DNA from: a virus
UHGV virus genome: UHGV-0265509
Length of the DNA: 12,623 bases
Reading direction: 5' to 3' (one strand)
Shown: piece after piece, positions 1 to 12,623 of the stretch
Position numbering within the stretch: position 1 is the stretch's first letter
Layout: every line of letters starts with the position of its first letter
Made by a program: the position numbers and the translations under genes
The notes under the pieces: generated by a model
Database searches by the model: none
What the model was told of the DNA's origin: nothing
The model's input: only the letters and a program-made list of their open reading frames with translations

Positions 1-71
1 GATATCCACTGCGTGAAATCCTTTTTGCTTAGCTAACCGCCACTTAGCGAGTTGTAGCGTCCAGATTCGCA

Positions 72-269
72 TTAGGAACGAGTCTGCGATTCTGCCATCA
101 GTGCACAACTTTTTACAGCCTGTGCATGAAGCTCTGTACCGGGTGTGTAATCCTTTATACAGTCCTGATACAATTCGCGCTTTGTTTCTAGAACACGATT
201 ATCGTACTCAGCACTTGCTAGTGCTCCTGCGATAAGGATAAAAACTAGAATCGGTAACCAAATTTTCAT
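72..269 (-). CDS. small secreted/membrane-anchored protein (65 aa), paralogue of the adjacent upstream ORF
   Basis: ATG at 267-269 preceded by a strong SD (GGAGGTGGGGG); N-terminal hydrophobic signal/anchor (KIWLPILVFILIAGALASA); two Cys separated by 17 residues; ATGA overlap with the upstream gene. Confidence 0.5.
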   Translation of the reverse strand: MKIWLPILVFILIAGALASAEYDNRVLETKRELYQDCIKDYTPGTELHAQAVKSCALMAESQTRS

Positions 270-478
270 CCCCCACCTCCCATTCGTTTAGCGTAATCCG
301 TACACGCCATTACCAATTCAGCGTAGCGTGGATTATCTACCGTAGTACCTGCCATACATTCACGATAAAGAGATTCTTTACGTGATTCGTCGGAAGTCTT
401 AACGTAGAACATCAACATTGTTACAACCAGCGCAGTTGAAACAATTGCCGAGATGATATATCCGTCATTTATTTTCAT
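266..478 (-). CDS. small membrane-anchored protein (70 aa), paralogue of ORF 72..269
   Basis: ATG at 476-478; N-terminal transmembrane-like segment (YIISAIVSTALVVTMLMFYV); then ESRKESLYRECM...ACTDY, resembling ETKRELYQDCI...SCALM of the neighbour, with identical 17-residue Cys-Cys spacing. Confidence 0.5.
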   Translation of the reverse strand: MKINDGYIISAIVSTALVVTMLMFYVKTSDESRKESLYRECMAGTTVDNPRYAELVMACTDYAKRMGGGG

Positions 479-995
479 CTATAAAACACCATGGTTCTGG
501 ATAAAACTCTGTAAGCAAATCAACGTAAAAACTGCGTAAGTTTGTTAGCCTTATAACACGCCCTAACAAATCGTGTTCAGTACGGTGATAAATCACTACA
601 GAAGTTTCTGATACCCGTTTAACATGTATATGGCCCGTACTTTTAATGCTCTGATACAACCGTCCGAAATCAACTGTACCAACCGCATCTGATGAACCTG
701 TAACTGAGTACCGTATACGTGGGGTTTCATTTCCCGCTATCGATAAAAATTCCTCTGTCGCTATTGCAAAAACCTGCCCTGAAAAGGATAGGTGTGGAAT
801 TATTCGTTTACGTAAAGCACTACTTGAAATCTTAGCAAAAACCTGACGTTCCGTTAAGTGCATTAACTCACCTAATCTTTTCAGGTCTTTGTTATATTCC
901 AAAAAAGAAACTACTTTCTCGTCATGCGTAATAGGCGGCCATTCGACCGCCTTTGCCCGACGTTGCTTAAACCGACTCGCAAGTCGCGCTATCAC
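465..995 (-). CDS. hypothetical protein (176 aa)
   Basis: Long ORF in the operon frame pattern; apparent GTG start at 993-995 with GAGGA about 12 nt upstream (first in-frame ATG is far downstream); stop overlaps the next gene by 14 nt. No recognisable motifs. Confidence 0.5.
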   Translation of the reverse strand: MIARLASRFKQRRAKAVEWPPITHDEKVVSFLEYNKDLKRLGELMHLTERQVFAKISSSALRKRIIPHLSFSGQVFAIATEEFLSIAGNETPRIRYSVTGSSDAVGTVDFGRLYQSIKSTGHIHVKRVSETSVVIYHRTEHDLLGRVIRLTNLRSFYVDLLTEFYPEPWCFIDENK

Positions 996-997
996 GT

Positions 998-1690
998 TTA
1001 GTAATCCTCTTCCTGATTGACTACCGATTGGATACGCGTTGCGACTTCGCTAGTGTCCAGGTCAGTTTCGTCGACCTTATCCACAAGTTTCTGTACTTTA
1101 CGTACATGGGATTCGGTAACATCAAAACGACCACGATCGGCTAACAGCAACGTTACCATATCCTTACGCGTAACCAACAGTTCTTCTTCAGGTAGGTGTA
1201 GGGTTTTGTCTAACAGCCCAGAATGCATGAAGTTTTCCAGTAAGCGTTCTTCTCCCTGGTCAAAATCATAACGTTCGTTAGGTGCAGCAACGAAAGCGTA
1301 ACCGAAATAGTTTTCTTCTGTCTCACGTAGCGACTTGATGATTTTATCACCGTGCTGACAGAAATCACTTAACGTGTAGTCGTCAAGCGTTGCCACGATG
1401 GTTTCTGCCTGTACACCATTATCCGTTTCGTAGAGATGCGCAACCCACAGCTTCCAGTTACGTGGTTCGTCAAACAGACCACCGATTAACATATCAGTTG
1501 CTGCCATGCGCATACGCGGTGACGTTGTAAACTGGAAACCACGACCTGCGTACGGGCCGATAGGACGAATAGAGCTACCGACGAAAGTAATGCGGTTTAA
1601 CGCATTTTCAGCGATGGTGTGCGCGGTACGGTTAGCAGCTGCTTTCGGGTTATACTTTTTGTTACGAGGTTTCTTTTGTTTGGTAGCCAT
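998..1690 (-). CDS. hypothetical protein (230 aa) with a basic N-terminus and acidic C-terminus
   Basis: ATG at 1688-1690 overlapping the upstream stop (TAATG); N-terminal KQKKPRNKKYNPK basic tract, acidic C-terminal tail (VVNQEEDY). No recognisable catalytic motif. Confidence 0.55.
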   Translation of the reverse strand: MATKQKKPRNKKYNPKAAANRTAHTIAENALNRITFVGSSIRPIGPYAGRGFQFTTSPRMRMAATDMLIGGLFDEPRNWKLWVAHLYETDNGVQAETIVATLDDYTLSDFCQHGDKIIKSLRETEENYFGYAFVAAPNERYDFDQGEERLLENFMHSGLLDKTLHLPEEELLVTRKDMVTLLLADRGRFDVTESHVRKVQKLVDKVDETDLDTSEVATRIQSVVNQEEDY

Positions 1691-2172
1691 TATTTATTCT
1701 CAACTAATACTGTGTGAAATGCTTTATAAAGAGCTTGACGTGTCTCAACTAACGCAGGGCGATTAATCAAGCACATGTATCCGATTTTCCAAGACCAGTA
1801 AGAAGTGTCGTCGGTATTTAATCCGTAGTCAGGTTCAAGATATACCAAATCCGTGTACGCATCTGGTATATAAAGACGACACAAACTAAGATTCCAGAAA
1901 TTCGGTAAATCCGATTTTGCAAGTTCAGTCATAACCTGCATTGGAATCTGACTTCCAATAACGTCTGTTGCAAAAACGATATGCAGATTTCCAGGTGACT
2001 TAGAATACATACCGTGACCTTCACAACTCCACATTGTCGCCAAATGTGGATGGTCGTTGATTAGCTTACAGGTGTCACGAACTCCTTTTTCAATATAGCC
2101 GTTTTTGATTGCAAGCTGAGCACGCTCTTTAAATGACGCCAGTCTTTCTGCGTCAACAGAAAATTGAATCAT
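1690..2172 (-). CDS. hypothetical protein (160 aa)
   Basis: ATG at 2170-2172 in ATGA overlap with the upstream gene; uninterrupted ORF; function not recognisable. Confidence 0.55.
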   Translation of the reverse strand: MIQFSVDAERLASFKERAQLAIKNGYIEKGVRDTCKLINDHPHLATMWSCEGHGMYSKSPGNLHIVFATDVIGSQIPMQVMTELAKSDLPNFWNLSLCRLYIPDAYTDLVYLEPDYGLNTDDTSYWSWKIGYMCLINRPALVETRQALYKAFHTVLVENK

Positions 2173-2633
2173 GACGGATTCTTCCCTAAAATTATCTCGC
2201 GCATTTCCAGGTAGGTGTCAAACGGCACCACGGTGTCTTTGTAACGCAACGTTACGTAGGTTACGAAGTGTTGTGGTGCCAGGAAAGCACGCTTTGGCGA
2301 CCCGTCGTGGTTGTAATACTGTTTCGGACGATATTTGTTGAAAATGTCTTCACGTGGGAACAATGATTTCTGAATAACCACTTCCCAACGGTGTGGCGTT
2401 TCCAAGAGTCCAATACGGATCAGCATAGCATCTACCCACCGGCTCATGTTTTCGGTTAATACGAAACTGACGTGGTGGTGCTGTACCTCTGCTAACGCGA
2501 CTTCGGGTTCTTTATCCAGTCGCATTAATACCGCAAACAGTGGGCGATAATCAGAATCGTACAGGTCACGGAAAGCGGTTTTCTCACGCTGCTTAAACAA
2601 CTCAACAATTTCTTTAGATTCAAAACATTTCAT
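2169..2633 (-). CDS. hypothetical protein (154 aa)
   Basis: ATG at 2631-2633 preceded by AGGAGAAAAGAAA; ATGA overlap with the downstream gene; function not recognisable. Confidence 0.55.
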   Translation of the reverse strand: MKCFESKEIVELFKQREKTAFRDLYDSDYRPLFAVLMRLDKEPEVALAEVQHHHVSFVLTENMSRWVDAMLIRIGLLETPHRWEVVIQKSLFPREDIFNKYRPKQYYNHDGSPKRAFLAPQHFVTYVTLRYKDTVVPFDTYLEMREIILGKNPS

Positions 2634-2678
2634 TTTCTTTTCTCCTAATCATTAAAATAGTCGCAGTTGTAAAAAAGA

Positions 2679-3200
2679 CTACGGGTTAAAAGGTAACGGC
2701 TTGCAATCCCGCTTCTTCAACTCTTCTACTAACTCAGATAATGTACACCAACGTTTAAATTTGTTGTTGGCTTTAAAGTGACTGAGAATCTCCTCTACAC
2801 GCTCAATCGACCACTTCCCTTTACCCACGTTATCTAAATCTTTACGTAGCGAGAGCGTCTCAATGGTAAACGCTAACTCCGATGTGTCCGAGTGGTCGTA
2901 CAGTAGTCTTACTGGTGCAGATTGGTGAAGTGTAACACGCCACCCTGATTCCTTAGCCCAGTAAACATCTTTAATTCGACCACCGACGTCAATTACGGAA
3001 CTGATATAGCTCCACTCCTTTTCCAGTTTGTTCTCTTCAGCAGTTAATGCTTCTTCTAATCGTAAAGAATTAGGGGACGGAATCCACCAACCGTACTTAC
3101 CGTAATAATCATCTATTACAGTAATACCTTCGTAATACAGATATTGAGTTTTTGTATTAACGAATATTTCATCGCCAATTAAGACAGCGTTTATCTTCAT
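2679..3200 (-). CDS. hypothetical protein (173 aa)
   Basis: ATG at 3198-3200 in ATGA overlap with the upstream gene stop; uninterrupted ORF; function not recognisable. Confidence 0.55.
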   Translation of the reverse strand: MKINAVLIGDEIFVNTKTQYLYYEGITVIDDYYGKYGWWIPSPNSLRLEEALTAEENKLEKEWSYISSVIDVGGRIKDVYWAKESGWRVTLHQSAPVRLLYDHSDTSELAFTIETLSLRKDLDNVGKGKWSIERVEEILSHFKANNKFKRWCTLSELVEELKKRDCKPLPFNP

Positions 3201-3685
3201 CGTAAGTGCTTCCTGTAGAATAAGTCATACGCCTCCGATGTGGCGGTATCAATAGATCCTACTAAGGGAATAATATTCTTTTCGCTTATACCTGATGCCC
3301 AGGCCGCACGAGCAAAAGCTTGACCCGAACCCGTTGCCCAAACCGTGTTTTTATTCAGTACACGAGATTCAAATTTACCCTCTAGCAGTCCGAGCCAGTG
3401 TGTTTCCTCAGCTGTGTAAATGATAATCTGATCGTAAAACTGTTCTTTTTCGATAAGATCTTTAAATAACCCTTCAATCTTGGCTCGCTTTTCTTCAATC
3501 AAATATTTTTCTACTGCGACCATTATCGTATTTTTCCAGAGATCCGAGTCCAATACGCGTTCCCCAGTATAAACAACGAATTTGTTTTTGTACTTGTGTA
3601 ATTTAGGTGCCGCTTTAACTGTACCGCCGTAGTCAACCAACCGATCGGCTAAAATGTAATCGTTTGTTACTAAAACTGTTGTCAT
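3197..3685 (-). CDS. hypothetical protein (162 aa); possible HslV/proteasome-beta-like Ntn hydrolase
   Basis: Start taken at the internal ATG (3683-3685) preceded by GAGGTG SD and lying just downstream of a terminator, not the GTG at 3799 of the ORF track. N-terminus MTTVLVTNDY resembles HslV MTTIVSV (Thr nucleophile after Met removal); later TGSGQAFARAAWA resembles the HslV IGSGGPYAQAAARAL segment. Similarity judged by eye only. Confidence 0.4.
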   Translation of the reverse strand: MTTVLVTNDYILADRLVDYGGTVKAAPKLHKYKNKFVVYTGERVLDSDLWKNTIMVAVEKYLIEEKRAKIEGLFKDLIEKEQFYDQIIIYTAEETHWLGLLEGKFESRVLNKNTVWATGSGQAFARAAWASGISEKNIIPLVGSIDTATSEAYDLFYRKHLR

Positions 3686-3696
3686 CACACACCTCG

Positions 3697-3736
3697 AAGA
3701 AAAATAAAAGTACCCTCTCTCCGTTAGGAGAGAGGG
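3697..3736 (-). terminator. rho-independent terminator
   Basis: Perfect 10-bp stem CCCTCTCTCC / GGAGAGAGGG (3713-3722 and 3727-3736) with a 4-nt loop, followed on the transcribed (minus) strand by the U-rich tract UACUUUUAUUUUUCUU; lies directly after the stop of gene 3744..4013. Confidence 0.8.
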
Positions 3737-3743
3737 GCACTGC

Positions 3744-4013
3744 TTAAATCTTACGACTGCTACCGTAGCAGCCACGACCTGCTGTCGTTTTCGCAGCACT
3801 GACAGGTGCTAACGCAGCCATCGTACCATCGGTCTTAACAATGTGTAAGTTACTTACGCGAGCCAGACCTTTAAAGGTAATCTTCACACCCTTGCGTAAA
3901 CTCTTCACATCGTAACCGTCGAGTTTGAGTGTTTTGATTTTCTCAGGCTTACCTTCTTCGTAATAAGAAAGAACATTACCCGCACGTTTCTCAACAATGT
4001 AAATCTTAGCCAT
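3744..4013 (-). CDS. hypothetical small Lys-rich protein (89 aa), own promoter and terminator
   Basis: ATG at 4011-4013 with SD GGAG 9 nt upstream; sigma70-like promoter upstream and strong terminator immediately downstream; function not recognisable. Confidence 0.55.
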   Translation of the reverse strand: MAKIYIVEKRAGNVLSYYEEGKPEKIKTLKLDGYDVKSLRKGVKITFKGLARVSNLHIVKTDGTMAALAPVSAAKTTAGRGCYGSSRKI

Positions 4014-4036
4014 TTTAGATTACTCCATTTAGTTAA

Positions 4037-4050
4037 GTGAGAATTCTCAC
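4037..4050. promoter_or_regulatory. perfect 14-bp palindrome GTGAGAATTCTCAC, candidate operator
   Basis: Perfect palindrome located between the predicted -10 hexamer and the SD of gene 3744..4013, i.e. around the expected transcription start. Confidence 0.3.
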
Positions 4051-4058
4051 ATAGATGA

Positions 4059-4087
4059 AATATATCTTAAGTTTTTTAGACTGTCAT
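4059..4087 (-). promoter_or_regulatory. sigma70-like promoter for gene 3744..4013
   Basis: On the minus strand: -35 ATGACA (plus 4082-4087), 17-nt spacer, -10 TATATT (plus 4059-4064). Sequence-only prediction. Confidence 0.35.
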
Positions 4088-4395
4088 TAACACAACGCAA
4101 TATTAACCGACTTACCAGGTAGCGGGAAATGCTGAAGCTCTATCGATAGAAGTTTCCTGTCAATAGTCAGTATTTCATCAACGTTGGGGGTAAGGCGGAA
4201 TACAGCACGCGGTAACGTGAAAGGCACGTTTGTCGAGCAGTTATTTAACAGCAACTGATCCTGAGAATAGTCAATTTCTACCACCCTCGCAATTACCCAA
4301 CGTTCGTGAATCTCGCCGCCTAGCGGTGCAGTTAGTGCCCGTTGCAAGCGCTGTAAATTCGTTTCGTCGGTATTAGTGTGGTTTTGGCTCGACAT
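4087..4395 (-). CDS. hypothetical protein (102 aa)
   Basis: ORF-track ORF 4087..4506 begins at a GTG inside the upstream gene; the internal ATG at 4393-4395 (MSSQNH..., weak GGGG SD) gives a 23-nt overlap with the upstream gene and is the more plausible start. Function unknown. Confidence 0.4.
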   Translation of the reverse strand: MSSQNHTNTDETNLQRLQRALTAPLGGEIHERWVIARVVEIDYSQDQLLLNNCSTNVPFTLPRAVFRLTPNVDEILTIDRKLLSIELQHFPLPGKSVNIALC

Positions 4396-4690
4396 AAGTT
4401 TCCCCAAACACGTATGCGGTTCCGGCTTCATTTGTCGGTTTAGCAACACACCACATCCATGCACCGGTTTCAGGGTTTTGCCAGGACAACAGAAGAGAAC
4501 CCTCACAGATTTCAGAGGTATCGACCTCAGGGTGGAACAACATGAATTCGTTCTCGTTGTCGTCTACTACGACGAATTGACCTTCTTCCACCCTTTCGAA
4601 CTTAGCAACACCTACTACAGTTGCTGGTTCCCCAACGGTAAATACCATTTCTTGTTTTGGTAAATCACGGTGAATCGCACTTAACCACAT
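4373..4690 (-). CDS. hypothetical protein (105 aa)
   Basis: ATG at 4688-4690 preceded by GAGGAA SD 8 nt upstream; first gene after the terminator at 4744-4785; function unknown. Confidence 0.5.
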   Translation of the reverse strand: MWLSAIHRDLPKQEMVFTVGEPATVVGVAKFERVEEGQFVVVDDNENEFMLFHPEVDTSEICEGSLLLSWQNPETGAWMWCVAKPTNEAGTAYVFGETYVEPKPH

Positions 4691-4743
4691 TTAAGCTGTT
4701 CCTCAATTAATTTTGTTTACGTGTGCATAATTAGACGCGAAAG

Positions 4744-4785
4744 CGTAAAAATAAATTCTCCCTCTCTCCAAACGGAGAGAGGGAA
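4744..4785 (-). terminator. rho-independent terminator (same stem sequence as the 3713-3736 hairpin)
   Basis: 12-bp stem containing the identical CCCTCTCTCC / GGAGAGAGGG core (4760-4769 and 4774-4783), loop AAAC, followed on the minus strand by AAUUUAUUUUUACG; directly after the stop of gene 4789..5295. Confidence 0.8.
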
Positions 4786-4788
4786 GGT

Positions 4789-5295
4789 TTACAGTACGTT
4801 TTCTTCGCGATCGTCTACTAACACAGAAGTAATCACATAACGCGCTAAGCGACTACGTGCTTCTTCCGTTTCTTCTTCAGAAGGTAGCTGTTCGCCCGCA
4901 GGCGCACACAACGTTAGCCCAGACTCACGAAGCTGTTCGGCATAGTCTTCTACGGCTGTGTCGAACGTACCACGAATACCTGCTACCGCATCCATAATTT
5001 CGTCATTCGGAATAATGGATTCTTTTAGCACAGCGTGAGCATCTGTAGGCTCCACCATTTGCAGGTTCTGTTCTACCAGCAATGCCTGTTTCGCTAAGCT
5101 GTCGGTGATAAAGCAAGACAGAATCTTTTCGAAATCGTCTAACGAGAATTCGGTGTCTTCAGATGCCCCGGTAATCAATTGCCCGTAGCGATTAAAGAAT
5201 TCTTTACAACGTGTTTCGTAGTCAGCTTCTAAGTCGCGAACGCCGAGATCAAAATCGTGCTGCTCCAGCTGATTAAAATCCAGAGTCTCTTTCAT
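4789..5295 (-). CDS. strongly acidic hypothetical protein (168 aa); candidate DNA-mimic/anti-restriction protein
   Basis: ATG at 5293-5295 with SD GGAGA; by hand count roughly 39 Asp+Glu against roughly 14 Lys+Arg, including a C-terminal SEEETEEA tract; last gene of the Dam operon before the terminator. Function inferred only from composition and context. Confidence 0.55.
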   Translation of the reverse strand: MKETLDFNQLEQHDFDLGVRDLEADYETRCKEFFNRYGQLITGASEDTEFSLDDFEKILSCFITDSLAKQALLVEQNLQMVEPTDAHAVLKESIIPNDEIMDAVAGIRGTFDTAVEDYAEQLRESGLTLCAPAGEQLPSEEETEEARSRLARYVITSVLVDDREENVL

Positions 5296-5333
5296 CTCTA
5301 AGTCTCCAGTTAAGAGGTCATATTACCTGCTGG

Positions 5334-5561
5334 CTAGAGAGCCAACGTTAACCCGGTATGGGTTTGTACTGAACCAACACCATCGCGCGCTTTTGCTTTG
5401 GCGATAAGCTTGTCAATCACGCGTTGATGACTGCGGGTAATAACTTTACCCGGATAACCGATAATCAGCACGTTCTCGTCATTAATAACCGCCGAGAATT
5501 CGTTATCACCTGCGACATAAGTAATCTTTTTGTCTTTGGTTACAATACGTTTGATTTCCAT
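5334..5561 (-). CDS. hypothetical protein (75 aa)
   Basis: ATG at 5559-5561 with AGGA SD; 9 nt after the stop of the upstream gene; function unknown. Confidence 0.45.
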   Translation of the reverse strand: MEIKRIVTKDKKITYVAGDNEFSAVINDENVLIIGYPGKVITRSHQRVIDKLIAKAKARDGVGSVQTHTGLTLAL

Positions 5562-5570
5562 TCAATGTCC

Positions 5571-6344
5571 TTAAAAGATAAAATGGCCAGTTAATGCTTC
5601 TACTTCAACACCAGACATTGCTGGAGGTGCTGAGTATGGAAAAGTAAGACGCACGGTTGCACCCTTTAAATACGCAATACGGTAGTATGTGGTCAAGAGC
5701 GCAATCCCGTAAGTACAGTCGTTATAGAAGAAACCTTCGGTTGCAAACGTCTTTTCGTTGATTTTCGAATAGACTAAGATACCTTCAACTTTACCGTCTT
5801 TACGACAGCACAGCCCTTCAGCAGCCCCAATAGCTAACAATCCCAGGCAGTATGTATCTAAACTGACATTAACCACCTTAGGGATCGTAAACGTTTCTTC
5901 TAACGTTAGAGATTCAATATCAACTACATCAGGTAAATCGGTGCGAACTTCGGGTTCTTCAGTAAACGTCAGGTCATAGTCGATAGACGTCGGCTGCATA
6001 CCCAAATACACCATTAACTGGTCGCGACGTTTTAGGTCGTTGGCAGGGTATGTGACATCAAACACCTCCACTTTTAACAAACGTTTGAGTTGTGCGAAAT
6101 TAATTTTCTTCTTCGCAAACACAACGATTGCCGACATGTAGAAAAACTTACCGTCGGCACGACCGGAGAAGATTCCTTGTAGCTGATTCGTGTTCGAAAG
6201 AATGATAAAGGTCGGATCTTCAGACTCGCGAATGACGTCCTTTTCCAGTAACCCTTTCCGTACACGGGTTAGTGAAACCATTTTCCCGTCGACACCAATT
6301 GCTAAATGGTCATTACGATAATCGTGAATATCCACTATGCGCAT
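5571..6344 (-). CDS. hypothetical protein (257 aa), translationally coupled to Dam
   Basis: ATG at 6342-6344 shares one base with the dam stop codon (TAATG at 6342-6346); uninterrupted 257-codon ORF; no recognisable motif. Confidence 0.6.
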   Translation of the reverse strand: MRIVDIHDYRNDHLAIGVDGKMVSLTRVRKGLLEKDVIRESEDPTFIILSNTNQLQGIFSGRADGKFFYMSAIVVFAKKKINFAQLKRLLKVEVFDVTYPANDLKRRDQLMVYLGMQPTSIDYDLTFTEEPEVRTDLPDVVDIESLTLEETFTIPKVVNVSLDTYCLGLLAIGAAEGLCCRKDGKVEGILVYSKINEKTFATEGFFYNDCTYGIALLTTYYRIAYLKGATVRLTFPYSAPPAMSGVEVEALTGHFIF

Positions 6345-7159
6345 TAGAGCACTCCCAGTAATTCAGTCACCGTTTTCCGAGCAGCGCCAGACGCACCCAT
6401 ATAGCGACCGACCTCAATACTGCGCCACTCAAAACCGTAATAAATTTCTCGGGTGAGCAGGGTGTCTGCATTTGACAACACGACACTGTTGCCACGTTCC
6501 ACCTGCTGCTGTAGTAACTTGGCTAATTCTCGATGATCCGTTTGTGAGAATTCTTTACGGTGGTATTGCGCATGTTTCGCGGTATCCGATAACGGAATAT
6601 ACGGAGGATCAGCATAAATCACAGCATCCTCAGGCGTCCGCGCTAATACGGAACGAAAGTCTTCACAAACAATTTCCAGATAATCAACTTCTGCGCAACG
6701 TTTAGCCCAATCCCGAATTTCTTCTAACGGATAATAAACCCCATTCGGGTAACGTCCAAACGGAACATTGAACCCACCGCTACCGTTATAACGACACATC
6801 CCGTTATAACCGTGACGCATTAAGTATAAAAACATCGCTGCCCGTTCAACTTCTGACATTGTTTTACCGCTATTAAACAGCTCACGACGCTCCATATACT
6901 TTACAGTGGTATTACCGTCTAAGAACAACGGCTGCGACGCAGCGATCAGTTCTTCAGGCTGTTCACGCGCAACGCAAAGTAAGCGTATCAAATCAGGGTT
7001 AGAATCCGATAAAATATACCGGCTGTAATTCGTATTTAGGAAAACAGACCCTGCACCCACAAACGGTTCTACAAAGGTTGTACGTTTAGGTAAGACCTTT
7101 TGTAATTCCCCTAAAACACGTGTTTTCCCACCCATCCACTTAATAATTGGTTTCCGCAT
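6344..7159 (-). CDS. dam: DNA adenine methyltransferase, Dam family (GATC N6-adenine MTase)
   Basis: 271 aa, near-colinear with E. coli Dam by eye: N-terminal KWMGGK (Dam KWAGGK), AdoMet-binding FVEPFVGAGSVFLNT, LYLMRHGYNGMCRYN...FNVPFGRY, catalytic DPPY, C-terminal RKTVTELL. ATG at 7157-7159. Confidence 0.9.
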   Translation of the reverse strand: MRKPIIKWMGGKTRVLGELQKVLPKRTTFVEPFVGAGSVFLNTNYSRYILSDSNPDLIRLLCVAREQPEELIAASQPLFLDGNTTVKYMERRELFNSGKTMSEVERAAMFLYLMRHGYNGMCRYNGSGGFNVPFGRYPNGVYYPLEEIRDWAKRCAEVDYLEIVCEDFRSVLARTPEDAVIYADPPYIPLSDTAKHAQYHRKEFSQTDHRELAKLLQQQVERGNSVVLSNADTLLTREIYYGFEWRSIEVGRYMGASGAARKTVTELLGVL

Positions 7160-8138
7160 TATATCCGCCTTGTAACGATGACACTTCGTCGCCTAACACC
7201 AACTCGACACGATTTTTCCGTCGCTCCCAACTGACGACGTCATCGTCGCGCACTAAAACAAATTCGTAATCGTAGGGCCGAAATTTAAATAATTCGACGA
7301 CCAGGTGTCTAAATGCAGGGTTGTTATTGAAACACCCTATCTCTAATGGTGCCGCTGTTGTCGATGCAATCTGCAGAGCACGGTATAACAAAGTCCGTCC
7401 GATACCACGCCCCCGATGTGTTTCACTTACCGCAATGGCTTTTAATTCACACTCGTTAAGATTACGTAATTTAACTTGCACCACGCCCACAACATCGTTG
7501 CCGTCCATCCAAACGTAGGTGTGGTGGTTGACGTGACGTACTAATTCCACCAACGTTTCGACTTGTGGCATGATTTGTCGTGTGCGGCCCACAGGGTCAG
7601 CGTTGATGTTTTCAACGACGCTCGTACCCAAAAGCAACATAAGCTGTTCGCGTTGTGTGGCAGTTAGCTCTTTATAAAAATCGCCAGAAATATTCTTCAC
7701 GTTCGTTGGTAGTGCGACATCCAGTAACTTACGTGTGCCTAAACGGTACGTAGAGTGGGCGTGTCTAAATCCCAGGTCATTAAGCTCAGAGATTTCTTCT
7801 ACACCACTGGCAATTCGGTTAAGGTACGTAAAACCGGTATAGTCGAGTACCAGTAGTAGGTTCAGTTTGTTCAAACAACCCGGTACAATCTCATGCATAT
7901 ACAAGCAGTGTAACGTTGGGTCGCCGTAAATGTGTTTTGTGATGATAAACCCTTGAATTGTTTTTCCTTTTTGTAAAGAGAACGTATTCAGTTCACTATT
8001 GCACAACGCCTCACGAATCACCGCACCGTTAGGGCCCGATAAACAAGCTTGGAGTTGAGGGTTGCGAATGTCTCTGCGTGCTAAACGTCCTACTGTTAAA
8101 TCCGTGGCGGTACGTTCTATAGTCTTCCTAAAAGCCAT
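7140..8138 (-). CDS. two-domain protein (332 aa): unknown N-terminal domain fused to a C-terminal GNAT acetyltransferase domain
   Basis: ATG at 8136-8138 with SD AAGGAG; C-terminal part carries the GNAT acetyl-CoA motif (LKAIAVSETHRGRGIGRTLLYRALQIA, i.e. R-x-x-G-x-G); the first ~200 residues have no recognisable motif; 20-nt overlap with the dam start. Confidence 0.65.
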   Translation of the reverse strand: MAFRKTIERTATDLTVGRLARRDIRNPQLQACLSGPNGAVIREALCNSELNTFSLQKGKTIQGFIITKHIYGDPTLHCLYMHEIVPGCLNKLNLLLVLDYTGFTYLNRIASGVEEISELNDLGFRHAHSTYRLGTRKLLDVALPTNVKNISGDFYKELTATQREQLMLLLGTSVVENINADPVGRTRQIMPQVETLVELVRHVNHHTYVWMDGNDVVGVVQVKLRNLNECELKAIAVSETHRGRGIGRTLLYRALQIASTTAAPLEIGCFNNNPAFRHLVVELFKFRPYDYEFVLVRDDDVVSWERRKNRVELVLGDEVSSLQGGYNAETNY

Positions 8139-8185
8139 TTTAATTACTCCTTAAAAGGTCGTCTCAAAACAATACACTATAGCTG

Positions 8186-8220
8186 TAAAAACAAAAAAGA
8201 ATGGGGAACCGAAGTTCCCC
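8186..8220 (-). terminator. rho-independent terminator
   Basis: 7-bp GC-rich stem GGGGAAC / GTTCCCC (8203-8209 and 8214-8220); the RNA loop is UUCG, followed by AUUCUUUUUUGUUUUU on the minus strand. Confidence 0.8.
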
Positions 8221-8319
8221 TATATTAGTTAGCCGAACAGTCCCTCATCAAAATTCAAAGTGGGGGCTTCATGTAGTATTTCCATTGCCATGATTTTTAC
8301 TCCCGAAACGGTTCTTCAA

Positions 8320-8676
8320 TTAATCTCTGAAACCCAATGTTTGTTTAAACACGTTGCTGAGGTATCTCGGTTTTACTGTATTGATGTAATCTATAGCTGA
8401 CTCTGCAGTCACTTTAACCACACAGCGGCCGTTAGTGGACTCAAAGGTCACGCTGTATTTCAAACGCAACATGTCAGCAACTTTCATTATCGTCCCCAGC
8501 CCTAAACGTTCTGCGTGCTCGTTCTTAATTGAAGAAATAACTGACGGCGAAACTCTTGCTAGTTGAGCTATCTCACGTTGGGTAATTTTACCGCTCACCA
8601 AATGTCGAATGATGTAGCCTAGACGAATAACTAACTGTTCTTTTGCAATGGTGATGGTATTATGTTTATACGCCAT
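8320..8676 (-). CDS. XRE/Cro-CI family helix-turn-helix transcriptional regulator (118 aa)
   Basis: Start taken at ATG 8674-8676 (SD AGGA) rather than the GTG at 8730. HTH signature ITQREIAQLARVSPSVISSIKNEH is typical of XRE-family repressors. Confidence 0.6.
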   Translation of the reverse strand: MAYKHNTITIAKEQLVIRLGYIIRHLVSGKITQREIAQLARVSPSVISSIKNEHAERLGLGTIMKVADMLRLKYSVTFESTNGRCVVKVTAESAIDYINTVKPRYLSNVFKQTLGFRD

Positions 8677-8709
8677 GGTATCTAATCCTAATCTGTAAAC
8701 GTGTCGTAA

Positions 8710-8728
8710 GAGATTATATTGTAATCTC
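8710..8728. promoter_or_regulatory. inverted repeat GAGATTA-N5-TAATCTC overlapping a consensus -10 (TATAAT, minus strand, plus 8713-8718); candidate autoregulatory operator/promoter of the XRE gene
   Basis: 7-bp arms at 8710-8716 and 8722-8728; perfect TATAAT on the minus strand inside the repeat; the -35 is weak (ATGTTA). About 35 nt upstream of the XRE start. Confidence 0.3.
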
Positions 8729-8745
8729 ACTAAGGTAACATCTAT

Positions 8746-8789
8746 CTGAGAAAAAATAAAATATAGGTACCACCGTTGGGTGGTACCTA
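8746..8789 (-). terminator. rho-independent terminator
   Basis: 11-bp stem (8764-8774 and 8779-8789, core GGTACCACC / GGTGGTACC), loop of 4 nt, followed on the minus strand by UAUAUUUUAUUUUUUCUC; directly after the stop of the kinase gene. Confidence 0.8.
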
Positions 8790-8794
8790 AGCGG

Positions 8795-9418
8795 TTAGTT
8801 TGCTAAAATGTGCGTAACAATCTCTGCGGCTTTCAAACGGTAATCGTCATTCTGCGTTACCGGTAATAACGTGTGAAGACAACCGCCTTCTGTTAAGATG
8901 TGGTGTGCAAAACGATAATGGTCACGTAAACCATCCCAACATTGGTTGTCTTTTAGATACTTAACAGTAAGTACCTCATCATCCCAATTCTTACCTTGTT
9001 CTTCTACACGTTTCTTAAATCGTGTTAACGCTGTTGGGTAATCAACATCTGTCCAAACATAAAGGTCAGGAGTGTGGAAATGACGAGTTAGCTTACGTTG
9101 GAAAACCACGTCCTTACCATCTGTCCCCTGATAAACAATCGTTGAAGGACAGAAGCGATCGAAAATAACGACATCGTATTCATCAACGACATGGTCCAAC
9201 GTGTGAAGGAAATCATCACACATTGCTTCAGCAATTTTTGTTTTCGAGGCAGACTGTACAACCAAACTGCGTGCACGAATGCCCGCCTCAGTTTCAGACG
9301 TCGGATGGTTCCGAATACAAACTTTTAATCCTGCGGATTCCAACATCGCTTTTACCATTTTACACAACGTTGATTTCCCAGAAAAATCAGGACCATCAAT
9401 AGACACTGTCTTAAGCAT
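8795..9418 (-). CDS. tmk: thymidylate kinase (dTMP kinase) family nucleotide kinase
   Basis: 207 aa; P-loop SIDGPDFSGKST (E. coli Tmk IEGLEGAGKTT), RNHPTSETEAGIRARSLVV (Tmk TREPGGTQLAEKLRSLVL), FDRF...STIVYQG (Tmk GDRH...STQAYQG), PDLYVWTDVD (Tmk PDLTLYLDV). Monocistronic, between two terminators. Substrate not determinable from sequence. Confidence 0.75.
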   Translation of the reverse strand: MLKTVSIDGPDFSGKSTLCKMVKAMLESAGLKVCIRNHPTSETEAGIRARSLVVQSASKTKIAEAMCDDFLHTLDHVVDEYDVVIFDRFCPSTIVYQGTDGKDVVFQRKLTRHFHTPDLYVWTDVDYPTALTRFKKRVEEQGKNWDDEVLTVKYLKDNQCWDGLRDHYRFAHHILTEGGCLHTLLPVTQNDDYRLKAAEIVTHILAN

Positions 9419-9453
9419 TATTGTTTTACCTTTTTACGCACGTTAAGTGAAAC

Positions 9454-9468
9454 CTCTCACAATGAGAG
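9454..9468. promoter_or_regulatory. inverted repeat CTCTCA-N3-TGAGAG in the kinase upstream region; candidate operator
   Basis: 6-bp arms at 9454-9459 and 9463-9468, about 35-50 nt upstream of the kinase ATG; contains the TCTCAC hexamer also present in the palindromes at 4037-4050 and 8726-8731. Confidence 0.2.
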
Positions 9469-9486
9469 TAACAGTTGTAATAATTT

Positions 9487-9525
9487 ACAATAAAAAAGAA
9501 ACCCGCCCCTACCGTTAAGTAGGGG
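9487..9525 (-). terminator. rho-independent terminator
   Basis: 7-bp stem CCCCTAC / GTAGGGG (9506-9512 and 9519-9525), 6-nt loop, followed on the minus strand by CGGGUUUCUUUUUUAUUG; directly after the stop of gene 9533..10138. Confidence 0.7.
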
Positions 9526-9532
9526 TAAGGTT

Positions 9533-10138
9533 TTATTGGTGATCAACAATCGGATCACTCCACACTTCTGACGTTTCCGGCGCGGTGAGGTTAGCAGCCT
9601 GTGCAGAAGTTACGCACAGCAAGACTAACCCTTGTTTAGCAAGATAATGTTGCATTCTTGCTGCCTGCACGGCGGTGTCCACAATAACGAGCTCAGCGTC
9701 ACGTAGAAGCGTTAGAGCTGCTTGCCCCTCTTGCGGTGTGGTTAAAGCATCACTGTCGTCTAGAATGCGTTTAAGGCGGTTATACGCCAACCCAGTTACA
9801 TTACTCCGGCCTGCACGAAGATCAACGACCATATTGCTATATTCCCCCACCACTTGTTGCGTCGAGTTTGGATAAAATCGAAACGCAGCACGGCGACGTT
9901 TACGTCGCACCTCAGAAATCGCGCGTTGTAAAACCAACAATACGTATTTCGGAGCCGCTTCGCTATTCGGTCGTCGCATCTTGGCTAAACGTGCAGCTAA
10001 ATCCAAAATTTTCGTTAAGGGATAGCGGTGTTTAAACCCGTCACGTTCGATAGTAACGCCACGTTTAGGCAACTTGCCTGTTTTGTTGATATACGATACT
10101 GTAATCAATAGTAATGAATCGAGAATCATCTCTGACAT
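9533..10138 (-). CDS. hypothetical protein (201 aa)
   Basis: ATG at 10136-10138 with SD GAGGG about 9 nt upstream; uninterrupted ORF; Arg-rich central segment (RRKRRRAAFRFY); function unknown. Confidence 0.55.
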   Translation of the reverse strand: MSEMILDSLLLITVSYINKTGKLPKRGVTIERDGFKHRYPLTKILDLAARLAKMRRPNSEAAPKYVLLVLQRAISEVRRKRRRAAFRFYPNSTQQVVGEYSNMVVDLRAGRSNVTGLAYNRLKRILDDSDALTTPQEGQAALTLLRDAELVIVDTAVQAARMQHYLAKQGLVLLCVTSAQAANLTAPETSEVWSDPIVDHQ

Positions 10139-10152
10139 TACAAGGCCCTCTC

Positions 10153-10524
10153 TTAGAACCCCTCAAGAACAGCTTTCACAAATTCGTAAACCGTGCGTCG
10201 GTGTTCTTCAAGCGGATAAACAAACTTAGAATAATCGTTGTTCCAGACAACCGGATAGAGGTCGCCGTCACAACTTAAATAGCTCTTACGAACCATGTAA
10301 TAATCTAAACCTACACGGAAGTTTAACGACAGACTACCGTGTTTACTACAAACGTGTAGCTGGAGCGATTTCACACCGTCGTGGGTTGGTGATTCAATCG
10401 TTTCCGCATACAATACATCCGAACACTGTTCTATAACGCTAACGACATCTCTGAGGTTGTTGTCTGCATCGATGGTCGCCTTTCGGAGAGCGTCGGTGTA
10501 TTGCTGAAGTTCTCGATAGAACAT
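10153..10524 (-). CDS. hypothetical protein (123 aa)
   Basis: ATG at 10522-10524 with SD GGAG 9 nt upstream; the start lies 94 nt inside the upstream ORF in another frame. Confidence 0.5.
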   Translation of the reverse strand: MFYRELQQYTDALRKATIDADNNLRDVVSVIEQCSDVLYAETIESPTHDGVKSLQLHVCSKHGSLSLNFRVGLDYYMVRKSYLSCDGDLYPVVWNNDYSKFVYPLEEHRRTVYEFVKAVLEGF

Positions 10525-11063
10525 CCTGCTAATCTCCTGTCTCTACCGTAAGGTAGAGGAAATGCTTTGTGTTCAAATTCTGCAACGACATACGCAGGAT
10601 AGAACAAAAGGTATTTATAGAACGTAGCCAACGTAACGTCTTTCGGGGTGGCTAAAAAGTAATTAAGATCGGGGTTGTCTGGAAAAGCAAAATGCAACCC
10701 TGTATATACCTGGCCTTTATACTCCCCATTAAAGGGCGTCACTGCACATCGTGGGTGTGTCGGCTCGACATGTAACCAACGACTCCCAACATGATAAACA
10801 GCGCGTACTGTGGCGTTTCGAGTTTTACCCAAGTAACGGCAGCGAATATTCTTTTCCCATGCAACACGTTGCGCGGGTGAACCCAGAGAAACAAACCGTG
10901 TTAAAGCCTCGGGCGTAAAGTAATCAAAAATGCCTGTCGGTAAACACCAACACGCTTTATCGATTCGTACCACTCTCCAACCAGGACGAAAACCCACAGC
11001 GTAACGCTCTACACCAAAAGTATATCTAGACCCGTCATGAAACGGTACGAATCTTGCAGCCAT
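10431..11063 (-). CDS. hypothetical protein (210 aa)
   Basis: ATG at 11061-11063, 1 nt after the GNAT gene stop; Trp/Tyr/Phe-rich; C-terminal ~30 codons overlap the next gene and contain a hairpin, so the true 3' end is uncertain. Confidence 0.5.
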   Translation of the reverse strand: MAARFVPFHDGSRYTFGVERYAVGFRPGWRVVRIDKACWCLPTGIFDYFTPEALTRFVSLGSPAQRVAWEKNIRCRYLGKTRNATVRAVYHVGSRWLHVEPTHPRCAVTPFNGEYKGQVYTGLHFAFPDNPDLNYFLATPKDVTLATFYKYLLFYPAYVVAEFEHKAFPLPYGRDRRLAGCSIENFSNTPTLSERRPSMQTTTSEMSLAL

Positions 11064-11064
11064 T

Positions 11065-11532
11065 TTAGATTTCCTTTATCATTTCCCTGCATTCGGTACG
11101 GAATCCCATTTTCTCATACAGGGAGATAGCTTTAACGTTGTTGTCTAACACATCCAGACTCATCCAACCACAGCCTTTGGACTTTCCGTATTCACGGACT
11201 TTGTCCATAAGCGCACGACCTACCCCTTGAGAACGTGCTTCGGGAATCACGTAGTAGTTCCCAATATAAACAAATGTGTCCTTTGAGCAAGAGCCCATTG
11301 AAAACGTCATGAAGCCCAAAAGTTGTTCGTCGCCATCCACCGCACACGCACAGAGATAATCTTGAGGCCAAATCTCTTCTAAGTGTTCAATTGGGTTGAA
11401 CGTGTCGCGTCCGGTTAACTGACTAATACGCACTTTCTCTTCTGCGAACAGCATGTTGTGCAGTTTGAGTACCTGGTCGCCGTATAACTTTCCGTATTTA
11501 CTGTCGGGTTTGAGAATAATAGTGATACGCAT
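11065..11532 (-). CDS. GNAT family N-acetyltransferase (155 aa)
   Basis: ATG at 11530-11532 in TAATG overlap with the upstream gene, SD GAGG; canonical GNAT motif A (YVIPEARSQGVGRALMDKVREYGKSKG) and motif B-like LYEKMGF. Confidence 0.8.
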   Translation of the reverse strand: MRITIILKPDSKYGKLYGDQVLKLHNMLFAEEKVRISQLTGRDTFNPIEHLEEIWPQDYLCACAVDGDEQLLGFMTFSMGSCSKDTFVYIGNYYVIPEARSQGVGRALMDKVREYGKSKGCGWMSLDVLDNNVKAISLYEKMGFRTECREMIKEI

Positions 11533-12623
11533 TATTTAACCTCAATCAGCGACAATCTGCACCATTCCAGTAAGCCCTCCGCAACGCGCACTAACGTGGT
11601 AGTAAACGCATCTTCTAAACGCAGCGCGTTTTTATACCGAACGGTAGCATCGCGTAACTCACGACCATCTAACGACTTCAGCTCTTTTTTCATTCGCTGA
11701 ACTTCATCGTAAATACCAGTATAACCAACACTACGTCGTTTCGTACCACGCTGACGTAACGCTCGGATAATGTTTCTAACAGCATCGAGAGCTGAACCGA
11801 TCTCGTGCAAGTTCAGCGATTTGATTGTGTGGCCAAAATCACCATCGCGGGCAATCGCCCACTCAATCTTACCGCTGTCGTGTTCAACGACCACCACGTT
11901 ACCAGGCCACGGATACGCTTTCACCGTTTTAAACGGATCAATAATACCGAACAGTCCTGCGCTTCGTTTAATCGCCCAGCTCGTTGACCGTCCCACTTTC
12001 TCCAAACCGCTCTCGGTAACTTTCTTGCTCTTACCGATAATAGTGCGTGTTTTAACGGTATACTCGTTGACCATCGCATCCATTGCGCTCAGGTTCTTAC
12101 TGAACTCAATACACGCTTTTACGTTAGGCTTGTCTTCTAAACAAACTTTGGTTGTCCAACTTCCCGTGTCGCAGTCGACCGGTTTTAAAGTGTCCTTGAT
12201 GCCGAGTAAACTTAGCTTTGCGGTTAACTTTTCCAGTTTGCGTTCTAAGGTCGTCGCTTTAGACGTCGCTTCTTTTAATTCCTTAATGACTTCTTTACCG
12301 GCGGCTTCCGCGAAGTCGACAAAACGTAACGCAAGTTGCTTAGAATGTTTACCTGCGAAGTTTCCGGTTGCCTTAGCCCCCGCTATCGCTGCCTTTCCAG
12401 CAATACGACCAGCCCCTTTAACCGCTCTGCCGGTCGCGCGTGCGACCGCTTTACCTACCCCTGCGTAAGGCTCAGTGTCCGCAACAAATTGCGCGCGTTC
12501 CATCATCGCTGCGGACTCTAGCGCAACCTGCACATCGTCTAAAACCCACCGTTTTCGGATAGCGACAATCGCCGGATAATTGTCTTTAACATTAAGCGAC
12601 TCTAACGCGACCAATCGATCGTA
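11532..12623 (-). CDS. hypothetical protein, 5'-partial (at least 363 codons in window), Ala/Gly/Lys-rich segment
   Basis: The reading frame stays open to the window edge (12623); the ORF-track start at 12612-12614 is a TTG, so the true start is probably outside the window. Contains the low-complexity tract AVARATGRAVKGAGRIAGKAAIAGAKATGNFAGK; function unknown. Confidence 0.55.
   Translation of the reverse strand, partial: YDRLVALESLNVKDNYPAIVAIRKRWVLDDVQVALESAAMMERAQFVADTEPYAGVGKAVARATGRAVKGAGRIAGKAAIAGAKATGNFAGKHSKQLALRFVDFAEAAGKEVIKELKEATSKATTLERKLEKLTAKLSLLGIKDTLKPVDCDTGSWTTKVCLEDKPNVKACIEFSKNLSAMDAMVNEYTVKTRTIIGKSKKVTESGLEKVGRSTSWAIKRSAGLFGIIDPFKTVKAYPWPGNVVVVEHDSGKIEWAIARDGDFGHTIKSLNLHEIGSALDAVRNIIRALRQRGTKRRSVGYTGIYDEVQRMKKELKSLDGRELRDATVRYKNALRLEDAFTTTLVRVAEGLLEWCRLSLIEVK

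What the first reader, a model, noticed from the sequence alone, without database searches (positions are those of the whole stretch)
72..478. Tandem paralogous small membrane-anchored proteins with a conserved Cys pair
Two adjacent, overlapping ORFs (70 and 65 aa) each have an N-terminal hydrophobic segment followed by a related soluble region (ESRKESLYRECM... versus ETKRELYQDCI...). Both carry two cysteines with identical 17-residue spacing, suggesting a conserved disulfide in periplasm-exposed domains. Tandem duplication of small envelope proteins on mobile elements often marks superinfection-exclusion, lysis-regulation or envelope-defence functions.
Basis: seen in the sequence. Interest (0 to 1): 0.45.

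Follow-up and report, generated by a model that had tools for sequence, protein, structure and literature searches.

The report
Paired exported two-cysteine jumbo-phage proteins
Two small overlapping genes of a giant enterobacterial phage encode related proteins, one membrane-anchored and one probably secreted, that most likely sit outside the inner membrane, belong to an uncharacterised family found in related giant phages, and may keep rival phages out of an infected cell, though that function is untested.

Summary
Window 266-478 (-) encodes ORF A (70 aa) and 72-269 (-) encodes ORF B (65 aa). They overlap by ATGA. Each has an N-terminal hydrophobic segment and two cysteines 17 residues apart. 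Both are real genes: dozens of variants exist, the cysteines are invariant, and dN/dS is 0.21 for A and 0.05 for B.

The A-B similarity is weak alone (BLASTP E 8e-4, shuffle p about 2e-4 to 6e-4). It is secured by a wider family at the same syntenic position in SPN3US-like jumbo phages: SPN3US gp116/gp118, Asesino gp134, EarlPhillipIV gp126/127 and CR5_125/126 (phrog_28359, phrog_10627).

The same helix-Cys-loop-Cys-helix module is attached to three export devices: a transmembrane anchor (A, gp116), a cleavable signal peptide (B, gp118), or a lipoprotein signal with Asp+2 in tandem (Derbicusvirus). This indicates a periplasmic site of action, mostly tethered to the inner membrane. B is probably secreted, not anchored.

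No Pfam, NCBIfam, PDB or fold match exists. Spanin and holin membership fail. The EexN entry-exclusion hit comes from the signal peptide only.

The most likely function is superinfection exclusion or envelope protection (about 0.35). An RI-like lysis regulator or another periplasmic host-takeover role remains open.

The parts
266..478 (-). ORF A, 70 aa. Short N-terminus (MKINDG), one TM helix (about residues 7-26), then a 44-aa C-terminal domain. Predicted type II (N-in, C-out) inner-membrane protein.
   Evidence: ORF list. KD19 maximum 2.3. 33 homologs at 74-97% identity. dN/dS 0.21. AlphaFold2 pLDDT 82, helix 3-42, loop, helix 52-66. Net positive charge lies on the N-terminal side, and the C-terminal flank is net neutral (sequence).
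401..460 (-). TM anchor of A (residues 7-26, GYIISAIVSTALVVTMLMFY). No small residues at -3/-1 after it, so it is probably not cleaved.
   Evidence: Hydropathy. Conserved in all homologs.
281..382 (-). Cys-pair module of A (residues 33-66). Motif LYREC(41)-x17-C(59)TDYA. Cys codons at 356-358 and 302-304.
   Evidence: Invariant columns L37 Y38 C41 V56 C59 A63 across A and B orthologs.
72..269 (-). ORF B, 65 aa. Sec signal peptide plus a 45-aa mature domain. Predicted soluble periplasmic protein.
   Evidence: ORF list. 52 homologs at 77-97% identity. dN/dS 0.05. AlphaFold2 pLDDT 74, helix 4-38, loop, helix 46-64.
210..269 (-). Signal peptide of B (residues 1-20): n-region MK, h-region IWLPILVFILIAGAL, c-region ASA, predicted cut ASA|EY. 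Variants are ANA|EY, ASA|EL, ASA|DY.
   Evidence: Sequence inspection against the -3/-1 rule. No SignalP was available.
75..209 (-). Mature B with Cys-pair module LYQDC(37)-x17-C(55)ALMA. Cys codons at 159-161 and 105-107. The loop CIKDYTPGTELHAQAVKSC is nearly invariant in the clade.
270..281 (-). Shine-Dalgarno for B (GGGAGGTGGGGG) directly before its ATG. It lies inside the codons for A's C-terminal MGGGG tail. The stop of A and the start of B share ATGA.
   Evidence: junction sequences.
465..995 (-). 176-aa ORF of unknown function immediately upstream. It overlaps A's start by 14 nt and lies in the same operon. It is not related to Asesino gp131, which occupies the corresponding position.
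998..1690 (-). 230-aa protein (phrog_6965). It is the conserved synteny anchor used to find the family in other jumbo phages.
1..74 (-). Start of the next gene (DUF488-N3a protein, MRIWTLQLAKW...). It overlaps B's stop (TAATG) and runs off the window. In full contigs it is followed by a hairpin plus T-run terminator.
2634..2678 (-). Nearest upstream intergenic region, with the AT-rich motif TCTTTTTTACAACTG. This is the candidate promoter of the operon 154aa-160aa-230aa-176aa-A-B-DUF488. A similar TTACAACTG lies upstream of the thymidylate kinase gene.
   Evidence: Motif only, not enriched overall. Timing class not determined.

Best explanation
A and B are two paralogous members of an uncharacterised family of small exported proteins of SPN3US-like jumbo phages. 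Each consists of an export or anchor device followed by a roughly 40-residue helix-loop-helix hairpin. The hairpin carries one Cys near the end of helix 1 (motif hydrophobic-aromatic-x-x-C) and one Cys in helix 2 (motif hydrophobic-x-x-C-x-x-x-A). The two Cys are probably joined by a DsbA-made disulfide.

A is inserted N-in/C-out and holds its hairpin at the periplasmic face of the inner membrane. B is translated by coupling from the same mRNA, exported by Sec, cut after ASA, and released into the periplasm.

The most likely job is envelope-level exclusion or protection in the infected (or carrier-state) cell. The hairpins would bind a component that an incoming phage needs between the outer membrane and the cytoplasm, such as a tail-tip lysin, an ejection or channel protein, or a host inner-membrane or periplasmic factor. 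This would block secondary infection. It would be the phage counterpart of T4 Spackle/Imm and of the plasmid entry-exclusion lipoproteins TrbK/EexN.

Shown here: the genes, selection, paralogy, family, export signals, anchor swapping and operon structure.

Inferred: periplasmic location, the disulfide, the partner and the function.

The confidence of 0.38 is for the function. The architecture and location part I would put at about 0.85.
For: 1. Real, constrained genes.

2. Family membership.
- Syntenic homologs lie just downstream of the phrog_6965 gene in SPN3US (gp116, gp118), Asesino (gp134), EarlPhillipIV (gp126, gp127) and CR5 (CR5_125, CR5_126).
- Both Cys columns are invariant in the family alignments.
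- The pairwise shuffle network runs through P0090.
- The combined profile scores gp116 at p 5e-7.
- A's only PHROG hit at E <= 10 is phrog_10627, over the Cys domain. One B-type homolog (P0084) hits only phrog_28359; B itself does not.

3. Location. One domain sits behind three different export devices: a TM anchor, an SPase-I signal, and lipoboxes LVGC|D / LSAC|D. Asp at +2 is the established inner-membrane retention signal (Yamaguchi 1988, as cited in PMC8923210).

4. Hairpin fold with one Cys on each helix.

5. Accessory and variable, as expected of exclusion or host-interaction genes. Within 5 kb either side of the phrog_6965 gene there are two copies in the window clade, SPN3US and Derbicusvirus, one in Asesino and SPAsTU, and none in Wellington or Machina, where small 2-TM proteins occupy the locus.

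6. Analogues with proven exclusion function share the architecture.
- T4 Spackle has a 22-aa signal peptide, is periplasmic and helical, and has one disulfide, Cys29-Cys81 (PMC7650644).
- RP4 TrbK and pKM101/R46 EexN are small inner-membrane lipoproteins with Asp+2. EexN also has a Cys pair, C-x11-C.

7. Context.
- The operon ends at a terminator before the tail-fibre genes, and there is no lysis gene within 10 kb on either side.
- The phage persists as a circular 222-kb 'plasmid' in E. coli and Enterobacter isolates. Exclusion of further infection would be useful in that lifestyle.
Against: No functional data exist for any member.

There is no detectable homology to any characterised exclusion protein.
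- The profile search of PDB sequences found only chance hits, E >= 0.012.
- The NCBIfam EexN hits (19-23 bits, cutoff 33) disappear when the lipoprotein signal is removed.
- The EexN mature domain is not significantly similar to the family.

Signal-peptide and topology calls rest on rules of thumb and hydropathy, not on a dedicated predictor or experiment.

The disulfide is inferred.

The timing of expression is unknown.

A periplasmic hairpin could equally bind a holin domain or a host enzyme.
Confidence: 0.38

Rival explanations
1. Lysis-timing regulators. The periplasmic hairpins bind the periplasmic part of the phage holin, as the T4 antiholin RI binds holin T, and so delay or tune lysis (lysis inhibition). 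A would be the tethered form and B the free form.
For: The size and topology resemble T4 RI, a small protein with an N-terminal membrane segment and a periplasmic domain (established knowledge, summarised in PMC12894885). That paper reports slower lysis at high multiplicity for phiKZ and suggests a lysis-inhibition system in jumbo phages. Small 2-TM proteins with a class II holin-like topology sit at the same locus in Asesino, Wellington, Machina and SPAsTU.
Against: No endolysin, holin or spanin gene lies within 10 kb on either side in full contigs or in the window. [quoted passage not shown] A's TM is strongly hydrophobic (KD 2.3), unlike weakly hydrophobic SAR domains. There is no sequence match to any solved structure.
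Confidence: 0.2
2. Another periplasmic host-takeover function. The hairpins would inhibit or hijack a host periplasmic or inner-membrane protein, for example a peptidoglycan enzyme, a protease, an envelope-stress sensor or a defence-system sensor. This would keep the envelope intact or silence a response during the long jumbo-phage cycle.
For: The same topology evidence applies as for the main explanation. B's loop is nearly invariant and its dN/dS is 0.05. This fits a conserved host target shared by Salmonella, E. coli, Shigella and Enterobacter hosts. The operon partners are non-structural proteins of unknown function, and the operon has an AT-rich upstream motif shared with a nucleotide-metabolism gene.
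Against: No homolog of known function exists. There is no hit in PADLOC or NCBIfam beyond signal peptides. Nothing points to a specific target.
Confidence: 0.25
3. A two-component spanin (A as i-spanin, B as o-spanin), or a holin.
For: The genes are adjacent and overlapping, the first has an N-terminal TM segment, and both proteins contain Cys. This superficially resembles Rz/Rz1. One family member has a weak PHROG hit to Rz-like spanin (E 0.055, signal-peptide region).
Against: B has no lipobox. The lipoprotein orthologs carry Asp+2, the inner-membrane retention signal, whereas o-spanins must reach the outer membrane. A's periplasmic part is 44 residues with no long coiled coil. In Derbicusvirus both members are lipoproteins and neither has a TMD. 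No endolysin is nearby. The conserved part is the soluble domain while the TMD is dispensable across the family, which is the opposite of a holin.
Confidence: 0.03
4. The resemblance between A and B is chance or convergence between two unrelated small exported proteins.
For: hhalign probability is only 33%. There are only 8 identities in 26 residues, and much of the score comes from the two Cys.
Against: Shuffle p is 2e-4 to 6e-4. The Cys spacing is identical. The flanking motifs (LY-x-x-C, V-x-x-C-x-x-x-A) are shared and invariant in both ortholog sets. P0090, gp116 and phrog_10627 provide bridging homologs. The same paired arrangement is found at the syntenic locus in other genera.
Confidence: 0.05

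Closest known systems
SPN3US gp116 (phrog_28359), and SPN3US gp118 / Asesino gp134 / Stratton gp138 / EarlPhillipIV gp126 and gp127 / CR5_125 and CR5_126 / Phobos gp128 (phrog_10627). All are annotated 'hypothetical protein'.
   Same: They occupy the same syntenic position, downstream of the phrog_6965 gene. They have the same size class and an N-terminal export device, followed by helix-(hydrophobic-aromatic-x-x-C)-loop-(hydrophobic-x-x-C-x-x-x-A)-helix. There are usually two copies per genome.
   Different: Sequence identity to A and B is only about 20-30%. PHROG profile scores are below significance: A against phrog_10627 gives E 0.18, and B-like P0084 against phrog_28359 gives E 0.024. The loop has 21-23 residues in phrog_10627 against 17 in A, B and gp116. 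Anchors differ (lipoprotein, signal peptide or TM). The gp118-type proteins have a 30-50 residue C-terminal extension.
T4 Spackle (gp61.3), a periplasmic superinfection-exclusion protein that inhibits the gp5 tail lysozyme
   Same: It is a small phage protein with a cleaved Sec signal peptide, is periplasmic and all-helical, and has a single intramolecular disulfide (PMC7650644). This is the best functional analogue for B.
   Different: No sequence or fold similarity was detected. The Cys spacing is 51 residues against 17, and the fold is a multi-helix domain against a two-helix hairpin. Lysozyme binding was not tested here.
Plasmid entry-exclusion lipoproteins EexN (IncN, NF033894) and TrbK (IncP, TIGR04359)
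   Same: They are very small proteins (69-75 aa). They are tethered to the periplasmic face of the inner membrane by a lipobox plus Asp+2, exactly like the Derbicusvirus members of the family. EexN of R46 also has a Cys pair. Their function is to block DNA entry from a related element.
   Different: A and B themselves have no lipobox. The NCBIfam scores of the lipoprotein members (19-23 bits) are below the cutoff of 33 and vanish without the signal peptide. The mature domains are not significantly similar. EexN has C-x11-C.
T4 RI antiholin
   Same: It is a small phage protein with an N-terminal membrane segment and a periplasmic effector domain, encoded away from the endolysin (established knowledge, summarised).
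   Different: No sequence match was found in the PDB-sequence profile search. A's TM is not SAR-like. No holin partner has been identified.

Membership tests
gp116/gp118-like exported Cys-pair proteins of SPN3US-like jumbo phages (phrog_28359 plus phrog_10627) | N-terminal export or anchor signal followed by a short soluble domain | tested here: met
   A has a TM anchor and B has a signal peptide. Other members have a TM, a signal peptide or a lipobox.
gp116/gp118-like exported Cys-pair proteins of SPN3US-like jumbo phages (phrog_28359 plus phrog_10627) | Two invariant Cys 17-23 residues apart, in the motifs [LIVF]-[YF]-x-x-C and [VLI]-x-x-C-x-x-x-A | tested here: met
   Alignments A3, A4 and A5. 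C41 and C59 of A (C37 and C55 of B) are invariant in all rows.
gp116/gp118-like exported Cys-pair proteins of SPN3US-like jumbo phages (phrog_28359 plus phrog_10627) | Position in the operon downstream of the phrog_6965 gene | tested here: met
gp116/gp118-like exported Cys-pair proteins of SPN3US-like jumbo phages (phrog_28359 plus phrog_10627) | Significant profile score to the PHROG models | tested here: inconclusive
   A's only PHROG hit is phrog_10627 (E 0.18). The only hit of P0084, a B homolog, is phrog_28359 (E 0.024); B itself hits only phrog_13529 (E 0.13). Support comes from my own profiles and shuffles and from P0090 (phrog_10627 E 7.7e-5).
Two-component spanins (Rz/Rz1 type) | The o-spanin is an outer-membrane lipoprotein, with a lipobox and no inner-membrane retention signal | tested here: not met
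   B has ALASA|EY and no lipobox Cys. The lipoprotein orthologs have Asp+2.
Two-component spanins (Rz/Rz1 type) | The i-spanin has a TMD plus a long, mostly coiled-coil periplasmic domain | tested here: not met
   A's periplasmic part is 44 aa, folded back as a hairpin. The features are as listed in PMC12894885.
Two-component spanins (Rz/Rz1 type) | Clustered with the holin and endolysin genes (usual, not obligatory) | tested here: not met
   No lysis-type Pfam or PHROG hit lies within 10 kb on either side.
Holins | At least one TMD that is essential and conserved in the family | tested here: not met
   A has one TMD. After processing, B, gp118-type and lipoprotein members have none. The conserved part is the soluble domain.
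Holins | Timed lethal membrane permeabilisation | not testable with these tools
   This needs an induction experiment.
EexN family entry-exclusion lipoprotein (NF033894) | NCBIfam score at or above the curated cutoff (33 bits) | tested here: not met
   A and B give no hit. The lipoprotein relatives score 15.7-23.2 bits.
EexN family entry-exclusion lipoprotein (NF033894) | Similarity in the mature domain, not only in the lipoprotein signal | tested here: not met
   There is no hit once the signal is removed, while the EexN mature domain itself scores 51.7 bits. The family HMM against EexN scores 6.1 bits, p about 0.005. Pairwise p is >= 0.03.
EexN family entry-exclusion lipoprotein (NF033894) | Lipobox with Asp+2 (inner-membrane lipoprotein) | tested here: not met
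   The feature is absent from A and B. It is present in EarlPhillipIV gp126/127, CR5_125/126, Phobos gp128 and P0090.
T4 Spackle (gp61.3) | Cleaved signal peptide and periplasmic location | tested here: inconclusive
   B has a canonical signal by the -3/-1 rule, but no predictor or experiment was available.
T4 Spackle (gp61.3) | Sequence or fold similarity to Spackle | tested here: not met
T4 Spackle (gp61.3) | Binds and inhibits a tail-associated lysozyme | not testable with these tools
   This needs biochemistry or multimer modelling.

The most novel reading that the evidence does not exclude
The pair is a jumbo-phage entry-exclusion system. In it, an inner-membrane-tethered hairpin and a free (or second tethered) hairpin act together at the periplasmic face of the inner membrane. 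They would intercept the genome-delivery apparatus of an incoming related jumbo phage. This would be a phage-borne counterpart of plasmid TrbK/EexN exclusion. It would have arisen independently and be kept as a two-gene module while its membrane anchor was swapped three ways. It may also help the phage hold its host in the carrier ('plasmid-like') state seen in clinical isolates.
Probability: 0.25. Interest if true: 0.6.

Novelty: new variant of a known kind. Interest (0 to 1): 0.38.

Why it matters
Almost nothing is known about how SPN3US/phiKZ-type jumbo phages deal with the host envelope, apart from the recently defined phiKZ lysis cassette. This family gives a concrete, cheap-to-test pair of candidates of 65-110 aa each. 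The natural variants (TM-anchored, lipid-anchored, free) already amount to a topology experiment.

If the proteins exclude secondary infection, that matters for phage-cocktail design against Salmonella and E. coli. It would also help explain how a 222-kb lytic-type phage persists in isolates that are deposited as carrying a 'plasmid'.

If the function proves unremarkable, the result is still a clean annotation: a new exported-protein family linking two PHROGs with two unassigned groups, one of which (A) is missed by PGAP.

Tried and rejected
- Direct database identification failed. A and B have no PHROG hit at E <= 0.01, and no Pfam, NCBIfam or PADLOC hit. tblastn against phages found nothing, and megablast of the window against phages found nothing.
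- Exhaustive profile search. Apart from A, B and P0090, the hits were repetitive or low-complexity proteins (P0086-P0089, P0091), which I rejected on inspection.
- EexN lead. I followed it by fetching R46 eexN. I rejected it as homology after removing the signal peptide, after an HMM-with-shuffle test and after pairwise shuffles. It is kept only as an architectural analogue. My first accession guess for R46 failed, and tblastn of CR5_125 against plasmids found nothing.
- IMG/VR scan with P0090 gave one locus (L016). Its match is a cytoplasmic MazG-like protein that shares 'LFLSACDQ' by chance, so I rejected it.
- P0090's own contig (L008) is 2.5 kb of small phage-like genes and gave no functional context.
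- Sigma-70 promoter and intrinsic terminator scans of window 1-2000 showed nothing near the pair. The TTTTTAC motif is not enriched window-wide, so expression timing stays open.
- The 176-aa upstream ORF is not homologous to Asesino gp131 despite its similar size and position.
- Literature searches for SPN3US gp116/gp118 or an SPN3US lysis cassette found nothing on these genes. There is only a remark that gp118 follows the protease paralog gp117.
Full report
**What is in the sequence**

All genes of the 12.6-kb window lie on the minus strand. The finding covers two ORFs.
- ORF A: 266-478, 70 aa.
- ORF B: 72-269, 65 aa.

A's stop and B's start share ATGA. B's strong Shine-Dalgarno (GGGAGGTGGGGG, 270-281) is written inside the codons for A's C-terminal MGGGG. 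A's start overlaps the end of the upstream 176-aa ORF by 14 nt. B's stop overlaps the start (TAATG) of a DUF488-N3a gene that runs off the left end of the window.

In full-length contigs that gene is followed by a GC hairpin plus T-run. The nearest upstream intergenic gap (window 2634-2678) carries an AT-rich TTTTTTACAACTG motif. The pair therefore sits inside one tightly coupled operon: 154aa-160aa-230aa-176aa-A-B-DUF488. This operon is separate from the tail-fibre genes that follow.

**Checking the observation**

Both proteins have an N-terminal hydrophobic stretch. The KD19 maximum is 2.3 for A and 2.1 for B. Both have exactly two Cys with 17 residues between them: C41/C59 in A and C37/C55 in B.

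Tests of A-B similarity:
- BLASTP: 8/26 identities, E 8e-4.
- Shuffling the soluble parts: p 6e-4.
- Shuffling the core domains: p 2e-4.
- hhalign of the ortholog alignments: E 4.5e-4, probability 33%.

On its own this is suggestive rather than proven.

Both are real genes. I found 33 distinct A variants and 52 distinct B variants (74-97% identity), mostly on 218-230 kb contigs, with both Cys and the flanking motif invariant. Against the copy in an E. coli 'plasmid' record, dN/dS is 0.21 for A (14 synonymous, 12 non-synonymous changes) and 0.05 for B (22 and 6).

**What the element is**

PHROG hits and tblastn show that the window comes from a jumbo phage related to Salmonella phage SPN3US (Seoulvirus) and Erwinia phage Asesino. 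The 230-aa protein (phrog_6965) is 62-64% identical to its SPN3US homolog. No close relative is in the INPHARED phage set.

**The wider family**

I looked downstream of the phrog_6965 homolog in other genera and found the same module repeatedly.

| Phage | Protein | Export device | Cys spacing |
|---|---|---|---|
| SPN3US | gp116 | TM segment | x17 |
| SPN3US | gp118 | signal peptide AHA\|A | x21 |
| Asesino | gp134 | signal peptide | x21 |
| EarlPhillipIV / CR5 | gp126 / CR5_125 | lipobox LVGC\|D (CR5: LAGC\|D) | x23 |
| EarlPhillipIV / CR5 | gp127 / CR5_126 | lipobox LSAC\|D (CR5: LTAC\|D) | x21 |

The two lipoprotein genes in EarlPhillipIV and CR5 are tandem and overlapping. All members share [LIVF]-[YF]-x-x-C ... 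[VLI]-x-x-C-x-x-x-A.

Statistical links between the groups:
- A combined A+B profile scores gp116 at 16 bits, p 5e-7 for one comparison.
- The exhaustive search of 1.84 billion representatives found one further member, P0090, at E 8.9e-5. It has lipobox LSAC|D and x18 spacing.
- P0090 is a hub in pairwise shuffle tests. It scores 83 against A, 68 against Asesino gp134, 54 against EarlPhillipIV gp126, 46 against gp116 and 44 against B, each at p <= 2e-4. It scores 37 against gp118 (p 0.001) and 34 against EarlPhillipIV gp127 (p 0.007).
- PHROGs itself places the signal-peptide and both lipoprotein forms in phrog_10627, and gp116 in phrog_28359.
- A's only PHROG hit at E <= 10 is phrog_10627, over the Cys domain.
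- B itself hits only phrog_13529 (E 0.13). The only hit of its homolog P0084 is phrog_28359.

A family HMM finds no other copy in the window. Within 5 kb either side of the phrog_6965 gene (10 kb in the window-clade contig), it finds two copies in SPN3US, EarlPhillipIV, CR5 and the window clade. It finds one in Asesino and SPAsTU, and none in Wellington or Machina, where small 2-TM proteins occupy the locus.

So A and B are paralogs within an old accessory family that usually comes as a pair.

**Topology**

The strongest inference comes from the anchor swap. One conserved soluble module is found behind a signal-anchor TM, behind a signal-peptidase-I signal, and behind lipoboxes with Asp at +2. 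Asp+2 is the established inner-membrane retention signal (cited in PMC8923210). The common denominator is the periplasm, mostly tethered to the inner membrane.

- A has net positive charge N-terminal to its TM and a neutral C-terminal flank, so it is predicted N-in/C-out.
- B has a textbook n-h-c signal with ASA|EY, so it is predicted to be released as a 45-aa periplasmic protein.

AlphaFold2 gives a helix-loop-helix for both, with one Cys near the end of helix 1 and the other in helix 2 (A pLDDT 82, B pLDDT 74). A disulfide is therefore plausible, but I could not measure it.

**Function**

Nothing characterised is homologous.
- Pfam, NCBIfam and PADLOC give nothing beyond signal-peptide noise.
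- The PDB sequence-profile search gives only chance hits.

The one intriguing hit was NCBIfam EexN (the IncN entry-exclusion lipoprotein), matched by the lipoprotein members at 19-23 bits. I tested it and rejected it as homology.
- It is below the cutoff of 33 bits.
- It vanishes when the signal peptide is removed, while genuine EexN still scores 51.7 bits.
- The mature domains are not significantly similar.

It remains a good architectural analogue. R46 EexN is a 75-aa protein with lipobox LVAC|D and a Cys pair. RP4 TrbK is a 69-aa inner-membrane lipoprotein with Asp+2. T4 Spackle is the phage analogue: it has a cleaved 22-aa signal, is periplasmic and helical, has one disulfide, and blocks the tail lysozyme of superinfecting phage (PMC7650644).

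Spanin membership fails on tested features.
- B has no lipobox.
- The lipoprotein orthologs carry Asp+2.
- A's periplasmic part is only 44 aa.
- In Derbicusvirus neither partner has a TMD.

Holin membership fails because the TMD is dispensable across the family. No lysis gene lies within 10 kb.

I therefore rank the functional readings as follows:
- Envelope-level exclusion or protection: about 0.35-0.4.
- Some other periplasmic host-takeover role: about 0.25.
- An RI-like lysis regulator: about 0.2.

All of these are inferences. The experiments that would separate them are listed under next steps.

**Comparison and novelty**

The kind of thing, small exported phage proteins acting in the envelope, is well known. 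This sequence family has no characterised member. Two of its four subgroups (A and B) are outside any PHROG or Pfam family. The three-way anchor exchange with retention of a gene pair is a neat natural experiment.

I rate it a new variant of a known kind, of moderate interest.

**In passing**

The phage itself is deposited as a circular 222-kb 'plasmid' in complete E. coli and Enterobacter genomes. It also appears on contigs of similar size in many Salmonella, E. coli and Shigella assemblies.

Noticed in passing
whole window; L015 (NZ_CP173450.1 52255-61254); NZ_CP134650.1: The window's SPN3US-like jumbo phage is deposited as a circular 'plasmid' in two complete genomes. One is E. coli strain 98232 (221,873 bp, human urine, 89.8% nt identity). 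The other is Enterobacter ludwigii (222,441 bp, gull cloaca, 90.3%). Its proteins also sit on 218-230 kb contigs in many Salmonella, E. coli and Shigella isolate assemblies and in metagenomes. No close relative is in the INPHARED phage set. This suggests a carrier state or pseudolysogeny, or systematic mislabelling as a plasmid.
   Followed up: partly
L015 3266-3478 (corresponds to window 266-478): In the RefSeq E. coli 'plasmid' record, PGAP annotates ORF B but leaves ORF A unannotated. There is a gap between the B gene and the 176-aa gene.
   Followed up: partly
window 1690-2172 and 2169-2633 (-): This is a second tandem, 4-nt-overlapping pair of possible paralogs in the same operon. The 160-aa and 154-aa proteins both hit phrog_7413 (E 5e-26 and 1.3e-3). 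Their function is unknown.
   Followed up: no
L002 5748-5924 (Asesino gp133); L009 6100-6303 (Wellington gp145); L010 9093-9293 and 9399-9575 (Machina gp132/133); L011 7902-8105 (SPAsTU): Relatives carry small 58-67 aa proteins with two TM segments at the same locus, instead of or next to the Cys-pair proteins. The locus appears to be a hot spot for small membrane proteins. The topology is class II holin-like or Imm-like, but this was not tested.
   Followed up: partly
window 3197-3799 (-); L009-L013: A 200-aa protein has a weak HslV-family peptidase hit (phrog_1040, E 2.6e-7). Related phages (Wellington, Machina, SPAsTU, EarlPhillipIV, CR5) encode an HslU-ATPase-domain protein a few genes downstream. 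No such gene is called in the corresponding 20 kb of the window clade (L003).
   Followed up: no
window 2634-2678, 4691-4788, 8139-8319, 8731-8794, 9419-9532 (-); L003 18395-18513: Most intergenic gaps have a GC hairpin plus T-run followed directly by an AT-rich element ending in TTAC (TTTTTAC, ATATTAC or TTACAACTG). This looks like terminator-promoter units of the phage's own transcription system. TTTTTAC is not enriched window-wide: 7 matches found against 5.25 expected.
   Followed up: partly
window 7140-8138 and 11065-11532 (-); 6344-7159 (-); 8795-9418 (-): The window also encodes two GNAT-type acetyltransferases, a Dam-like (MethyltransfD12) DNA methyltransferase and a thymidylate kinase.
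   Followed up: no
B homologs P0079-P0081: Some B variants carry a third Cys two residues after the predicted signal-peptide cut (ASA|EC...). P0081 has a fourth. Their significance is unknown.
   Followed up: no
L001 5002-5487 (SPN3US gp117) and neighbours: In SPN3US the two Cys-pair genes gp116 and gp118 flank gp117. The literature describes gp117 as a truncated paralog of the prohead protease gp245 (PMC5694885). The window clade lacks gp117, gp118 and gp119 equivalents at this locus. It has the unrelated 176-aa ORF plus A and B instead.
   Followed up: partly

What the first reader, a model, noticed from the sequence alone, without database searches (positions are those of the whole stretch)
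3197..3685. Possible HslV/proteasome-like Ntn hydrolase in a phage-type operon
With the ATG at 3685 the protein begins MTT, giving an N-terminal threonine after Met removal, the hallmark nucleophile of proteasome-family hydrolases. A later GSG-containing segment (TGSGQAFARAAWA) resembles the conserved HslV segment IGSGGPYAQAAARAL. A mobile-element-encoded proteasome-like peptidase would be unusual and could target host or phage regulatory proteins. The similarity is judged by eye and could be coincidental.
Basis: partly seen in the sequence, partly recalled or inferred. Interest (0 to 1): 0.5.

Follow-up and report, generated by a model that had tools for sequence, protein, structure and literature searches.

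The report
Jumbo-phage HslV/proteasome-like threonine peptidase

Summary
Window 3197..3685 (- strand) is a real 162-aa gene that starts MTT and contains TGSGQAFARAAWA.

- A profile of the divergent family hits HslV and proteasome beta chains in the PDB (best T. brucei HslV, E 3.5e-8).
- Across 36 relatives (median about 25% identity among the divergent members), Thr2, Asp14, Lys28, Gly119-Ser/Thr120-Gly121, Asp146 and Ser/Thr149 never change. These correspond to proteasome Thr1, Asp17, Lys33, Ser129, Asp166 and Ser169.

It fails the curated HslV/Proteasome models, so it is a remote relative, not HslV proper. Its closest complete relative, a 222-kb element recorded as an Enterobacter plasmid, encodes no HslU-like ATPase. 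Distant Derbicusvirus homologues, which RefSeq already names "peptidase HslV family", do have one nearby. A translationally coupled 173-aa gene of unknown function always follows it.

Most likely it is an active N-terminal-threonine peptidase. Its partner and substrates are unknown. Verdict: a new member of a known kind, of moderate interest.

The parts
3197..3685 (-). CDS for the 162-aa HslV/proteasome-beta-like protein (MTTVLVTNDY...). Predicted catalytic codons: Thr2 3682-3680, Asp14 3646-3644, Lys28 3604-3602, Gly119-Ser120-Gly121 3331-3323, Asp146 3250-3248, Thr149 3241-3239.
3690..3695 (-). Shine-Dalgarno sequence GAGGTG. The GAGG core lies 6 nt before ATG 3685.
   Evidence: Equivalent SD motifs sit before the MTT start in five related loci.
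3713..3736 (-). Intrinsic-terminator-like hairpin CCCTCTCTCC-N4-GGAGAGAGGG followed by a T-run. It ends the upstream gene and lies inside the spurious 5' extension of the ORF.
   Evidence: Conserved in the E. ludwigii relative.
2679..3200 (-). Downstream 173-aa gene of unknown function. Its ATG overlaps the HslV-like stop (ATGA at 3200-3197), which suggests translational coupling. A gene of 163-182 aa occupies this position in every lineage examined.
   Evidence: overlap. (same arrangement in L009, L010, CR5, Phobos). (L010 homologue E 3e-10; only motif-level similarity to CR5_122 and the L009 gene). (no identifiable family).
3744..4013 (-). Upstream 89-aa gene of unknown function (phrog_12339). 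It is weakly similar to the small genes upstream of the HslV-like gene in L010 and CR5.
   Evidence: phrog_12339, E 3e-16. (L010_us E 0.001; CR5_120 E 0.016). (85-97% identical in L001 and L011-L014).

Best explanation
The gene encodes a compact, propeptide-less member of the HslV/proteasome-beta (MEROPS T1, Ntn-hydrolase) superfamily. It is carried by an SPN3US-like (phiKZ-type) jumbo phage of Salmonella and Enterobacter.

Proposed mechanism:
1. Host methionine aminopeptidase removes Met1, because Thr at position 2 is a permitted residue.
2. The freed Thr, acting through its alpha-amine and hydroxyl, is the nucleophile.
3. Lys28 and Asp14 assist it (proteasome Lys33 and Asp17), together with Ser120, Asp146 and Thr149 (proteasome Ser129, Asp166 and Ser169).
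4. The protein probably assembles into stacked rings with the active sites inside. It then cleaves unfolded polypeptides of host or phage origin during infection.

Shown here: the homology, the predicted fold, the start codon, and the strict conservation of the catalytic set.

Inferred, not shown: Met removal, ring assembly, peptidase activity and the substrates.

How substrates reach the active sites is open. This lineage has no phage HslU-like ATPase. My split is: about 0.35 that it borrows a host AAA+ unfoldase such as HslU; about 0.35 that it works without an ATPase, like BPH or Anbu, perhaps together with the coupled 173-aa protein; the remainder is undecided.
For: - Sequence, family libraries: PHROGs phrog_1040 'peptidase HslV family', E 2.3e-6 over residues 1-157.
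- Sequence, solved structures: a profile of 22 divergent relatives against all PDB sequences gives T. brucei HslV at E 3.5e-8 (query 11-153 / chain 14-169). 23 of the 25 hits at E <= 10 are HslV or proteasome beta chains.
- Residue correspondence: that HslV alignment pairs D14 with Asp17, K28 with the Lys33 position, GSG with GSG, and D146/S149 with D..S. A separate archaeal proteasome beta hit pairs the N-terminal Thr-Thr with the mature N-terminus (all).
- Structure: AF2 without templates, on an MSA containing only family members, gives pLDDT 93.3 and pTM 0.88, with the order S1-S5, H1, H2, S6-S9, H3, H4, S10.
- Conservation: T2, D14, K28, G119, S/T120, G121, D146 and S/T149 are unchanged in 36/36 sequences, whose median pairwise identity among the divergent members is about 25%.
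- Start codon: secured.
- Phage origin: the window carries a phiKZ internal-head-protein gene. It is 86% identical to a 222-kb element that has tail genes and an S80 prohead protease, and whose DNA polymerase is about 80% identical to that of SPN3US. It also matches roughly 225-kb IMG/VR viral contigs.
- Ancestral link to an HslU-type ATPase: Derbicusvirus homologues sit 2.3 kb from a 687-aa protein with an AAA_2 domain (Pfam 5e-13) and an HslU/ClpX-like N-terminus.
Against: - No single-sequence hit to Pfam Proteasome, NCBIfam HslV or any PDB chain. Only 1 of 22 relatives touches PF00227, at E 0.13. The relationship is therefore remote and rests on profiles and a predicted structure.
- No biochemical data exist for this protein or, in the literature I could search, for any phage proteasome homologue.
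- No HslU-like or other AAA+ unfoldase gene was found in the whole 222-kb relative, nor within 10 kb of the gene in four IMG/VR contigs of the lineage.
- The region that forms the HslU-tail pocket in HslV (the H1/H2 helices, PMC6429459) is the most variable part of this protein.
- The Derbicusvirus HslU-like protein lacks the canonical hydrophobic C-terminal tail.
- Oligomeric state could not be modelled, and I could not measure active-site geometry in the model.
Confidence: 0.8

Rival explanations
1. It is a decoy or modulator of the host HslUV protease. The protein would mimic HslV in order to titrate host HslU, or co-assemble with host HslV, and so change host proteolysis rather than degrade substrates itself.
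For: The lineage has no phage-encoded HslU. The nearest structural relatives are HslV proteins. The Salmonella and Enterobacter hosts carry hslVU (established knowledge).
Against: A decoy would not need an intact active site, yet every catalytic position is invariant at a median of about 25% identity. The segment equivalent to the HslU-tail pocket is the least conserved part.
Confidence: 0.06
2. It is an Ntn enzyme with a non-proteolytic reaction. Examples would be a connectase-like Thr1 protein ligase/transpeptidase, or an amidase acting on a small molecule or on a protein modification.
Against: HslV and 20S beta score higher than connectase by both sequence and structure. According to PMC8665760, connectase lacks the first helix pair, whereas this model has H1 at 48-61 and H2 at 64-80. 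The full proteasome-type residue set is present.
Confidence: 0.08
3. It is a virion-morphogenesis protease or a head component, meaning a structural-assembly role rather than an intracellular regulatory one.
For: A phiKZ-type internal head protein gene lies 8 kb away in the same strand block.
Against: The related 222-kb genome already has the dedicated S80 prohead protease typical of phiKZ-like phages. The immediate neighbours are non-structural: a Dam methylase, GNATs, a thymidylate kinase and an XRE regulator. The gene is absent from SPN3US itself by tblastn, so it is an accessory gene.
Confidence: 0.03
4. The resemblance to HslV is chance and the protein is unrelated to Ntn hydrolases.
For: No single-sequence database hit. 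The first structure model, built on a shallow alignment, was uninformative (pLDDT 42).
Confidence: 0.01

Closest known systems
Bacterial and mitochondrial HslV (ClpQ), e.g. T. maritima 1m4y, T. brucei 4hnz, E. coli 1e94
   Same: - Best sequence-profile and structural match.
- Met-Thr-Thr start with no propeptide.
- Equivalents of Asp17, Lys33 and the Gly-Ser-Gly motif are present.
- Similar size (162 vs 171-176 aa) and the same secondary-structure order.
   Different: - Only about 15-21% identity.
- Fails the Pfam and NCBIfam curated models.
- No hslU found in the complete relative or within 10 kb in four viral contigs of the lineage.
- The turn between S1 and S2 is shorter: Asp is 12 residues after Thr instead of 16.
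- It has Asp at the Asp166 position, as in 20S beta and T. brucei HslV, where E. coli HslV has Cys159 (alignment plus the E. coli sequence verified).
- The H1/H2 region that forms the HslU-tail pocket is variable.
Derbicusvirus proteins that RefSeq names 'peptidase HslV family' (Cronobacter phage CR5_121, Erwinia phage Phobos gp123, EarlPhillipIV, Derbicus); PHROGs phrog_1040
   Same: - True homologues over the full length, 25-31% identity, tblastn E 2e-8 to 4e-5.
- Same MTT start and the same invariant residues.
- Syntenic setting: CR5_119 corresponds to window 4789-5295 and CR5_123 to window 998-1690.
- A gene of about 170-180 aa follows immediately.
   Different: - Derbicusviruses also carry an HslU-like AAA_2 ATPase (687 aa) 2.3 kb downstream, and a BCS1-like AAA ATPase upstream.
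- The window's lineage has neither.
- The window's subfamily is annotated only as 'hypothetical protein' wherever a source names it.
Phage proteasome homologues of Fuchs, Alva and Lupas 2021 (PPH, AAH, CPH; PMC8665760)
   Same: Compact 'group I' proteasome-like proteins encoded by tailed phages, with no propeptide and with the Thr1/Asp17/Lys33 triad.
   Different: PPH is about 140 aa and lacks helix H2. This protein is 162 aa and has both H1 and H2 in the model, so it is not PPH. An exhaustive HMMER scan of 1.84 billion representatives found only 17 relatives at E <= 1e-3, which suggests a small, isolated cluster.
BPH and Anbu (bacterial proteasome homologues with no known ATPase partner)

Membership tests
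Proteasome/HslV superfamily (MEROPS T1, Ntn-hydrolase alpha-beta-beta-alpha sandwich) | Four-layer alpha-beta-beta-alpha fold with the order S1-S5, H1-H2, S6-S9, H3-H4, S10 | tested here: met
Proteasome/HslV superfamily (MEROPS T1, Ntn-hydrolase alpha-beta-beta-alpha sandwich) | N-terminal Thr nucleophile exposed at residue 1 of the mature chain | tested here: met
   MTT start secured by the SD, the upstream terminator, upstream in-frame stops in relatives, and the PGAP call. Thr2 is present in 36/36 sequences. It aligns with the mature N-terminus of an archaeal proteasome beta chain. Met removal itself is inferred from known MetAP specificity.
Proteasome/HslV superfamily (MEROPS T1, Ntn-hydrolase alpha-beta-beta-alpha sandwich) | Catalytic Asp17 and Lys33, plus supporting Ser129, Asp166 and Ser169 | tested here: met
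   D14, K28, S/T120 (within G-S/T-G), D146 and S/T149 are invariant in 36/36 sequences. They align with the corresponding HslV residues in the HMMER alignments. Their spatial clustering in the model was not measured.
Proteasome/HslV superfamily (MEROPS T1, Ntn-hydrolase alpha-beta-beta-alpha sandwich) | Statistically significant sequence relationship | tested here: met
   Family profile vs PDB: E 3.5e-8 to T. brucei HslV, and 23 of 25 hits are HslV or proteasome beta chains. Single sequence vs phrog_1040: E 2.3e-6.
Proteasome/HslV superfamily (MEROPS T1, Ntn-hydrolase alpha-beta-beta-alpha sandwich) | Threonine-dependent peptidase activity | not testable with these tools
   Needs a biochemical assay.
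HslV proper (ClpQ, the peptidase of the HslUV protease) | Scores above the curated cut-offs of the HslV/Proteasome family models | tested here: not met
   No Pfam PF00227 hit for the window protein. Only 1 of 22 relatives hits it, at E 0.13. No NCBIfam hit for any of the 22 relatives.
HslV proper (ClpQ, the peptidase of the HslUV protease) | Encoded together with its HslU AAA+ partner (hslVU operon) | tested here: not met
   No tblastn or phmmer match to the CR5 HslU-like or AAA proteins, and no AAA+-type Walker A candidate, in the 222-kb relative. None within 10 kb in L001 or L011-L014. An HslU-like gene lies 2.3 kb downstream in the distant Derbicusvirus relatives.
HslV proper (ClpQ, the peptidase of the HslUV protease) | Dodecamer of two hexameric rings | not testable with these tools
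   No multimer prediction was available.
HslV proper (ClpQ, the peptidase of the HslUV protease) | Pocket between subunits that accepts the HslU C-terminal tail (H1/H2 residues such as Phe54, Phe57, Lys80, Gln114; PMC6429459) | tested here: inconclusive
   The equivalent segment (residues 46-118) is the most variable part of the protein. It could not be aligned residue by residue with confidence.
PHROGs phrog_1040 'peptidase HslV family' | Significant match to the family HMM | tested here: met
   E 2.3e-6 over residues 1-157. Relatives from CR5, L009 and L010 match at 1.6e-22, 2.2e-7 and 3.1e-8.
PPH, proteasome homologue of phages and their hosts (Fuchs et al. 2021) | About 140 residues and lacking helix H2 | tested here: not met
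   The protein is 162 aa, and the model has H1 at 48-61 and H2 at 64-80. The definition is taken from PMC8665760. No direct sequence comparison with PPH was possible.

The most novel reading that the evidence does not exclude
A nucleus-forming (chimallivirus-type) jumbo phage carries its own minimal proteasome. It would work without a phage unfoldase, either by capturing the host HslU or by pairing with the conserved, translationally coupled 173-aa protein as a new kind of activator or cap. It would selectively remove host defence or regulatory proteins, or police the proteome of the phage nucleus. For comparison, the HslU-family protein gp116 of Erwinia phage RAY is reported to be nuclear (bioRxiv 10.1101/2023.02.24.529968).
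Probability: 0.15. Interest if true: 0.65.

Novelty: new member of a known kind. Interest (0 to 1): 0.35.

Why it matters
- No phage-encoded proteasome homologue has been characterised experimentally in the literature I could search.
- This one is small (162 aa), needs no propeptide processing, and has an unambiguous catalytic signature.
- Its host genera, Salmonella and Enterobacter, are genetically tractable and carry hslVU mutable by standard methods.
- It occurs with a phage HslU-like ATPase (Derbicusvirus) and without one (this lineage). That contrast offers a natural experiment on how a viral peptidase obtains substrates.
- If active, it would show that jumbo phages bring their own compartmentalised proteolysis, with possible roles in host takeover or anti-defence.
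- At minimum, the result allows more than 50 'hypothetical proteins' in Salmonella- and Enterobacter-associated jumbo-phage contigs to be annotated.

Tried and rejected
- **Single-sequence searches found nothing:** Pfam (only a sub-threshold DUF5678 hit), PDB phmmer and NCBIfam. A profile of close homologues only also found nothing in the PDB. The signal appeared only after distant relatives from the exhaustive scan were added.
- **The first AF2 run was useless:** on 20 close homologues it gave pLDDT 42. The 36-sequence alignment fixed this.
- **hhalign against a single E. coli HslV sequence** aligned only the GSG segment (probability 47%).
- **Megablast against the phage collection** found nothing for the region or for the whole window.
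- **Downstream 173-aa gene:** I considered whether it is a second, alpha-like proteasome subunit. hhalign against the family profile gave probability 0.2%, and a PDB profile search gave only chance-level hits. Rejected.
- **A phage HslU:** I looked for one in the 222-kb relative by tblastn, phmmer and Walker A motif. The only P-loop proteins found were a thymidylate kinase and an SMC/Rad50-like protein.
- **PPH membership:** rejected on length and on the presence of H2.
- **Head-maturation role:** judged unlikely, because the relative has an S80 prohead protease.
- **Resources left unused:** I ran no further search on building an HslV profile, because searches already answered the question.
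Full report
**1. What is in the sequence**

On the - strand, ATG 3685 opens a 489-nt reading frame that ends with the TGA at 3199-3197. It encodes 162 aa beginning MTTVLVTNDYILADR, with TGSGQAFARAAWA at residues 118-130.

The mechanical ORF list extends the frame upstream to a GTG at 3799. That extension is not credible, for four reasons:
- It overlaps the end of the preceding gene (3744-4013).
- It runs through a 10-bp-stem hairpin followed by a T-run (3736-3713), which is a terminator-like site.
- A GAGG Shine-Dalgarno core lies 6 nt before ATG 3685.
- PGAP calls the same 162-aa product in a related record, and all 45 full-length close homologues are 162 aa.

In three distant relatives (CR5, L009, L010), in-frame stops lie a few codons upstream of the same MTT start.

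**2. Where the window comes from**

- Megablast finds nothing in the phage collection.
- The window is 86% identical over 94% of its length to a 222,441-bp circular record filed as an Enterobacter ludwigii plasmid.
- That record carries tail, tail-fibre and receptor-recognition genes and an S80 prohead protease. It also has a family B DNA polymerase that is about 80% identical to that of Salmonella phage SPN3US.
- The window itself encodes a phiKZ-type internal head protein, a Dam methylase, two GNAT acetyltransferases, a thymidylate kinase and an XRE regulator.
- IMG/VR holds viral contigs of about 151-225 kb carrying the same gene at 70-98% protein identity.

The element is therefore an SPN3US-like (phiKZ-type) jumbo phage.

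**3. Is it an HslV/proteasome-like protein?**

Single-sequence searches are nearly silent. Pfam gives only a sub-threshold DUF5678 hit. PDB phmmer and NCBIfam give nothing. The exception is PHROGs, where the protein matches phrog_1040 'peptidase HslV family' at E 2.3e-6 over residues 1-157.

Close homologues number 56. They are 67-95% identical, mostly from Salmonella-associated assemblies, and every name a source gives them is 'hypothetical protein'. They add little depth: a profile built from them finds nothing in the PDB, and an AF2 model built on them has pLDDT 42.

An exhaustive HMMER scan of 1.84 billion cluster representatives found only 17 relatives at E <= 1e-3. Every one starts MTT, or MTM in one case.

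With these distant relatives added (alignments A2 and A3), the picture becomes clear:
- **Profile against the PDB.** The family profile hits T. brucei HslV at E 3.5e-8, covering query 11-153. Of the 25 hits at E <= 10, 23 are HslV or proteasome beta chains.
- **Structure model.** AlphaFold2 used no templates, and its MSA contained no HslV sequence. It gives pLDDT 93.3 and pTM 0.88, with the canonical order S1-S5, H1, H2, S6-S9, H3, H4, S10.
- **Foldseek.** The top 50 PDB hits are all HslV, 20S proteasome subunits or BPH.

**4. Catalytic apparatus**

The 36 aligned sequences have a median pairwise identity of about 25% among the divergent members. The following columns never vary:

| Residue in this protein | Conservation | Proteasome/HslV equivalent |
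|---|---|---|
| Met1 | 36/36 | initiator Met |
| Thr2 | 36/36 | Thr1 |
| Asp14 | 36/36 | Asp17 |
| Lys28 | 36/36 | Lys33 |
| Gly119-Ser/Thr120-Gly121 | 36/36 | Gly128-Ser129-Gly130 |
| Asp146 | 36/36 | Asp166 |
| Ser/Thr149 | 36/36 | Ser169 |

Thr3 is present in 35 of 36 sequences and Arg15 in 34 of 36.

The HMMER alignment to T. brucei HslV places Asp14 on Asp17, Lys28 on the Lys33 position, GSG on GSG, and Asp146/Ser149 on D..S. The alignment to an archaeal proteasome beta chain places the Thr-Thr on the mature N-terminus. The numbering of the proteasome residues is established knowledge.

As in E. coli HslV, there is no propeptide. The nucleophile would be exposed by methionine aminopeptidase, which accepts Thr at position 2. 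This step is inferred from established knowledge and is not shown here.

Such strict conservation of exactly the catalytic set argues for an active enzyme, not a structural mimic. I could not read model coordinates, so the three-dimensional clustering of these residues was not measured.

**5. How it differs from HslV proper**

- It fails the curated family models.
- It is only about 15-21% identical to HslV structures.
- The Thr-to-Asp spacing is 12 residues instead of 16.
- It has Asp, not the Cys159 of E. coli HslV, at the Asp166 position.

Most importantly, its lineage seems to have no HslU:
- The HslU-like (CR5_127) and BCS1-like AAA (CR5_117) proteins of phage CR5 have no tblastn or phmmer match in the 222-kb relative.
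- The only P-loop ORFs found there by Walker A motif are a thymidylate kinase and an SMC/Rad50-like protein.
- None lies within 10 kb of the gene in L001 or in four IMG/VR contigs of the lineage.

I have not seen the full genome that contains this window, so this rests on close relatives.

The distant Derbicusvirus homologues (CR5_121, Phobos gp123 and others) are 25-31% identical and are named 'peptidase HslV family' by RefSeq. They lie 2.3 kb upstream of a 687-aa protein with an HslU/ClpX-like N-terminus and an AAA_2 domain. In that protein the Walker A motif and the rest of the AAA module are separated by about 400 residues, reminiscent of the HslU I-domain. It ends ...LRKTLRG, so it lacks the hydrophobic tail that activates HslV (tail sequences from PMC6429459).

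Local gene order is shared between the two lineages:
- CR5_119 corresponds to window 4789-5295.
- CR5_121 corresponds to the target gene.
- CR5_123 corresponds to window 998-1690.

**6. Conserved neighbours**

In every lineage examined, a gene of 163-182 aa follows immediately. In the window, L009 and L010 it overlaps the HslV-like stop codon by ATGA. In CR5 and Phobos there is a 2-nt gap.

The window's version (2679-3200, phrog_25529) is clearly homologous to the L010 one (E 3e-10). To the CR5 and L009 proteins it is similar only at the level of shared N-terminal motifs (M-K/D-I ... Y.TP.G[FW]..P[ST]).

It is not proteasome-like (hhalign probability 0.2%) and matches nothing in the PDB. It is a candidate partner, but this rests only on position and coupling.

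A small gene upstream (3744-4013) is also weakly conserved in position.

**7. Mechanism proposed**

Most likely this is an active N-terminal-threonine peptidase of the HslV/proteasome type. It would be made during infection and probably assembles into stacked rings.

- **Shown:** the homology, the predicted fold, the start codon, and the conserved catalytic residues.
- **Inferred:** Met removal, oligomerisation, activity and substrates.

For substrate delivery I cannot choose between two options:
- Borrowing a host AAA+ unfoldase. The hosts encode HslU, and the Derbicusvirus link suggests an ancestral HslU-type partner.
- ATPase-independent action, as proposed for BPH and Anbu, possibly with the coupled 173-aa protein.

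Against the first option, the segment that forms the HslU-tail pocket in HslV (H1/H2; PMC6429459) is the least conserved part of the protein. Mean column identity among close homologues is about 0.76 for residues 46-118, against 0.95 for residues 1-45 and 0.89 for residues 119-162.

The rival explanations all score lower, for the reasons given under each: an HslU decoy, a connectase-like or amidase activity, a head-maturation role, and chance resemblance.

**8. Comparison with what is known, and novelty**

Phage proteasome homologues are already on record:
- RefSeq and PHROGs names.
- The pSal-SNUABM-04 genome paper notes HslV ORFs without an HslU (PMC7823757).
- An HslU-family protein of Erwinia phage RAY localises to the phage nucleus (bioRxiv 10.1101/2023.02.24.529968).
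- Fuchs, Alva and Lupas 2021 define the phage-borne clusters PPH, AAH and CPH (PMC8665760).
- BFVD contains 38 viral structures with this fold at E <= 1e-3, many from jumbo phages.

This protein is not PPH, which is about 140 aa and lacks H2. Whether it belongs to AAH or CPH or forms its own cluster was not tested.

I found no experimental study of any phage proteasome homologue in the searchable library.

**Verdict.** The gene is a new, so far unannotated member of a known kind. It is of moderate interest as a tractable entry point to an unstudied class of viral peptidases.

Noticed in passing
window 3713-3736 and 4760-4783 (- strand): There are two hairpins with identical 10-bp stems (CCCTCTCTCC-N4-GGAGAGAGGG), each followed by a T-run. 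None is expected by chance. The 222-kb relative has exactly two copies, at the same two places. They bracket the two small genes 4373-4690 and 3744-4013, just upstream of the HslV-like gene. This may be a duplicated terminator, or the ends of a small inserted cassette.
   Followed up: partly
window 4098-4372: This stretch has no blastn match in L001, L011 or L013, but is contiguous in L012 and L014. It is an indel or replacement polymorphism between otherwise 80-96% identical phages. It overlaps the mechanical ORF 4087-4506.
   Followed up: no
whole window; NZ_CP134650.1 (L004-L008); contigs listed: This SPN3US-like jumbo phage genome is deposited as a circular, non-mobilizable 222-kb 'plasmid' of an Enterobacter ludwigii isolate. 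It also turns up as contigs of about 224 kb in assemblies labelled as several Salmonella serovars: Enteritidis, Dublin and Javiana. This suggests a carrier state, pseudolysogeny or a plasmid-like lifestyle, or frequent co-culture contamination.
   Followed up: no
window 3197-3685 compared with L011-L014: The HslV-like protein is only 70-80% identical in L013 and L014, while the genes on either side are 85-97% identical. The divergence is concentrated in residues 46-118, covering the H1/H2 helices and the following strands. This could reflect allelic replacement or fast evolution of a partner-binding surface.
   Followed up: partly
L002 8808-10871 (Cronobacter phage CR5_127) and L003 8832-10880 (Phobos gp130): This is a phage HslU-like ATPase of 682-687 aa. 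It has an HslU/ClpX-like N-terminus with Walker A near residue 60. The rest of the AAA_2 module is at residues 512-587, which implies an insertion of about 400 aa where HslU has its I-domain. The C-terminus (...LRKTLRG) lacks the hydrophobic HslV-activating tail.
   Followed up: partly
window 10153-10524 and 10431-11063 (- strand): Two ORFs (123 and 210 aa) overlap by 94 nt in different frames. The PLSDB gene table for the E. ludwigii relative lists a CDS for the first, but none for the stretch equivalent to the second (L001 18902-19441). This may be a pseudogene, an unlisted gene or a frameshift.
   Followed up: no
window 1690-2172 (- strand): This 160-aa ORF (phrog_7413) has a weak, sub-threshold Pfam match to the TYW3 methyltransferase (E 0.0019, 18 bits against a cut-off of 27).
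   Followed up: no
window 6344-9418 and L010 1257-4179: The block thymidylate kinase - XRE/HTH regulator - long GNAT acetyltransferase - Dam (D12) methylase keeps the same order in the window and in the distant metagenomic relative L010. In both, it lies upstream of the HslV-like gene.
   Followed up: no

Follow-up and report, generated by a model that had tools for sequence, protein, structure and literature searches.

Does the short gene at positions 4013-3744 of the uncultured phage genome UHGV-0265509, which is preceded by sigma70-like hexamers and a perfect palindrome and followed by a strong terminator, form a unit transcribed by the host RNA polymerase under the control of a repressor, or is it expressed by the transcription machinery of the phage itself? 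To answer this question, we compared the window (the whole stretch of 12,623 nucleotides analyzed here, to which all positions refer) with the genomes of related phages. The reading that we favor, with a probability of about 0.6, is that the cassette is a jumbo-phage expression unit that consists of a lineage-specific promoter, presumably recognized by the virion RNA polymerase, a hairpin at the 5' end of the mRNA, and a terminator.

The window is part of an uncultured jumbo phage of ~222 kb and shares synteny with the genomes of Salmonella phage SPN3US and of the Erwinia phages Asesino and phiEaH2. Its Dam methylase shows 67-72% identity to the counterparts from these three phages, with a syntenic gene order. 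Megablast comparison of 2 kb of the window with 50,697 phage records yielded no match, the relatives being detectable at the protein level only; NZ_CP173450.1 is the complete genome of a relative from the window's own clade. Judging from these sequence relationships, the phage is a Chimalliviridae-type, nucleus-forming jumbo phage related to SPN3US, Asesino and phiEaH2. These three phages encode their own virion and non-virion RNA polymerases, and in Chimalliviridae the early genes are transcribed within a vesicle by the virion RNA polymerase, which in SPN3US is a five-subunit enzyme packaged in the virions (PMC5694885). The ~222-kb clade is represented in assemblies of Salmonella, Shigella and E. 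coli, and was in one case filed as a RefSeq "plasmid".

Layout and conservation of the cassette

The cassette and two further sites in the window consist of the following features:

4087-4082 and 4064-4059, minus strand: sigma70-like hexamers ATGACA and TATATT with a 17-nt spacer (10/12 match)
4081-4051, minus strand: phage-specific promoter, with a T/A-tract, a 12-mer core and a downstream TCTAT
4050-4037, minus strand: perfect 14-bp palindrome GTGAGAATTCTCAC
4026-4023, minus strand: Shine-Dalgarno sequence GGAG, 9 nt ahead of the ATG at 4013
4013-3744, minus strand: 89-aa open reading frame (89 codons), homolog of SPN3US gp112
3741-3700, minus strand: intrinsic terminator, with the stem-loop at 3741-3709, its core at 3736-3713 and the tail UUUUAUUUUU
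4785-4747, minus strand: twin terminator, with the stem CCCTCTCTCC/GGAGAGAGGG identical to that of the cassette terminator
8761-8710, minus strand: second copy of the phage promoter with a hairpin, ahead of the XRE gene (8676-8320)

All elements listed in the original prediction, i.e. the hexamers, the palindrome, the Shine-Dalgarno sequence, the 89-aa gene and the terminator, are present on the minus strand as described, and the notion of a unit that combines a promoter and a 5' inverted repeat with a single small gene and a strong terminator is borne out. Taken singly, these elements are weak against chance; we judge them to be real because they are conserved. The layout of the unit is kept in the window's clade, SPN3US, pEa_SNUABM_29 and Asesino; phiEaH2 differs in having one additional gene between the promoter and the gp112 homolog. 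At the nucleotide level, the 68 nt from GTCTAAAAAA through to the ATG show 0-1 differences in four relatives. In L008, the most distant of the four, 45 of the 270 positions of the coding sequence differ from the window, as do 14 of the 29 nt that precede the conserved block and include the '-35'. The unit had also been thought to be insulated, which does not hold on either side: there is no terminator between the stop codon of the upstream gene (4089-4087) and the promoter, and no recognizable promoter between the cassette terminator and the following gene (ATG at 3685).

A lineage-specific promoter motif

The lineage-specific promoter has the consensus T..AAAA..TTTC-AGATA[G/T]AT[A/G]TTA-YCTnnGTGAG. 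At the cassette, it consists of the upstream tract GTCTAAAAAACTTA with an A-run at 4077-4072, the core AGATATATTTCA at 4067-4056 (also referred to by AGATATAT) and the downstream TCTATGTGAG; the core is located 43 nt from the ATG, on the same strand as the gene. With its 12-mer core of the form AGATA[G/T]AT[A/G]TTA and the flanking tracts, this promoter belongs to the SPN3US/Erskinevirus-type class. The cassette core differs at 2 positions from AGATATATATTA and at 1 position from the variant AGATATATTTTA, which is found ahead of the phiEaH2 and Asesino XRE genes as well as at two further sites in the clade genome. When scored with a 54-nt position weight matrix (PWM) trained on SPN3US, the cassette promoter, with 2-3 mismatches in the core relative to the consensus, is the weaker of the two copies in the window (23.8 bits, vs. 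47.6 bits for the second copy with the core AGATAGATGTTA at 8747-8736); in L007, L008 and NZ_CP173450.1, the score is 31-32 bits. The promoter block is 100% identical in L005-L008 except for one C/T change.

The cassette promoter and the second copy, with cores starting at 4067 and 8747, are the only PWM matches of at least 5 bits in the 25 kb of strands of the window, and a shuffled 222-kb genome contained no match of at least 15 bits. SPN3US has 25 matches, 24 of them on the gene strand and all just upstream of genes, among others the non-virion RNA polymerase (nvRNAP) gene SPN3US_0034 and the XRE gene; no copy was found ahead of any annotated virion structural gene in this phage. In NZ_CP173450.1, all matches (20/20) are on the gene strand, at sites orthologous to those of SPN3US. 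Many copies are located directly 3' of a terminator, so that transcription has to be re-initiated there. The motif is found ahead of the gp112 homolog in SPN3US, pEa_SNUABM_29 and Asesino, and ahead of the one inserted gene in phiEaH2. Scanning IMG/VR with a 22-nt degenerate motif identified 33 sites, and, with two exceptions, the stretches that contain them are part of jumbo-phage contigs of 150-248 kb; the bare 14-mer TCAGATAGATGTTA gave chance matches only, among the matches listed. A literature text search with the motif strings found no phage paper.

Every jumbo phage that encodes RNA polymerases is reported to have a conserved AT-rich motif of ~10 nt, centered near position -10, upstream of early operons (PMC7598289), and 32 copies of the early promoter motif have been mapped in phiKZ (PMC10914365). 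Like the early promoters of phiKZ and AR9, the motif described here has an AT-rich conserved core of ~10-12 nt, is present in a few dozen copies per genome, is co-oriented with non-structural genes and is independent of the host sigma70 consensus. Unlike those promoters, it has a lineage-specific sequence, AGATA[G/T]AT[A/G]TTA with T..AAAA..TTTC and YCTnnGTGAG flanks and, in the SPN3US lineage, is frequently coupled to a downstream hairpin, a feature on which the papers examined are silent. Because of the parallel with phiKZ and AR9, and because one copy lies directly before the nvRNAP gene SPN3US_0034, we infer that the cassette promoter is used early by the virion RNA polymerase; the identity of the polymerase, the time of expression and the start site are all assigned by analogy with phiKZ and AR9.

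Promoter-proximal hairpins

The perfect 14-bp palindrome GTGAGAATTCTCAC at 4050-4037 is indeed located between the '-10' and the Shine-Dalgarno sequence, and contains an EcoRI site (GAATTC). In RNA, it is predicted to form a GUGAG-AAUU-CUCAC stem-loop with a 5-bp stem and a 4-nt loop (-5.9 kcal/mol, z = -3.5), which leaves the Shine-Dalgarno GGAG outside and not sequestered. Comparison with Rfam gave one match only, at chance level.

Hairpins starting with GTGAGA or GAGA follow other copies of the phage promoter as well. In the window, the second copy lies directly after a terminator and is followed by the hairpin GAGATTA-CAATA-TAATCTC (8728-8710, -5.8 kcal/mol) and the XRE gene (8676-8320), behind which there is another terminator (8220-8203). 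The orthologous XRE promoters of SPN3US, phiEaH2 and Asesino have hairpins with compensatory differences (GAGATTA/TAATCTC vs. GAGAGTT/AACTCTC), and at a different promoter within the same clade (L150), the hairpin GTGAGAGT-TCAGTT-ACTCTCAC is followed by TTAAC. More than 10 different stems are found among paralogous promoter copies, the pairing being kept while the sequence varies. Compensatory differences are also observed at the orthologous cassette site, with GAGAA/TTCTC in the window and a 7-bp stem, GAGGAAT/ATTCCTC, in Asesino. The orthologous gp112 promoter of SPN3US has no hairpin, and in pEa_SNUABM_29 there is just a weak candidate of 4-5 bp that overlaps the Shine-Dalgarno sequence, so the hairpin is optional.

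A perfect stem of 7 bp or more is present at 7 of the 23 SPN3US copies, compared to 0.87% of random positions (p = 8 × 10−10), and the folding energy is -5 kcal/mol or better for 26 of the 31 copies from IMG/VR. The folding energy of the 23 SPN3US sites was better than that of shuffles of the same segments (p = 0.0006), and its mean was not better than that of random genomic 34-mers (p = 0.10). The inverted repeats differ among the promoter copies in arm sequence, arm length and loop size, with the centre-to-centre spacing ranging from ~8 to 14 bp; this variability fits an RNA structure rather than the site of one DNA-binding protein. Given that the palindrome occupies the usual position of these hairpins and that their stems are non-homologous, it is most likely a 5'-terminal mRNA stem-loop and not an operator.

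The least improbable of the alternatives, which we still consider unlikely, is that the inverted repeat acts in the DNA as a component of the phage promoter or of the region transcribed first, either as a cruciform or hairpin that aids the phage polymerase in melting or recognizing the promoter or as the site of a phage transcription factor. The linkage between repeats and promoter is tight and the distance between them is fixed, the GTGAG portion is itself conserved, and, according to work cited in PMC5694885, the N4 virion RNA polymerase uses DNA-hairpin promoters. However, about half of the promoter copies, including that of gp112 in SPN3US, have no stable repeat, so initiation cannot depend on it; there is wide variation in stem length and loop size; and the jumbo-phage polymerases are multisubunit enzymes unrelated to that of N4 (PMC7598289).

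It is improbable, too, that the palindrome as such is without function and is a chance palindrome around an EcoRI site within a conserved 5' untranslated region. The window contains 3 perfect 14-bp palindromes, one of the others, at 5193, likewise being centered on GAATTC, against an expectation of 0.85 per shuffled window, and 55% of the shuffles contain at least one. Furthermore, the four closest relatives are invariant here, and therefore there is no covariation at the cassette palindrome itself. Against a chance origin, the spacing between the promoter core and the start of the palindrome equals that seen for the hairpins at other copies, its arms GTGAGA...TCTCAC and the following TTAAC recur in the longer L150 hairpin, and the orthologous Asesino site has the different 7-bp stem given above.

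The sigma70-like hexamers and the operator

The hexamers ATGACA and TATATT exist, match the sigma70 consensus at 10 of 12 positions with the optimal 17-nt spacing, within the 16-18 nt expected of such promoters, and are the best sigma70-like match in the window. Sigma70-like sites were not enriched in the window (15 vs. 19.4 ± 4.2 in shuffles), none of the 23 phage-promoter copies of SPN3US qualified by the same criteria, and the upstream regions of the three gp112 orthologs (SPN3US, Asesino and pEa_SNUABM_29) were devoid of sigma70-like sites on the strand of the gene. The '-35' ATGACA is not part of the conserved block, relatives having TTAACG or TTAACT in its place, and TATATT coincides with the core of the phage-specific motif. 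Thus, a sigma70-type promoter is not supported; we judge that the hexamers overlap the phage promoter by coincidence, the '-35' being incidental. Nevertheless, the 10/12 match is present in the window's clade and could confer some degree of activity with the host polymerase.

A host sigma70 promoter regulated by a repressor that binds to the palindrome, such as the product of the XRE gene at 8676-8320, is accordingly a very unlikely explanation. The arrangement does resemble the lac and lambda type of promoter and operator, with a perfect palindrome between a -10 hexamer and the Shine-Dalgarno sequence; an XRE-family helix-turn-helix protein is encoded only 4.3 kb away, and the promoter of its gene also has an inverted repeat beginning with GTGAGA. 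In contrast to the lac and lambda type, the -35 hexamer is not conserved, the promoter class is not sigma70-like, and the palindromes of sister promoters share neither sequence nor spacing with one another. Only GTGAG(A) is common to the copies, because it is part of the promoter consensus, and the 3' arms and spacings differ at every copy; hence, one dimeric helix-turn-helix protein could not bind all these repeats, and the proposed operator finds no support. Moreover, phiKZ-type phages transcribe their genes independently of the host RNA polymerase and enclose their DNA (PMC7598289, PMC10914365).

Terminators and the encoded protein

The strong terminator predicted directly after the 89-aa gene was confirmed: the 10-bp stem CCCTCTCTCC/GGAGAGAGGG (3736-3713) is followed by a U-run, and the stem can be extended to 3741-3709 (-23.3 kcal/mol, z = -5.5). 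A scan detected a terminator at the corresponding position in SPN3US, Asesino and pEa_SNUABM_29, and a comparable stem with a T-run was found there by eye in phiEaH2; thus, the position of the terminator is conserved between the phages, the stem sequences being different. Together with 3700-3736, the twin terminator at 4785-4747 makes up a direct repeat of 37 nt, and the two bound a three-gene segment that ends with the cassette. Conserved terminators of phiKZ have the form BCCYCCCC-loop-GGGRRGG followed by TTAT (PMC10914365). The terminators of the window resemble them in the C-rich 5' arm, the G-rich 3' arm, the 4-nt loop, the TTTAT in the tail and the recurrence of near-identical copies in the genome (those starting at 3736 and 4785 share the stem), but differ in the stem sequence, which is CCCTCTCTCC/GGAGAGAGGG.

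In the homology and structure searches proposed for the 89-aa protein, it proved homologous to SPN3US gp112, Asesino gp127 and phrog_12339; there was no sequence similarity in Pfam, NCBIfam or PDB and no significant match in Foldseek. A search of its profile against 1.84 billion representatives returned only 10 matches. The protein is very basic (pI 10.0); residues 1-70 make up a small OB-like beta-barrel, and the tail, residues 75-89, is disordered. No RNP-type motifs were identified, and SPN3US gp112, for which the mutant 64_112(am27) exists, is a non-virion protein (PMC5105663). We compared it with small nucleic-acid-binding proteins of the OB-fold or cold-shock-like kind and with the enterobacterial beta-barrel connectors PmrD and IraM, from all of which it differs in lacking any such database similarity. 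Most plausibly, this protein binds nucleic acid. The suggestion of a dosage-sensitive product, such as a regulator, inhibitor or toxin, receives no support from these properties. The phiKZ early ribosome-binding protein gp014 was rejected as an analog, having more than 260 residues compared to 89. There is a slim chance that the 5' hairpin starting with GUGAGA tags the early transcripts made by the virion RNA polymerase in SPN3US-like nucleus-forming phages, for a phage factor involved in their export from the early vesicle or the nucleus, their selective translation or their protection from host RNases, and that this RNA-binding factor is the basic OB-like gp112-family protein, which would itself be produced from a transcript of this kind.

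Discussion

The conserved motif could, least probably of all, be an RNA-processing site at which an endonuclease produces a hairpin-capped 5' end: such processed ends are stable and, as the upstream gene of this cassette is not followed by a terminator, the motif would be included in read-through RNA, but many copies immediately follow strong terminators, which leaves little RNA to process, and the AT-rich motif with its upstream A-tract matches the early promoter class of jumbo phages (PMC7598289).

Under the favored reading, a phage-specific expression unit, transcription would start at the lineage-specific promoter at 4081-4051, read early in infection by the injected virion RNA polymerase and not by the host sigma70 polymerase, the '-10' of the original prediction being the AT-rich core of the phage motif. 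A start ~10 nt past the core would place the palindrome at the 5' end of the mRNA, where it could fold into the GUGAG-AAUU-CUCAC stem-loop and would most likely protect the transcript from 5'-end-dependent decay by RNase E and RppH in the enterobacterial host. Enterobacterial mRNAs are known to be stabilized by 5'-terminal stem-loops, for example, the hairpin in the ompA 5' untranslated region. The cassette resembles these stabilizers in that a short hairpin is located at or near the putative mRNA 5' end, the Shine-Dalgarno sequence is free downstream, and the pairing is conserved while the sequence is variable; it differs in that the stem is only 5 bp long and in that the 5'-end placement depends on the putative start site. 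The terminator would then release a short monocistronic mRNA, expected to be stable and abundant, that encodes the very basic, non-virion 89-aa protein with its OB-like barrel and flexible tail. The downstream genes may be fed by limited read-through of the terminator or by middle or late promoters.

The cassette is an ordinary case of a known type of system, and the current understanding of that type is unchanged. The case shows how, when the sequence alone is read, the promoter of a jumbo phage can be mistaken for the combination of a host sigma70 promoter and an operator. The PWM combined with the hairpin rule provides a usable promoter model for SPN3US-like phages of enterobacteria, including the uncultured ~222-kb clade. 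Cassettes with such a promoter, hairpin and terminator mark the few genes that are presumably expressed first and at a high level, here those for the gp112-family protein and the XRE regulator; functional studies of host takeover could sensibly begin with these two genes.

Cassette layout and conservation

All elements that the original prediction had listed for this locus (hexamers, palindrome, Shine-Dalgarno, 89-codon ORF and terminator) are present on the minus strand of the window:

4087-4082, minus: ATGACA, "-35"-like hexamer, with a 17-nt spacer to TATATT
4064-4059, minus: TATATT, "-10"-like hexamer
4050-4037, minus: perfect palindrome GTGAGAATTCTCAC
4026-4023, minus: GGAG Shine-Dalgarno, 9 nt ahead of the ATG at 4013
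4013-3744, minus: 89-codon ORF
3736-3713, minus: terminator core stem CCCTCTCTCC/GGAGAGAGGG, then UUUUAUUUUU

The terminator has a folding energy of -23.3 kcal/mol (z = -5.5), and the palindrome, folded as RNA (GUGAG-AAUU-CUCAC), one of -5.9 kcal/mol (z = -3.5). Judged alone, promoter and palindrome are each within chance expectation: the window contains 15 sigma70-like sites vs. 19.4 +/- 4.2 in shuffles, and 3 perfect 14-bp palindromes vs. 0.85 expected, with at least one in 55% of shuffles. The further perfect 14-bp palindromes, TAAAGAATTCTTTA and AAAACACGTGTTTT, lie in coding DNA (window 5193-5206 and 7113-7126), the former centred, as in the cassette, around an EcoRI site.

Conservation shows these elements to be functional. 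Between the start of GTCTAAAAAA and the ATG, a stretch of 68 nt, four close IMG/VR relatives (protein identity 85-97%) have 0-1 differences. In L008, the farthest of the four, 45 of the 270 coding positions are changed (25 codons synonymously, 13 non-synonymously), as are 14 of the 29 positions farther upstream, including the "-35".

Relationship to jumbo phages

A nucleotide search with 2 kb of the window against 50,697 phage records gave no match. At the protein level, synteny links the window to Salmonella phage SPN3US (Seoulvirus) and to the Erwinia phages pEa_SNUABM_29, phiEaH2 and Asesino (Erskinevirus): the genes run in the same order, from thymidylate kinase through the XRE regulator, GNAT, Dam and others to the homologue of gp112, which is the 89-aa gene, and the Dam methylases are 67-72% identical. 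These relatives are jumbo phages of the phiKZ kind; they form a nucleus, package a multisubunit virion RNA polymerase, in SPN3US gp42/218/240/241/244 (PMC5694885), and have a second, non-virion one. Transcription in phiKZ does not need the host RNA polymerase (PMC7598289, PMC10914365), and in Chimalliviridae the virion enzyme transcribes the injected DNA inside a vesicle, before nucleus formation.

The window's own clade is uncultured; its representatives are contigs of 220-228 kb, some metagenomic and others in Salmonella or Shigella assemblies. Assemblies of Shigella flexneri and Salmonella also give their names to members of its protein family. NZ_CP173450.1, a complete circular clade genome of 221,873 bp, is 94.8% identical over the cassette gene. 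It is deposited in RefSeq as 'plasmid p98232-contig_4' of E. coli strain 98232, a human urine isolate. Together with the Shigella and Salmonella names, this suggests a carrier state, pseudolysogeny or a co-sequenced phage.

A probable phage-specific promoter

SPN3US, pEa_SNUABM_29 and Asesino share the motif TTCAGATAGATGTTATT ahead of their gp112 homologues; phiEaH2 has it too, but with one inserted gene between motif and homologue. In the window, the same 12-mer, AGATAGATGTTA, has a single occurrence, at 8747-8736, ahead of the XRE gene. Across the SPN3US genome, the family consensus is T..AAAA..TTTC AGATA[G/T]AT[A/G]TTA YCTnnGTGAG.

A weight matrix (PWM) built from 21 SPN3US copies detects 25 sites in that genome, 24 on the gene strand and all just upstream of genes, among them the XRE gene, gp112 and SPN3US_0034, an RNA polymerase gene outside the five virion subunits and therefore nvRNAP; none of the annotated virion structural genes of SPN3US is preceded by a site. 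In the window, exactly two matches reach at least 5 bits, at 4067 (the cassette, 23.8 bits) and at 8747 (47.6 bits). NZ_CP173450.1 has 20 matches of at least 15 bits, 20/20 on the gene strand, compared to 0 in the shuffled genome, and sites orthologous to those of SPN3US accompany the XRE, gp112, nvRNAP beta and lysin genes, the gp22 homologue (a doubled promoter) and the position after the capsid gene. When 2.9 million IMG/VR contigs were scanned with a 22-nt degenerate motif, 33 sites were found, all but two of the stretches in jumbo-phage contigs of 150-248 kb. Many motif copies lie directly 3' of a terminator, so that transcription must restart there.

The sigma70-type promoter proposed originally is not supported by this comparison. 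In its favour is a match to the consensus at 10/12 positions; however, TATATT falls within the phage promoter core AGATATATTTCA, the conserved block starts at the upstream tract of the phage motif, and ATGACA lies outside it and is TTAACG or TTAACT in relatives. By the criteria of the window scan, 0/23 SPN3US copies are sigma70-like, and upstream of the orthologous gene in SPN3US, Asesino and pEa_SNUABM_29 the gene strand has no such site. The match is thus apparently coincidental, combining the clade's core variant with a fortuitous hexamer, although the cassette promoter may have some adventitious host-polymerase activity.

Every jumbo phage encoding an RNA polymerase is reported to have a conserved AT-rich motif of ~10 nt, centred near -10 of early operons and read by the virion RNA polymerase (PMC7598289). 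The AT-rich, conserved motif described here fits this class, and by analogy we infer that the promoter would be an early one, read by the virion enzyme; a literature search for a transcript map of the SPN3US-like lineage found none.

A second 5'UTR motif, AATCGACTATTA, often extended as AATCTAAAGGAG, follows the strongest promoter-plus-hairpin copies, usually 10-15 nt before the Shine-Dalgarno (for example at SPN3US record positions 65413, 94239, 113986 and 223277, in L129-L133; also L003: 565; L004: 784), and has no evident counterpart in the cassette of the window. At 8546 (minus) of NZ_CP173450.1, a promoter copy of 24.6 bits is followed by a very stable hairpin, GGGGCTGAA...TTCAGCCCC (-16.8 kcal/mol). 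Since the nearest gene annotated after it is ~350 nt away, the copy may drive a small non-coding RNA or a small gene missed in annotation.

The palindrome as a probable 5' hairpin

The palindrome begins 6 nt past the 12-mer, where the family consensus is GTGAG and where many promoter copies carry an inverted repeat. Perfect stems of 7 bp or more, with loops of 3-9 nt and a start no more than 8 nt away, were found in 7/23 SPN3US copies vs. 0.87% of random positions (p = 8e-10), and about half of the copies have a stem when imperfect ones are included. Among distinct IMG/VR copies, 26/31 fold at -5 kcal/mol or better, in a scan that demanded GTGAG, and so selects a hairpin-prone subclass, but not the complementary 3' arm.

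The arms vary (for example AGATGAG, TGATAGA, GAGAGTT, AGAGTTAA, GTGAGATG, AGCGTTA, GAGATTAC, GTGAGAGT), as do the loops, from 3 to 9 nt. Compensatory differences separate window GAGAA/TTCTC from Asesino GAGGAAT/ATTCCTC at the gp112 site, and window GAGATTA/TAATCTC from SPN3US GAGAGTT/AACTCTC at the XRE site. Another promoter of the clade carries GTGAGAGT-TCAGTT-ACTCTCAC, a longer version of the cassette's GTGAGA-AT-TCTCAC, both then followed by TTAAC. Because pairing is kept while the sequences are unrelated and the geometry variable, the palindrome most likely acts as an RNA structure rather than as the operator of one repressor, as had been proposed. It is possible that it works at the DNA level, or that it has no role.

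If transcription starts ~10 nt from the motif centre, the mRNA would begin with the hairpin as a cap, whose most likely role, by analogy, would be to shield the message from decay that depends on its 5' end in the enterobacterial host. Stem-loops at 5' ends, such as that of ompA, can protect against such decay. The Shine-Dalgarno stays unpaired in the predicted fold. The hairpin is optional, given that the SPN3US gp112 promoter lacks one and that pEa_SNUABM_29 has only a weak 4-5-bp candidate overlapping its Shine-Dalgarno.

Terminators and insulation

At the same position, the terminator scan identified terminators with different stems in SPN3US, pEa_SNUABM_29 and Asesino, and a comparable stem with a T-run is seen by eye in phiEaH2. 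The C-rich/G-rich arms and TTTAT tail of the cassette terminator resemble the conserved phiKZ class (PMC10914365). Related features of the window are:

4785-4758, minus: twin terminator with an identical 10-bp stem
8203-8794, minus: XRE cassette, with terminator 8789-8764, promoter, hairpin, gene and terminator in this order
8747-8736, minus: XRE promoter core, a strong copy
8728-8710, minus: XRE hairpin GAGATTA-CAATA-TAATCTC
8676-8320, minus: XRE gene, single
8220-8203: XRE terminator, also scoring on the plus strand

The cassette terminator and its twin make up a direct repeat of 37 nt (window 3700-3736 and 4747-4783, 78% identical) bracketing a 1,047-bp three-gene segment of which the cassette is the end; no promoter of the recognised class was found after the upstream copy. 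The proposed insulation holds at the 3' end only, since no terminator was found between the upstream gene's stop (4089-4087) and the cassette promoter. Nor was a phage-class promoter found between the cassette terminator and the next gene (ATG 3685), so that downstream genes rely on read-through or on middle/late promoters, which cannot be recognised by sequence (PMC7598289). That next gene (3197-3685, minus), starting just 27 nt past the terminator's U-run, weakly matches an HslV-family peptidase among the PHROGs (phrog_1040, E = 2e-6). As the XRE gene shares the layout, the single-gene cassette is a recurring design in this phage.

The 89-aa protein

The protein belongs to phrog_12339 (E = 3e-16; labelled unknown function) and is 36-42% identical to the aligned members of the SPN3US group. 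The gp112 family is narrow: its profile matched 10 of the 1.84 billion representative proteins searched. SPN3US gp112 is not among the virion proteins, and its sole mutant also carries a gp64 amber mutation (PMC5105663). The window protein is basic (pI 10.0; 18 K+R vs. 7 D+E); AlphaFold2, from 14 sequences, predicts a confident six-stranded beta domain at residues 1-70 (pLDDT about 88-91) and a disordered tail, and Foldseek with this fold had no significant match in the PDB and, in BFVD, none outside the protein's own family. Our best guess is a candidate nucleic-acid-binding protein, made early and in quantity; it may instead bind a host protein, and the toxin-like product suggested initially gains no support from any analysis of the protein.

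Distant homologues P0045, P0047, P0049 and P0050 share a C-terminal motif, G-A-T-P-x-G-S-x-L-R-K/G-Y, resembling GRGCYGSSRKI of the window protein (window 3744-3780) and absent from SPN3US gp112; the tip of the tail could serve as a docking peptide. Two other observations concern the family: in two homologues the domain is duplicated in tandem, and P0041 (90 aa; Salmonella phages SPFM15 and SPFM5) has the gp112 sequence as 20-residue blocks in reverse order, probably an artefact of the deposited sequence, since reversing the order of 60-nt record lines gives such blocks.

The proposal of a self-contained single-gene unit is supported; the sigma70/operator/repressor mechanism is not. In the cassette, the gene for a small, basic and lineage-specific protein is preceded by an early-type promoter of jumbo phages and a predicted 5' hairpin, and followed by an intrinsic terminator.

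What the first reader, a model, noticed from the sequence alone, without database searches (positions are those of the whole stretch)
4744..8220. Terminator-bounded Dam operon with four uncharacterised partners: candidate DNA-modification/anti-restriction module
Between two strong terminators (8186-8220 and 4744-4785) lies a single tightly coupled operon: a 332-aa GNAT-fusion protein, an E. coli-like Dam methyltransferase, a 257-aa protein whose ATG overlaps the dam stop (TAATG), a 75-aa protein and a strongly acidic 168-aa protein. Dam is the only recognisable enzyme. Orphan Dam-like methyltransferases in phages are established to protect against GATC-specific restriction and to modulate host methylation-dependent processes. 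Here it is physically and translationally linked to unknown proteins, suggesting a multi-component system rather than a lone methyltransferase.
Basis: partly seen in the sequence, partly recalled or inferred. Interest (0 to 1): 0.75.

Follow-up and report, generated by a model that had tools for sequence, protein, structure and literature searches.

The report
Jumbo-phage Dam operon with GNAT-like neighbours
This is a real five-gene transcription unit of a giant (phiKZ/SPN3US-like) enterobacterial phage that carries an E. coli-type GATC DNA methylase, but related phages keep the neighbouring genes without the methylase and vice versa, so it looks like an ordinary conserved gene block and not a new multi-protein DNA-modification machine.

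Summary
On the minus strand, five tightly packed genes lie between two strong hairpin-plus-T terminators: 332-aa GNAT fusion, 271-aa Dam, 257-aa, 75-aa and acidic 168-aa proteins. All four partners are under purifying selection (dN/dS 0.04-0.08).

The window comes from a roughly 222-226 kb SPN3US-like nucleus-forming jumbo phage, probably the recently proposed 'Bapsvirus'. The same block, with the same terminators, is SPN3US gp104-gp109. It recurs in Machinavirus, Wellingtonvirus and Erskinevirus.

The link to Dam is not obligatory:
- Erskinevirus keeps Dam but has lost the GNAT fusion.
- Derbicusvirus (CR5, Phobos) keeps GNAT-like paralogues and the 75-aa and 168-aa homologues. CR5 has no Dam anywhere in its 224 kb, and its 168-aa gene lies 9 kb away.
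- The 257-aa protein is a diverged paralogue of the GNAT fusion without its acetyl-CoA motif, in 1-3 copies per phage.

The GNAT domain resembles RimI/NAT protein acetyltransferases, not Mom. The acidic protein has a confident all-helical model with no structural relatives, including Ocr and ArdA.

Best reading: an orphan GATC methylase sits inside a lineage-specific array of GNAT-fold host-interaction genes and is co-transcribed with it. It is a new member of a known kind, of modest interest.

The parts
8203..8220 (-). Intrinsic terminator closing the upstream HTH unit (GGGGAACUUCGGUUCCCC plus T-run). It marks the 5' boundary of the operon.
   Evidence: -13.2 kcal/mol, z = -3.65; the hairpin is conserved with compensatory changes in 7 phages; an equivalent terminator sits in SPN3US at L002:3145-3168.
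8139..8202 (-). Leader and candidate phage promoter region. It holds a conserved TTTTTAC ... TTGT(T/G)TGA motif and a GGAG Shine-Dalgarno site ahead of the GNAT gene.
   Evidence: TTTTTAC and TGTGA-like blocks are conserved downstream of the terminator across genera whose proteins are only 20-60% identical. Promoter function is inferred. A loose regex for the motif was not enriched within the window.
7140..8138 (-). P1, 332 aa. It has a degenerate GNAT-like N-terminal domain and a C-terminal GNAT acetyltransferase with an intact acetyl-CoA motif (RGRGIG, aa 242-247). It is the orthologue of SPN3US gp104.
   Evidence: PF00583, E=2.5e-12; phrog_8663; the best PDB matches are RimI/Naa/VipF-type N-acetyltransferases; rimI is the top NCBIfam hit, below its cut-off.; dN/dS about 0.08.
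6344..7159 (-). P2, 271 aa. An orphan Dam-family N6-adenine DNA methyltransferase, predicted to be GATC-specific. It is the orthologue of SPN3US gp105.
   Evidence: PF02086, E=6e-57. TIGR00571 scores 252 bits against a cut-off of 115. E. coli Dam 2g1p, E=1.7e-64; 44% identity; DPPY at 184-187, FVGAG at 33-37, and the equivalents of EcoDam K9, Y119, N120, R124, P134, R137 and Y138 are conserved.
5571..6344 (-). P3, 257 aa. A lineage-restricted, diverged paralogue of the P1 family with GNAT-like folds and no acetyl-CoA motif, so probably non-catalytic. Its start is coupled to the Dam stop (TAATG). It is the orthologue of SPN3US gp106.
5334..5561 (-). P4, 75 aa, function unknown, with a conserved L(D/E)KL(V/I)AKAKxRDG motif. 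It is basic here (pI 9.6) but near neutral in most homologues. It is the orthologue of SPN3US gp108 and is also present in Dam-less CR5 and Phobos.
   Evidence: phrog_7896.; dN/dS 0.08.
4789..5295 (-). P5, 168 aa, uniformly acidic across the family (pI 4.05-4.37). It is all-helical, has no structural relatives, and its function is unknown. It is the orthologue of SPN3US gp109 and CR5_119.
4758..4785 (-). Intrinsic terminator directly after the P5 stop codon. It marks the 3' boundary of the operon.
   Evidence: 12-bp stem, -22.8 kcal/mol, z = -5.3; the equivalent terminator after SPN3US gp109 is at L002:7486-7511.

Best explanation
The region is one co-transcribed unit of a Chimalliviridae (SPN3US-like, probably 'Bapsvirus') jumbo phage. 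It bundles two functionally separate things.

(1) An orphan, host-like Dam methyltransferase.
- It is predicted to methylate GATC in phage DNA before packaging.
- The inferred benefit is that injected DNA resists MboI/DpnII-type cleavage and looks like 'self' to Dam-positive enteric hosts. Host Dam is presumably kept out of the phage nucleus, so only a phage enzyme could do this.

(2) A lineage-specific array of tandem GNAT-fold paralogues, followed by two small orphan proteins.
- P1 keeps an active-looking acetyl-CoA site. It most resembles RimI/NAT protein N-acetyltransferases, so it probably acetylates a host or phage protein.
- P3, and its extra copies in relatives, has lost that site. It is probably a non-catalytic binding or decoy paralogue.
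- P4 and the acidic helical P5 are conserved accessory proteins of unknown function that do not depend on Dam.

The genes are adjacent and translationally packed because the whole genome arm is organised that way. Dam appears either to have been inserted into the GNAT-like array or to have been lost from it in Derbicusvirus.

Shown: gene identities, operon boundaries, paralogy, phyletic decoupling. Inferred: GATC methylation in vivo, protein acetylation, the anti-restriction benefit.
For: - Dam identity and GATC-contact residues.
- Operon boundaries are real and conserved.
- The window is syntenic with SPN3US and relatives well beyond the operon (TMK, HTH, g110, g115).
- P1 has motif A (RGRGIG) and P3 has none.
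- The nearest solved and curated relatives of P1 are RimI, Naa and VipF-type.
- The number of P3-like copies varies from 1 to 3.
- Erskinevirus has lost P1 but kept a full-length Dam behind the same terminator and leader.
- Derbicusvirus keeps two P1-like genes, a P3-position paralogue, P4 and P5. CR5 has no D12 methylase in its whole 224-kb genome (best hmmsearch E = 0.26), and its P5 is 9 kb away.
- GATC is depleted in every lineage and most of all in the Dam-less one (O/E 0.13-0.17 against 0.22-0.40). This fits Dam relaxing a GATC-directed pressure.
- All partners are under purifying selection.
Against: - The five-gene order and its terminators are conserved across at least five lineages whose proteins are only 23-67% identical. 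Some functional reason for co-expression cannot be excluded.
- Dam-P3 start/stop coupling (TAATG here, ATGA in Caitlin) is compatible with stoichiometric co-production.
- No experimental data exist for any homologue. The SPN3US papers read do not mention gp104-109.
- Only D12-class methylases were searched rigorously in CR5.
- The GATC comparison is correlational and has a single Dam-less lineage.
Confidence: 0.62

Rival explanations
1. The five proteins form one multi-component DNA-modification or anti-restriction system centred on Dam. For example, the GNAT-fold proteins might target, regulate or extend Dam's modification, and P4 and P5 might act as accessory subunits.
For: - One terminator-bounded unit with overlapping or coupled genes.
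- The same order and the same boundaries in Seoulvirus, Machinavirus, Wellingtonvirus, Erskinevirus (minus P1) and the window's lineage.
- A precedent of a GNAT-superfamily DNA modifier (Mom) tied to Dam in phage Mu, as discussed in PMC7824862.
Against: - P1 is dispensable where Dam is kept (Asesino).
- Partner homologues persist in the Dam-less CR5/Phobos lineage (CR5 scanned whole), and P5 is detached there.
- The P1 and P3 families show no similarity to Mu Mom (hhalign probability 0.2% and 0.1%), and P1 resembles protein N-acetyltransferases.
- P3 lacks a cofactor motif.
- The adjacency sits inside a long syntenic backbone.
Confidence: 0.12
2. The acidic 168-aa P5 is a DNA-mimic or other anti-defence protein acting on its own (Ocr/ArdA/Gam-like in principle). 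It would merely be co-transcribed with Dam in an 'anti-defence' unit.
For: - Strong acidity is conserved in all 38 family members (pI 4.05-4.37, net charge -19 to -25).
- A compact, confident all-helical model.
- High conservation and purifying selection.
- It persists without Dam, as expected for an independent function.
Against: - The invariant residues include H13, R20, Y37, K57 and R108. They look more like a binding or active site than a uniform charge mimic.
- Acidity alone is common among phage early proteins. The next gene, g110, has pI 4.4.
Confidence: 0.12
3. Dam here serves phage physiology and not restriction evasion. GATC methylation might control replication, packaging or a carrier-like persistence state, as Dmt/Dam does for P1 pac cleavage and oriR. 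The neighbours would be unrelated to that role.
For: - This lineage is found as whole 222-226 kb contigs or circular 'plasmids' in bacterial isolate genomes, consistent with a carrier state; PMC12768965.
- The phage nucleus is thought already to shield replicating DNA from restriction (PMC7824862), which weakens the anti-restriction rationale.
- The role of Dam in P1 is established knowledge recalled from memory, not tested here.
Against: - GATC is under-represented (23 observed against 46 expected in the window).
- No GATC cluster lies in the operon's leader, and none falls between 6944 and 9157.
- Dam-less sister lineages appear to manage without it.
- No pac- or ori-like GATC array was seen in the 12.6 kb available.
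Confidence: 0.14

Closest known systems
SPN3US gp104-gp109 block (SPN3US_0104-0109) and its equivalents in Machinavirus, Wellingtonvirus and Erskinevirus
   Same: - The same gene order: GNAT fusion, Dam, P3-like, P4, P5.
- The same flanking terminators and the same neighbours (TMK, HTH, g110, g115).
- Already annotated in GenBank and RefSeq as GNAT, DNA methyltransferase and hypothetical proteins.
   Different: - The window has a single P3-like gene where relatives have two or three (F3a, F3b, F3c).
- It lacks the two small genes found between HTH and GNAT in SPN3US.
- Protein identities are only 23% (P3), 31% (P1), 42% (P4), 44% (P5) and 68% (Dam).
- The upstream part of the window is instead syntenic with CR5 and Phobos.
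Orphan phage Dam methyltransferases of the EcoDam/T4 Dam/P1 Dmt kind (D12 class, GATC)
   Same: D12 Pfam and TIGR00571 membership, the DPPY and FxGxG motifs, conserved GATC-contact residues, and no cognate endonuclease nearby.
   Different: - It is encoded by a nucleus-forming jumbo phage, where host Dam and restriction enzymes are thought to be excluded from replicating DNA. Its benefit is therefore less obvious.
- It is much closer to host Dam (E=1.7e-64) than to T4 Dam (E=1e-10).
Tandem-GNAT proteins with one degenerate domain (e.g. Legionella VipF 6wqb, ORF14 2wpw, MshD)
   Same: - The P1 profile hits VipF and ORF14 with two stretches.
- The architecture is a degenerate GNAT-like domain followed by a GNAT domain, with an acetyl-CoA motif only in the C-terminal one.
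   Different: - Sequence similarity is confined to the GNAT core.
- N-terminal against C-terminal domain similarity within P1 is weak (hhalign 9%).
- The substrate is unknown.
- P3 has no cofactor motif at all.
Phage Mu com/mom (GNAT-superfamily adenine modification dependent on Dam)
   Same: A GNAT-superfamily gene is genetically linked to Dam methylation in a phage.
   Different: - There is no detectable similarity to Mom.
- Mu relies on host Dam as a regulator, not on an adjacent phage dam gene (recalled from memory, not tested).
- P1 is lost in Erskinevirus while Dam stays.
Acidic DNA-mimic anti-restriction proteins (Ocr, ArdA)
   Same: P5 is small, very acidic and helical.

Membership tests
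Dam family / D12-class N6-adenine DNA methyltransferase (P2) | Scores above the curated family thresholds (Pfam PF02086, NCBIfam TIGR00571) | tested here: met
   PF02086 scores 193.6 bits against a cut-off of 22. TIGR00571 scores 252.3 bits against 114.85. It falls below the E. coli Dam equivalog cut-off, 255 against 441.
Dam family / D12-class N6-adenine DNA methyltransferase (P2) | Catalytic motif IV (DPPY) and SAM-binding motif I (FxGxG) | tested here: met
   DPPY at aa 184-187 and FVGAG at aa 33-37. The equivalent of EcoDam D54 is conserved.
Dam family / D12-class N6-adenine DNA methyltransferase (P2) | EcoDam residues that contact GATC (K9, Y119, N120, L122, R124, P134, R137, Y138; list recalled from the EcoDam-DNA structures) | tested here: met
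   All are identical in the alignment to 2g1p except L122, which is M.
Dam family / D12-class N6-adenine DNA methyltransferase (P2) | Orphan status: no cognate restriction endonuclease in the neighbourhood | tested here: met
   No nuclease domain appears in the four operon partners or in the flanking ORFs that were scanned.
Dam family / D12-class N6-adenine DNA methyltransferase (P2) | GATC N6-methylation of DNA in vivo | not testable with these tools
   This needs DpnI/DpnII/MboI digests or SMRT/nanopore methylome analysis of virion DNA.
GNAT acetyltransferase (P1 C-terminal domain) | Pfam GNAT above threshold and acetyl-CoA pyrophosphate-binding motif A (R/Q-x-x-G-x-G/A) | tested here: met
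   PF00583 scores 47.5 bits against a cut-off of 20.7. RGRGIG lies at aa 242-247. 195 PDB GNAT chains match at E of 1 or less.
GNAT acetyltransferase (P3) | GNAT fold | tested here: inconclusive
GNAT acetyltransferase (P3) | Acetyl-CoA-binding motif A | tested here: not met
   No R/QxxGxG/A occurs anywhere in P3. The P1 motif column aligns to unconserved residues in the P3 family.
Mom-type DNA-modifying GNAT (phage Mu) | Sequence or profile similarity to Mom | tested here: not met
   hhalign of the P1 family against Mu Mom gives probability 0.2%. The P3 family gives 0.1%. The Mom side was a single sequence, so sensitivity was limited.
DNA-mimic anti-restriction proteins (Ocr, ArdA) - P5 | Strongly acidic small protein | tested here: met
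   pI 4.13 and net charge -25 in the window. The family range is pI 4.05-4.37.
DNA-mimic anti-restriction proteins (Ocr, ArdA) - P5 | Sequence or fold similarity to a known mimic | tested here: not met
   - Asesino and L013 have Dam, F3a, F3b, P4 and P5 without P1.
- CR5, Phobos and L020 have two P1-like genes, a P3-position paralogue, P4 and P5 without Dam in the locus.
- CR5 has no D12 methylase genome-wide.
   No multimer prediction or experimental data were available. The SPN3US literature read does not mention gp104-109.

The most novel reading that the evidence does not exclude
The conserved, terminator-bounded co-expression of Dam with a family of GNAT-fold paralogues and two orphan proteins could reflect a real functional module peculiar to SPN3US-like nucleus-forming phages. 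Two versions remain open:
- The pseudo-GNAT P3 and the P4/P5 proteins target or regulate Dam, for instance its import into the phage nucleus or its site choice.
- The active GNAT converts adenine or m6A into a new acylated base.

In either version, Derbicusvirus and Erskinevirus would be secondarily simplified.
Probability: 0.08. Interest if true: 0.65.

Novelty: new member of a known kind. Interest (0 to 1): 0.25.

Why it matters
If the ordinary reading is right, the main value is better annotation.
- The block known as SPN3US gp104-gp109 can be described as 'orphan GATC Dam embedded in an array of tandem GNAT-fold paralogues, followed by two orphan proteins'.
- Three things are now clear: the 257-aa 'hypothetical' is a cofactor-less paralogue of the GNAT protein, the partners do not depend on Dam, and the acidic protein has no structural relatives in the libraries searched.

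Two modest biological questions become testable in an available model phage (SPN3US).
- Why does a nucleus-forming phage, whose replicating DNA is thought to be shielded from restriction, keep a host-like Dam? The graded GATC depletion (strongest in the Dam-less lineage) hints at a GATC-directed pressure acting outside the nucleus.
- What do the fast-evolving GNAT-fold paralogues acetylate or bind?

Neither question is very surprising to a specialist.

Tried and rejected
- Megablast of the operon against 50,697 phage records found nothing. The lineage turned up only in E. coli and PLSDB 'plasmid' records, in IMG/VR and in isolate assemblies.
- A single-sequence protein search with P3 returned only relatives of 91% identity or more. 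A profile search added six distant members. An exhaustive HMMER scan of 1.84 billion representatives gave only 11 hits, none carrying a Pfam domain. No 'Rosetta-stone' domain fusion was found.
- An exact look-up of P3 found no encoding contig.
- The Mom hypothesis for the GNAT proteins was rejected by hhalign against Mu Mom.
- Weak Pfam hits were dismissed as chance because they fall far below their cut-offs: SRPRB for P4, NAP for P5 and TYW3 for the 160-aa ORF.
- Sigma-70-like promoters are no more frequent than in shuffled sequence (15 found against 19.4 expected), so they were not used.
- Terminator-like sites inside the genes (6766-6738, 6943-6931, 5665-5646) are weak and lie in coding sequence, so they were treated as chance.
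- A regex for the candidate phage promoter motif was not convincingly enriched in the window.
- An NPPY motif in the CR5 'helicase' (CR5_037) had no Pfam support and was dropped as a candidate methylase.
- SPN3US head and essential-gene papers, the Chimalliviridae core-genome paper and the phiKZ TnSeq preprint contain nothing on these genes.
- P1 itself was not folded, because the two structure jobs went to P3 and P5.

Full report
**1. What is in the sequence**

Every long ORF in the 12.6-kb window is on the minus strand. Between 8220 and 4744 lie five genes:
- P1, 8138..7140, 332 aa
- P2, 7159..6344, 271 aa
- P3, 6344..5571, 257 aa
- P4, 5561..5334, 75 aa
- P5, 5295..4789, 168 aa

- P1 and P2 overlap by 20 nt.
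- The P2 stop and the P3 start share TAATG, with a GGGAG Shine-Dalgarno site upstream.
- P3 and P4 are 9 nt apart. P4 and P5 are 38 nt apart, with a GGAG site.

Strong hairpin-plus-T terminators sit at 8220-8203 (-13.2 kcal/mol, z = -3.65) and at 4785-4758 (-22.8 kcal/mol, z = -5.3). No shuffle of either folded as well.

Similar terminators also bracket the neighbouring TMK, HTH and downstream units, at 9525-9506, 8789-8764 and 3736-3713. Short terminator-bounded units are therefore the general architecture here. This operon is simply the longest in the window.

Against relatives 81-93% identical, P1, P3, P4 and P5 have dN/dS of 0.04-0.08. They are real, constrained genes.

**2. Where it comes from**

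The operon has no near DNA match among 50,697 phage records. Its proteins, however, match SPN3US-like and Erwinia jumbo phages at 23-68% identity. The 360-aa ORF at 12614..11532 is a phiKZ-type internal head protein (PF12699).

Close relatives occur as 220-226 kb contigs in several places:
- IMG/VR;
- isolate assemblies of Salmonella, Shigella, E. coli and Enterobacter;
- circular 222-kb 'plasmids' in complete genomes NZ_CP173450.1 and NZ_CP134650.1, at 81% nucleotide identity.

This fits the 'Bapsvirus' genus proposed in PMC12768965. That paper describes phages of about 220-226 kb within Chimalliviridae, syntenic with Seoulvirus, and found in Salmonella, E. coli and Shigella assemblies.

**3. 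Identity of the parts**

*P2 (Dam).* P2 is an EcoDam-type methyltransferase.
- PF02086 E=6e-57.
- TIGR00571 scores 252 bits against a cut-off of 115.
- The E. coli Dam structure 2g1p matches at E=1.7e-64, with 44% identity.
- DPPY, FxGxG and the equivalents of K9, Y119, N120, R124, P134, R137 and Y138 are conserved.
- GATC specificity is therefore well supported by sequence, but it is untested.

*P1 (GNAT fusion).* P1 carries a C-terminal GNAT domain with an intact acetyl-CoA motif (RGRGIG, aa 242-247).
- Its nearest solved and curated relatives are RimI, Naa30/50, archaeal NATs and the tandem-GNAT VipF.
- It shows no similarity to Mu Mom.

*P3.* P3 has no Pfam, NCBIfam or PDB sequence match. 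Several lines tie it to the P1 family.
- Profile-profile comparison links its family to the P1 family colinearly: 77% with small alignments, 94% (E=1.4e-7) with larger ones, and 96% (E=3e-9) over about 235 columns once the positional equivalent from CR5 and Phobos is added.
- The signal is strongest between the two N-terminal domains (89%).
- The AlphaFold model of P3 is weak (pLDDT 55; N-domain 70-87). It shows a beta-beta-beta-alpha-beta-alpha pattern twice.
- P3 has no acetyl-CoA motif.
- The family is tiny, with 11 hits among 1.84 billion representative proteins.

I conclude that P3 is a fast-evolving, probably non-catalytic paralogue of P1. This is an inference of moderate strength.

*P4.* P4 is a small orphan protein with a conserved LDKLVAKAKxRDG motif.

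*P5.* P5 is acidic in all 38 family members examined (pI 4.05-4.37).
- It folds confidently as five helices (pLDDT 85).

**4. Is Dam functionally tied to its neighbours?**

They are.
- SPN3US gp104-gp109, Caitlin gp115-gp121, pEa_SNUABM_6, Huxley, Wellington and an uncultured 237-kb phage all show GNAT fusion, Dam, P3-like (1-3 copies), P4, P5.
- SPN3US has terminators at the same two boundaries.
- The upstream hairpin shows compensatory changes across seven phages.

This conservation, however, lies inside a much longer syntenic backbone running from TMK and HTH through to g110 and g115. The linkage also breaks in both directions.
- Erskinevirus (Asesino) has lost P1. Its Dam is full-length and starts MIKPILKWMGGK; the database start is called 29 codons too late. 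It follows the same terminator and leader directly.
- Derbicusvirus (CR5, Phobos and an IMG/VR relative) has TMK, two P1-like GNATs, a P3-position paralogue and P4, with no Dam in the locus. P5 lies about 8-9 kb downstream.
- A six-frame HMM scan of the whole 223,989-bp CR5 genome finds no D12 methylase (best E = 0.26), and none is annotated.

The partner genes therefore have Dam-independent functions, and Dam does not need P1. The tight spacing between Dam and P3 is also not special: neighbouring genes throughout the region overlap or nearly abut.

**5. A hint about what Dam is for**

GATC is under-represented in every lineage.
- The window has 23 sites observed against 46 expected.
- In syntenic 16-18 kb loci of Dam-positive lineages, O/E is 0.22-0.40.
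- The depletion is strongest in the Dam-less lineage: 0.13 in the locus, and 160 observed against 964 expected (0.17) across the whole CR5 genome.

This fits a GATC-directed selective pressure that a phage Dam partly relieves. The evidence is correlational and rests on one Dam-less lineage.

Comparative work on jumbo phages notes that nucleus-forming phages carry few DNA-modification systems, because the shell is thought to limit restriction (PMC7824862). Any benefit from Dam would then most plausibly act on injected DNA before the nucleus forms. That step is inference.

**6. Verdict**

- The orphan Dam and the operon are real and conserved.
- The evidence argues against an obligate multi-component Dam system.
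- No partner has a DNA-modification or known anti-restriction domain or fold.

The block is already present, and annotated as GNAT, methyltransferase and hypothetical proteins, in dozens of deposited genomes. What this analysis adds:
- the paralogy between P1 and P3;
- the decoupling seen in Erskinevirus and Derbicusvirus;
- the absence of any structural relative for P5;
- the GATC gradient.

Novelty: a new member of a known kind. Interest: about 0.25. A facultative functional link is not excluded. I put it at about 8-12%, and it is directly testable in SPN3US.

Noticed in passing
whole window; L028 (NZ_CP173450.1), H124 (NZ_CP134650.1), L009-L012: The window's phage lineage has no close match among the deposited phage records searched (INPHARED). 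It does occur as complete contigs of about 222-226 kb in isolate assemblies of Salmonella, Shigella, E. coli and Enterobacter, and as circular 'plasmids' in two complete genomes. This matches the carrier-state 'Bapsvirus' of PMC12768965.
   Followed up: partly
window 1-12623; L009-L022; CR5 genome (L023-L027, L005): GATC is under-represented in all SPN3US-like lineages (O/E 0.22-0.40). It is most depleted in the Dam-less Derbicusvirus: 0.13 in the locus, and 160 observed against 964 expected genome-wide in CR5. CTAG is also low in the window, at 12 observed against 24 expected.
   Followed up: partly
window 8139-8202 (minus strand); alignment A7: Downstream of the conserved terminator hairpin, a TTTTTAC ... 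TTGT(T/G)TGA motif is conserved across genera with very divergent proteins. TGTGAGA-like sequences also precede the TMK, HTH and 89-aa genes. This may be a phage RNA polymerase promoter, but a loose regex was not enriched within the window.
   Followed up: partly
window 4758-4785 and 3713-3736 (minus strand): Two terminators share an identical 10-bp stem (CCCTCTCTCC / GGAGAGAGGG) and differ in the loop. They look like a repeated terminator cassette.
   Followed up: no
window 3197-3799 (minus strand): The mechanical 200-aa ORF starts at a GTG at 3799, but homology begins at residue 39 and the terminator at 3736-3713 lies inside its first 38 codons. The true start is probably the ATG near 3685.
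   Followed up: partly
L007:3549 (Asesino gp121); L002:4233-4260 (SPN3US gp105): Database start codons for Dam appear to be called too late: 29 codons in Asesino and about 8 in SPN3US. This cuts off the conserved KW(M/A)GGK N-terminus, which includes the EcoDam K9 equivalent.
   Followed up: partly
window 11065-11532 and 11532-12614 (minus strand): A second, stand-alone GNAT lies here (155 aa, PF00583 E=7e-19, annotated RimI-like in CR5 and Phobos). It directly follows a phiKZ-type internal head protein (PF12699). This upstream part of the window is syntenic with Derbicusvirus and not with SPN3US.
   Followed up: no
window 4373-4690 (minus strand): The first gene after the operon is g110 (105 aa, pI 4.4). 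It is also acidic and is one of the best-conserved proteins of the region, at 69% identity to SPN3US gp110. It has no Pfam match.
   Followed up: no
L005/L025 (CR5 97.3-105.9 kb): In CR5, about 9 kb separates the P4 and P5 homologues. It holds 16 genes, including thymidylate synthase and an 'Arn.3-like' protein. The P4/P5 junction therefore appears to be an insertion hot spot.
   Followed up: no

What the first reader, a model, noticed from the sequence alone, without database searches (positions are those of the whole stretch)
4789..5295. Strongly acidic 168-aa protein at the end of the Dam operon: DNA-mimic candidate
By hand count the protein has roughly 39 acidic and 14 basic residues, with acidic patches spread along its length. 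Size and charge are in the range of known DNA-mimic anti-restriction proteins (Ocr and ArdA types). Its co-transcription with a Dam methyltransferase fits an anti-restriction theme. No sequence similarity to Ocr or ArdA was established.
Basis: inference. Interest (0 to 1): 0.55.

Follow-up and report, generated by a model that had tools for sequence, protein, structure and literature searches.

The report
Orphan acidic jumbo-phage protein, function unproven
The strongly acidic 168-residue protein is real, conserved and under selection in one clade of giant nucleus-forming phages, but nothing ties it to any known DNA-mimic family, so "DNA mimic" remains an untested guess.

Summary
ORF 4789-5295(-) encodes 168 aa with 39 acidic and 14 basic residues, pI 4.13 and net charge -25. 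It is the last gene of a five-gene unit (GNAT, Dam, 257 aa, 75 aa, acidic) that ends in a strong terminator.

It is a real gene: dN/dS is 0.05. It belongs to a small orphan family (PHROG 8221, SPN3US gp109). That family occurs only in SPN3US-like jumbo phages of Enterobacterales, a host range resembling that of the PhuZ-less chimallivirus clade. All 20 aligned members keep net charge -18 to -25.

An AlphaFold model (pLDDT 83) is an all-helical protein with acidic solvent faces. It also has a conserved, low-confidence N-terminal motif, QHDFDL..R.

No sequence or fold similarity was found to Ocr, ArdA, Gam or any solved or viral structure.

The link to Dam is synteny rather than dependence. Cronobacter phage CR5 keeps the acidic gene but has no detectable Dam anywhere in its genome.

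My best guess, at about 0.3, is an electrostatic decoy for a nucleic-acid-binding protein of unknown identity. A chaperone or adaptor role is almost as likely. Specific anti-type-I-restriction activity is possible but unsupported. Interest is modest.

The parts
4789..5295 (-). CDS of the acidic protein (168 aa, pI 4.13, net -25). Member of PHROG 8221, orthologue of SPN3US gp109.
   Evidence: phrog_8221, E 2.3e-56; dN/dS 0.05
5236..5280 (-). Codons 6-20: conserved N-terminal motif D-F-x-Q-L-x-Q-H-D-F-D-L-x-V-R. H13 and L17 are invariant; Q9, F15, D16 and R20 are at least 90% conserved. The model shows coil with low confidence here. Candidate partner-binding linear motif.
   Evidence: alignment; pLDDT 42-66 for residues 1-20
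4801..4860 (-). Codons 146-165: conserved C-terminal amphipathic helix plus acidic cap (A-R-x-R-L-A-R-Y-V-I-T-S-V-L-V-D-D-R-E-E).
5304..5307 (-). Shine-Dalgarno GGAG, 8 nt upstream of the ATG.
   Evidence: read directly from the sequence
4758..4785 (-). Intrinsic terminator: 12-bp stem, 7 G-C pairs, GUUU loop, then a U-rich tail. It starts 4 nt after the stop codon. The same arrangement follows the orthologue in SPN3US and Erwinia phage pEa_SNUABM_6.
   Evidence: (-23.6 kcal/mol, z -5.1)
5334..5561 (-). 75-aa gp108-like protein (PHROG 7896, pI 9.6). It lies immediately upstream of the acidic gene in every lineage examined except the CR5 group. It is C-terminally shorter than its homologues.
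5571..6344 (-). 257-aa gp106-like hypothetical protein (PHROG 9941). This is a variable slot of the unit.
6344..7159 (-). Dam-family D12 N6-adenine DNA methyltransferase.
   Evidence: PF02086, 6e-57; TIGR00571, 252 bits
7140..8138 (-). 332-aa protein with a C-terminal GNAT acetyltransferase domain. First gene of the unit.
8181..8220 (-). Upstream boundary of the unit: terminator hairpin at 8220-8203, followed by a T run and TTTTTACAGCT (8191-8181). This promoter-like motif recurs after terminators in the window and in SPN3US.
   Evidence: inference; no transcript data

Best explanation
The gene encodes a soluble, non-virion, all-alpha protein. Its conserved, solvent-facing carboxylates would make it an electrostatic decoy, meaning a nucleic-acid-like surface for a basic DNA- or RNA-binding protein. 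Partner specificity would come from the conserved N-terminal QHDFDL..R motif and the C-terminal amphipathic helix. The target is unknown. It could be a host nucleoid protein, a polymerase or nuclease, or a cytoplasmic DNA-sensing defence protein, and need not be a type I restriction enzyme. The gene is transcribed as the last gene of a GNAT-Dam unit in SPN3US-like nucleus-forming jumbo phages.

Shown here: gene reality, conserved acidity, helical architecture, the operon boundary, the family's restricted distribution, and the lack of homology to any characterised family.

Inferred: the decoy mechanism, the existence of a partner, and the timing of expression.
For: - Net charge is -25 and pI 4.13.
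- All 20 family members keep net charge -18 to -25 despite identities as low as 24%.
- 26 alignment columns are at least 60% acidic.
- dN/dS is 0.05.
- The AlphaFold model (pLDDT 82.8, pTM 0.63) has five helices.
- In four of the five helices the acidic residues lie 145-177 degrees from the hydrophobic face. Helix 98-125 carries 8 acidic residues along one face.
- The invariant N-terminal motif lies in a low-confidence coil, as expected for a segment that folds on a partner.
- SPN3US gp109 is not among the virion proteins listed in PMC5105663. The neighbouring genes are non-structural: thymidylate (TMP) kinase, HTH, GNAT, Dam.
- Structurally unrelated DNA mimics are known to act on many different DNA-binding targets, including cytoplasmic methylation-linked defences (PMC12871103). 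So lack of homology does not exclude this mode of action.
Against: - There is no positive evidence of mimicry.
- No sequence or fold similarity to Ocr, ArdA, Gam or any other solved structure.
- Charge density is only about 60% of Ocr's.
- Phosphate-like spacing of the carboxylates could not be examined because no coordinates are available.
- The oligomeric state is unknown.
- The phage family shields its replicating DNA inside a protein nucleus.
- The promoter-like motif of this unit differs from the AT-rich 23-nt motif found upstream of two other genes in the window. The unit may therefore not be immediate-early.
- Acidic helical proteins in phages are also often scaffolds or chaperones.
Confidence: 0.3

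Rival explanations
1. Acidic chaperone or adaptor for a phage protein. The protein would bind and neutralise a basic phage protein, or bridge two phage proteins through its N-terminal motif and C-terminal helix. Candidates include the adjacent gp108-like protein, an internal head protein, or a DNA-binding replication or packaging factor. In this reading it has no role against host defences.
For: - The gp108-like gene is directly upstream in the window, SPN3US, Machinavirus, the distant metagenomic lineages L004-L006 and 12 IMG/VR loci.
- The two families occur in a very similar number and host spread of phage records, 62 and 60.
- The most conserved positions are hydrophobic or belong to short motifs rather than charges.
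- The gene is a stable, syntenic clade gene under strong purifying selection. It does not look like a fast-turnover accessory gene.
Against: - gp108-like proteins are not consistently basic: pI is 9.6 in the window but 6.7 in SPN3US.
- In CR5 the two genes are separated by a 9-kb insertion.
- No homology to any chaperone family was found.
Confidence: 0.27
2. One reading: a functional analogue of Ocr or ArdA. It would mimic B-form DNA, block type I R-M and/or BREX methyltransferase-nuclease complexes, and complement the co-transcribed Dam in an anti-restriction module.
For: - By my own recollection, size and net charge are in the ArdA range; ArdA itself was not examined here. The all-helical acidic architecture is grossly Ocr-like.
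- Dam lies upstream in the same unit in the window and in all 17 related loci other than CR5 that were compared.
Against: - No Pfam PF08684 or PF07275 match for any member.
- hhalign against Ocr gives 0.7%.
- No Ocr or ArdA among the listed fold matches.
- The model is all-alpha, unlike the alpha/beta three-domain ArdA (the ArdA fold is from my own knowledge).
- CR5 has the acidic gene but no Dam at all.
- The family is absent from conjugative plasmids. The only 'plasmid' hit is a 222-kb phage genome.
- It is a mid-genome, last-in-operon gene in a nucleus-forming phage clade.
Confidence: 0.1
3. Scaffolding or prohead-core type assembly protein: acidic, helical, and removed before maturation.
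For: Acidic all-helical small proteins are typical scaffolds (general knowledge). A phiKZ_IP-like gene lies in the same window at 11532-12614.
Against: - The SPN3US scaffold candidate identified in proheads is gp22 (PMC7411985).
- gp109 is named in none of the SPN3US papers held and is absent from the virion tables of PMC5105663.
- Candidate A-x-E protease sites are not conserved in the alignment.
- The gene context is non-structural.
Confidence: 0.06
4. Regulatory or specificity subunit of the neighbouring Dam methyltransferase or GNAT acetyltransferase.
For: Same transcription unit in most lineages.
Against: CR5 retains the protein at 40% identity with a still acidic composition, yet has no Dam in its genome. 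The intervening genes vary between lineages.
Confidence: 0.05

Closest known systems
SPN3US gp109 (SPN3US_0109 / ACQ60_gp157) and PHROG 8221
   Same: Full-length homologue: 44% identity, with an E 2e-56 match to the PHROG profile. It has the same position after the gp108-like gene and before the terminator and gp110-like gene, and the same acidity, net -23.
   Different: Nothing functional is known. It is annotated as hypothetical in every record seen, and no held paper mentions it.
T7 Ocr (gp0.3), DNA-mimic inhibitor of type I R-M and BREX
   Same: A small, helical, very acidic phage protein. The proposed mode of action, an electrostatic decoy, would be the same kind.
   Different: - No sequence similarity: hhalign 0.7%, no Pfam hit.
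- No fold match.
- Net charge per residue is -0.15 against -0.24.
- It is not a first-entering gene.
- The carrier phages are nucleus-forming.
ArdA (PF07275), the anti-restriction DNA mimic of conjugative elements
   Same: By my own recollection, ArdA is of similar length (about 165-170 aa) and similar net charge. ArdA itself was not examined here.
   Different: - No Pfam match.
- The model is all-alpha, whereas ArdA is an elongated alpha/beta three-domain protein (own knowledge).
- The family is confined to jumbo phages and is not found on conjugative plasmids.
Other phage acidic decoys with unrelated folds (lambda Gam, T4 Arn, T7 gp5.9, SPO1 Gp44/Gp46, phiKZ Dip)
   Same: They show that acidic phage proteins with unrelated folds can block nucleases, nucleoid proteins, RNA polymerase or RNase E. 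The candidate would fit this functional class as a new fold.

Membership tests
PHROG 8221 / SPN3US gp109 family | Full-length profile match | tested here: met
   phrog_8221 E 2.3e-56, residues 3-166 on profile positions 2-158 of 161. tblastn gives 62 phage records at over 80% coverage.
PHROG 8221 / SPN3US gp109 family | Conserved genomic position: after the gp108-like gene, last gene before a terminator | tested here: met
Ocr (PF08684) | Sequence homology to T7 gp0.3 | tested here: not met
   No Pfam hit at E <= 1 in any of 20 members. hhalign probability is 0.7%.
Ocr (PF08684) | Ocr fold | tested here: not met
Ocr (PF08684) | Carboxylates arranged like the phosphates of bent B-DNA on a dimer | not testable with these tools
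The only finding is that acidic residues lie on the solvent faces of the helices.
Ocr (PF08684) | Inhibits type I R-M or BREX | not testable with these tools
   Requires an in vivo or in vitro assay.
ArdA (PF07275) | Sequence homology | tested here: not met
   No Pfam hit.
ArdA (PF07275) | Three-domain alpha/beta elongated fold | tested here: not met
   The model contains five helices and no strands. ArdA is not among the listed fold matches.
ArdA (PF07275) | Carried in the leading regions of conjugative elements | tested here: not met
   The only hit in 72,556 plasmid records is a 222-kb non-mobilizable 'plasmid' that is a jumbo-phage genome.
GatC (PF02686) | Profile match above the Pfam gathering score, or profile-profile support | tested here: not met
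   Five of 20 members give sub-threshold hits, the best at 22.8 bits against a cut-off of 23. hhalign of the family against six GatC sequences gives 0.9%.
Phage scaffolding / prohead core proteins (functional class) | Present in proheads, absent from or processed in mature heads | tested here: inconclusive
   Literature only. gp22 is the SPN3US scaffold candidate. gp109 is not named in the held SPN3US papers. Supplementary proteome tables were not examined, and Weintraub 2019 is not held.

The most novel reading that the evidence does not exclude
The family is a new-fold nucleic-acid mimic whose carriers resemble, in host range, the PhuZ-less clade of nucleus-forming jumbo phages of Enterobacterales. 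It would act in the cytoplasm, outside the phage nucleus. There it would disarm a DNA-binding host factor: a nucleoid protein, a nuclease, or a methylation- or nucleotide-sensing defence of the kind recently shown to be blocked by diverse DNA mimics. It would use its N-terminal QHDFDL motif as a specificity hook. That would show that even genome-shielding phages still need DNA decoys.
Probability: 0.2. Interest if true: 0.6.

Novelty: new variant of a known kind. Interest (0 to 1): 0.3.

Why it matters
If the decoy reading is correct, this would add a structurally new family to the DNA/RNA-mimic class. It would also show what nucleus-forming phages still have to neutralise outside their protective shell, which is a current question in jumbo-phage biology.

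If it is instead a phage-internal chaperone or adaptor, it is an ordinary clade-specific gene.

In either case the present evidence does not go beyond a conserved orphan acidic protein. SPN3US has an amber-mutant genetic system and Asesino has been used for GFP localisation, so the family's function is directly testable.

Tried and rejected
- **Near-identical DNA in 50,697 phage records:** none. Only protein-level relatives were found.
- **Pfam, NCBIfam and PDB sequence searches:** nothing significant. The NAP hit (E 0.024) and the Cas7-paralog hit (E 0.0011 overall, per-domain 0.43) were judged to be chance or compositional matches.
- **First AlphaFold run:** 13 sequences gave an unusable model, pLDDT 57. 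Adding 7 distant members raised it to 82.8.
- **P0021:** this 3000-aa hit from the exhaustive search is a tandem-repeat artefact.
- **TATGAC upstream of the gene:** a conserved TATGAC was considered as a phiKZ-type late promoter. In pEa_SNUABM_6 it overlaps the end of the preceding gene, so it was dropped.
- **N-terminal QHDFDL as a clamp-binding motif:** it was considered as a beta-clamp-binding hexapeptide (Q-x-x-L-x-L type). The match is only partial, the invariant His is unexplained, and it was not pursued.
- **Prohead-protease A-x-E sites:** present in the window protein but not conserved in the alignment.
- **Literature:** no held paper mentions SPN3US gp109. The infection-proteome paper by Weintraub et al. 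2019 is not held.

Full report
**1. Observation**

The ORF at 4789-5295 on the minus strand is present as described: ATG start, 168 codons. A GGAG lies 8 nt upstream of the start. The protein has 16 Asp, 23 Glu, 5 Lys and 9 Arg, with pI 4.13 and net charge -25.3.

It is the most acidic of the 23 minus-strand ORFs of the window. Its orthologues are the most acidic proteins of the corresponding regions in four relatives, about 2.5 sd below the mean of 101 neighbouring proteins.

**2. What the window is**

There is no near-identical DNA among deposited phages. The encoded proteins place the window in the SPN3US-like jumbo phages (Seoulvirus, Machinavirus, Derbicusvirus, Asesino, phiEaH2, Wellington and others).

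- The exact protein is encoded on a 225.5-kb metagenomic scaffold.
- Relatives at 86-88% identity occur in human-gut metagenomes and in a Salmonella Dublin assembly.
- Another relative is deposited as a 222-kb circular 'plasmid' of Enterobacter ludwigii.
- The host genera of the carrier phages are Erwinia, Salmonella, Escherichia, Cronobacter and Proteus. They resemble those of the PhuZ-less clade of the nucleus-forming family Chimalliviridae, described around Erwinia phage Asesino (PMC11724907). Asesino itself carries a homologue.

**3. Transcription unit**

On the gene strand there are terminator-like hairpins at 8789-8764 and 8220-8203. No convincing terminator follows until a 12-bp G+C-rich hairpin with a U tail at 4785-4758, 4 nt after the stop codon of the acidic gene. 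That hairpin folds at -23.6 kcal/mol, z = -5.1.

The unit is therefore GNAT (8138-7140), Dam (7159-6344), a 257-aa protein, a 75-aa protein and the acidic protein. Adjacent genes overlap or are separated by 9-38 nt.

The same terminator, followed by a T run and TTTAC(A/G), follows the orthologue in SPN3US and in pEa_SNUABM_6. 'Last gene of the Dam operon' is thus supported by sequence, but no transcript data exist.

The promoter-like motif of this unit is a T run plus TTTTTACAGCT at 8191-8181. It differs from a 23-nt motif, AGATAnATnT-N7-GTGAGA, found twice in the window against zero expected, and conserved in 14 related loci. The two motifs may mark different temporal classes. This is inference only.

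**4. The family**

The protein matches PHROG 8221 (unknown function) over its whole length and is the orthologue of SPN3US gp109 at 44% identity.

- An exhaustive HMM search of 1.84 billion representative proteins found only 15 hits. One of them is a tandem-repeat artefact.
- The family is therefore small and confined to these phages.
- A 20-sequence alignment spanning 24-89% identity shows invariant H13, L17, Y37, E56, P96, Y118, L122 and V154.
- It also shows a conserved N-terminal motif (D-F-x-Q-L-x-Q-H-D-F-D-L-x-V-R) and a conserved C-terminal segment (R-L-A-R-Y-V-I-T-S-V-L-V-D-D-R-E-E).
- Every member is strongly acidic, with net charge -18 to -25.
- Ten columns are at least 90% acidic and 26 are at least 60% acidic.
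- Against 86%-identical relatives, dN/dS is 0.05.

The acidity is thus a selected property of a real protein.

**5. Structure**

AlphaFold2 with 13 sequences failed, at pLDDT 57. With 20 sequences it gave pLDDT 82.8 and pTM 0.63.

- The model has five helices: 26-42, 52-75, 83-91, 98-125 and 140-160.
- It has a low-confidence N-terminus that contains the invariant motif.
- It has a variable acidic loop at 126-139, which is deleted in the most distant members.
- Helical-wheel arithmetic places the acidic residues 145-177 degrees from the hydrophobic face in four of the five helices. Helix 98-125 has eight acidic residues along one face.

I could not inspect coordinates. The key question of DNA-like charge geometry therefore remains open.

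**6. Tests of the DNA-mimic / anti-restriction reading**

- Ocr and ArdA Pfam models do not match any of the 20 members at E <= 1.
- hhalign of the family against T7 Ocr gives 0.7%.
- Ocr is denser in charge: -0.24 against -0.15 per residue.
- The family is absent from genuine plasmids.

The Dam linkage is conserved in the window, SPN3US, Machinavirus and the distant metagenomic lineages L004-L006 (27-31% identity). It is also conserved in 12 IMG/VR loci and in the Enterobacter record. However, this whole region is syntenic across the clade.

Cronobacter phage CR5 breaks the link. It keeps the acidic gene (40% identity, still the most acidic local protein). The gene is separated from the gp108-like gene by a 9-kb insertion. 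tblastn with three Dam queries finds nothing better than E 0.5 across the complete 224-kb genome, and no methyltransferase is annotated there. The protein's function therefore does not depend on the phage Dam.

Finally, the carriers belong to a family that encloses replicating DNA in a protein nucleus that excludes host nucleases (abstracts). This reduces the expected benefit of a classical type I R-M inhibitor. Nucleus-forming phages do nevertheless carry additional anti-defence proteins (PMC13309987). Diverse DNA mimics also block cytoplasmic, methylation-linked defences (PMC12871103).

**7. Other leads**

- Sub-threshold GatC hits in one subclade were not confirmed by profile-profile comparison.
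- A scaffold role is unlikely. The SPN3US scaffold candidate is gp22, and gp109 is not mentioned in the virion or prohead papers held.
- The gp108-like gene is the most constant neighbour and is a candidate partner. Its charge is not conserved, and CR5 separates the two genes.

**8. Verdict**

- The best-supported statement is that this is a conserved, clade-specific, non-virion, all-helical acidic protein of an orphan fold, with a probable partner-binding N-terminal motif.
- I rate an electrostatic-decoy mechanism against some nucleic-acid-binding protein as the single most likely mode of action, at about 0.3.
- A phage-internal chaperone or adaptor role is nearly as likely, at about 0.27.
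- The specific Ocr/ArdA-like anti-restriction role is at about 0.1.
- Interest is modest at 0.3. The family is already catalogued as hypothetical, and the evidence adds context rather than function. It is, however, a clean, testable candidate in phages with working genetics.

Noticed in passing
window 4045-4067 (-) and 8725-8747 (-): The 23-nt motif AGATAnATnT-N7-GTGAGA occurs twice against zero expected by chance. It lies upstream of the 89-aa gene (3744-4013) and of the HTH gene, next to GTGAGA..TCTCAC palindromes. It is conserved at the equivalent positions in 14 related loci, including SPN3US. It is a candidate promoter, or an operator for the adjacent HTH protein.
   Followed up: partly
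window 8181-8191, 9473-9480, 4745-4751, 2665-2675 (all -): A second promoter-like element, a T run followed by TTTAC(A/G), often TTACARCT, sits directly after terminator hairpins and upstream of the GNAT-Dam unit, the TMP kinase gene, the gp110-like gene and the 154-aa gene. SPN3US and pEa_SNUABM_6 show the same arrangement. The statistics are weak: 3 against 1.0 expected for the 8-mer.
   Followed up: partly
window 4373-4690 (-): The next gene downstream encodes a second acidic protein: 105 aa, pI 4.37, net -12, PHROG 9789. It has its own promoter-like motif. It is 69% identical to SPN3US gp110, so it is much better conserved than the acidic protein under study (44%).
   Followed up: no
window 8139-8794 compared with L008 5891-7157 and L014: The otherwise 98-100% identical scaffolds carry an extra 223-aa gene between the HTH gene and the GNAT gene. 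Their HTH protein is only about 56% identical to the window's. This looks like a local mosaic replacement or deletion.
   Followed up: partly
window 5334-5561 (-): The gp108-like protein is 75 aa here and in the closest relatives, but 88-104 aa in other lineages. The shared core ends in an invariant K-A-K-x-R-D-G motif. The C-terminal 15-25 residues are missing after a TAG stop.
   Followed up: partly
NZ_CP134650.1 (L026); P0003: A relative of this phage (protein 87% identical) is deposited as a 222-kb circular non-mobilizable 'plasmid' of Enterobacter ludwigii from a gull cloaca. Another is in a Salmonella Dublin assembly. These are jumbo lytic-type phage genomes hidden in bacterial assemblies, and they give a clue to the host.
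   Followed up: partly
L013 (Cronobacter phage CR5 96.8-106.5 kb): CR5 has a 9-kb insertion between the gp108-like and acidic genes. It includes thymidylate synthase, MazG and an Arn.3-like hypothetical protein. CR5 has no detectable Dam anywhere in its genome.
   Followed up: yes
window 3197-3689 (-): The product is weakly similar (26% over 178 aa, E 3e-11) to the CR5 gene annotated as 'peptidase HslV family'. CR5 also encodes an HslU-domain ATPase nearby. No Pfam hit was obtained for the window protein.
   Followed up: no
window 4087-4506 and 8320-8730 (-): The mechanical ORF starts are too far upstream. The gp111-like gene probably starts near 4396 (102 aa in the scaffold's gene calls). The HTH gene probably starts at the ATG at 8676 (119 aa).
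   Followed up: partly

What the first reader, a model, noticed from the sequence alone, without database searches (positions are those of the whole stretch)
5571..6344. 257-aa unknown protein translationally coupled to Dam (TAATG overlap)
Stop-start overlap implies stoichiometric co-expression with the methyltransferase. A protein coupled to a GATC methyltransferase could be a methylation-sensing or methylation-dependent nuclease, a specificity or regulatory partner, or unrelated. I see no PD-(D/E)xK, HNH or GIY-YIG signature by eye, so a classical restriction endonuclease is not supported, but divergent nucleases are often unrecognisable in primary sequence.
Basis: partly seen in the sequence, partly recalled or inferred. 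Interest (0 to 1): 0.55.

Follow-up and report, generated by a model that had tools for sequence, protein, structure and literature searches.

The report
Degenerate double-GNAT protein beside phage Dam
The gene overlapping the end of the phage's Dam methylase encodes not a hidden nuclease but a very diverged two-domain protein with the acetyltransferase (GNAT) fold, a distant copy of the acetyltransferase gene on the other side of Dam, and its job is still unknown.

Summary
A 257-aa ORF (5571-6344, minus strand) starts in a TAATG overlap with a Dam-family methyltransferase gene (6344-7159). It is a real gene under purifying selection.

The nuclease idea is not supported. Two AlphaFold models (pLDDT 86 and 88) match only GNAT acyltransferases. 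The best matches are two-domain ("tandem") GNATs such as VipF, MshD and MAB_4324. The protein is the SPN3US gp106 / PHROG 9941 family, found only in SPN3US-like jumbo phages. It is a remote paralogue of the 332-aa GNAT gene upstream of Dam.

No family member keeps a detectable GNAT sequence signature. The acetyl-CoA loop motif is not conserved, and the C-terminal half lacks helix alpha-4. A non-canonical or inactive GNAT is therefore most likely.

Dam lies immediately upstream in all 16 loci examined, with gaps of -4 to +12 nt. However, the whole block is syntenic, and 9 of 21 gene junctions in the window overlap. Dam also diverges independently of its flanks, and the sister genus Derbicusvirus has the GNAT array without Dam. 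The gene sits in a five-gene unit bounded by hairpin terminators whose positions are conserved.

This is an ordinary divergent member of a known superfamily. A functional link to Dam is unproven.

The parts
5571..6344 (-). 257-aa gene for a tandem GNAT-fold protein (SPN3US gp106 / PHROG 9941 family)
5955..6344 (-). N-terminal GNAT-like half (about residues 1-130): strands at 45-49, 54-64, 67-75, helix 83-90, strand 94-100, helix 104-114 ending in an 'LG[MF]' motif-B-like element, strand 120-127. It has no Q/RxxGxG/A loop.
   Evidence: Secondary structure of both models. Family alignment. The domain boundary is my reading of the model.
5574..5933 (-). C-terminal GNAT-like half (about residues 138-257): helices 148-171, strands 176-182, 185-196, 199-207, helix 210-226, strand 230-236, then a loop instead of helix alpha-4, and a last strand 246-256. 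It holds E203 (conserved in all but the Machina orthologue) and the family's only invariant polar residue, H254.
   Evidence: In the hhalign alignment this half lines up with the Pfam-recognisable GNAT domain of the upstream 332-aa protein.
6342..6356 (-). Junction with Dam: GGGAG Shine-Dalgarno-like site (6356-6352), Dam stop TAA (6346-6344) and start ATG (6344-6342) sharing base 6344
   Evidence: Read directly from the sequence.
6344..7159 (-). Dam-family N6-adenine DNA methyltransferase, 271 aa
   Evidence: PF02086 E 6e-57. TIGR00571 at 252 bits. PADLOC orphan methyltransferase model E 1.7e-85.
7140..8138 (-). 332-aa tandem GNAT protein with a canonical acetyl-CoA loop (HRGRGIGRTLL). It is the SPN3US gp104 / PHROG 8663 family, a remote paralogue of the 257-aa protein, and overlaps the Dam start by 20 nt.
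   Evidence: PF00583 E 2.5e-12 over residues 199-278. PHROG 8663. Best solved relative by sequence is VipF, E 7.6e-7. hhalign against the 257-aa family gives E 4.6e-5, probability 68.5%, over 206 columns. Foldseek links the 257-aa model to the Kwan orthologue of this gene at E 1.5e-12.
5334..5561 (-). 75-aa gene (PHROG 7896, function unknown), 9 nt downstream, in the same transcription unit
4789..5295 (-). 168-aa gene (PHROG 8221, function unknown), last gene of the unit
8203..8220 (-). Intrinsic-terminator-like hairpin (GGGGAACTTCGGTTCCCC followed by a T-run) just upstream of the GNAT gene, marking the 5' boundary of the unit
   Evidence: Hairpins sit at the same relative position in SPN3US and Caitlin.
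4758..4785 (-). Intrinsic-terminator-like hairpin (12-bp stem followed by a T-run) just after the 168-aa gene, marking the 3' boundary of the unit
   Evidence: Hairpins sit at the same relative position in SPN3US and Caitlin.

Best explanation
The gene encodes a soluble, acidic protein built of two GNAT (acyl-CoA N-acyltransferase) folds. It belongs to the SPN3US gp106 / PHROG 9941 family, which is confined to SPN3US-like jumbo phages.

It is an ancient, very diverged paralogue of the 332-aa tandem GNAT acetyltransferase gene on the other side of Dam. That paralogy is inferred from fold, profile-profile similarity and position.

It is expressed from a five-gene unit, GNAT-Dam-this gene-75 aa-168 aa, bounded by hairpin terminators. 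The unit is inferred from the terminators and the tight gene spacing.

Both halves have lost the canonical acetyl-CoA pyrophosphate-binding loop, and the C-terminal half has lost helix alpha-4. I therefore think it most likely acts as a non-canonical or catalytically dead GNAT. It would bind a host or phage protein or small ligand in its interdomain cleft, or perhaps acylate it with an atypical donor, during infection. That mechanism is inferred, not shown.

It is not a nuclease. Its stop-start overlap with dam reflects the compact gene packing of this genome rather than a demonstrated functional partnership.
For: **Fold**
- Two AF2 models from MSAs of different depth (9 and 13 sequences) give the same secondary structure, with pLDDT 86.2 and 88.0.
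- Foldseek against the PDB puts VipF first (E 6e-10), and further hits are also tandem GNATs.
- Separately built BFVD models of orthologues match with TM 0.82-0.88.

**Paralogy with the upstream GNAT**
- hhalign of the two families gives E 4.6e-5 and probability 68.5% over 206 colinear columns spanning both halves.
- Foldseek matches the model to the Kwan and Derbicus orthologues of the upstream GNAT at E 1.5e-12 and 2e-11.
- VipF is also the best solved relative of the upstream GNAT family by sequence.

**Degenerate cofactor site**
- No Pfam, NCBIfam or PADLOC family is hit at E<=1.
- None of 14 family members hits any GNAT Pfam model at E<=1.
- The position equivalent to RGxGxG reads Y-[GAS]-x-[EAW]-F across the family.
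- There is no helix between strands 230-236 and 246-256 in either model.
- H254 is the only invariant polar residue across genera.

**Real, constrained gene**: dN/dS 0.04.

**Operon**: terminator-like hairpins lie at 8220-8203 and 4785-4758, and at equivalent positions in SPN3US and Caitlin.

**Overlap is ordinary**: 9 of 21 junctions in the window overlap.

**Dam behaves independently**
- Dam is 62-82% nt identical to the E. coli 98232 element, while both flanking genes average about 85%.
- Dam is 68-73% aa identical to SPN3US and phiEaH2, while this protein is 23-25%.
- Derbicusvirus has the TMK-GNAT1-GNAT2-X array with no Dam anywhere in the Derbicus genome.

**Precedent**: chimallin, the nuclear-shell protein of this phage group, contains a GNAT fold that lacks the active-site residues (PMC9365700).
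Against: - Strong purifying selection, and conserved E203 (on strand beta-4 of the C-terminal half, roughly where some GNATs carry their general base), Y69 and invariant H254, are compatible with a retained catalytic site.
- GNATs bind CoA largely through main-chain atoms, so loss of the sequence motif does not prove loss of binding.
- I could not inspect model coordinates, so I do not know whether the conserved residues cluster.
- Dam is immediately upstream in 16 of 16 loci, and both genes are absent from Derbicus. That pattern is what a functional Dam partnership would also produce.
- The paralogy rests on a moderate hhalign probability (68.5%).
- No expression, localisation or interaction data for this family could be found in the papers available.
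Confidence: 0.55

Rival explanations
1. It is still an active acyltransferase: a tandem GNAT like MshD or VipF with one working domain. It would acylate a host or phage protein or metabolite during infection, using acetyl-CoA bound in a diverged site or another acyl donor such as an aminoacyl-tRNA (as in Fem or MprF enzymes). It would act independently of Dam.
For: - Tandem GNAT fold.
- Strong purifying selection.
- Conserved E203 on beta-4 of the C-terminal half and invariant H254.
- The window protein itself has C-T-Y-G-I-A at the loop position, which fits xxxGxA.
- The paralogous neighbour has a canonical active-looking site.
Against: - No GNAT profile hit in any of 14 members, even at E<=1.
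- The loop motif is not conserved across the family.
- Helix alpha-4 of the C-terminal half is missing.
- E203 and Y69 are replaced in the Machina lineage.
Confidence: 0.27
2. It is a functional partner of Dam. It could be a non-catalytic subunit that tunes Dam's activity, specificity or localisation. Alternatively it could be a Mom-like GNAT-fold enzyme that further modifies adenine in phage DNA, so that the pair produces a protective DNA modification.
For: - Dam is immediately upstream in all 16 loci across at least five genera, with gaps of -4 to +12 nt.
- Both Dam and recognisable family members are absent from Derbicus.
- The two genes lie in the same terminator-bounded unit.
- GNAT-fold enzymes that acylate adenine N6 (phage Mu Mom) exist, and other Mom-family genes are reported in jumbo phages (PMC7824862).
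Against: - All occurrences are in one clade whose whole region is colinear, so the adjacency is effectively one event.
- Pairwise identities of Dam and this protein correlate less (r 0.64) than this protein with GNAT (0.91) or with the 168-aa gene (0.82).
- Dam shows its own divergence pattern, with breaks near its gene ends.
- The protein is acidic (pI 5.3-7.1 across the family) and has no recognisable DNA-binding element.
- No known Dam-family enzyme needs such a partner (my knowledge).
- Dam sits between two paralogues, which looks like an insertion into a GNAT array.
Confidence: 0.12
3. It is a methylation-sensing or methylation-dependent nuclease, held in check by or coupled to Dam.
For: Only the genomic coupling to a methyltransferase.
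Against: - No nuclease fold appears among the listed structural matches, which are all GNAT-superfamily proteins.
- No PADLOC restriction-enzyme or defence model is hit.
- No PD-(D/E)xK, HNH or GIY-YIG motif is conserved in the family alignment.
- The protein is acidic.
Confidence: 0.02
4. It is a decaying, functionless duplicate of the neighbouring GNAT gene.
For: Loss of cofactor motifs. Identity between genera is only 22-26%. The related gp107-like gene has been lost from the window lineage.
Against: - The reading frame is intact in every lineage examined, including one where the database gene call was merely truncated.
- dN/dS is 0.04, with 91% aa identity where Dam is 82%.
- Length and predicted fold are conserved across genera.
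Confidence: 0.04

Closest known systems
SPN3US gp106 (SPN3US_0106) and its orthologues in Seoulvirus, Machinavirus, Erskinevirus and Wellingtonvirus jumbo phages (PHROG 9941, 'unknown function')
   Same: Same family: PHROG 9941 E 1.9e-26 over the full length. tblastn and BLASTP identity 22-26% over the full length. Same position directly after Dam in the same operon. Predicted structures match with TM 0.82-0.88.
   Different: The window protein is the most diverged branch: 23-26% identity to all others, whereas SPN3US and phiEaH2 share 44% with each other. It is 7-19 residues shorter. Its lineage lacks the following gp107-like gene. No function has been described for any member.
Tandem-GNAT acetyltransferases: Legionella VipF (6wqb, 7wx7), mycothiol synthase MshD (1ozp), MAB_4324 (7q3a), clostridial glucosamine N-acetyltransferase (5kf1)
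   Different: Sequence identity is 7-13%. TM-scores are only 0.45-0.5 for the whole chain, so the domain arrangement differs. Neither half keeps the Q/RxxGxG/A loop, and the C-terminal half lacks alpha-4. Acetyl-CoA binding is untested.
The neighbouring 332-aa GNAT (SPN3US gp104 family, PHROG 8663) and the Derbicusvirus GNAT1/GNAT2 pair
   Same: Same tandem architecture, same gene neighbourhood, and profile-profile and structural similarity.
   Different: The neighbour keeps a canonical RGxGxG loop and is recognised by Pfam PF00583. The 257-aa protein is not.
Phage Mu Mom (a GNAT-fold enzyme that modifies adenine N6 in DNA)
   Same: GNAT superfamily protein in a phage, with a biological connection to Dam and adenine modification (my knowledge and PMC7824862).
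   Different: Mom is a single-domain protein (my knowledge). The Pfam scan found no family at all at E<=1, but I do not know whether Pfam models Mom, and no direct comparison with a Mom sequence was made. The jumbo-phage Mom genes described in PMC7824862 are fused to nuclease domains, unlike this gene.
Chimallin C-terminal domain (jumbo-phage nuclear shell protein)
   Same: A GNAT fold that has lost the acetyltransferase active-site residues and serves a non-enzymatic role in the same broad group of phages (PMC9365700).
   Different: Chimallin is about 600 aa, self-assembles into a lattice and has a single GNAT-like domain. No similarity to it was detected here.

Membership tests
GNAT (acyl-CoA N-acyltransferase) superfamily, fold level | Mixed alpha/beta fold with a central sheet in which strands beta-4 and beta-5 splay, detectable by structure comparison | tested here: met
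GNAT (acyl-CoA N-acyltransferase) superfamily, enzyme level | Beta-4/alpha-3 pyrophosphate-binding loop Q/R-x-x-G-x-G/A (motif A), recognised by GNAT sequence profiles | tested here: not met
   No Pfam or NCBIfam GNAT model is hit at E<=1 by the protein or by any of 14 family members. The aligned position reads Y-[GAS]-x-[EAW]-F across the family. The N-terminal half has no glycine there.
GNAT (acyl-CoA N-acyltransferase) superfamily, enzyme level | Helix alpha-4 after beta-5, which helps hold the CoA (motif B) | tested here: inconclusive
   Present in the N-terminal half (helix 104-114, 'LG[MF]' motif). Absent in the C-terminal half, where a loop spans 237-245 in both models. This is a prediction only.
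GNAT (acyl-CoA N-acyltransferase) superfamily, enzyme level | Binds acyl-CoA and transfers the acyl group to an amine | not testable with these tools
   Needs biochemistry.
Tandem-GNAT architecture (VipF / MshD-like) | Two GNAT domains in one polypeptide | tested here: met
PHROG 9941 / SPN3US gp106 family | Full-length match to the family profile | tested here: met
   E 1.9e-26, residues 1-255 against profile positions 1-264 of 267.
PHROG 9941 / SPN3US gp106 family | Position directly downstream of dam in the GNAT-dam-X operon of SPN3US-like phages | tested here: met
   Seen in 16 of 16 loci.
Type II restriction endonuclease or other nuclease partner of a methyltransferase | Nuclease fold or motif (PD-(D/E)xK, HNH, GIY-YIG) or a match to restriction-enzyme or defence profiles | tested here: not met
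   No nuclease appears among the listed structural hits. There is no PADLOC hit. No such motif is conserved in the alignment.
Type II restriction endonuclease or other nuclease partner of a methyltransferase | Toxic without the cognate methylase; cleaves DNA | not testable with these tools
   Needs cloning and in vitro assays.
Mom-like DNA adenine acyl-modification enzymes | Sequence or profile similarity to Mom | not tested
   No Mom sequence or profile was available for a direct comparison. The Pfam scan returned nothing at E<=1, but I do not know whether Pfam models Mom.
Mom-like DNA adenine acyl-modification enzymes | Modified adenine in phage DNA that depends on the gene | not testable with these tools
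   Needs LC-MS/MS or SMRT/nanopore analysis of phage DNA.

The most novel reading that the evidence does not exclude
The degenerate tandem-GNAT protein is a dedicated accessory of the phage Dam. It would be either a non-catalytic subunit that alters where or how Dam methylates, or a Mom-like enzyme that adds an acyl-type group to adenine in or near GATC. Under this reading the conserved dam-gp106 pair of SPN3US-like jumbo phages would produce a DNA modification or regulation not yet described. The invariable adjacency in 16 loci and the joint absence from Derbicus do not exclude this.
Probability: 0.07. Interest if true: 0.7.

Novelty: new member of a known kind. Interest (0 to 1): 0.25.

Why it matters
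This gives a structural class, tandem GNAT fold, to a jumbo-phage protein family (PHROG 9941 / SPN3US gp106) that databases list only as hypothetical. It removes a tempting but unsupported reading of a cryptic restriction enzyme next to Dam.

It also shows that in SPN3US-like phages Dam sits inside an array of GNAT-fold paralogues, two of them in the window and possibly three in relatives. That frames a concrete question for a phage that already has genetics (SPN3US): are these GNAT-fold proteins host-takeover or anti-defence factors, and does gp106 have anything to do with DNA methylation?

If it is a pseudoenzyme, it would be a second GNAT fold lacking catalytic signatures in this phage group, after chimallin. 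As it stands, the finding is useful annotation rather than a surprise.

Tried and rejected
**Sequence-level searches gave no functional lead**
- Pfam, NCBIfam and PADLOC found nothing.
- phmmer against PDB sequences gave only a chance hit at E 1.4.
- An exhaustive phmmer over 1.84 billion representative proteins found 5 hits, all from the same phage clade.
- Two profile searches of the 5.8-billion-protein set found no member outside the clade.
- A family-profile hit to the N-WASP WH2 repeats (E 0.006, about 35 residues) was rejected as a short, low-information coincidence. It lies in the N-terminal hairpin/helix region.

**Tool and library limits**
- The afdb50 fold library was not available.
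The models therefore used only window and database proteins, and I could not model the 332-aa neighbour with an alignment or a Dam complex.
- The SPN3US infection-proteomics paper (J Virol 2019) is not held. The SPN3US papers that were searched (virion genetics and head assembly) do not mention gp104-gp107 in their main text, so no expression or virion data were obtained.

**Ideas considered and set aside**
- I first read the protein as fast-evolving (dN/dS 0.15 against a 95%-identical relative). A more distant relative gives 0.04 and shows it is more conserved than Dam within its genus. The low identity between genera therefore reflects old divergence or one episode of change, not continuing rapid evolution.
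- Paralogy with the gp107-like family (hhalign E 0.015, probability 3%) and with the 218-aa upstream family (E 0.28) is not supported by sequence. Foldseek hits to proteins of those sizes from the same phages (TM 0.34-0.44) are only suggestive, and I did not confirm which genes they are.
- Homology with the third gene of the Derbicusvirus array is weak (E 1e-3, probability 21%) and is treated as a lead only.
- Sigma-70 promoter scans were at chance level. They are not expected to apply to a phage that encodes its own RNA polymerases.
Full report
**Observation**

The window carries a run of minus-strand genes. ORF 5571..6344 (257 aa, ATG start) begins at the last base of the stop codon of ORF 6344..7159 (271 aa). 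The plus strand reads CATTA at 6342-6346, which is TAATG on the coding strand. A GGGAG Shine-Dalgarno-like site lies 7 nt upstream of the ATG, at 6356-6352.

The upstream gene is a Dam-family N6-adenine methyltransferase. It matches PF02086 at E 6e-57, TIGR00571 'dam' at 252 bits against a cutoff of 115, and the PADLOC orphan-methyltransferase model at E 1.7e-85. GATC specificity is inferred from family membership and was not tested.

The overlap is not statistically remarkable in this genome. Of 21 consecutive same-strand junctions, 9 overlap, and three of these are 1-nt overlaps of the same kind, at 1690, 6344 and 11532. The 332-aa gene upstream of dam overlaps dam by 20 nt.

**What the locus is**

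The window comes from an unclassified jumbo phage of about 225 kb.
- Near-identical proteins (91-98% identity) come from metagenomic contigs of 224-225 kb and from a Shigella sonnei assembly.
- One such contig carries a phiKZ-type internal head protein and long tail-fibre genes.
- No phage in the INPHARED set matches at the DNA level.
- A relative at 81% nt identity is deposited as a 221,873-bp circular 'plasmid' of E. coli strain 98232.
- The gene order TMK - HTH - (variable genes) - GNAT - Dam - X - ... - 75 aa - 168 aa - 105 aa is colinear with Erwinia phage Caitlin (Machinavirus), Salmonella phage SPN3US (Seoulvirus), phiEaH2 (Erskinevirus) and Kwan (Wellingtonvirus).

**Family and distribution**

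The 257-aa protein matches PHROG 9941 ('unknown function') over its full length at E 1.9e-26. It matches nothing in Pfam, NCBIfam or PADLOC, even at E<=1.
- An exhaustive phmmer search of 1.84 billion representative proteins returned five hits, all from this phage clade.
- Two profile searches of the larger collection added only further members of the clade.
- Using the Caitlin orthologue as query, 53 phage records hold a homologue. All are SPN3US-like jumbo phages of Erwinia, Salmonella, Escherichia and Proteus.
- In SPN3US the gene is SPN3US_0106 (gp106), flanked by gp104 (GNAT), gp105 (Dam) and gp107.
- I found no statement about gp104-gp107 in the SPN3US papers I could search. The infection-proteomics paper was not available.

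**Fold**

An AlphaFold2 model from a 9-sequence alignment had mean pLDDT 86.2 and pTM 0.72. A second model from a 13-sequence alignment had pLDDT 88.0 and pTM 0.75, with all five models at or above 86 and the same secondary structure.
- Foldseek against the PDB placed the tandem-GNAT Legionella effector VipF first (E 6e-10). Other tandem GNATs followed.
- In the viral structure library the best matches were orthologues (TM 0.82-0.88). Next came proteins annotated as GCN5-related N-acetyltransferases from Kwan (E 1.5e-12, TM 0.68) and Derbicus (E 2e-11).
- No nuclease fold appears in any of the listed matches.

The protein is thus a tandem GNAT-fold protein, with an N-terminal half of about residues 1-130 and a C-terminal half of about residues 138-257.

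**Relationship to the neighbouring GNAT**

The 332-aa gene upstream of dam has a Pfam-recognisable GNAT domain at residues 199-278 with a canonical HRGRGIGRTLL loop. Its best solved relative by sequence is also VipF (E 7.6e-7).

A profile-profile comparison of the two families aligns 206 columns colinearly across both halves, with E 4.6e-5 and probability 68.5%. Together with the Foldseek link and the shared location, this makes the two genes flanking dam distant paralogues. I rate that as likely rather than proven.

Similarity to the gp107-like family is not significant by sequence (E 0.015, probability 3%). That family follows gp106 in other genera but is absent from the window lineage.

**Is it an enzyme?**

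Several features point away from a canonical enzyme.
- None of 14 diverse family members hits any GNAT Pfam model at E<=1.
- At the position that aligns with the RGxGxG pyrophosphate loop of the neighbour, the family reads Y-[GAS]-x-[EAW]-F.
- The window protein alone has CTYGIA there, which fits xxxGxA but is not conserved in the family.
- The N-terminal half has no glycine at the equivalent place.
- Both models lack a helix between strands 230-236 and 246-256. That is where helix alpha-4 would sit in the C-terminal half.

Across genera the invariant residues are G20, L86, L90, L167, G173 and H254. Y69 and E203 are conserved except in the Machina lineage.

This pattern fits a non-canonical or inactive GNAT better than a standard acetyltransferase. 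It cannot exclude activity, because CoA is bound largely through backbone atoms and E203 lies on beta-4, where some GNATs place their general base. I could not examine coordinates to see whether the conserved residues cluster.

The protein is acidic (pI 5.4; 5.3-7.1 across the family). A GNAT fold without the active-site residues already has a non-enzymatic role in this phage group, in chimallin (PMC9365700).

**Selection**

Against the 81%-identical E. coli 98232 element, the protein is 90.7% identical with dN/dS 0.04. Neighbouring genes give 0.04-0.08, and it is more conserved than Dam (82.4%).

The higher value against a very close relative (0.15) rests on about a dozen substitutions. Between genera the protein is only 22-26% identical to every other lineage. 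SPN3US and phiEaH2 orthologues share 44% with each other, while the window Dam is 68-73% identical to theirs.

The window lineage therefore carries a strongly remodelled version, which is also shorter and has lost gp107. That version is now under tight constraint.

**Link to Dam**

In favour of a link:
- A Dam orthologue lies immediately upstream in all 16 loci examined. These are the window, Caitlin, Machina, SPN3US, SPAsTU, pEa_SNUABM_29, phiEaH2, Kwan, pEa_SNUABM_11, six metagenomic lineages and the E. coli 98232 element.
- The spacing ranges from -4 to +12 nt.
- One apparent exception, a 163-aa protein 349 nt after Dam, is a truncated gene call. The full 276-aa frame is intact and starts about 10 nt after the Dam stop.
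- The complete Derbicus genome (sister genus Derbicusvirus) has no Dam (best tblastn E 0.12) and no recognisable family member (best HMM E 0.79).

Against a link:
- All occurrences are in one clade with conserved gene order, so the association amounts to about one gain or loss.
- Derbicusvirus has, right after TMK, an array GNAT1-GNAT2-X with no Dam.
  - GNAT2 is clearly homologous to the 332-aa family (hhalign E 3e-17).
  - X is a weak candidate counterpart of the 257-aa family (E 1e-3, probability 21%).
  - Dam therefore looks like an insert into a GNAT-paralogue array, or a deletion from it.
- Between the window and the E. coli 98232 element, nucleotide identity falls from 91% to 68% on entering dam and recovers to 88% on leaving it. 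Dam thus has its own history or rate.
- Pairwise identities of Dam and the 257-aa family correlate less well (r 0.64) than the 257-aa family does with the GNAT (0.91) or the 168-aa gene (0.82). The sample is small and the pairs are not independent.

**Transcription unit**

Terminator-like hairpins followed by T-runs lie on the coding strand at 8220-8203, between the HTH gene and the GNAT gene, and at 4785-4758, after the 168-aa gene. Hairpins occupy the same relative positions in SPN3US and Caitlin.

The likely unit is GNAT - Dam - 257 aa - 75 aa - 168 aa. In other genera one or two extra genes follow gp106. Sigma-70-type promoter matches are at chance level, and these phages encode their own RNA polymerases.

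**Conclusion**

The nuclease interpretation is not supported. The gene is a divergent tandem GNAT-fold paralogue whose cofactor-binding signatures are degenerate.

My estimates are:
- non-canonical or inactive binder, independent of Dam: about 0.55
- still an active acyltransferase: about 0.27
- genuine Dam partner or DNA-modifying enzyme: about 0.12
- nuclease: about 0.02
- decaying gene: about 0.04

This is a new, very diverged member of a known superfamily within an already catalogued but uncharacterised phage family. Interest is modest unless the Dam-partner reading is borne out.

Noticed in passing
window 6344-7159 compared with L030 (NZ_CP173450.1): Between the window phage and its 81%-identical relative, dam is clearly more diverged (62-82% nt per 100-nt bin, 82% aa, synonymous sites saturated) than both flanking genes (about 85% nt, 91% aa for the 257-aa gene). 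Identity steps down and up near the ends of the dam gene. This suggests allele exchange or a different evolutionary rate for dam.
   Followed up: partly
L030 = NZ_CP173450.1, 'plasmid p98232-contig_4' of E. coli strain 98232 (urine isolate, Egypt): A 221,873-bp circular record annotated as a plasmid in a complete E. coli genome is a jumbo-phage genome of the same genus as the window (99% coverage at 81% identity over 3.2 kb, with the same gene order). A near-identical protein is also annotated in a Shigella sonnei assembly (P0007). The phage may persist in or co-purify with isolates.
   Followed up: partly
window 8139-8319, compared with L006 7440-8111 and L030 6227-6910: Close relatives carry a 223-227-aa gene between the HTH gene and the GNAT gene. 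The window lacks it. Only 181 nt lie there, including a 20-codon ORF with its own GGGAG site and the terminator hairpin. This is an indel of one accessory gene between near-identical phages.
   Followed up: partly
whole window: GATC is mildly under-represented although the phage encodes a Dam-family enzyme. There are 23 sites against 33 +/- 5 in dinucleotide-preserving shuffles, and only 2 of 200 shuffles had fewer.
   Followed up: partly
window 11065-11532 (-), next to the phiKZ_IP-like 360-aa gene at 11532-12614: A third GNAT gene lies here: 155 aa, single domain, canonical motifs. By position it may correspond to SPN3US YP_009153389 (154 aa). One paper tested candidate spermidine N-acetyltransferases from related phages. 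Candidates from Caitlin and phiEaH2 were active, and SPN3US YP_009153389 was not (PMC9992855). Neither orthology with the window gene nor which Caitlin and phiEaH2 genes were tested was verified.
   Followed up: no
window 10525-11064: A 540-nt stretch lies between the 123-aa gene and the 155-aa GNAT. The corresponding interval has no called gene in the related contig L006. The window has an open 210-aa frame here (10431-11063) that overlaps the 123-aa gene by 94 nt. Whether this is coding, regulatory or an RNA was not examined.
   Followed up: no
L020 44015-47395 (Derbicus), L021 (CR5), L022 (Phobos): Derbicusvirus phages carry three consecutive genes of about 290-320 aa right after TMK: two recognisable tandem GNATs and a third unannotated protein that overlaps GNAT2 by 4 nt. 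No dam lies among them, and no dam was found anywhere in the Derbicus genome. At the position where the other genera have the GNAT-Dam-gp106 block, before the 75-aa and 168-aa genes, these phages have MazG and an AAA ATPase instead.
   Followed up: partly
L008 6796-7608 (SPN3US gp107) and its equivalents; absent from the window between 5561 and 5571: Other genera have one or two further genes of about 250-270 aa after gp106 (the gp107 family, plus Caitlin gp119). The gp107 N-terminal region aligns weakly with the GNAT-like N-terminal half of gp106. The window lineage has none of these genes.
   Followed up: partly
window 8203-8220, 8764-8789, 9506-9525, 4758-4785 (-): Strong hairpin terminators, three of the four with TTCG or closely related four-base loops, punctuate almost every intergenic gap longer than 90 nt on the coding strand. 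Their positions are conserved in SPN3US and Caitlin, which suggests many short transcription units.
   Followed up: partly
L028 4652-5492 (protein P0028): The database gene call for one family member is truncated to 163 aa. The full 276-aa frame is intact upstream, so this is a mis-called start rather than a domain loss.
   Followed up: yes
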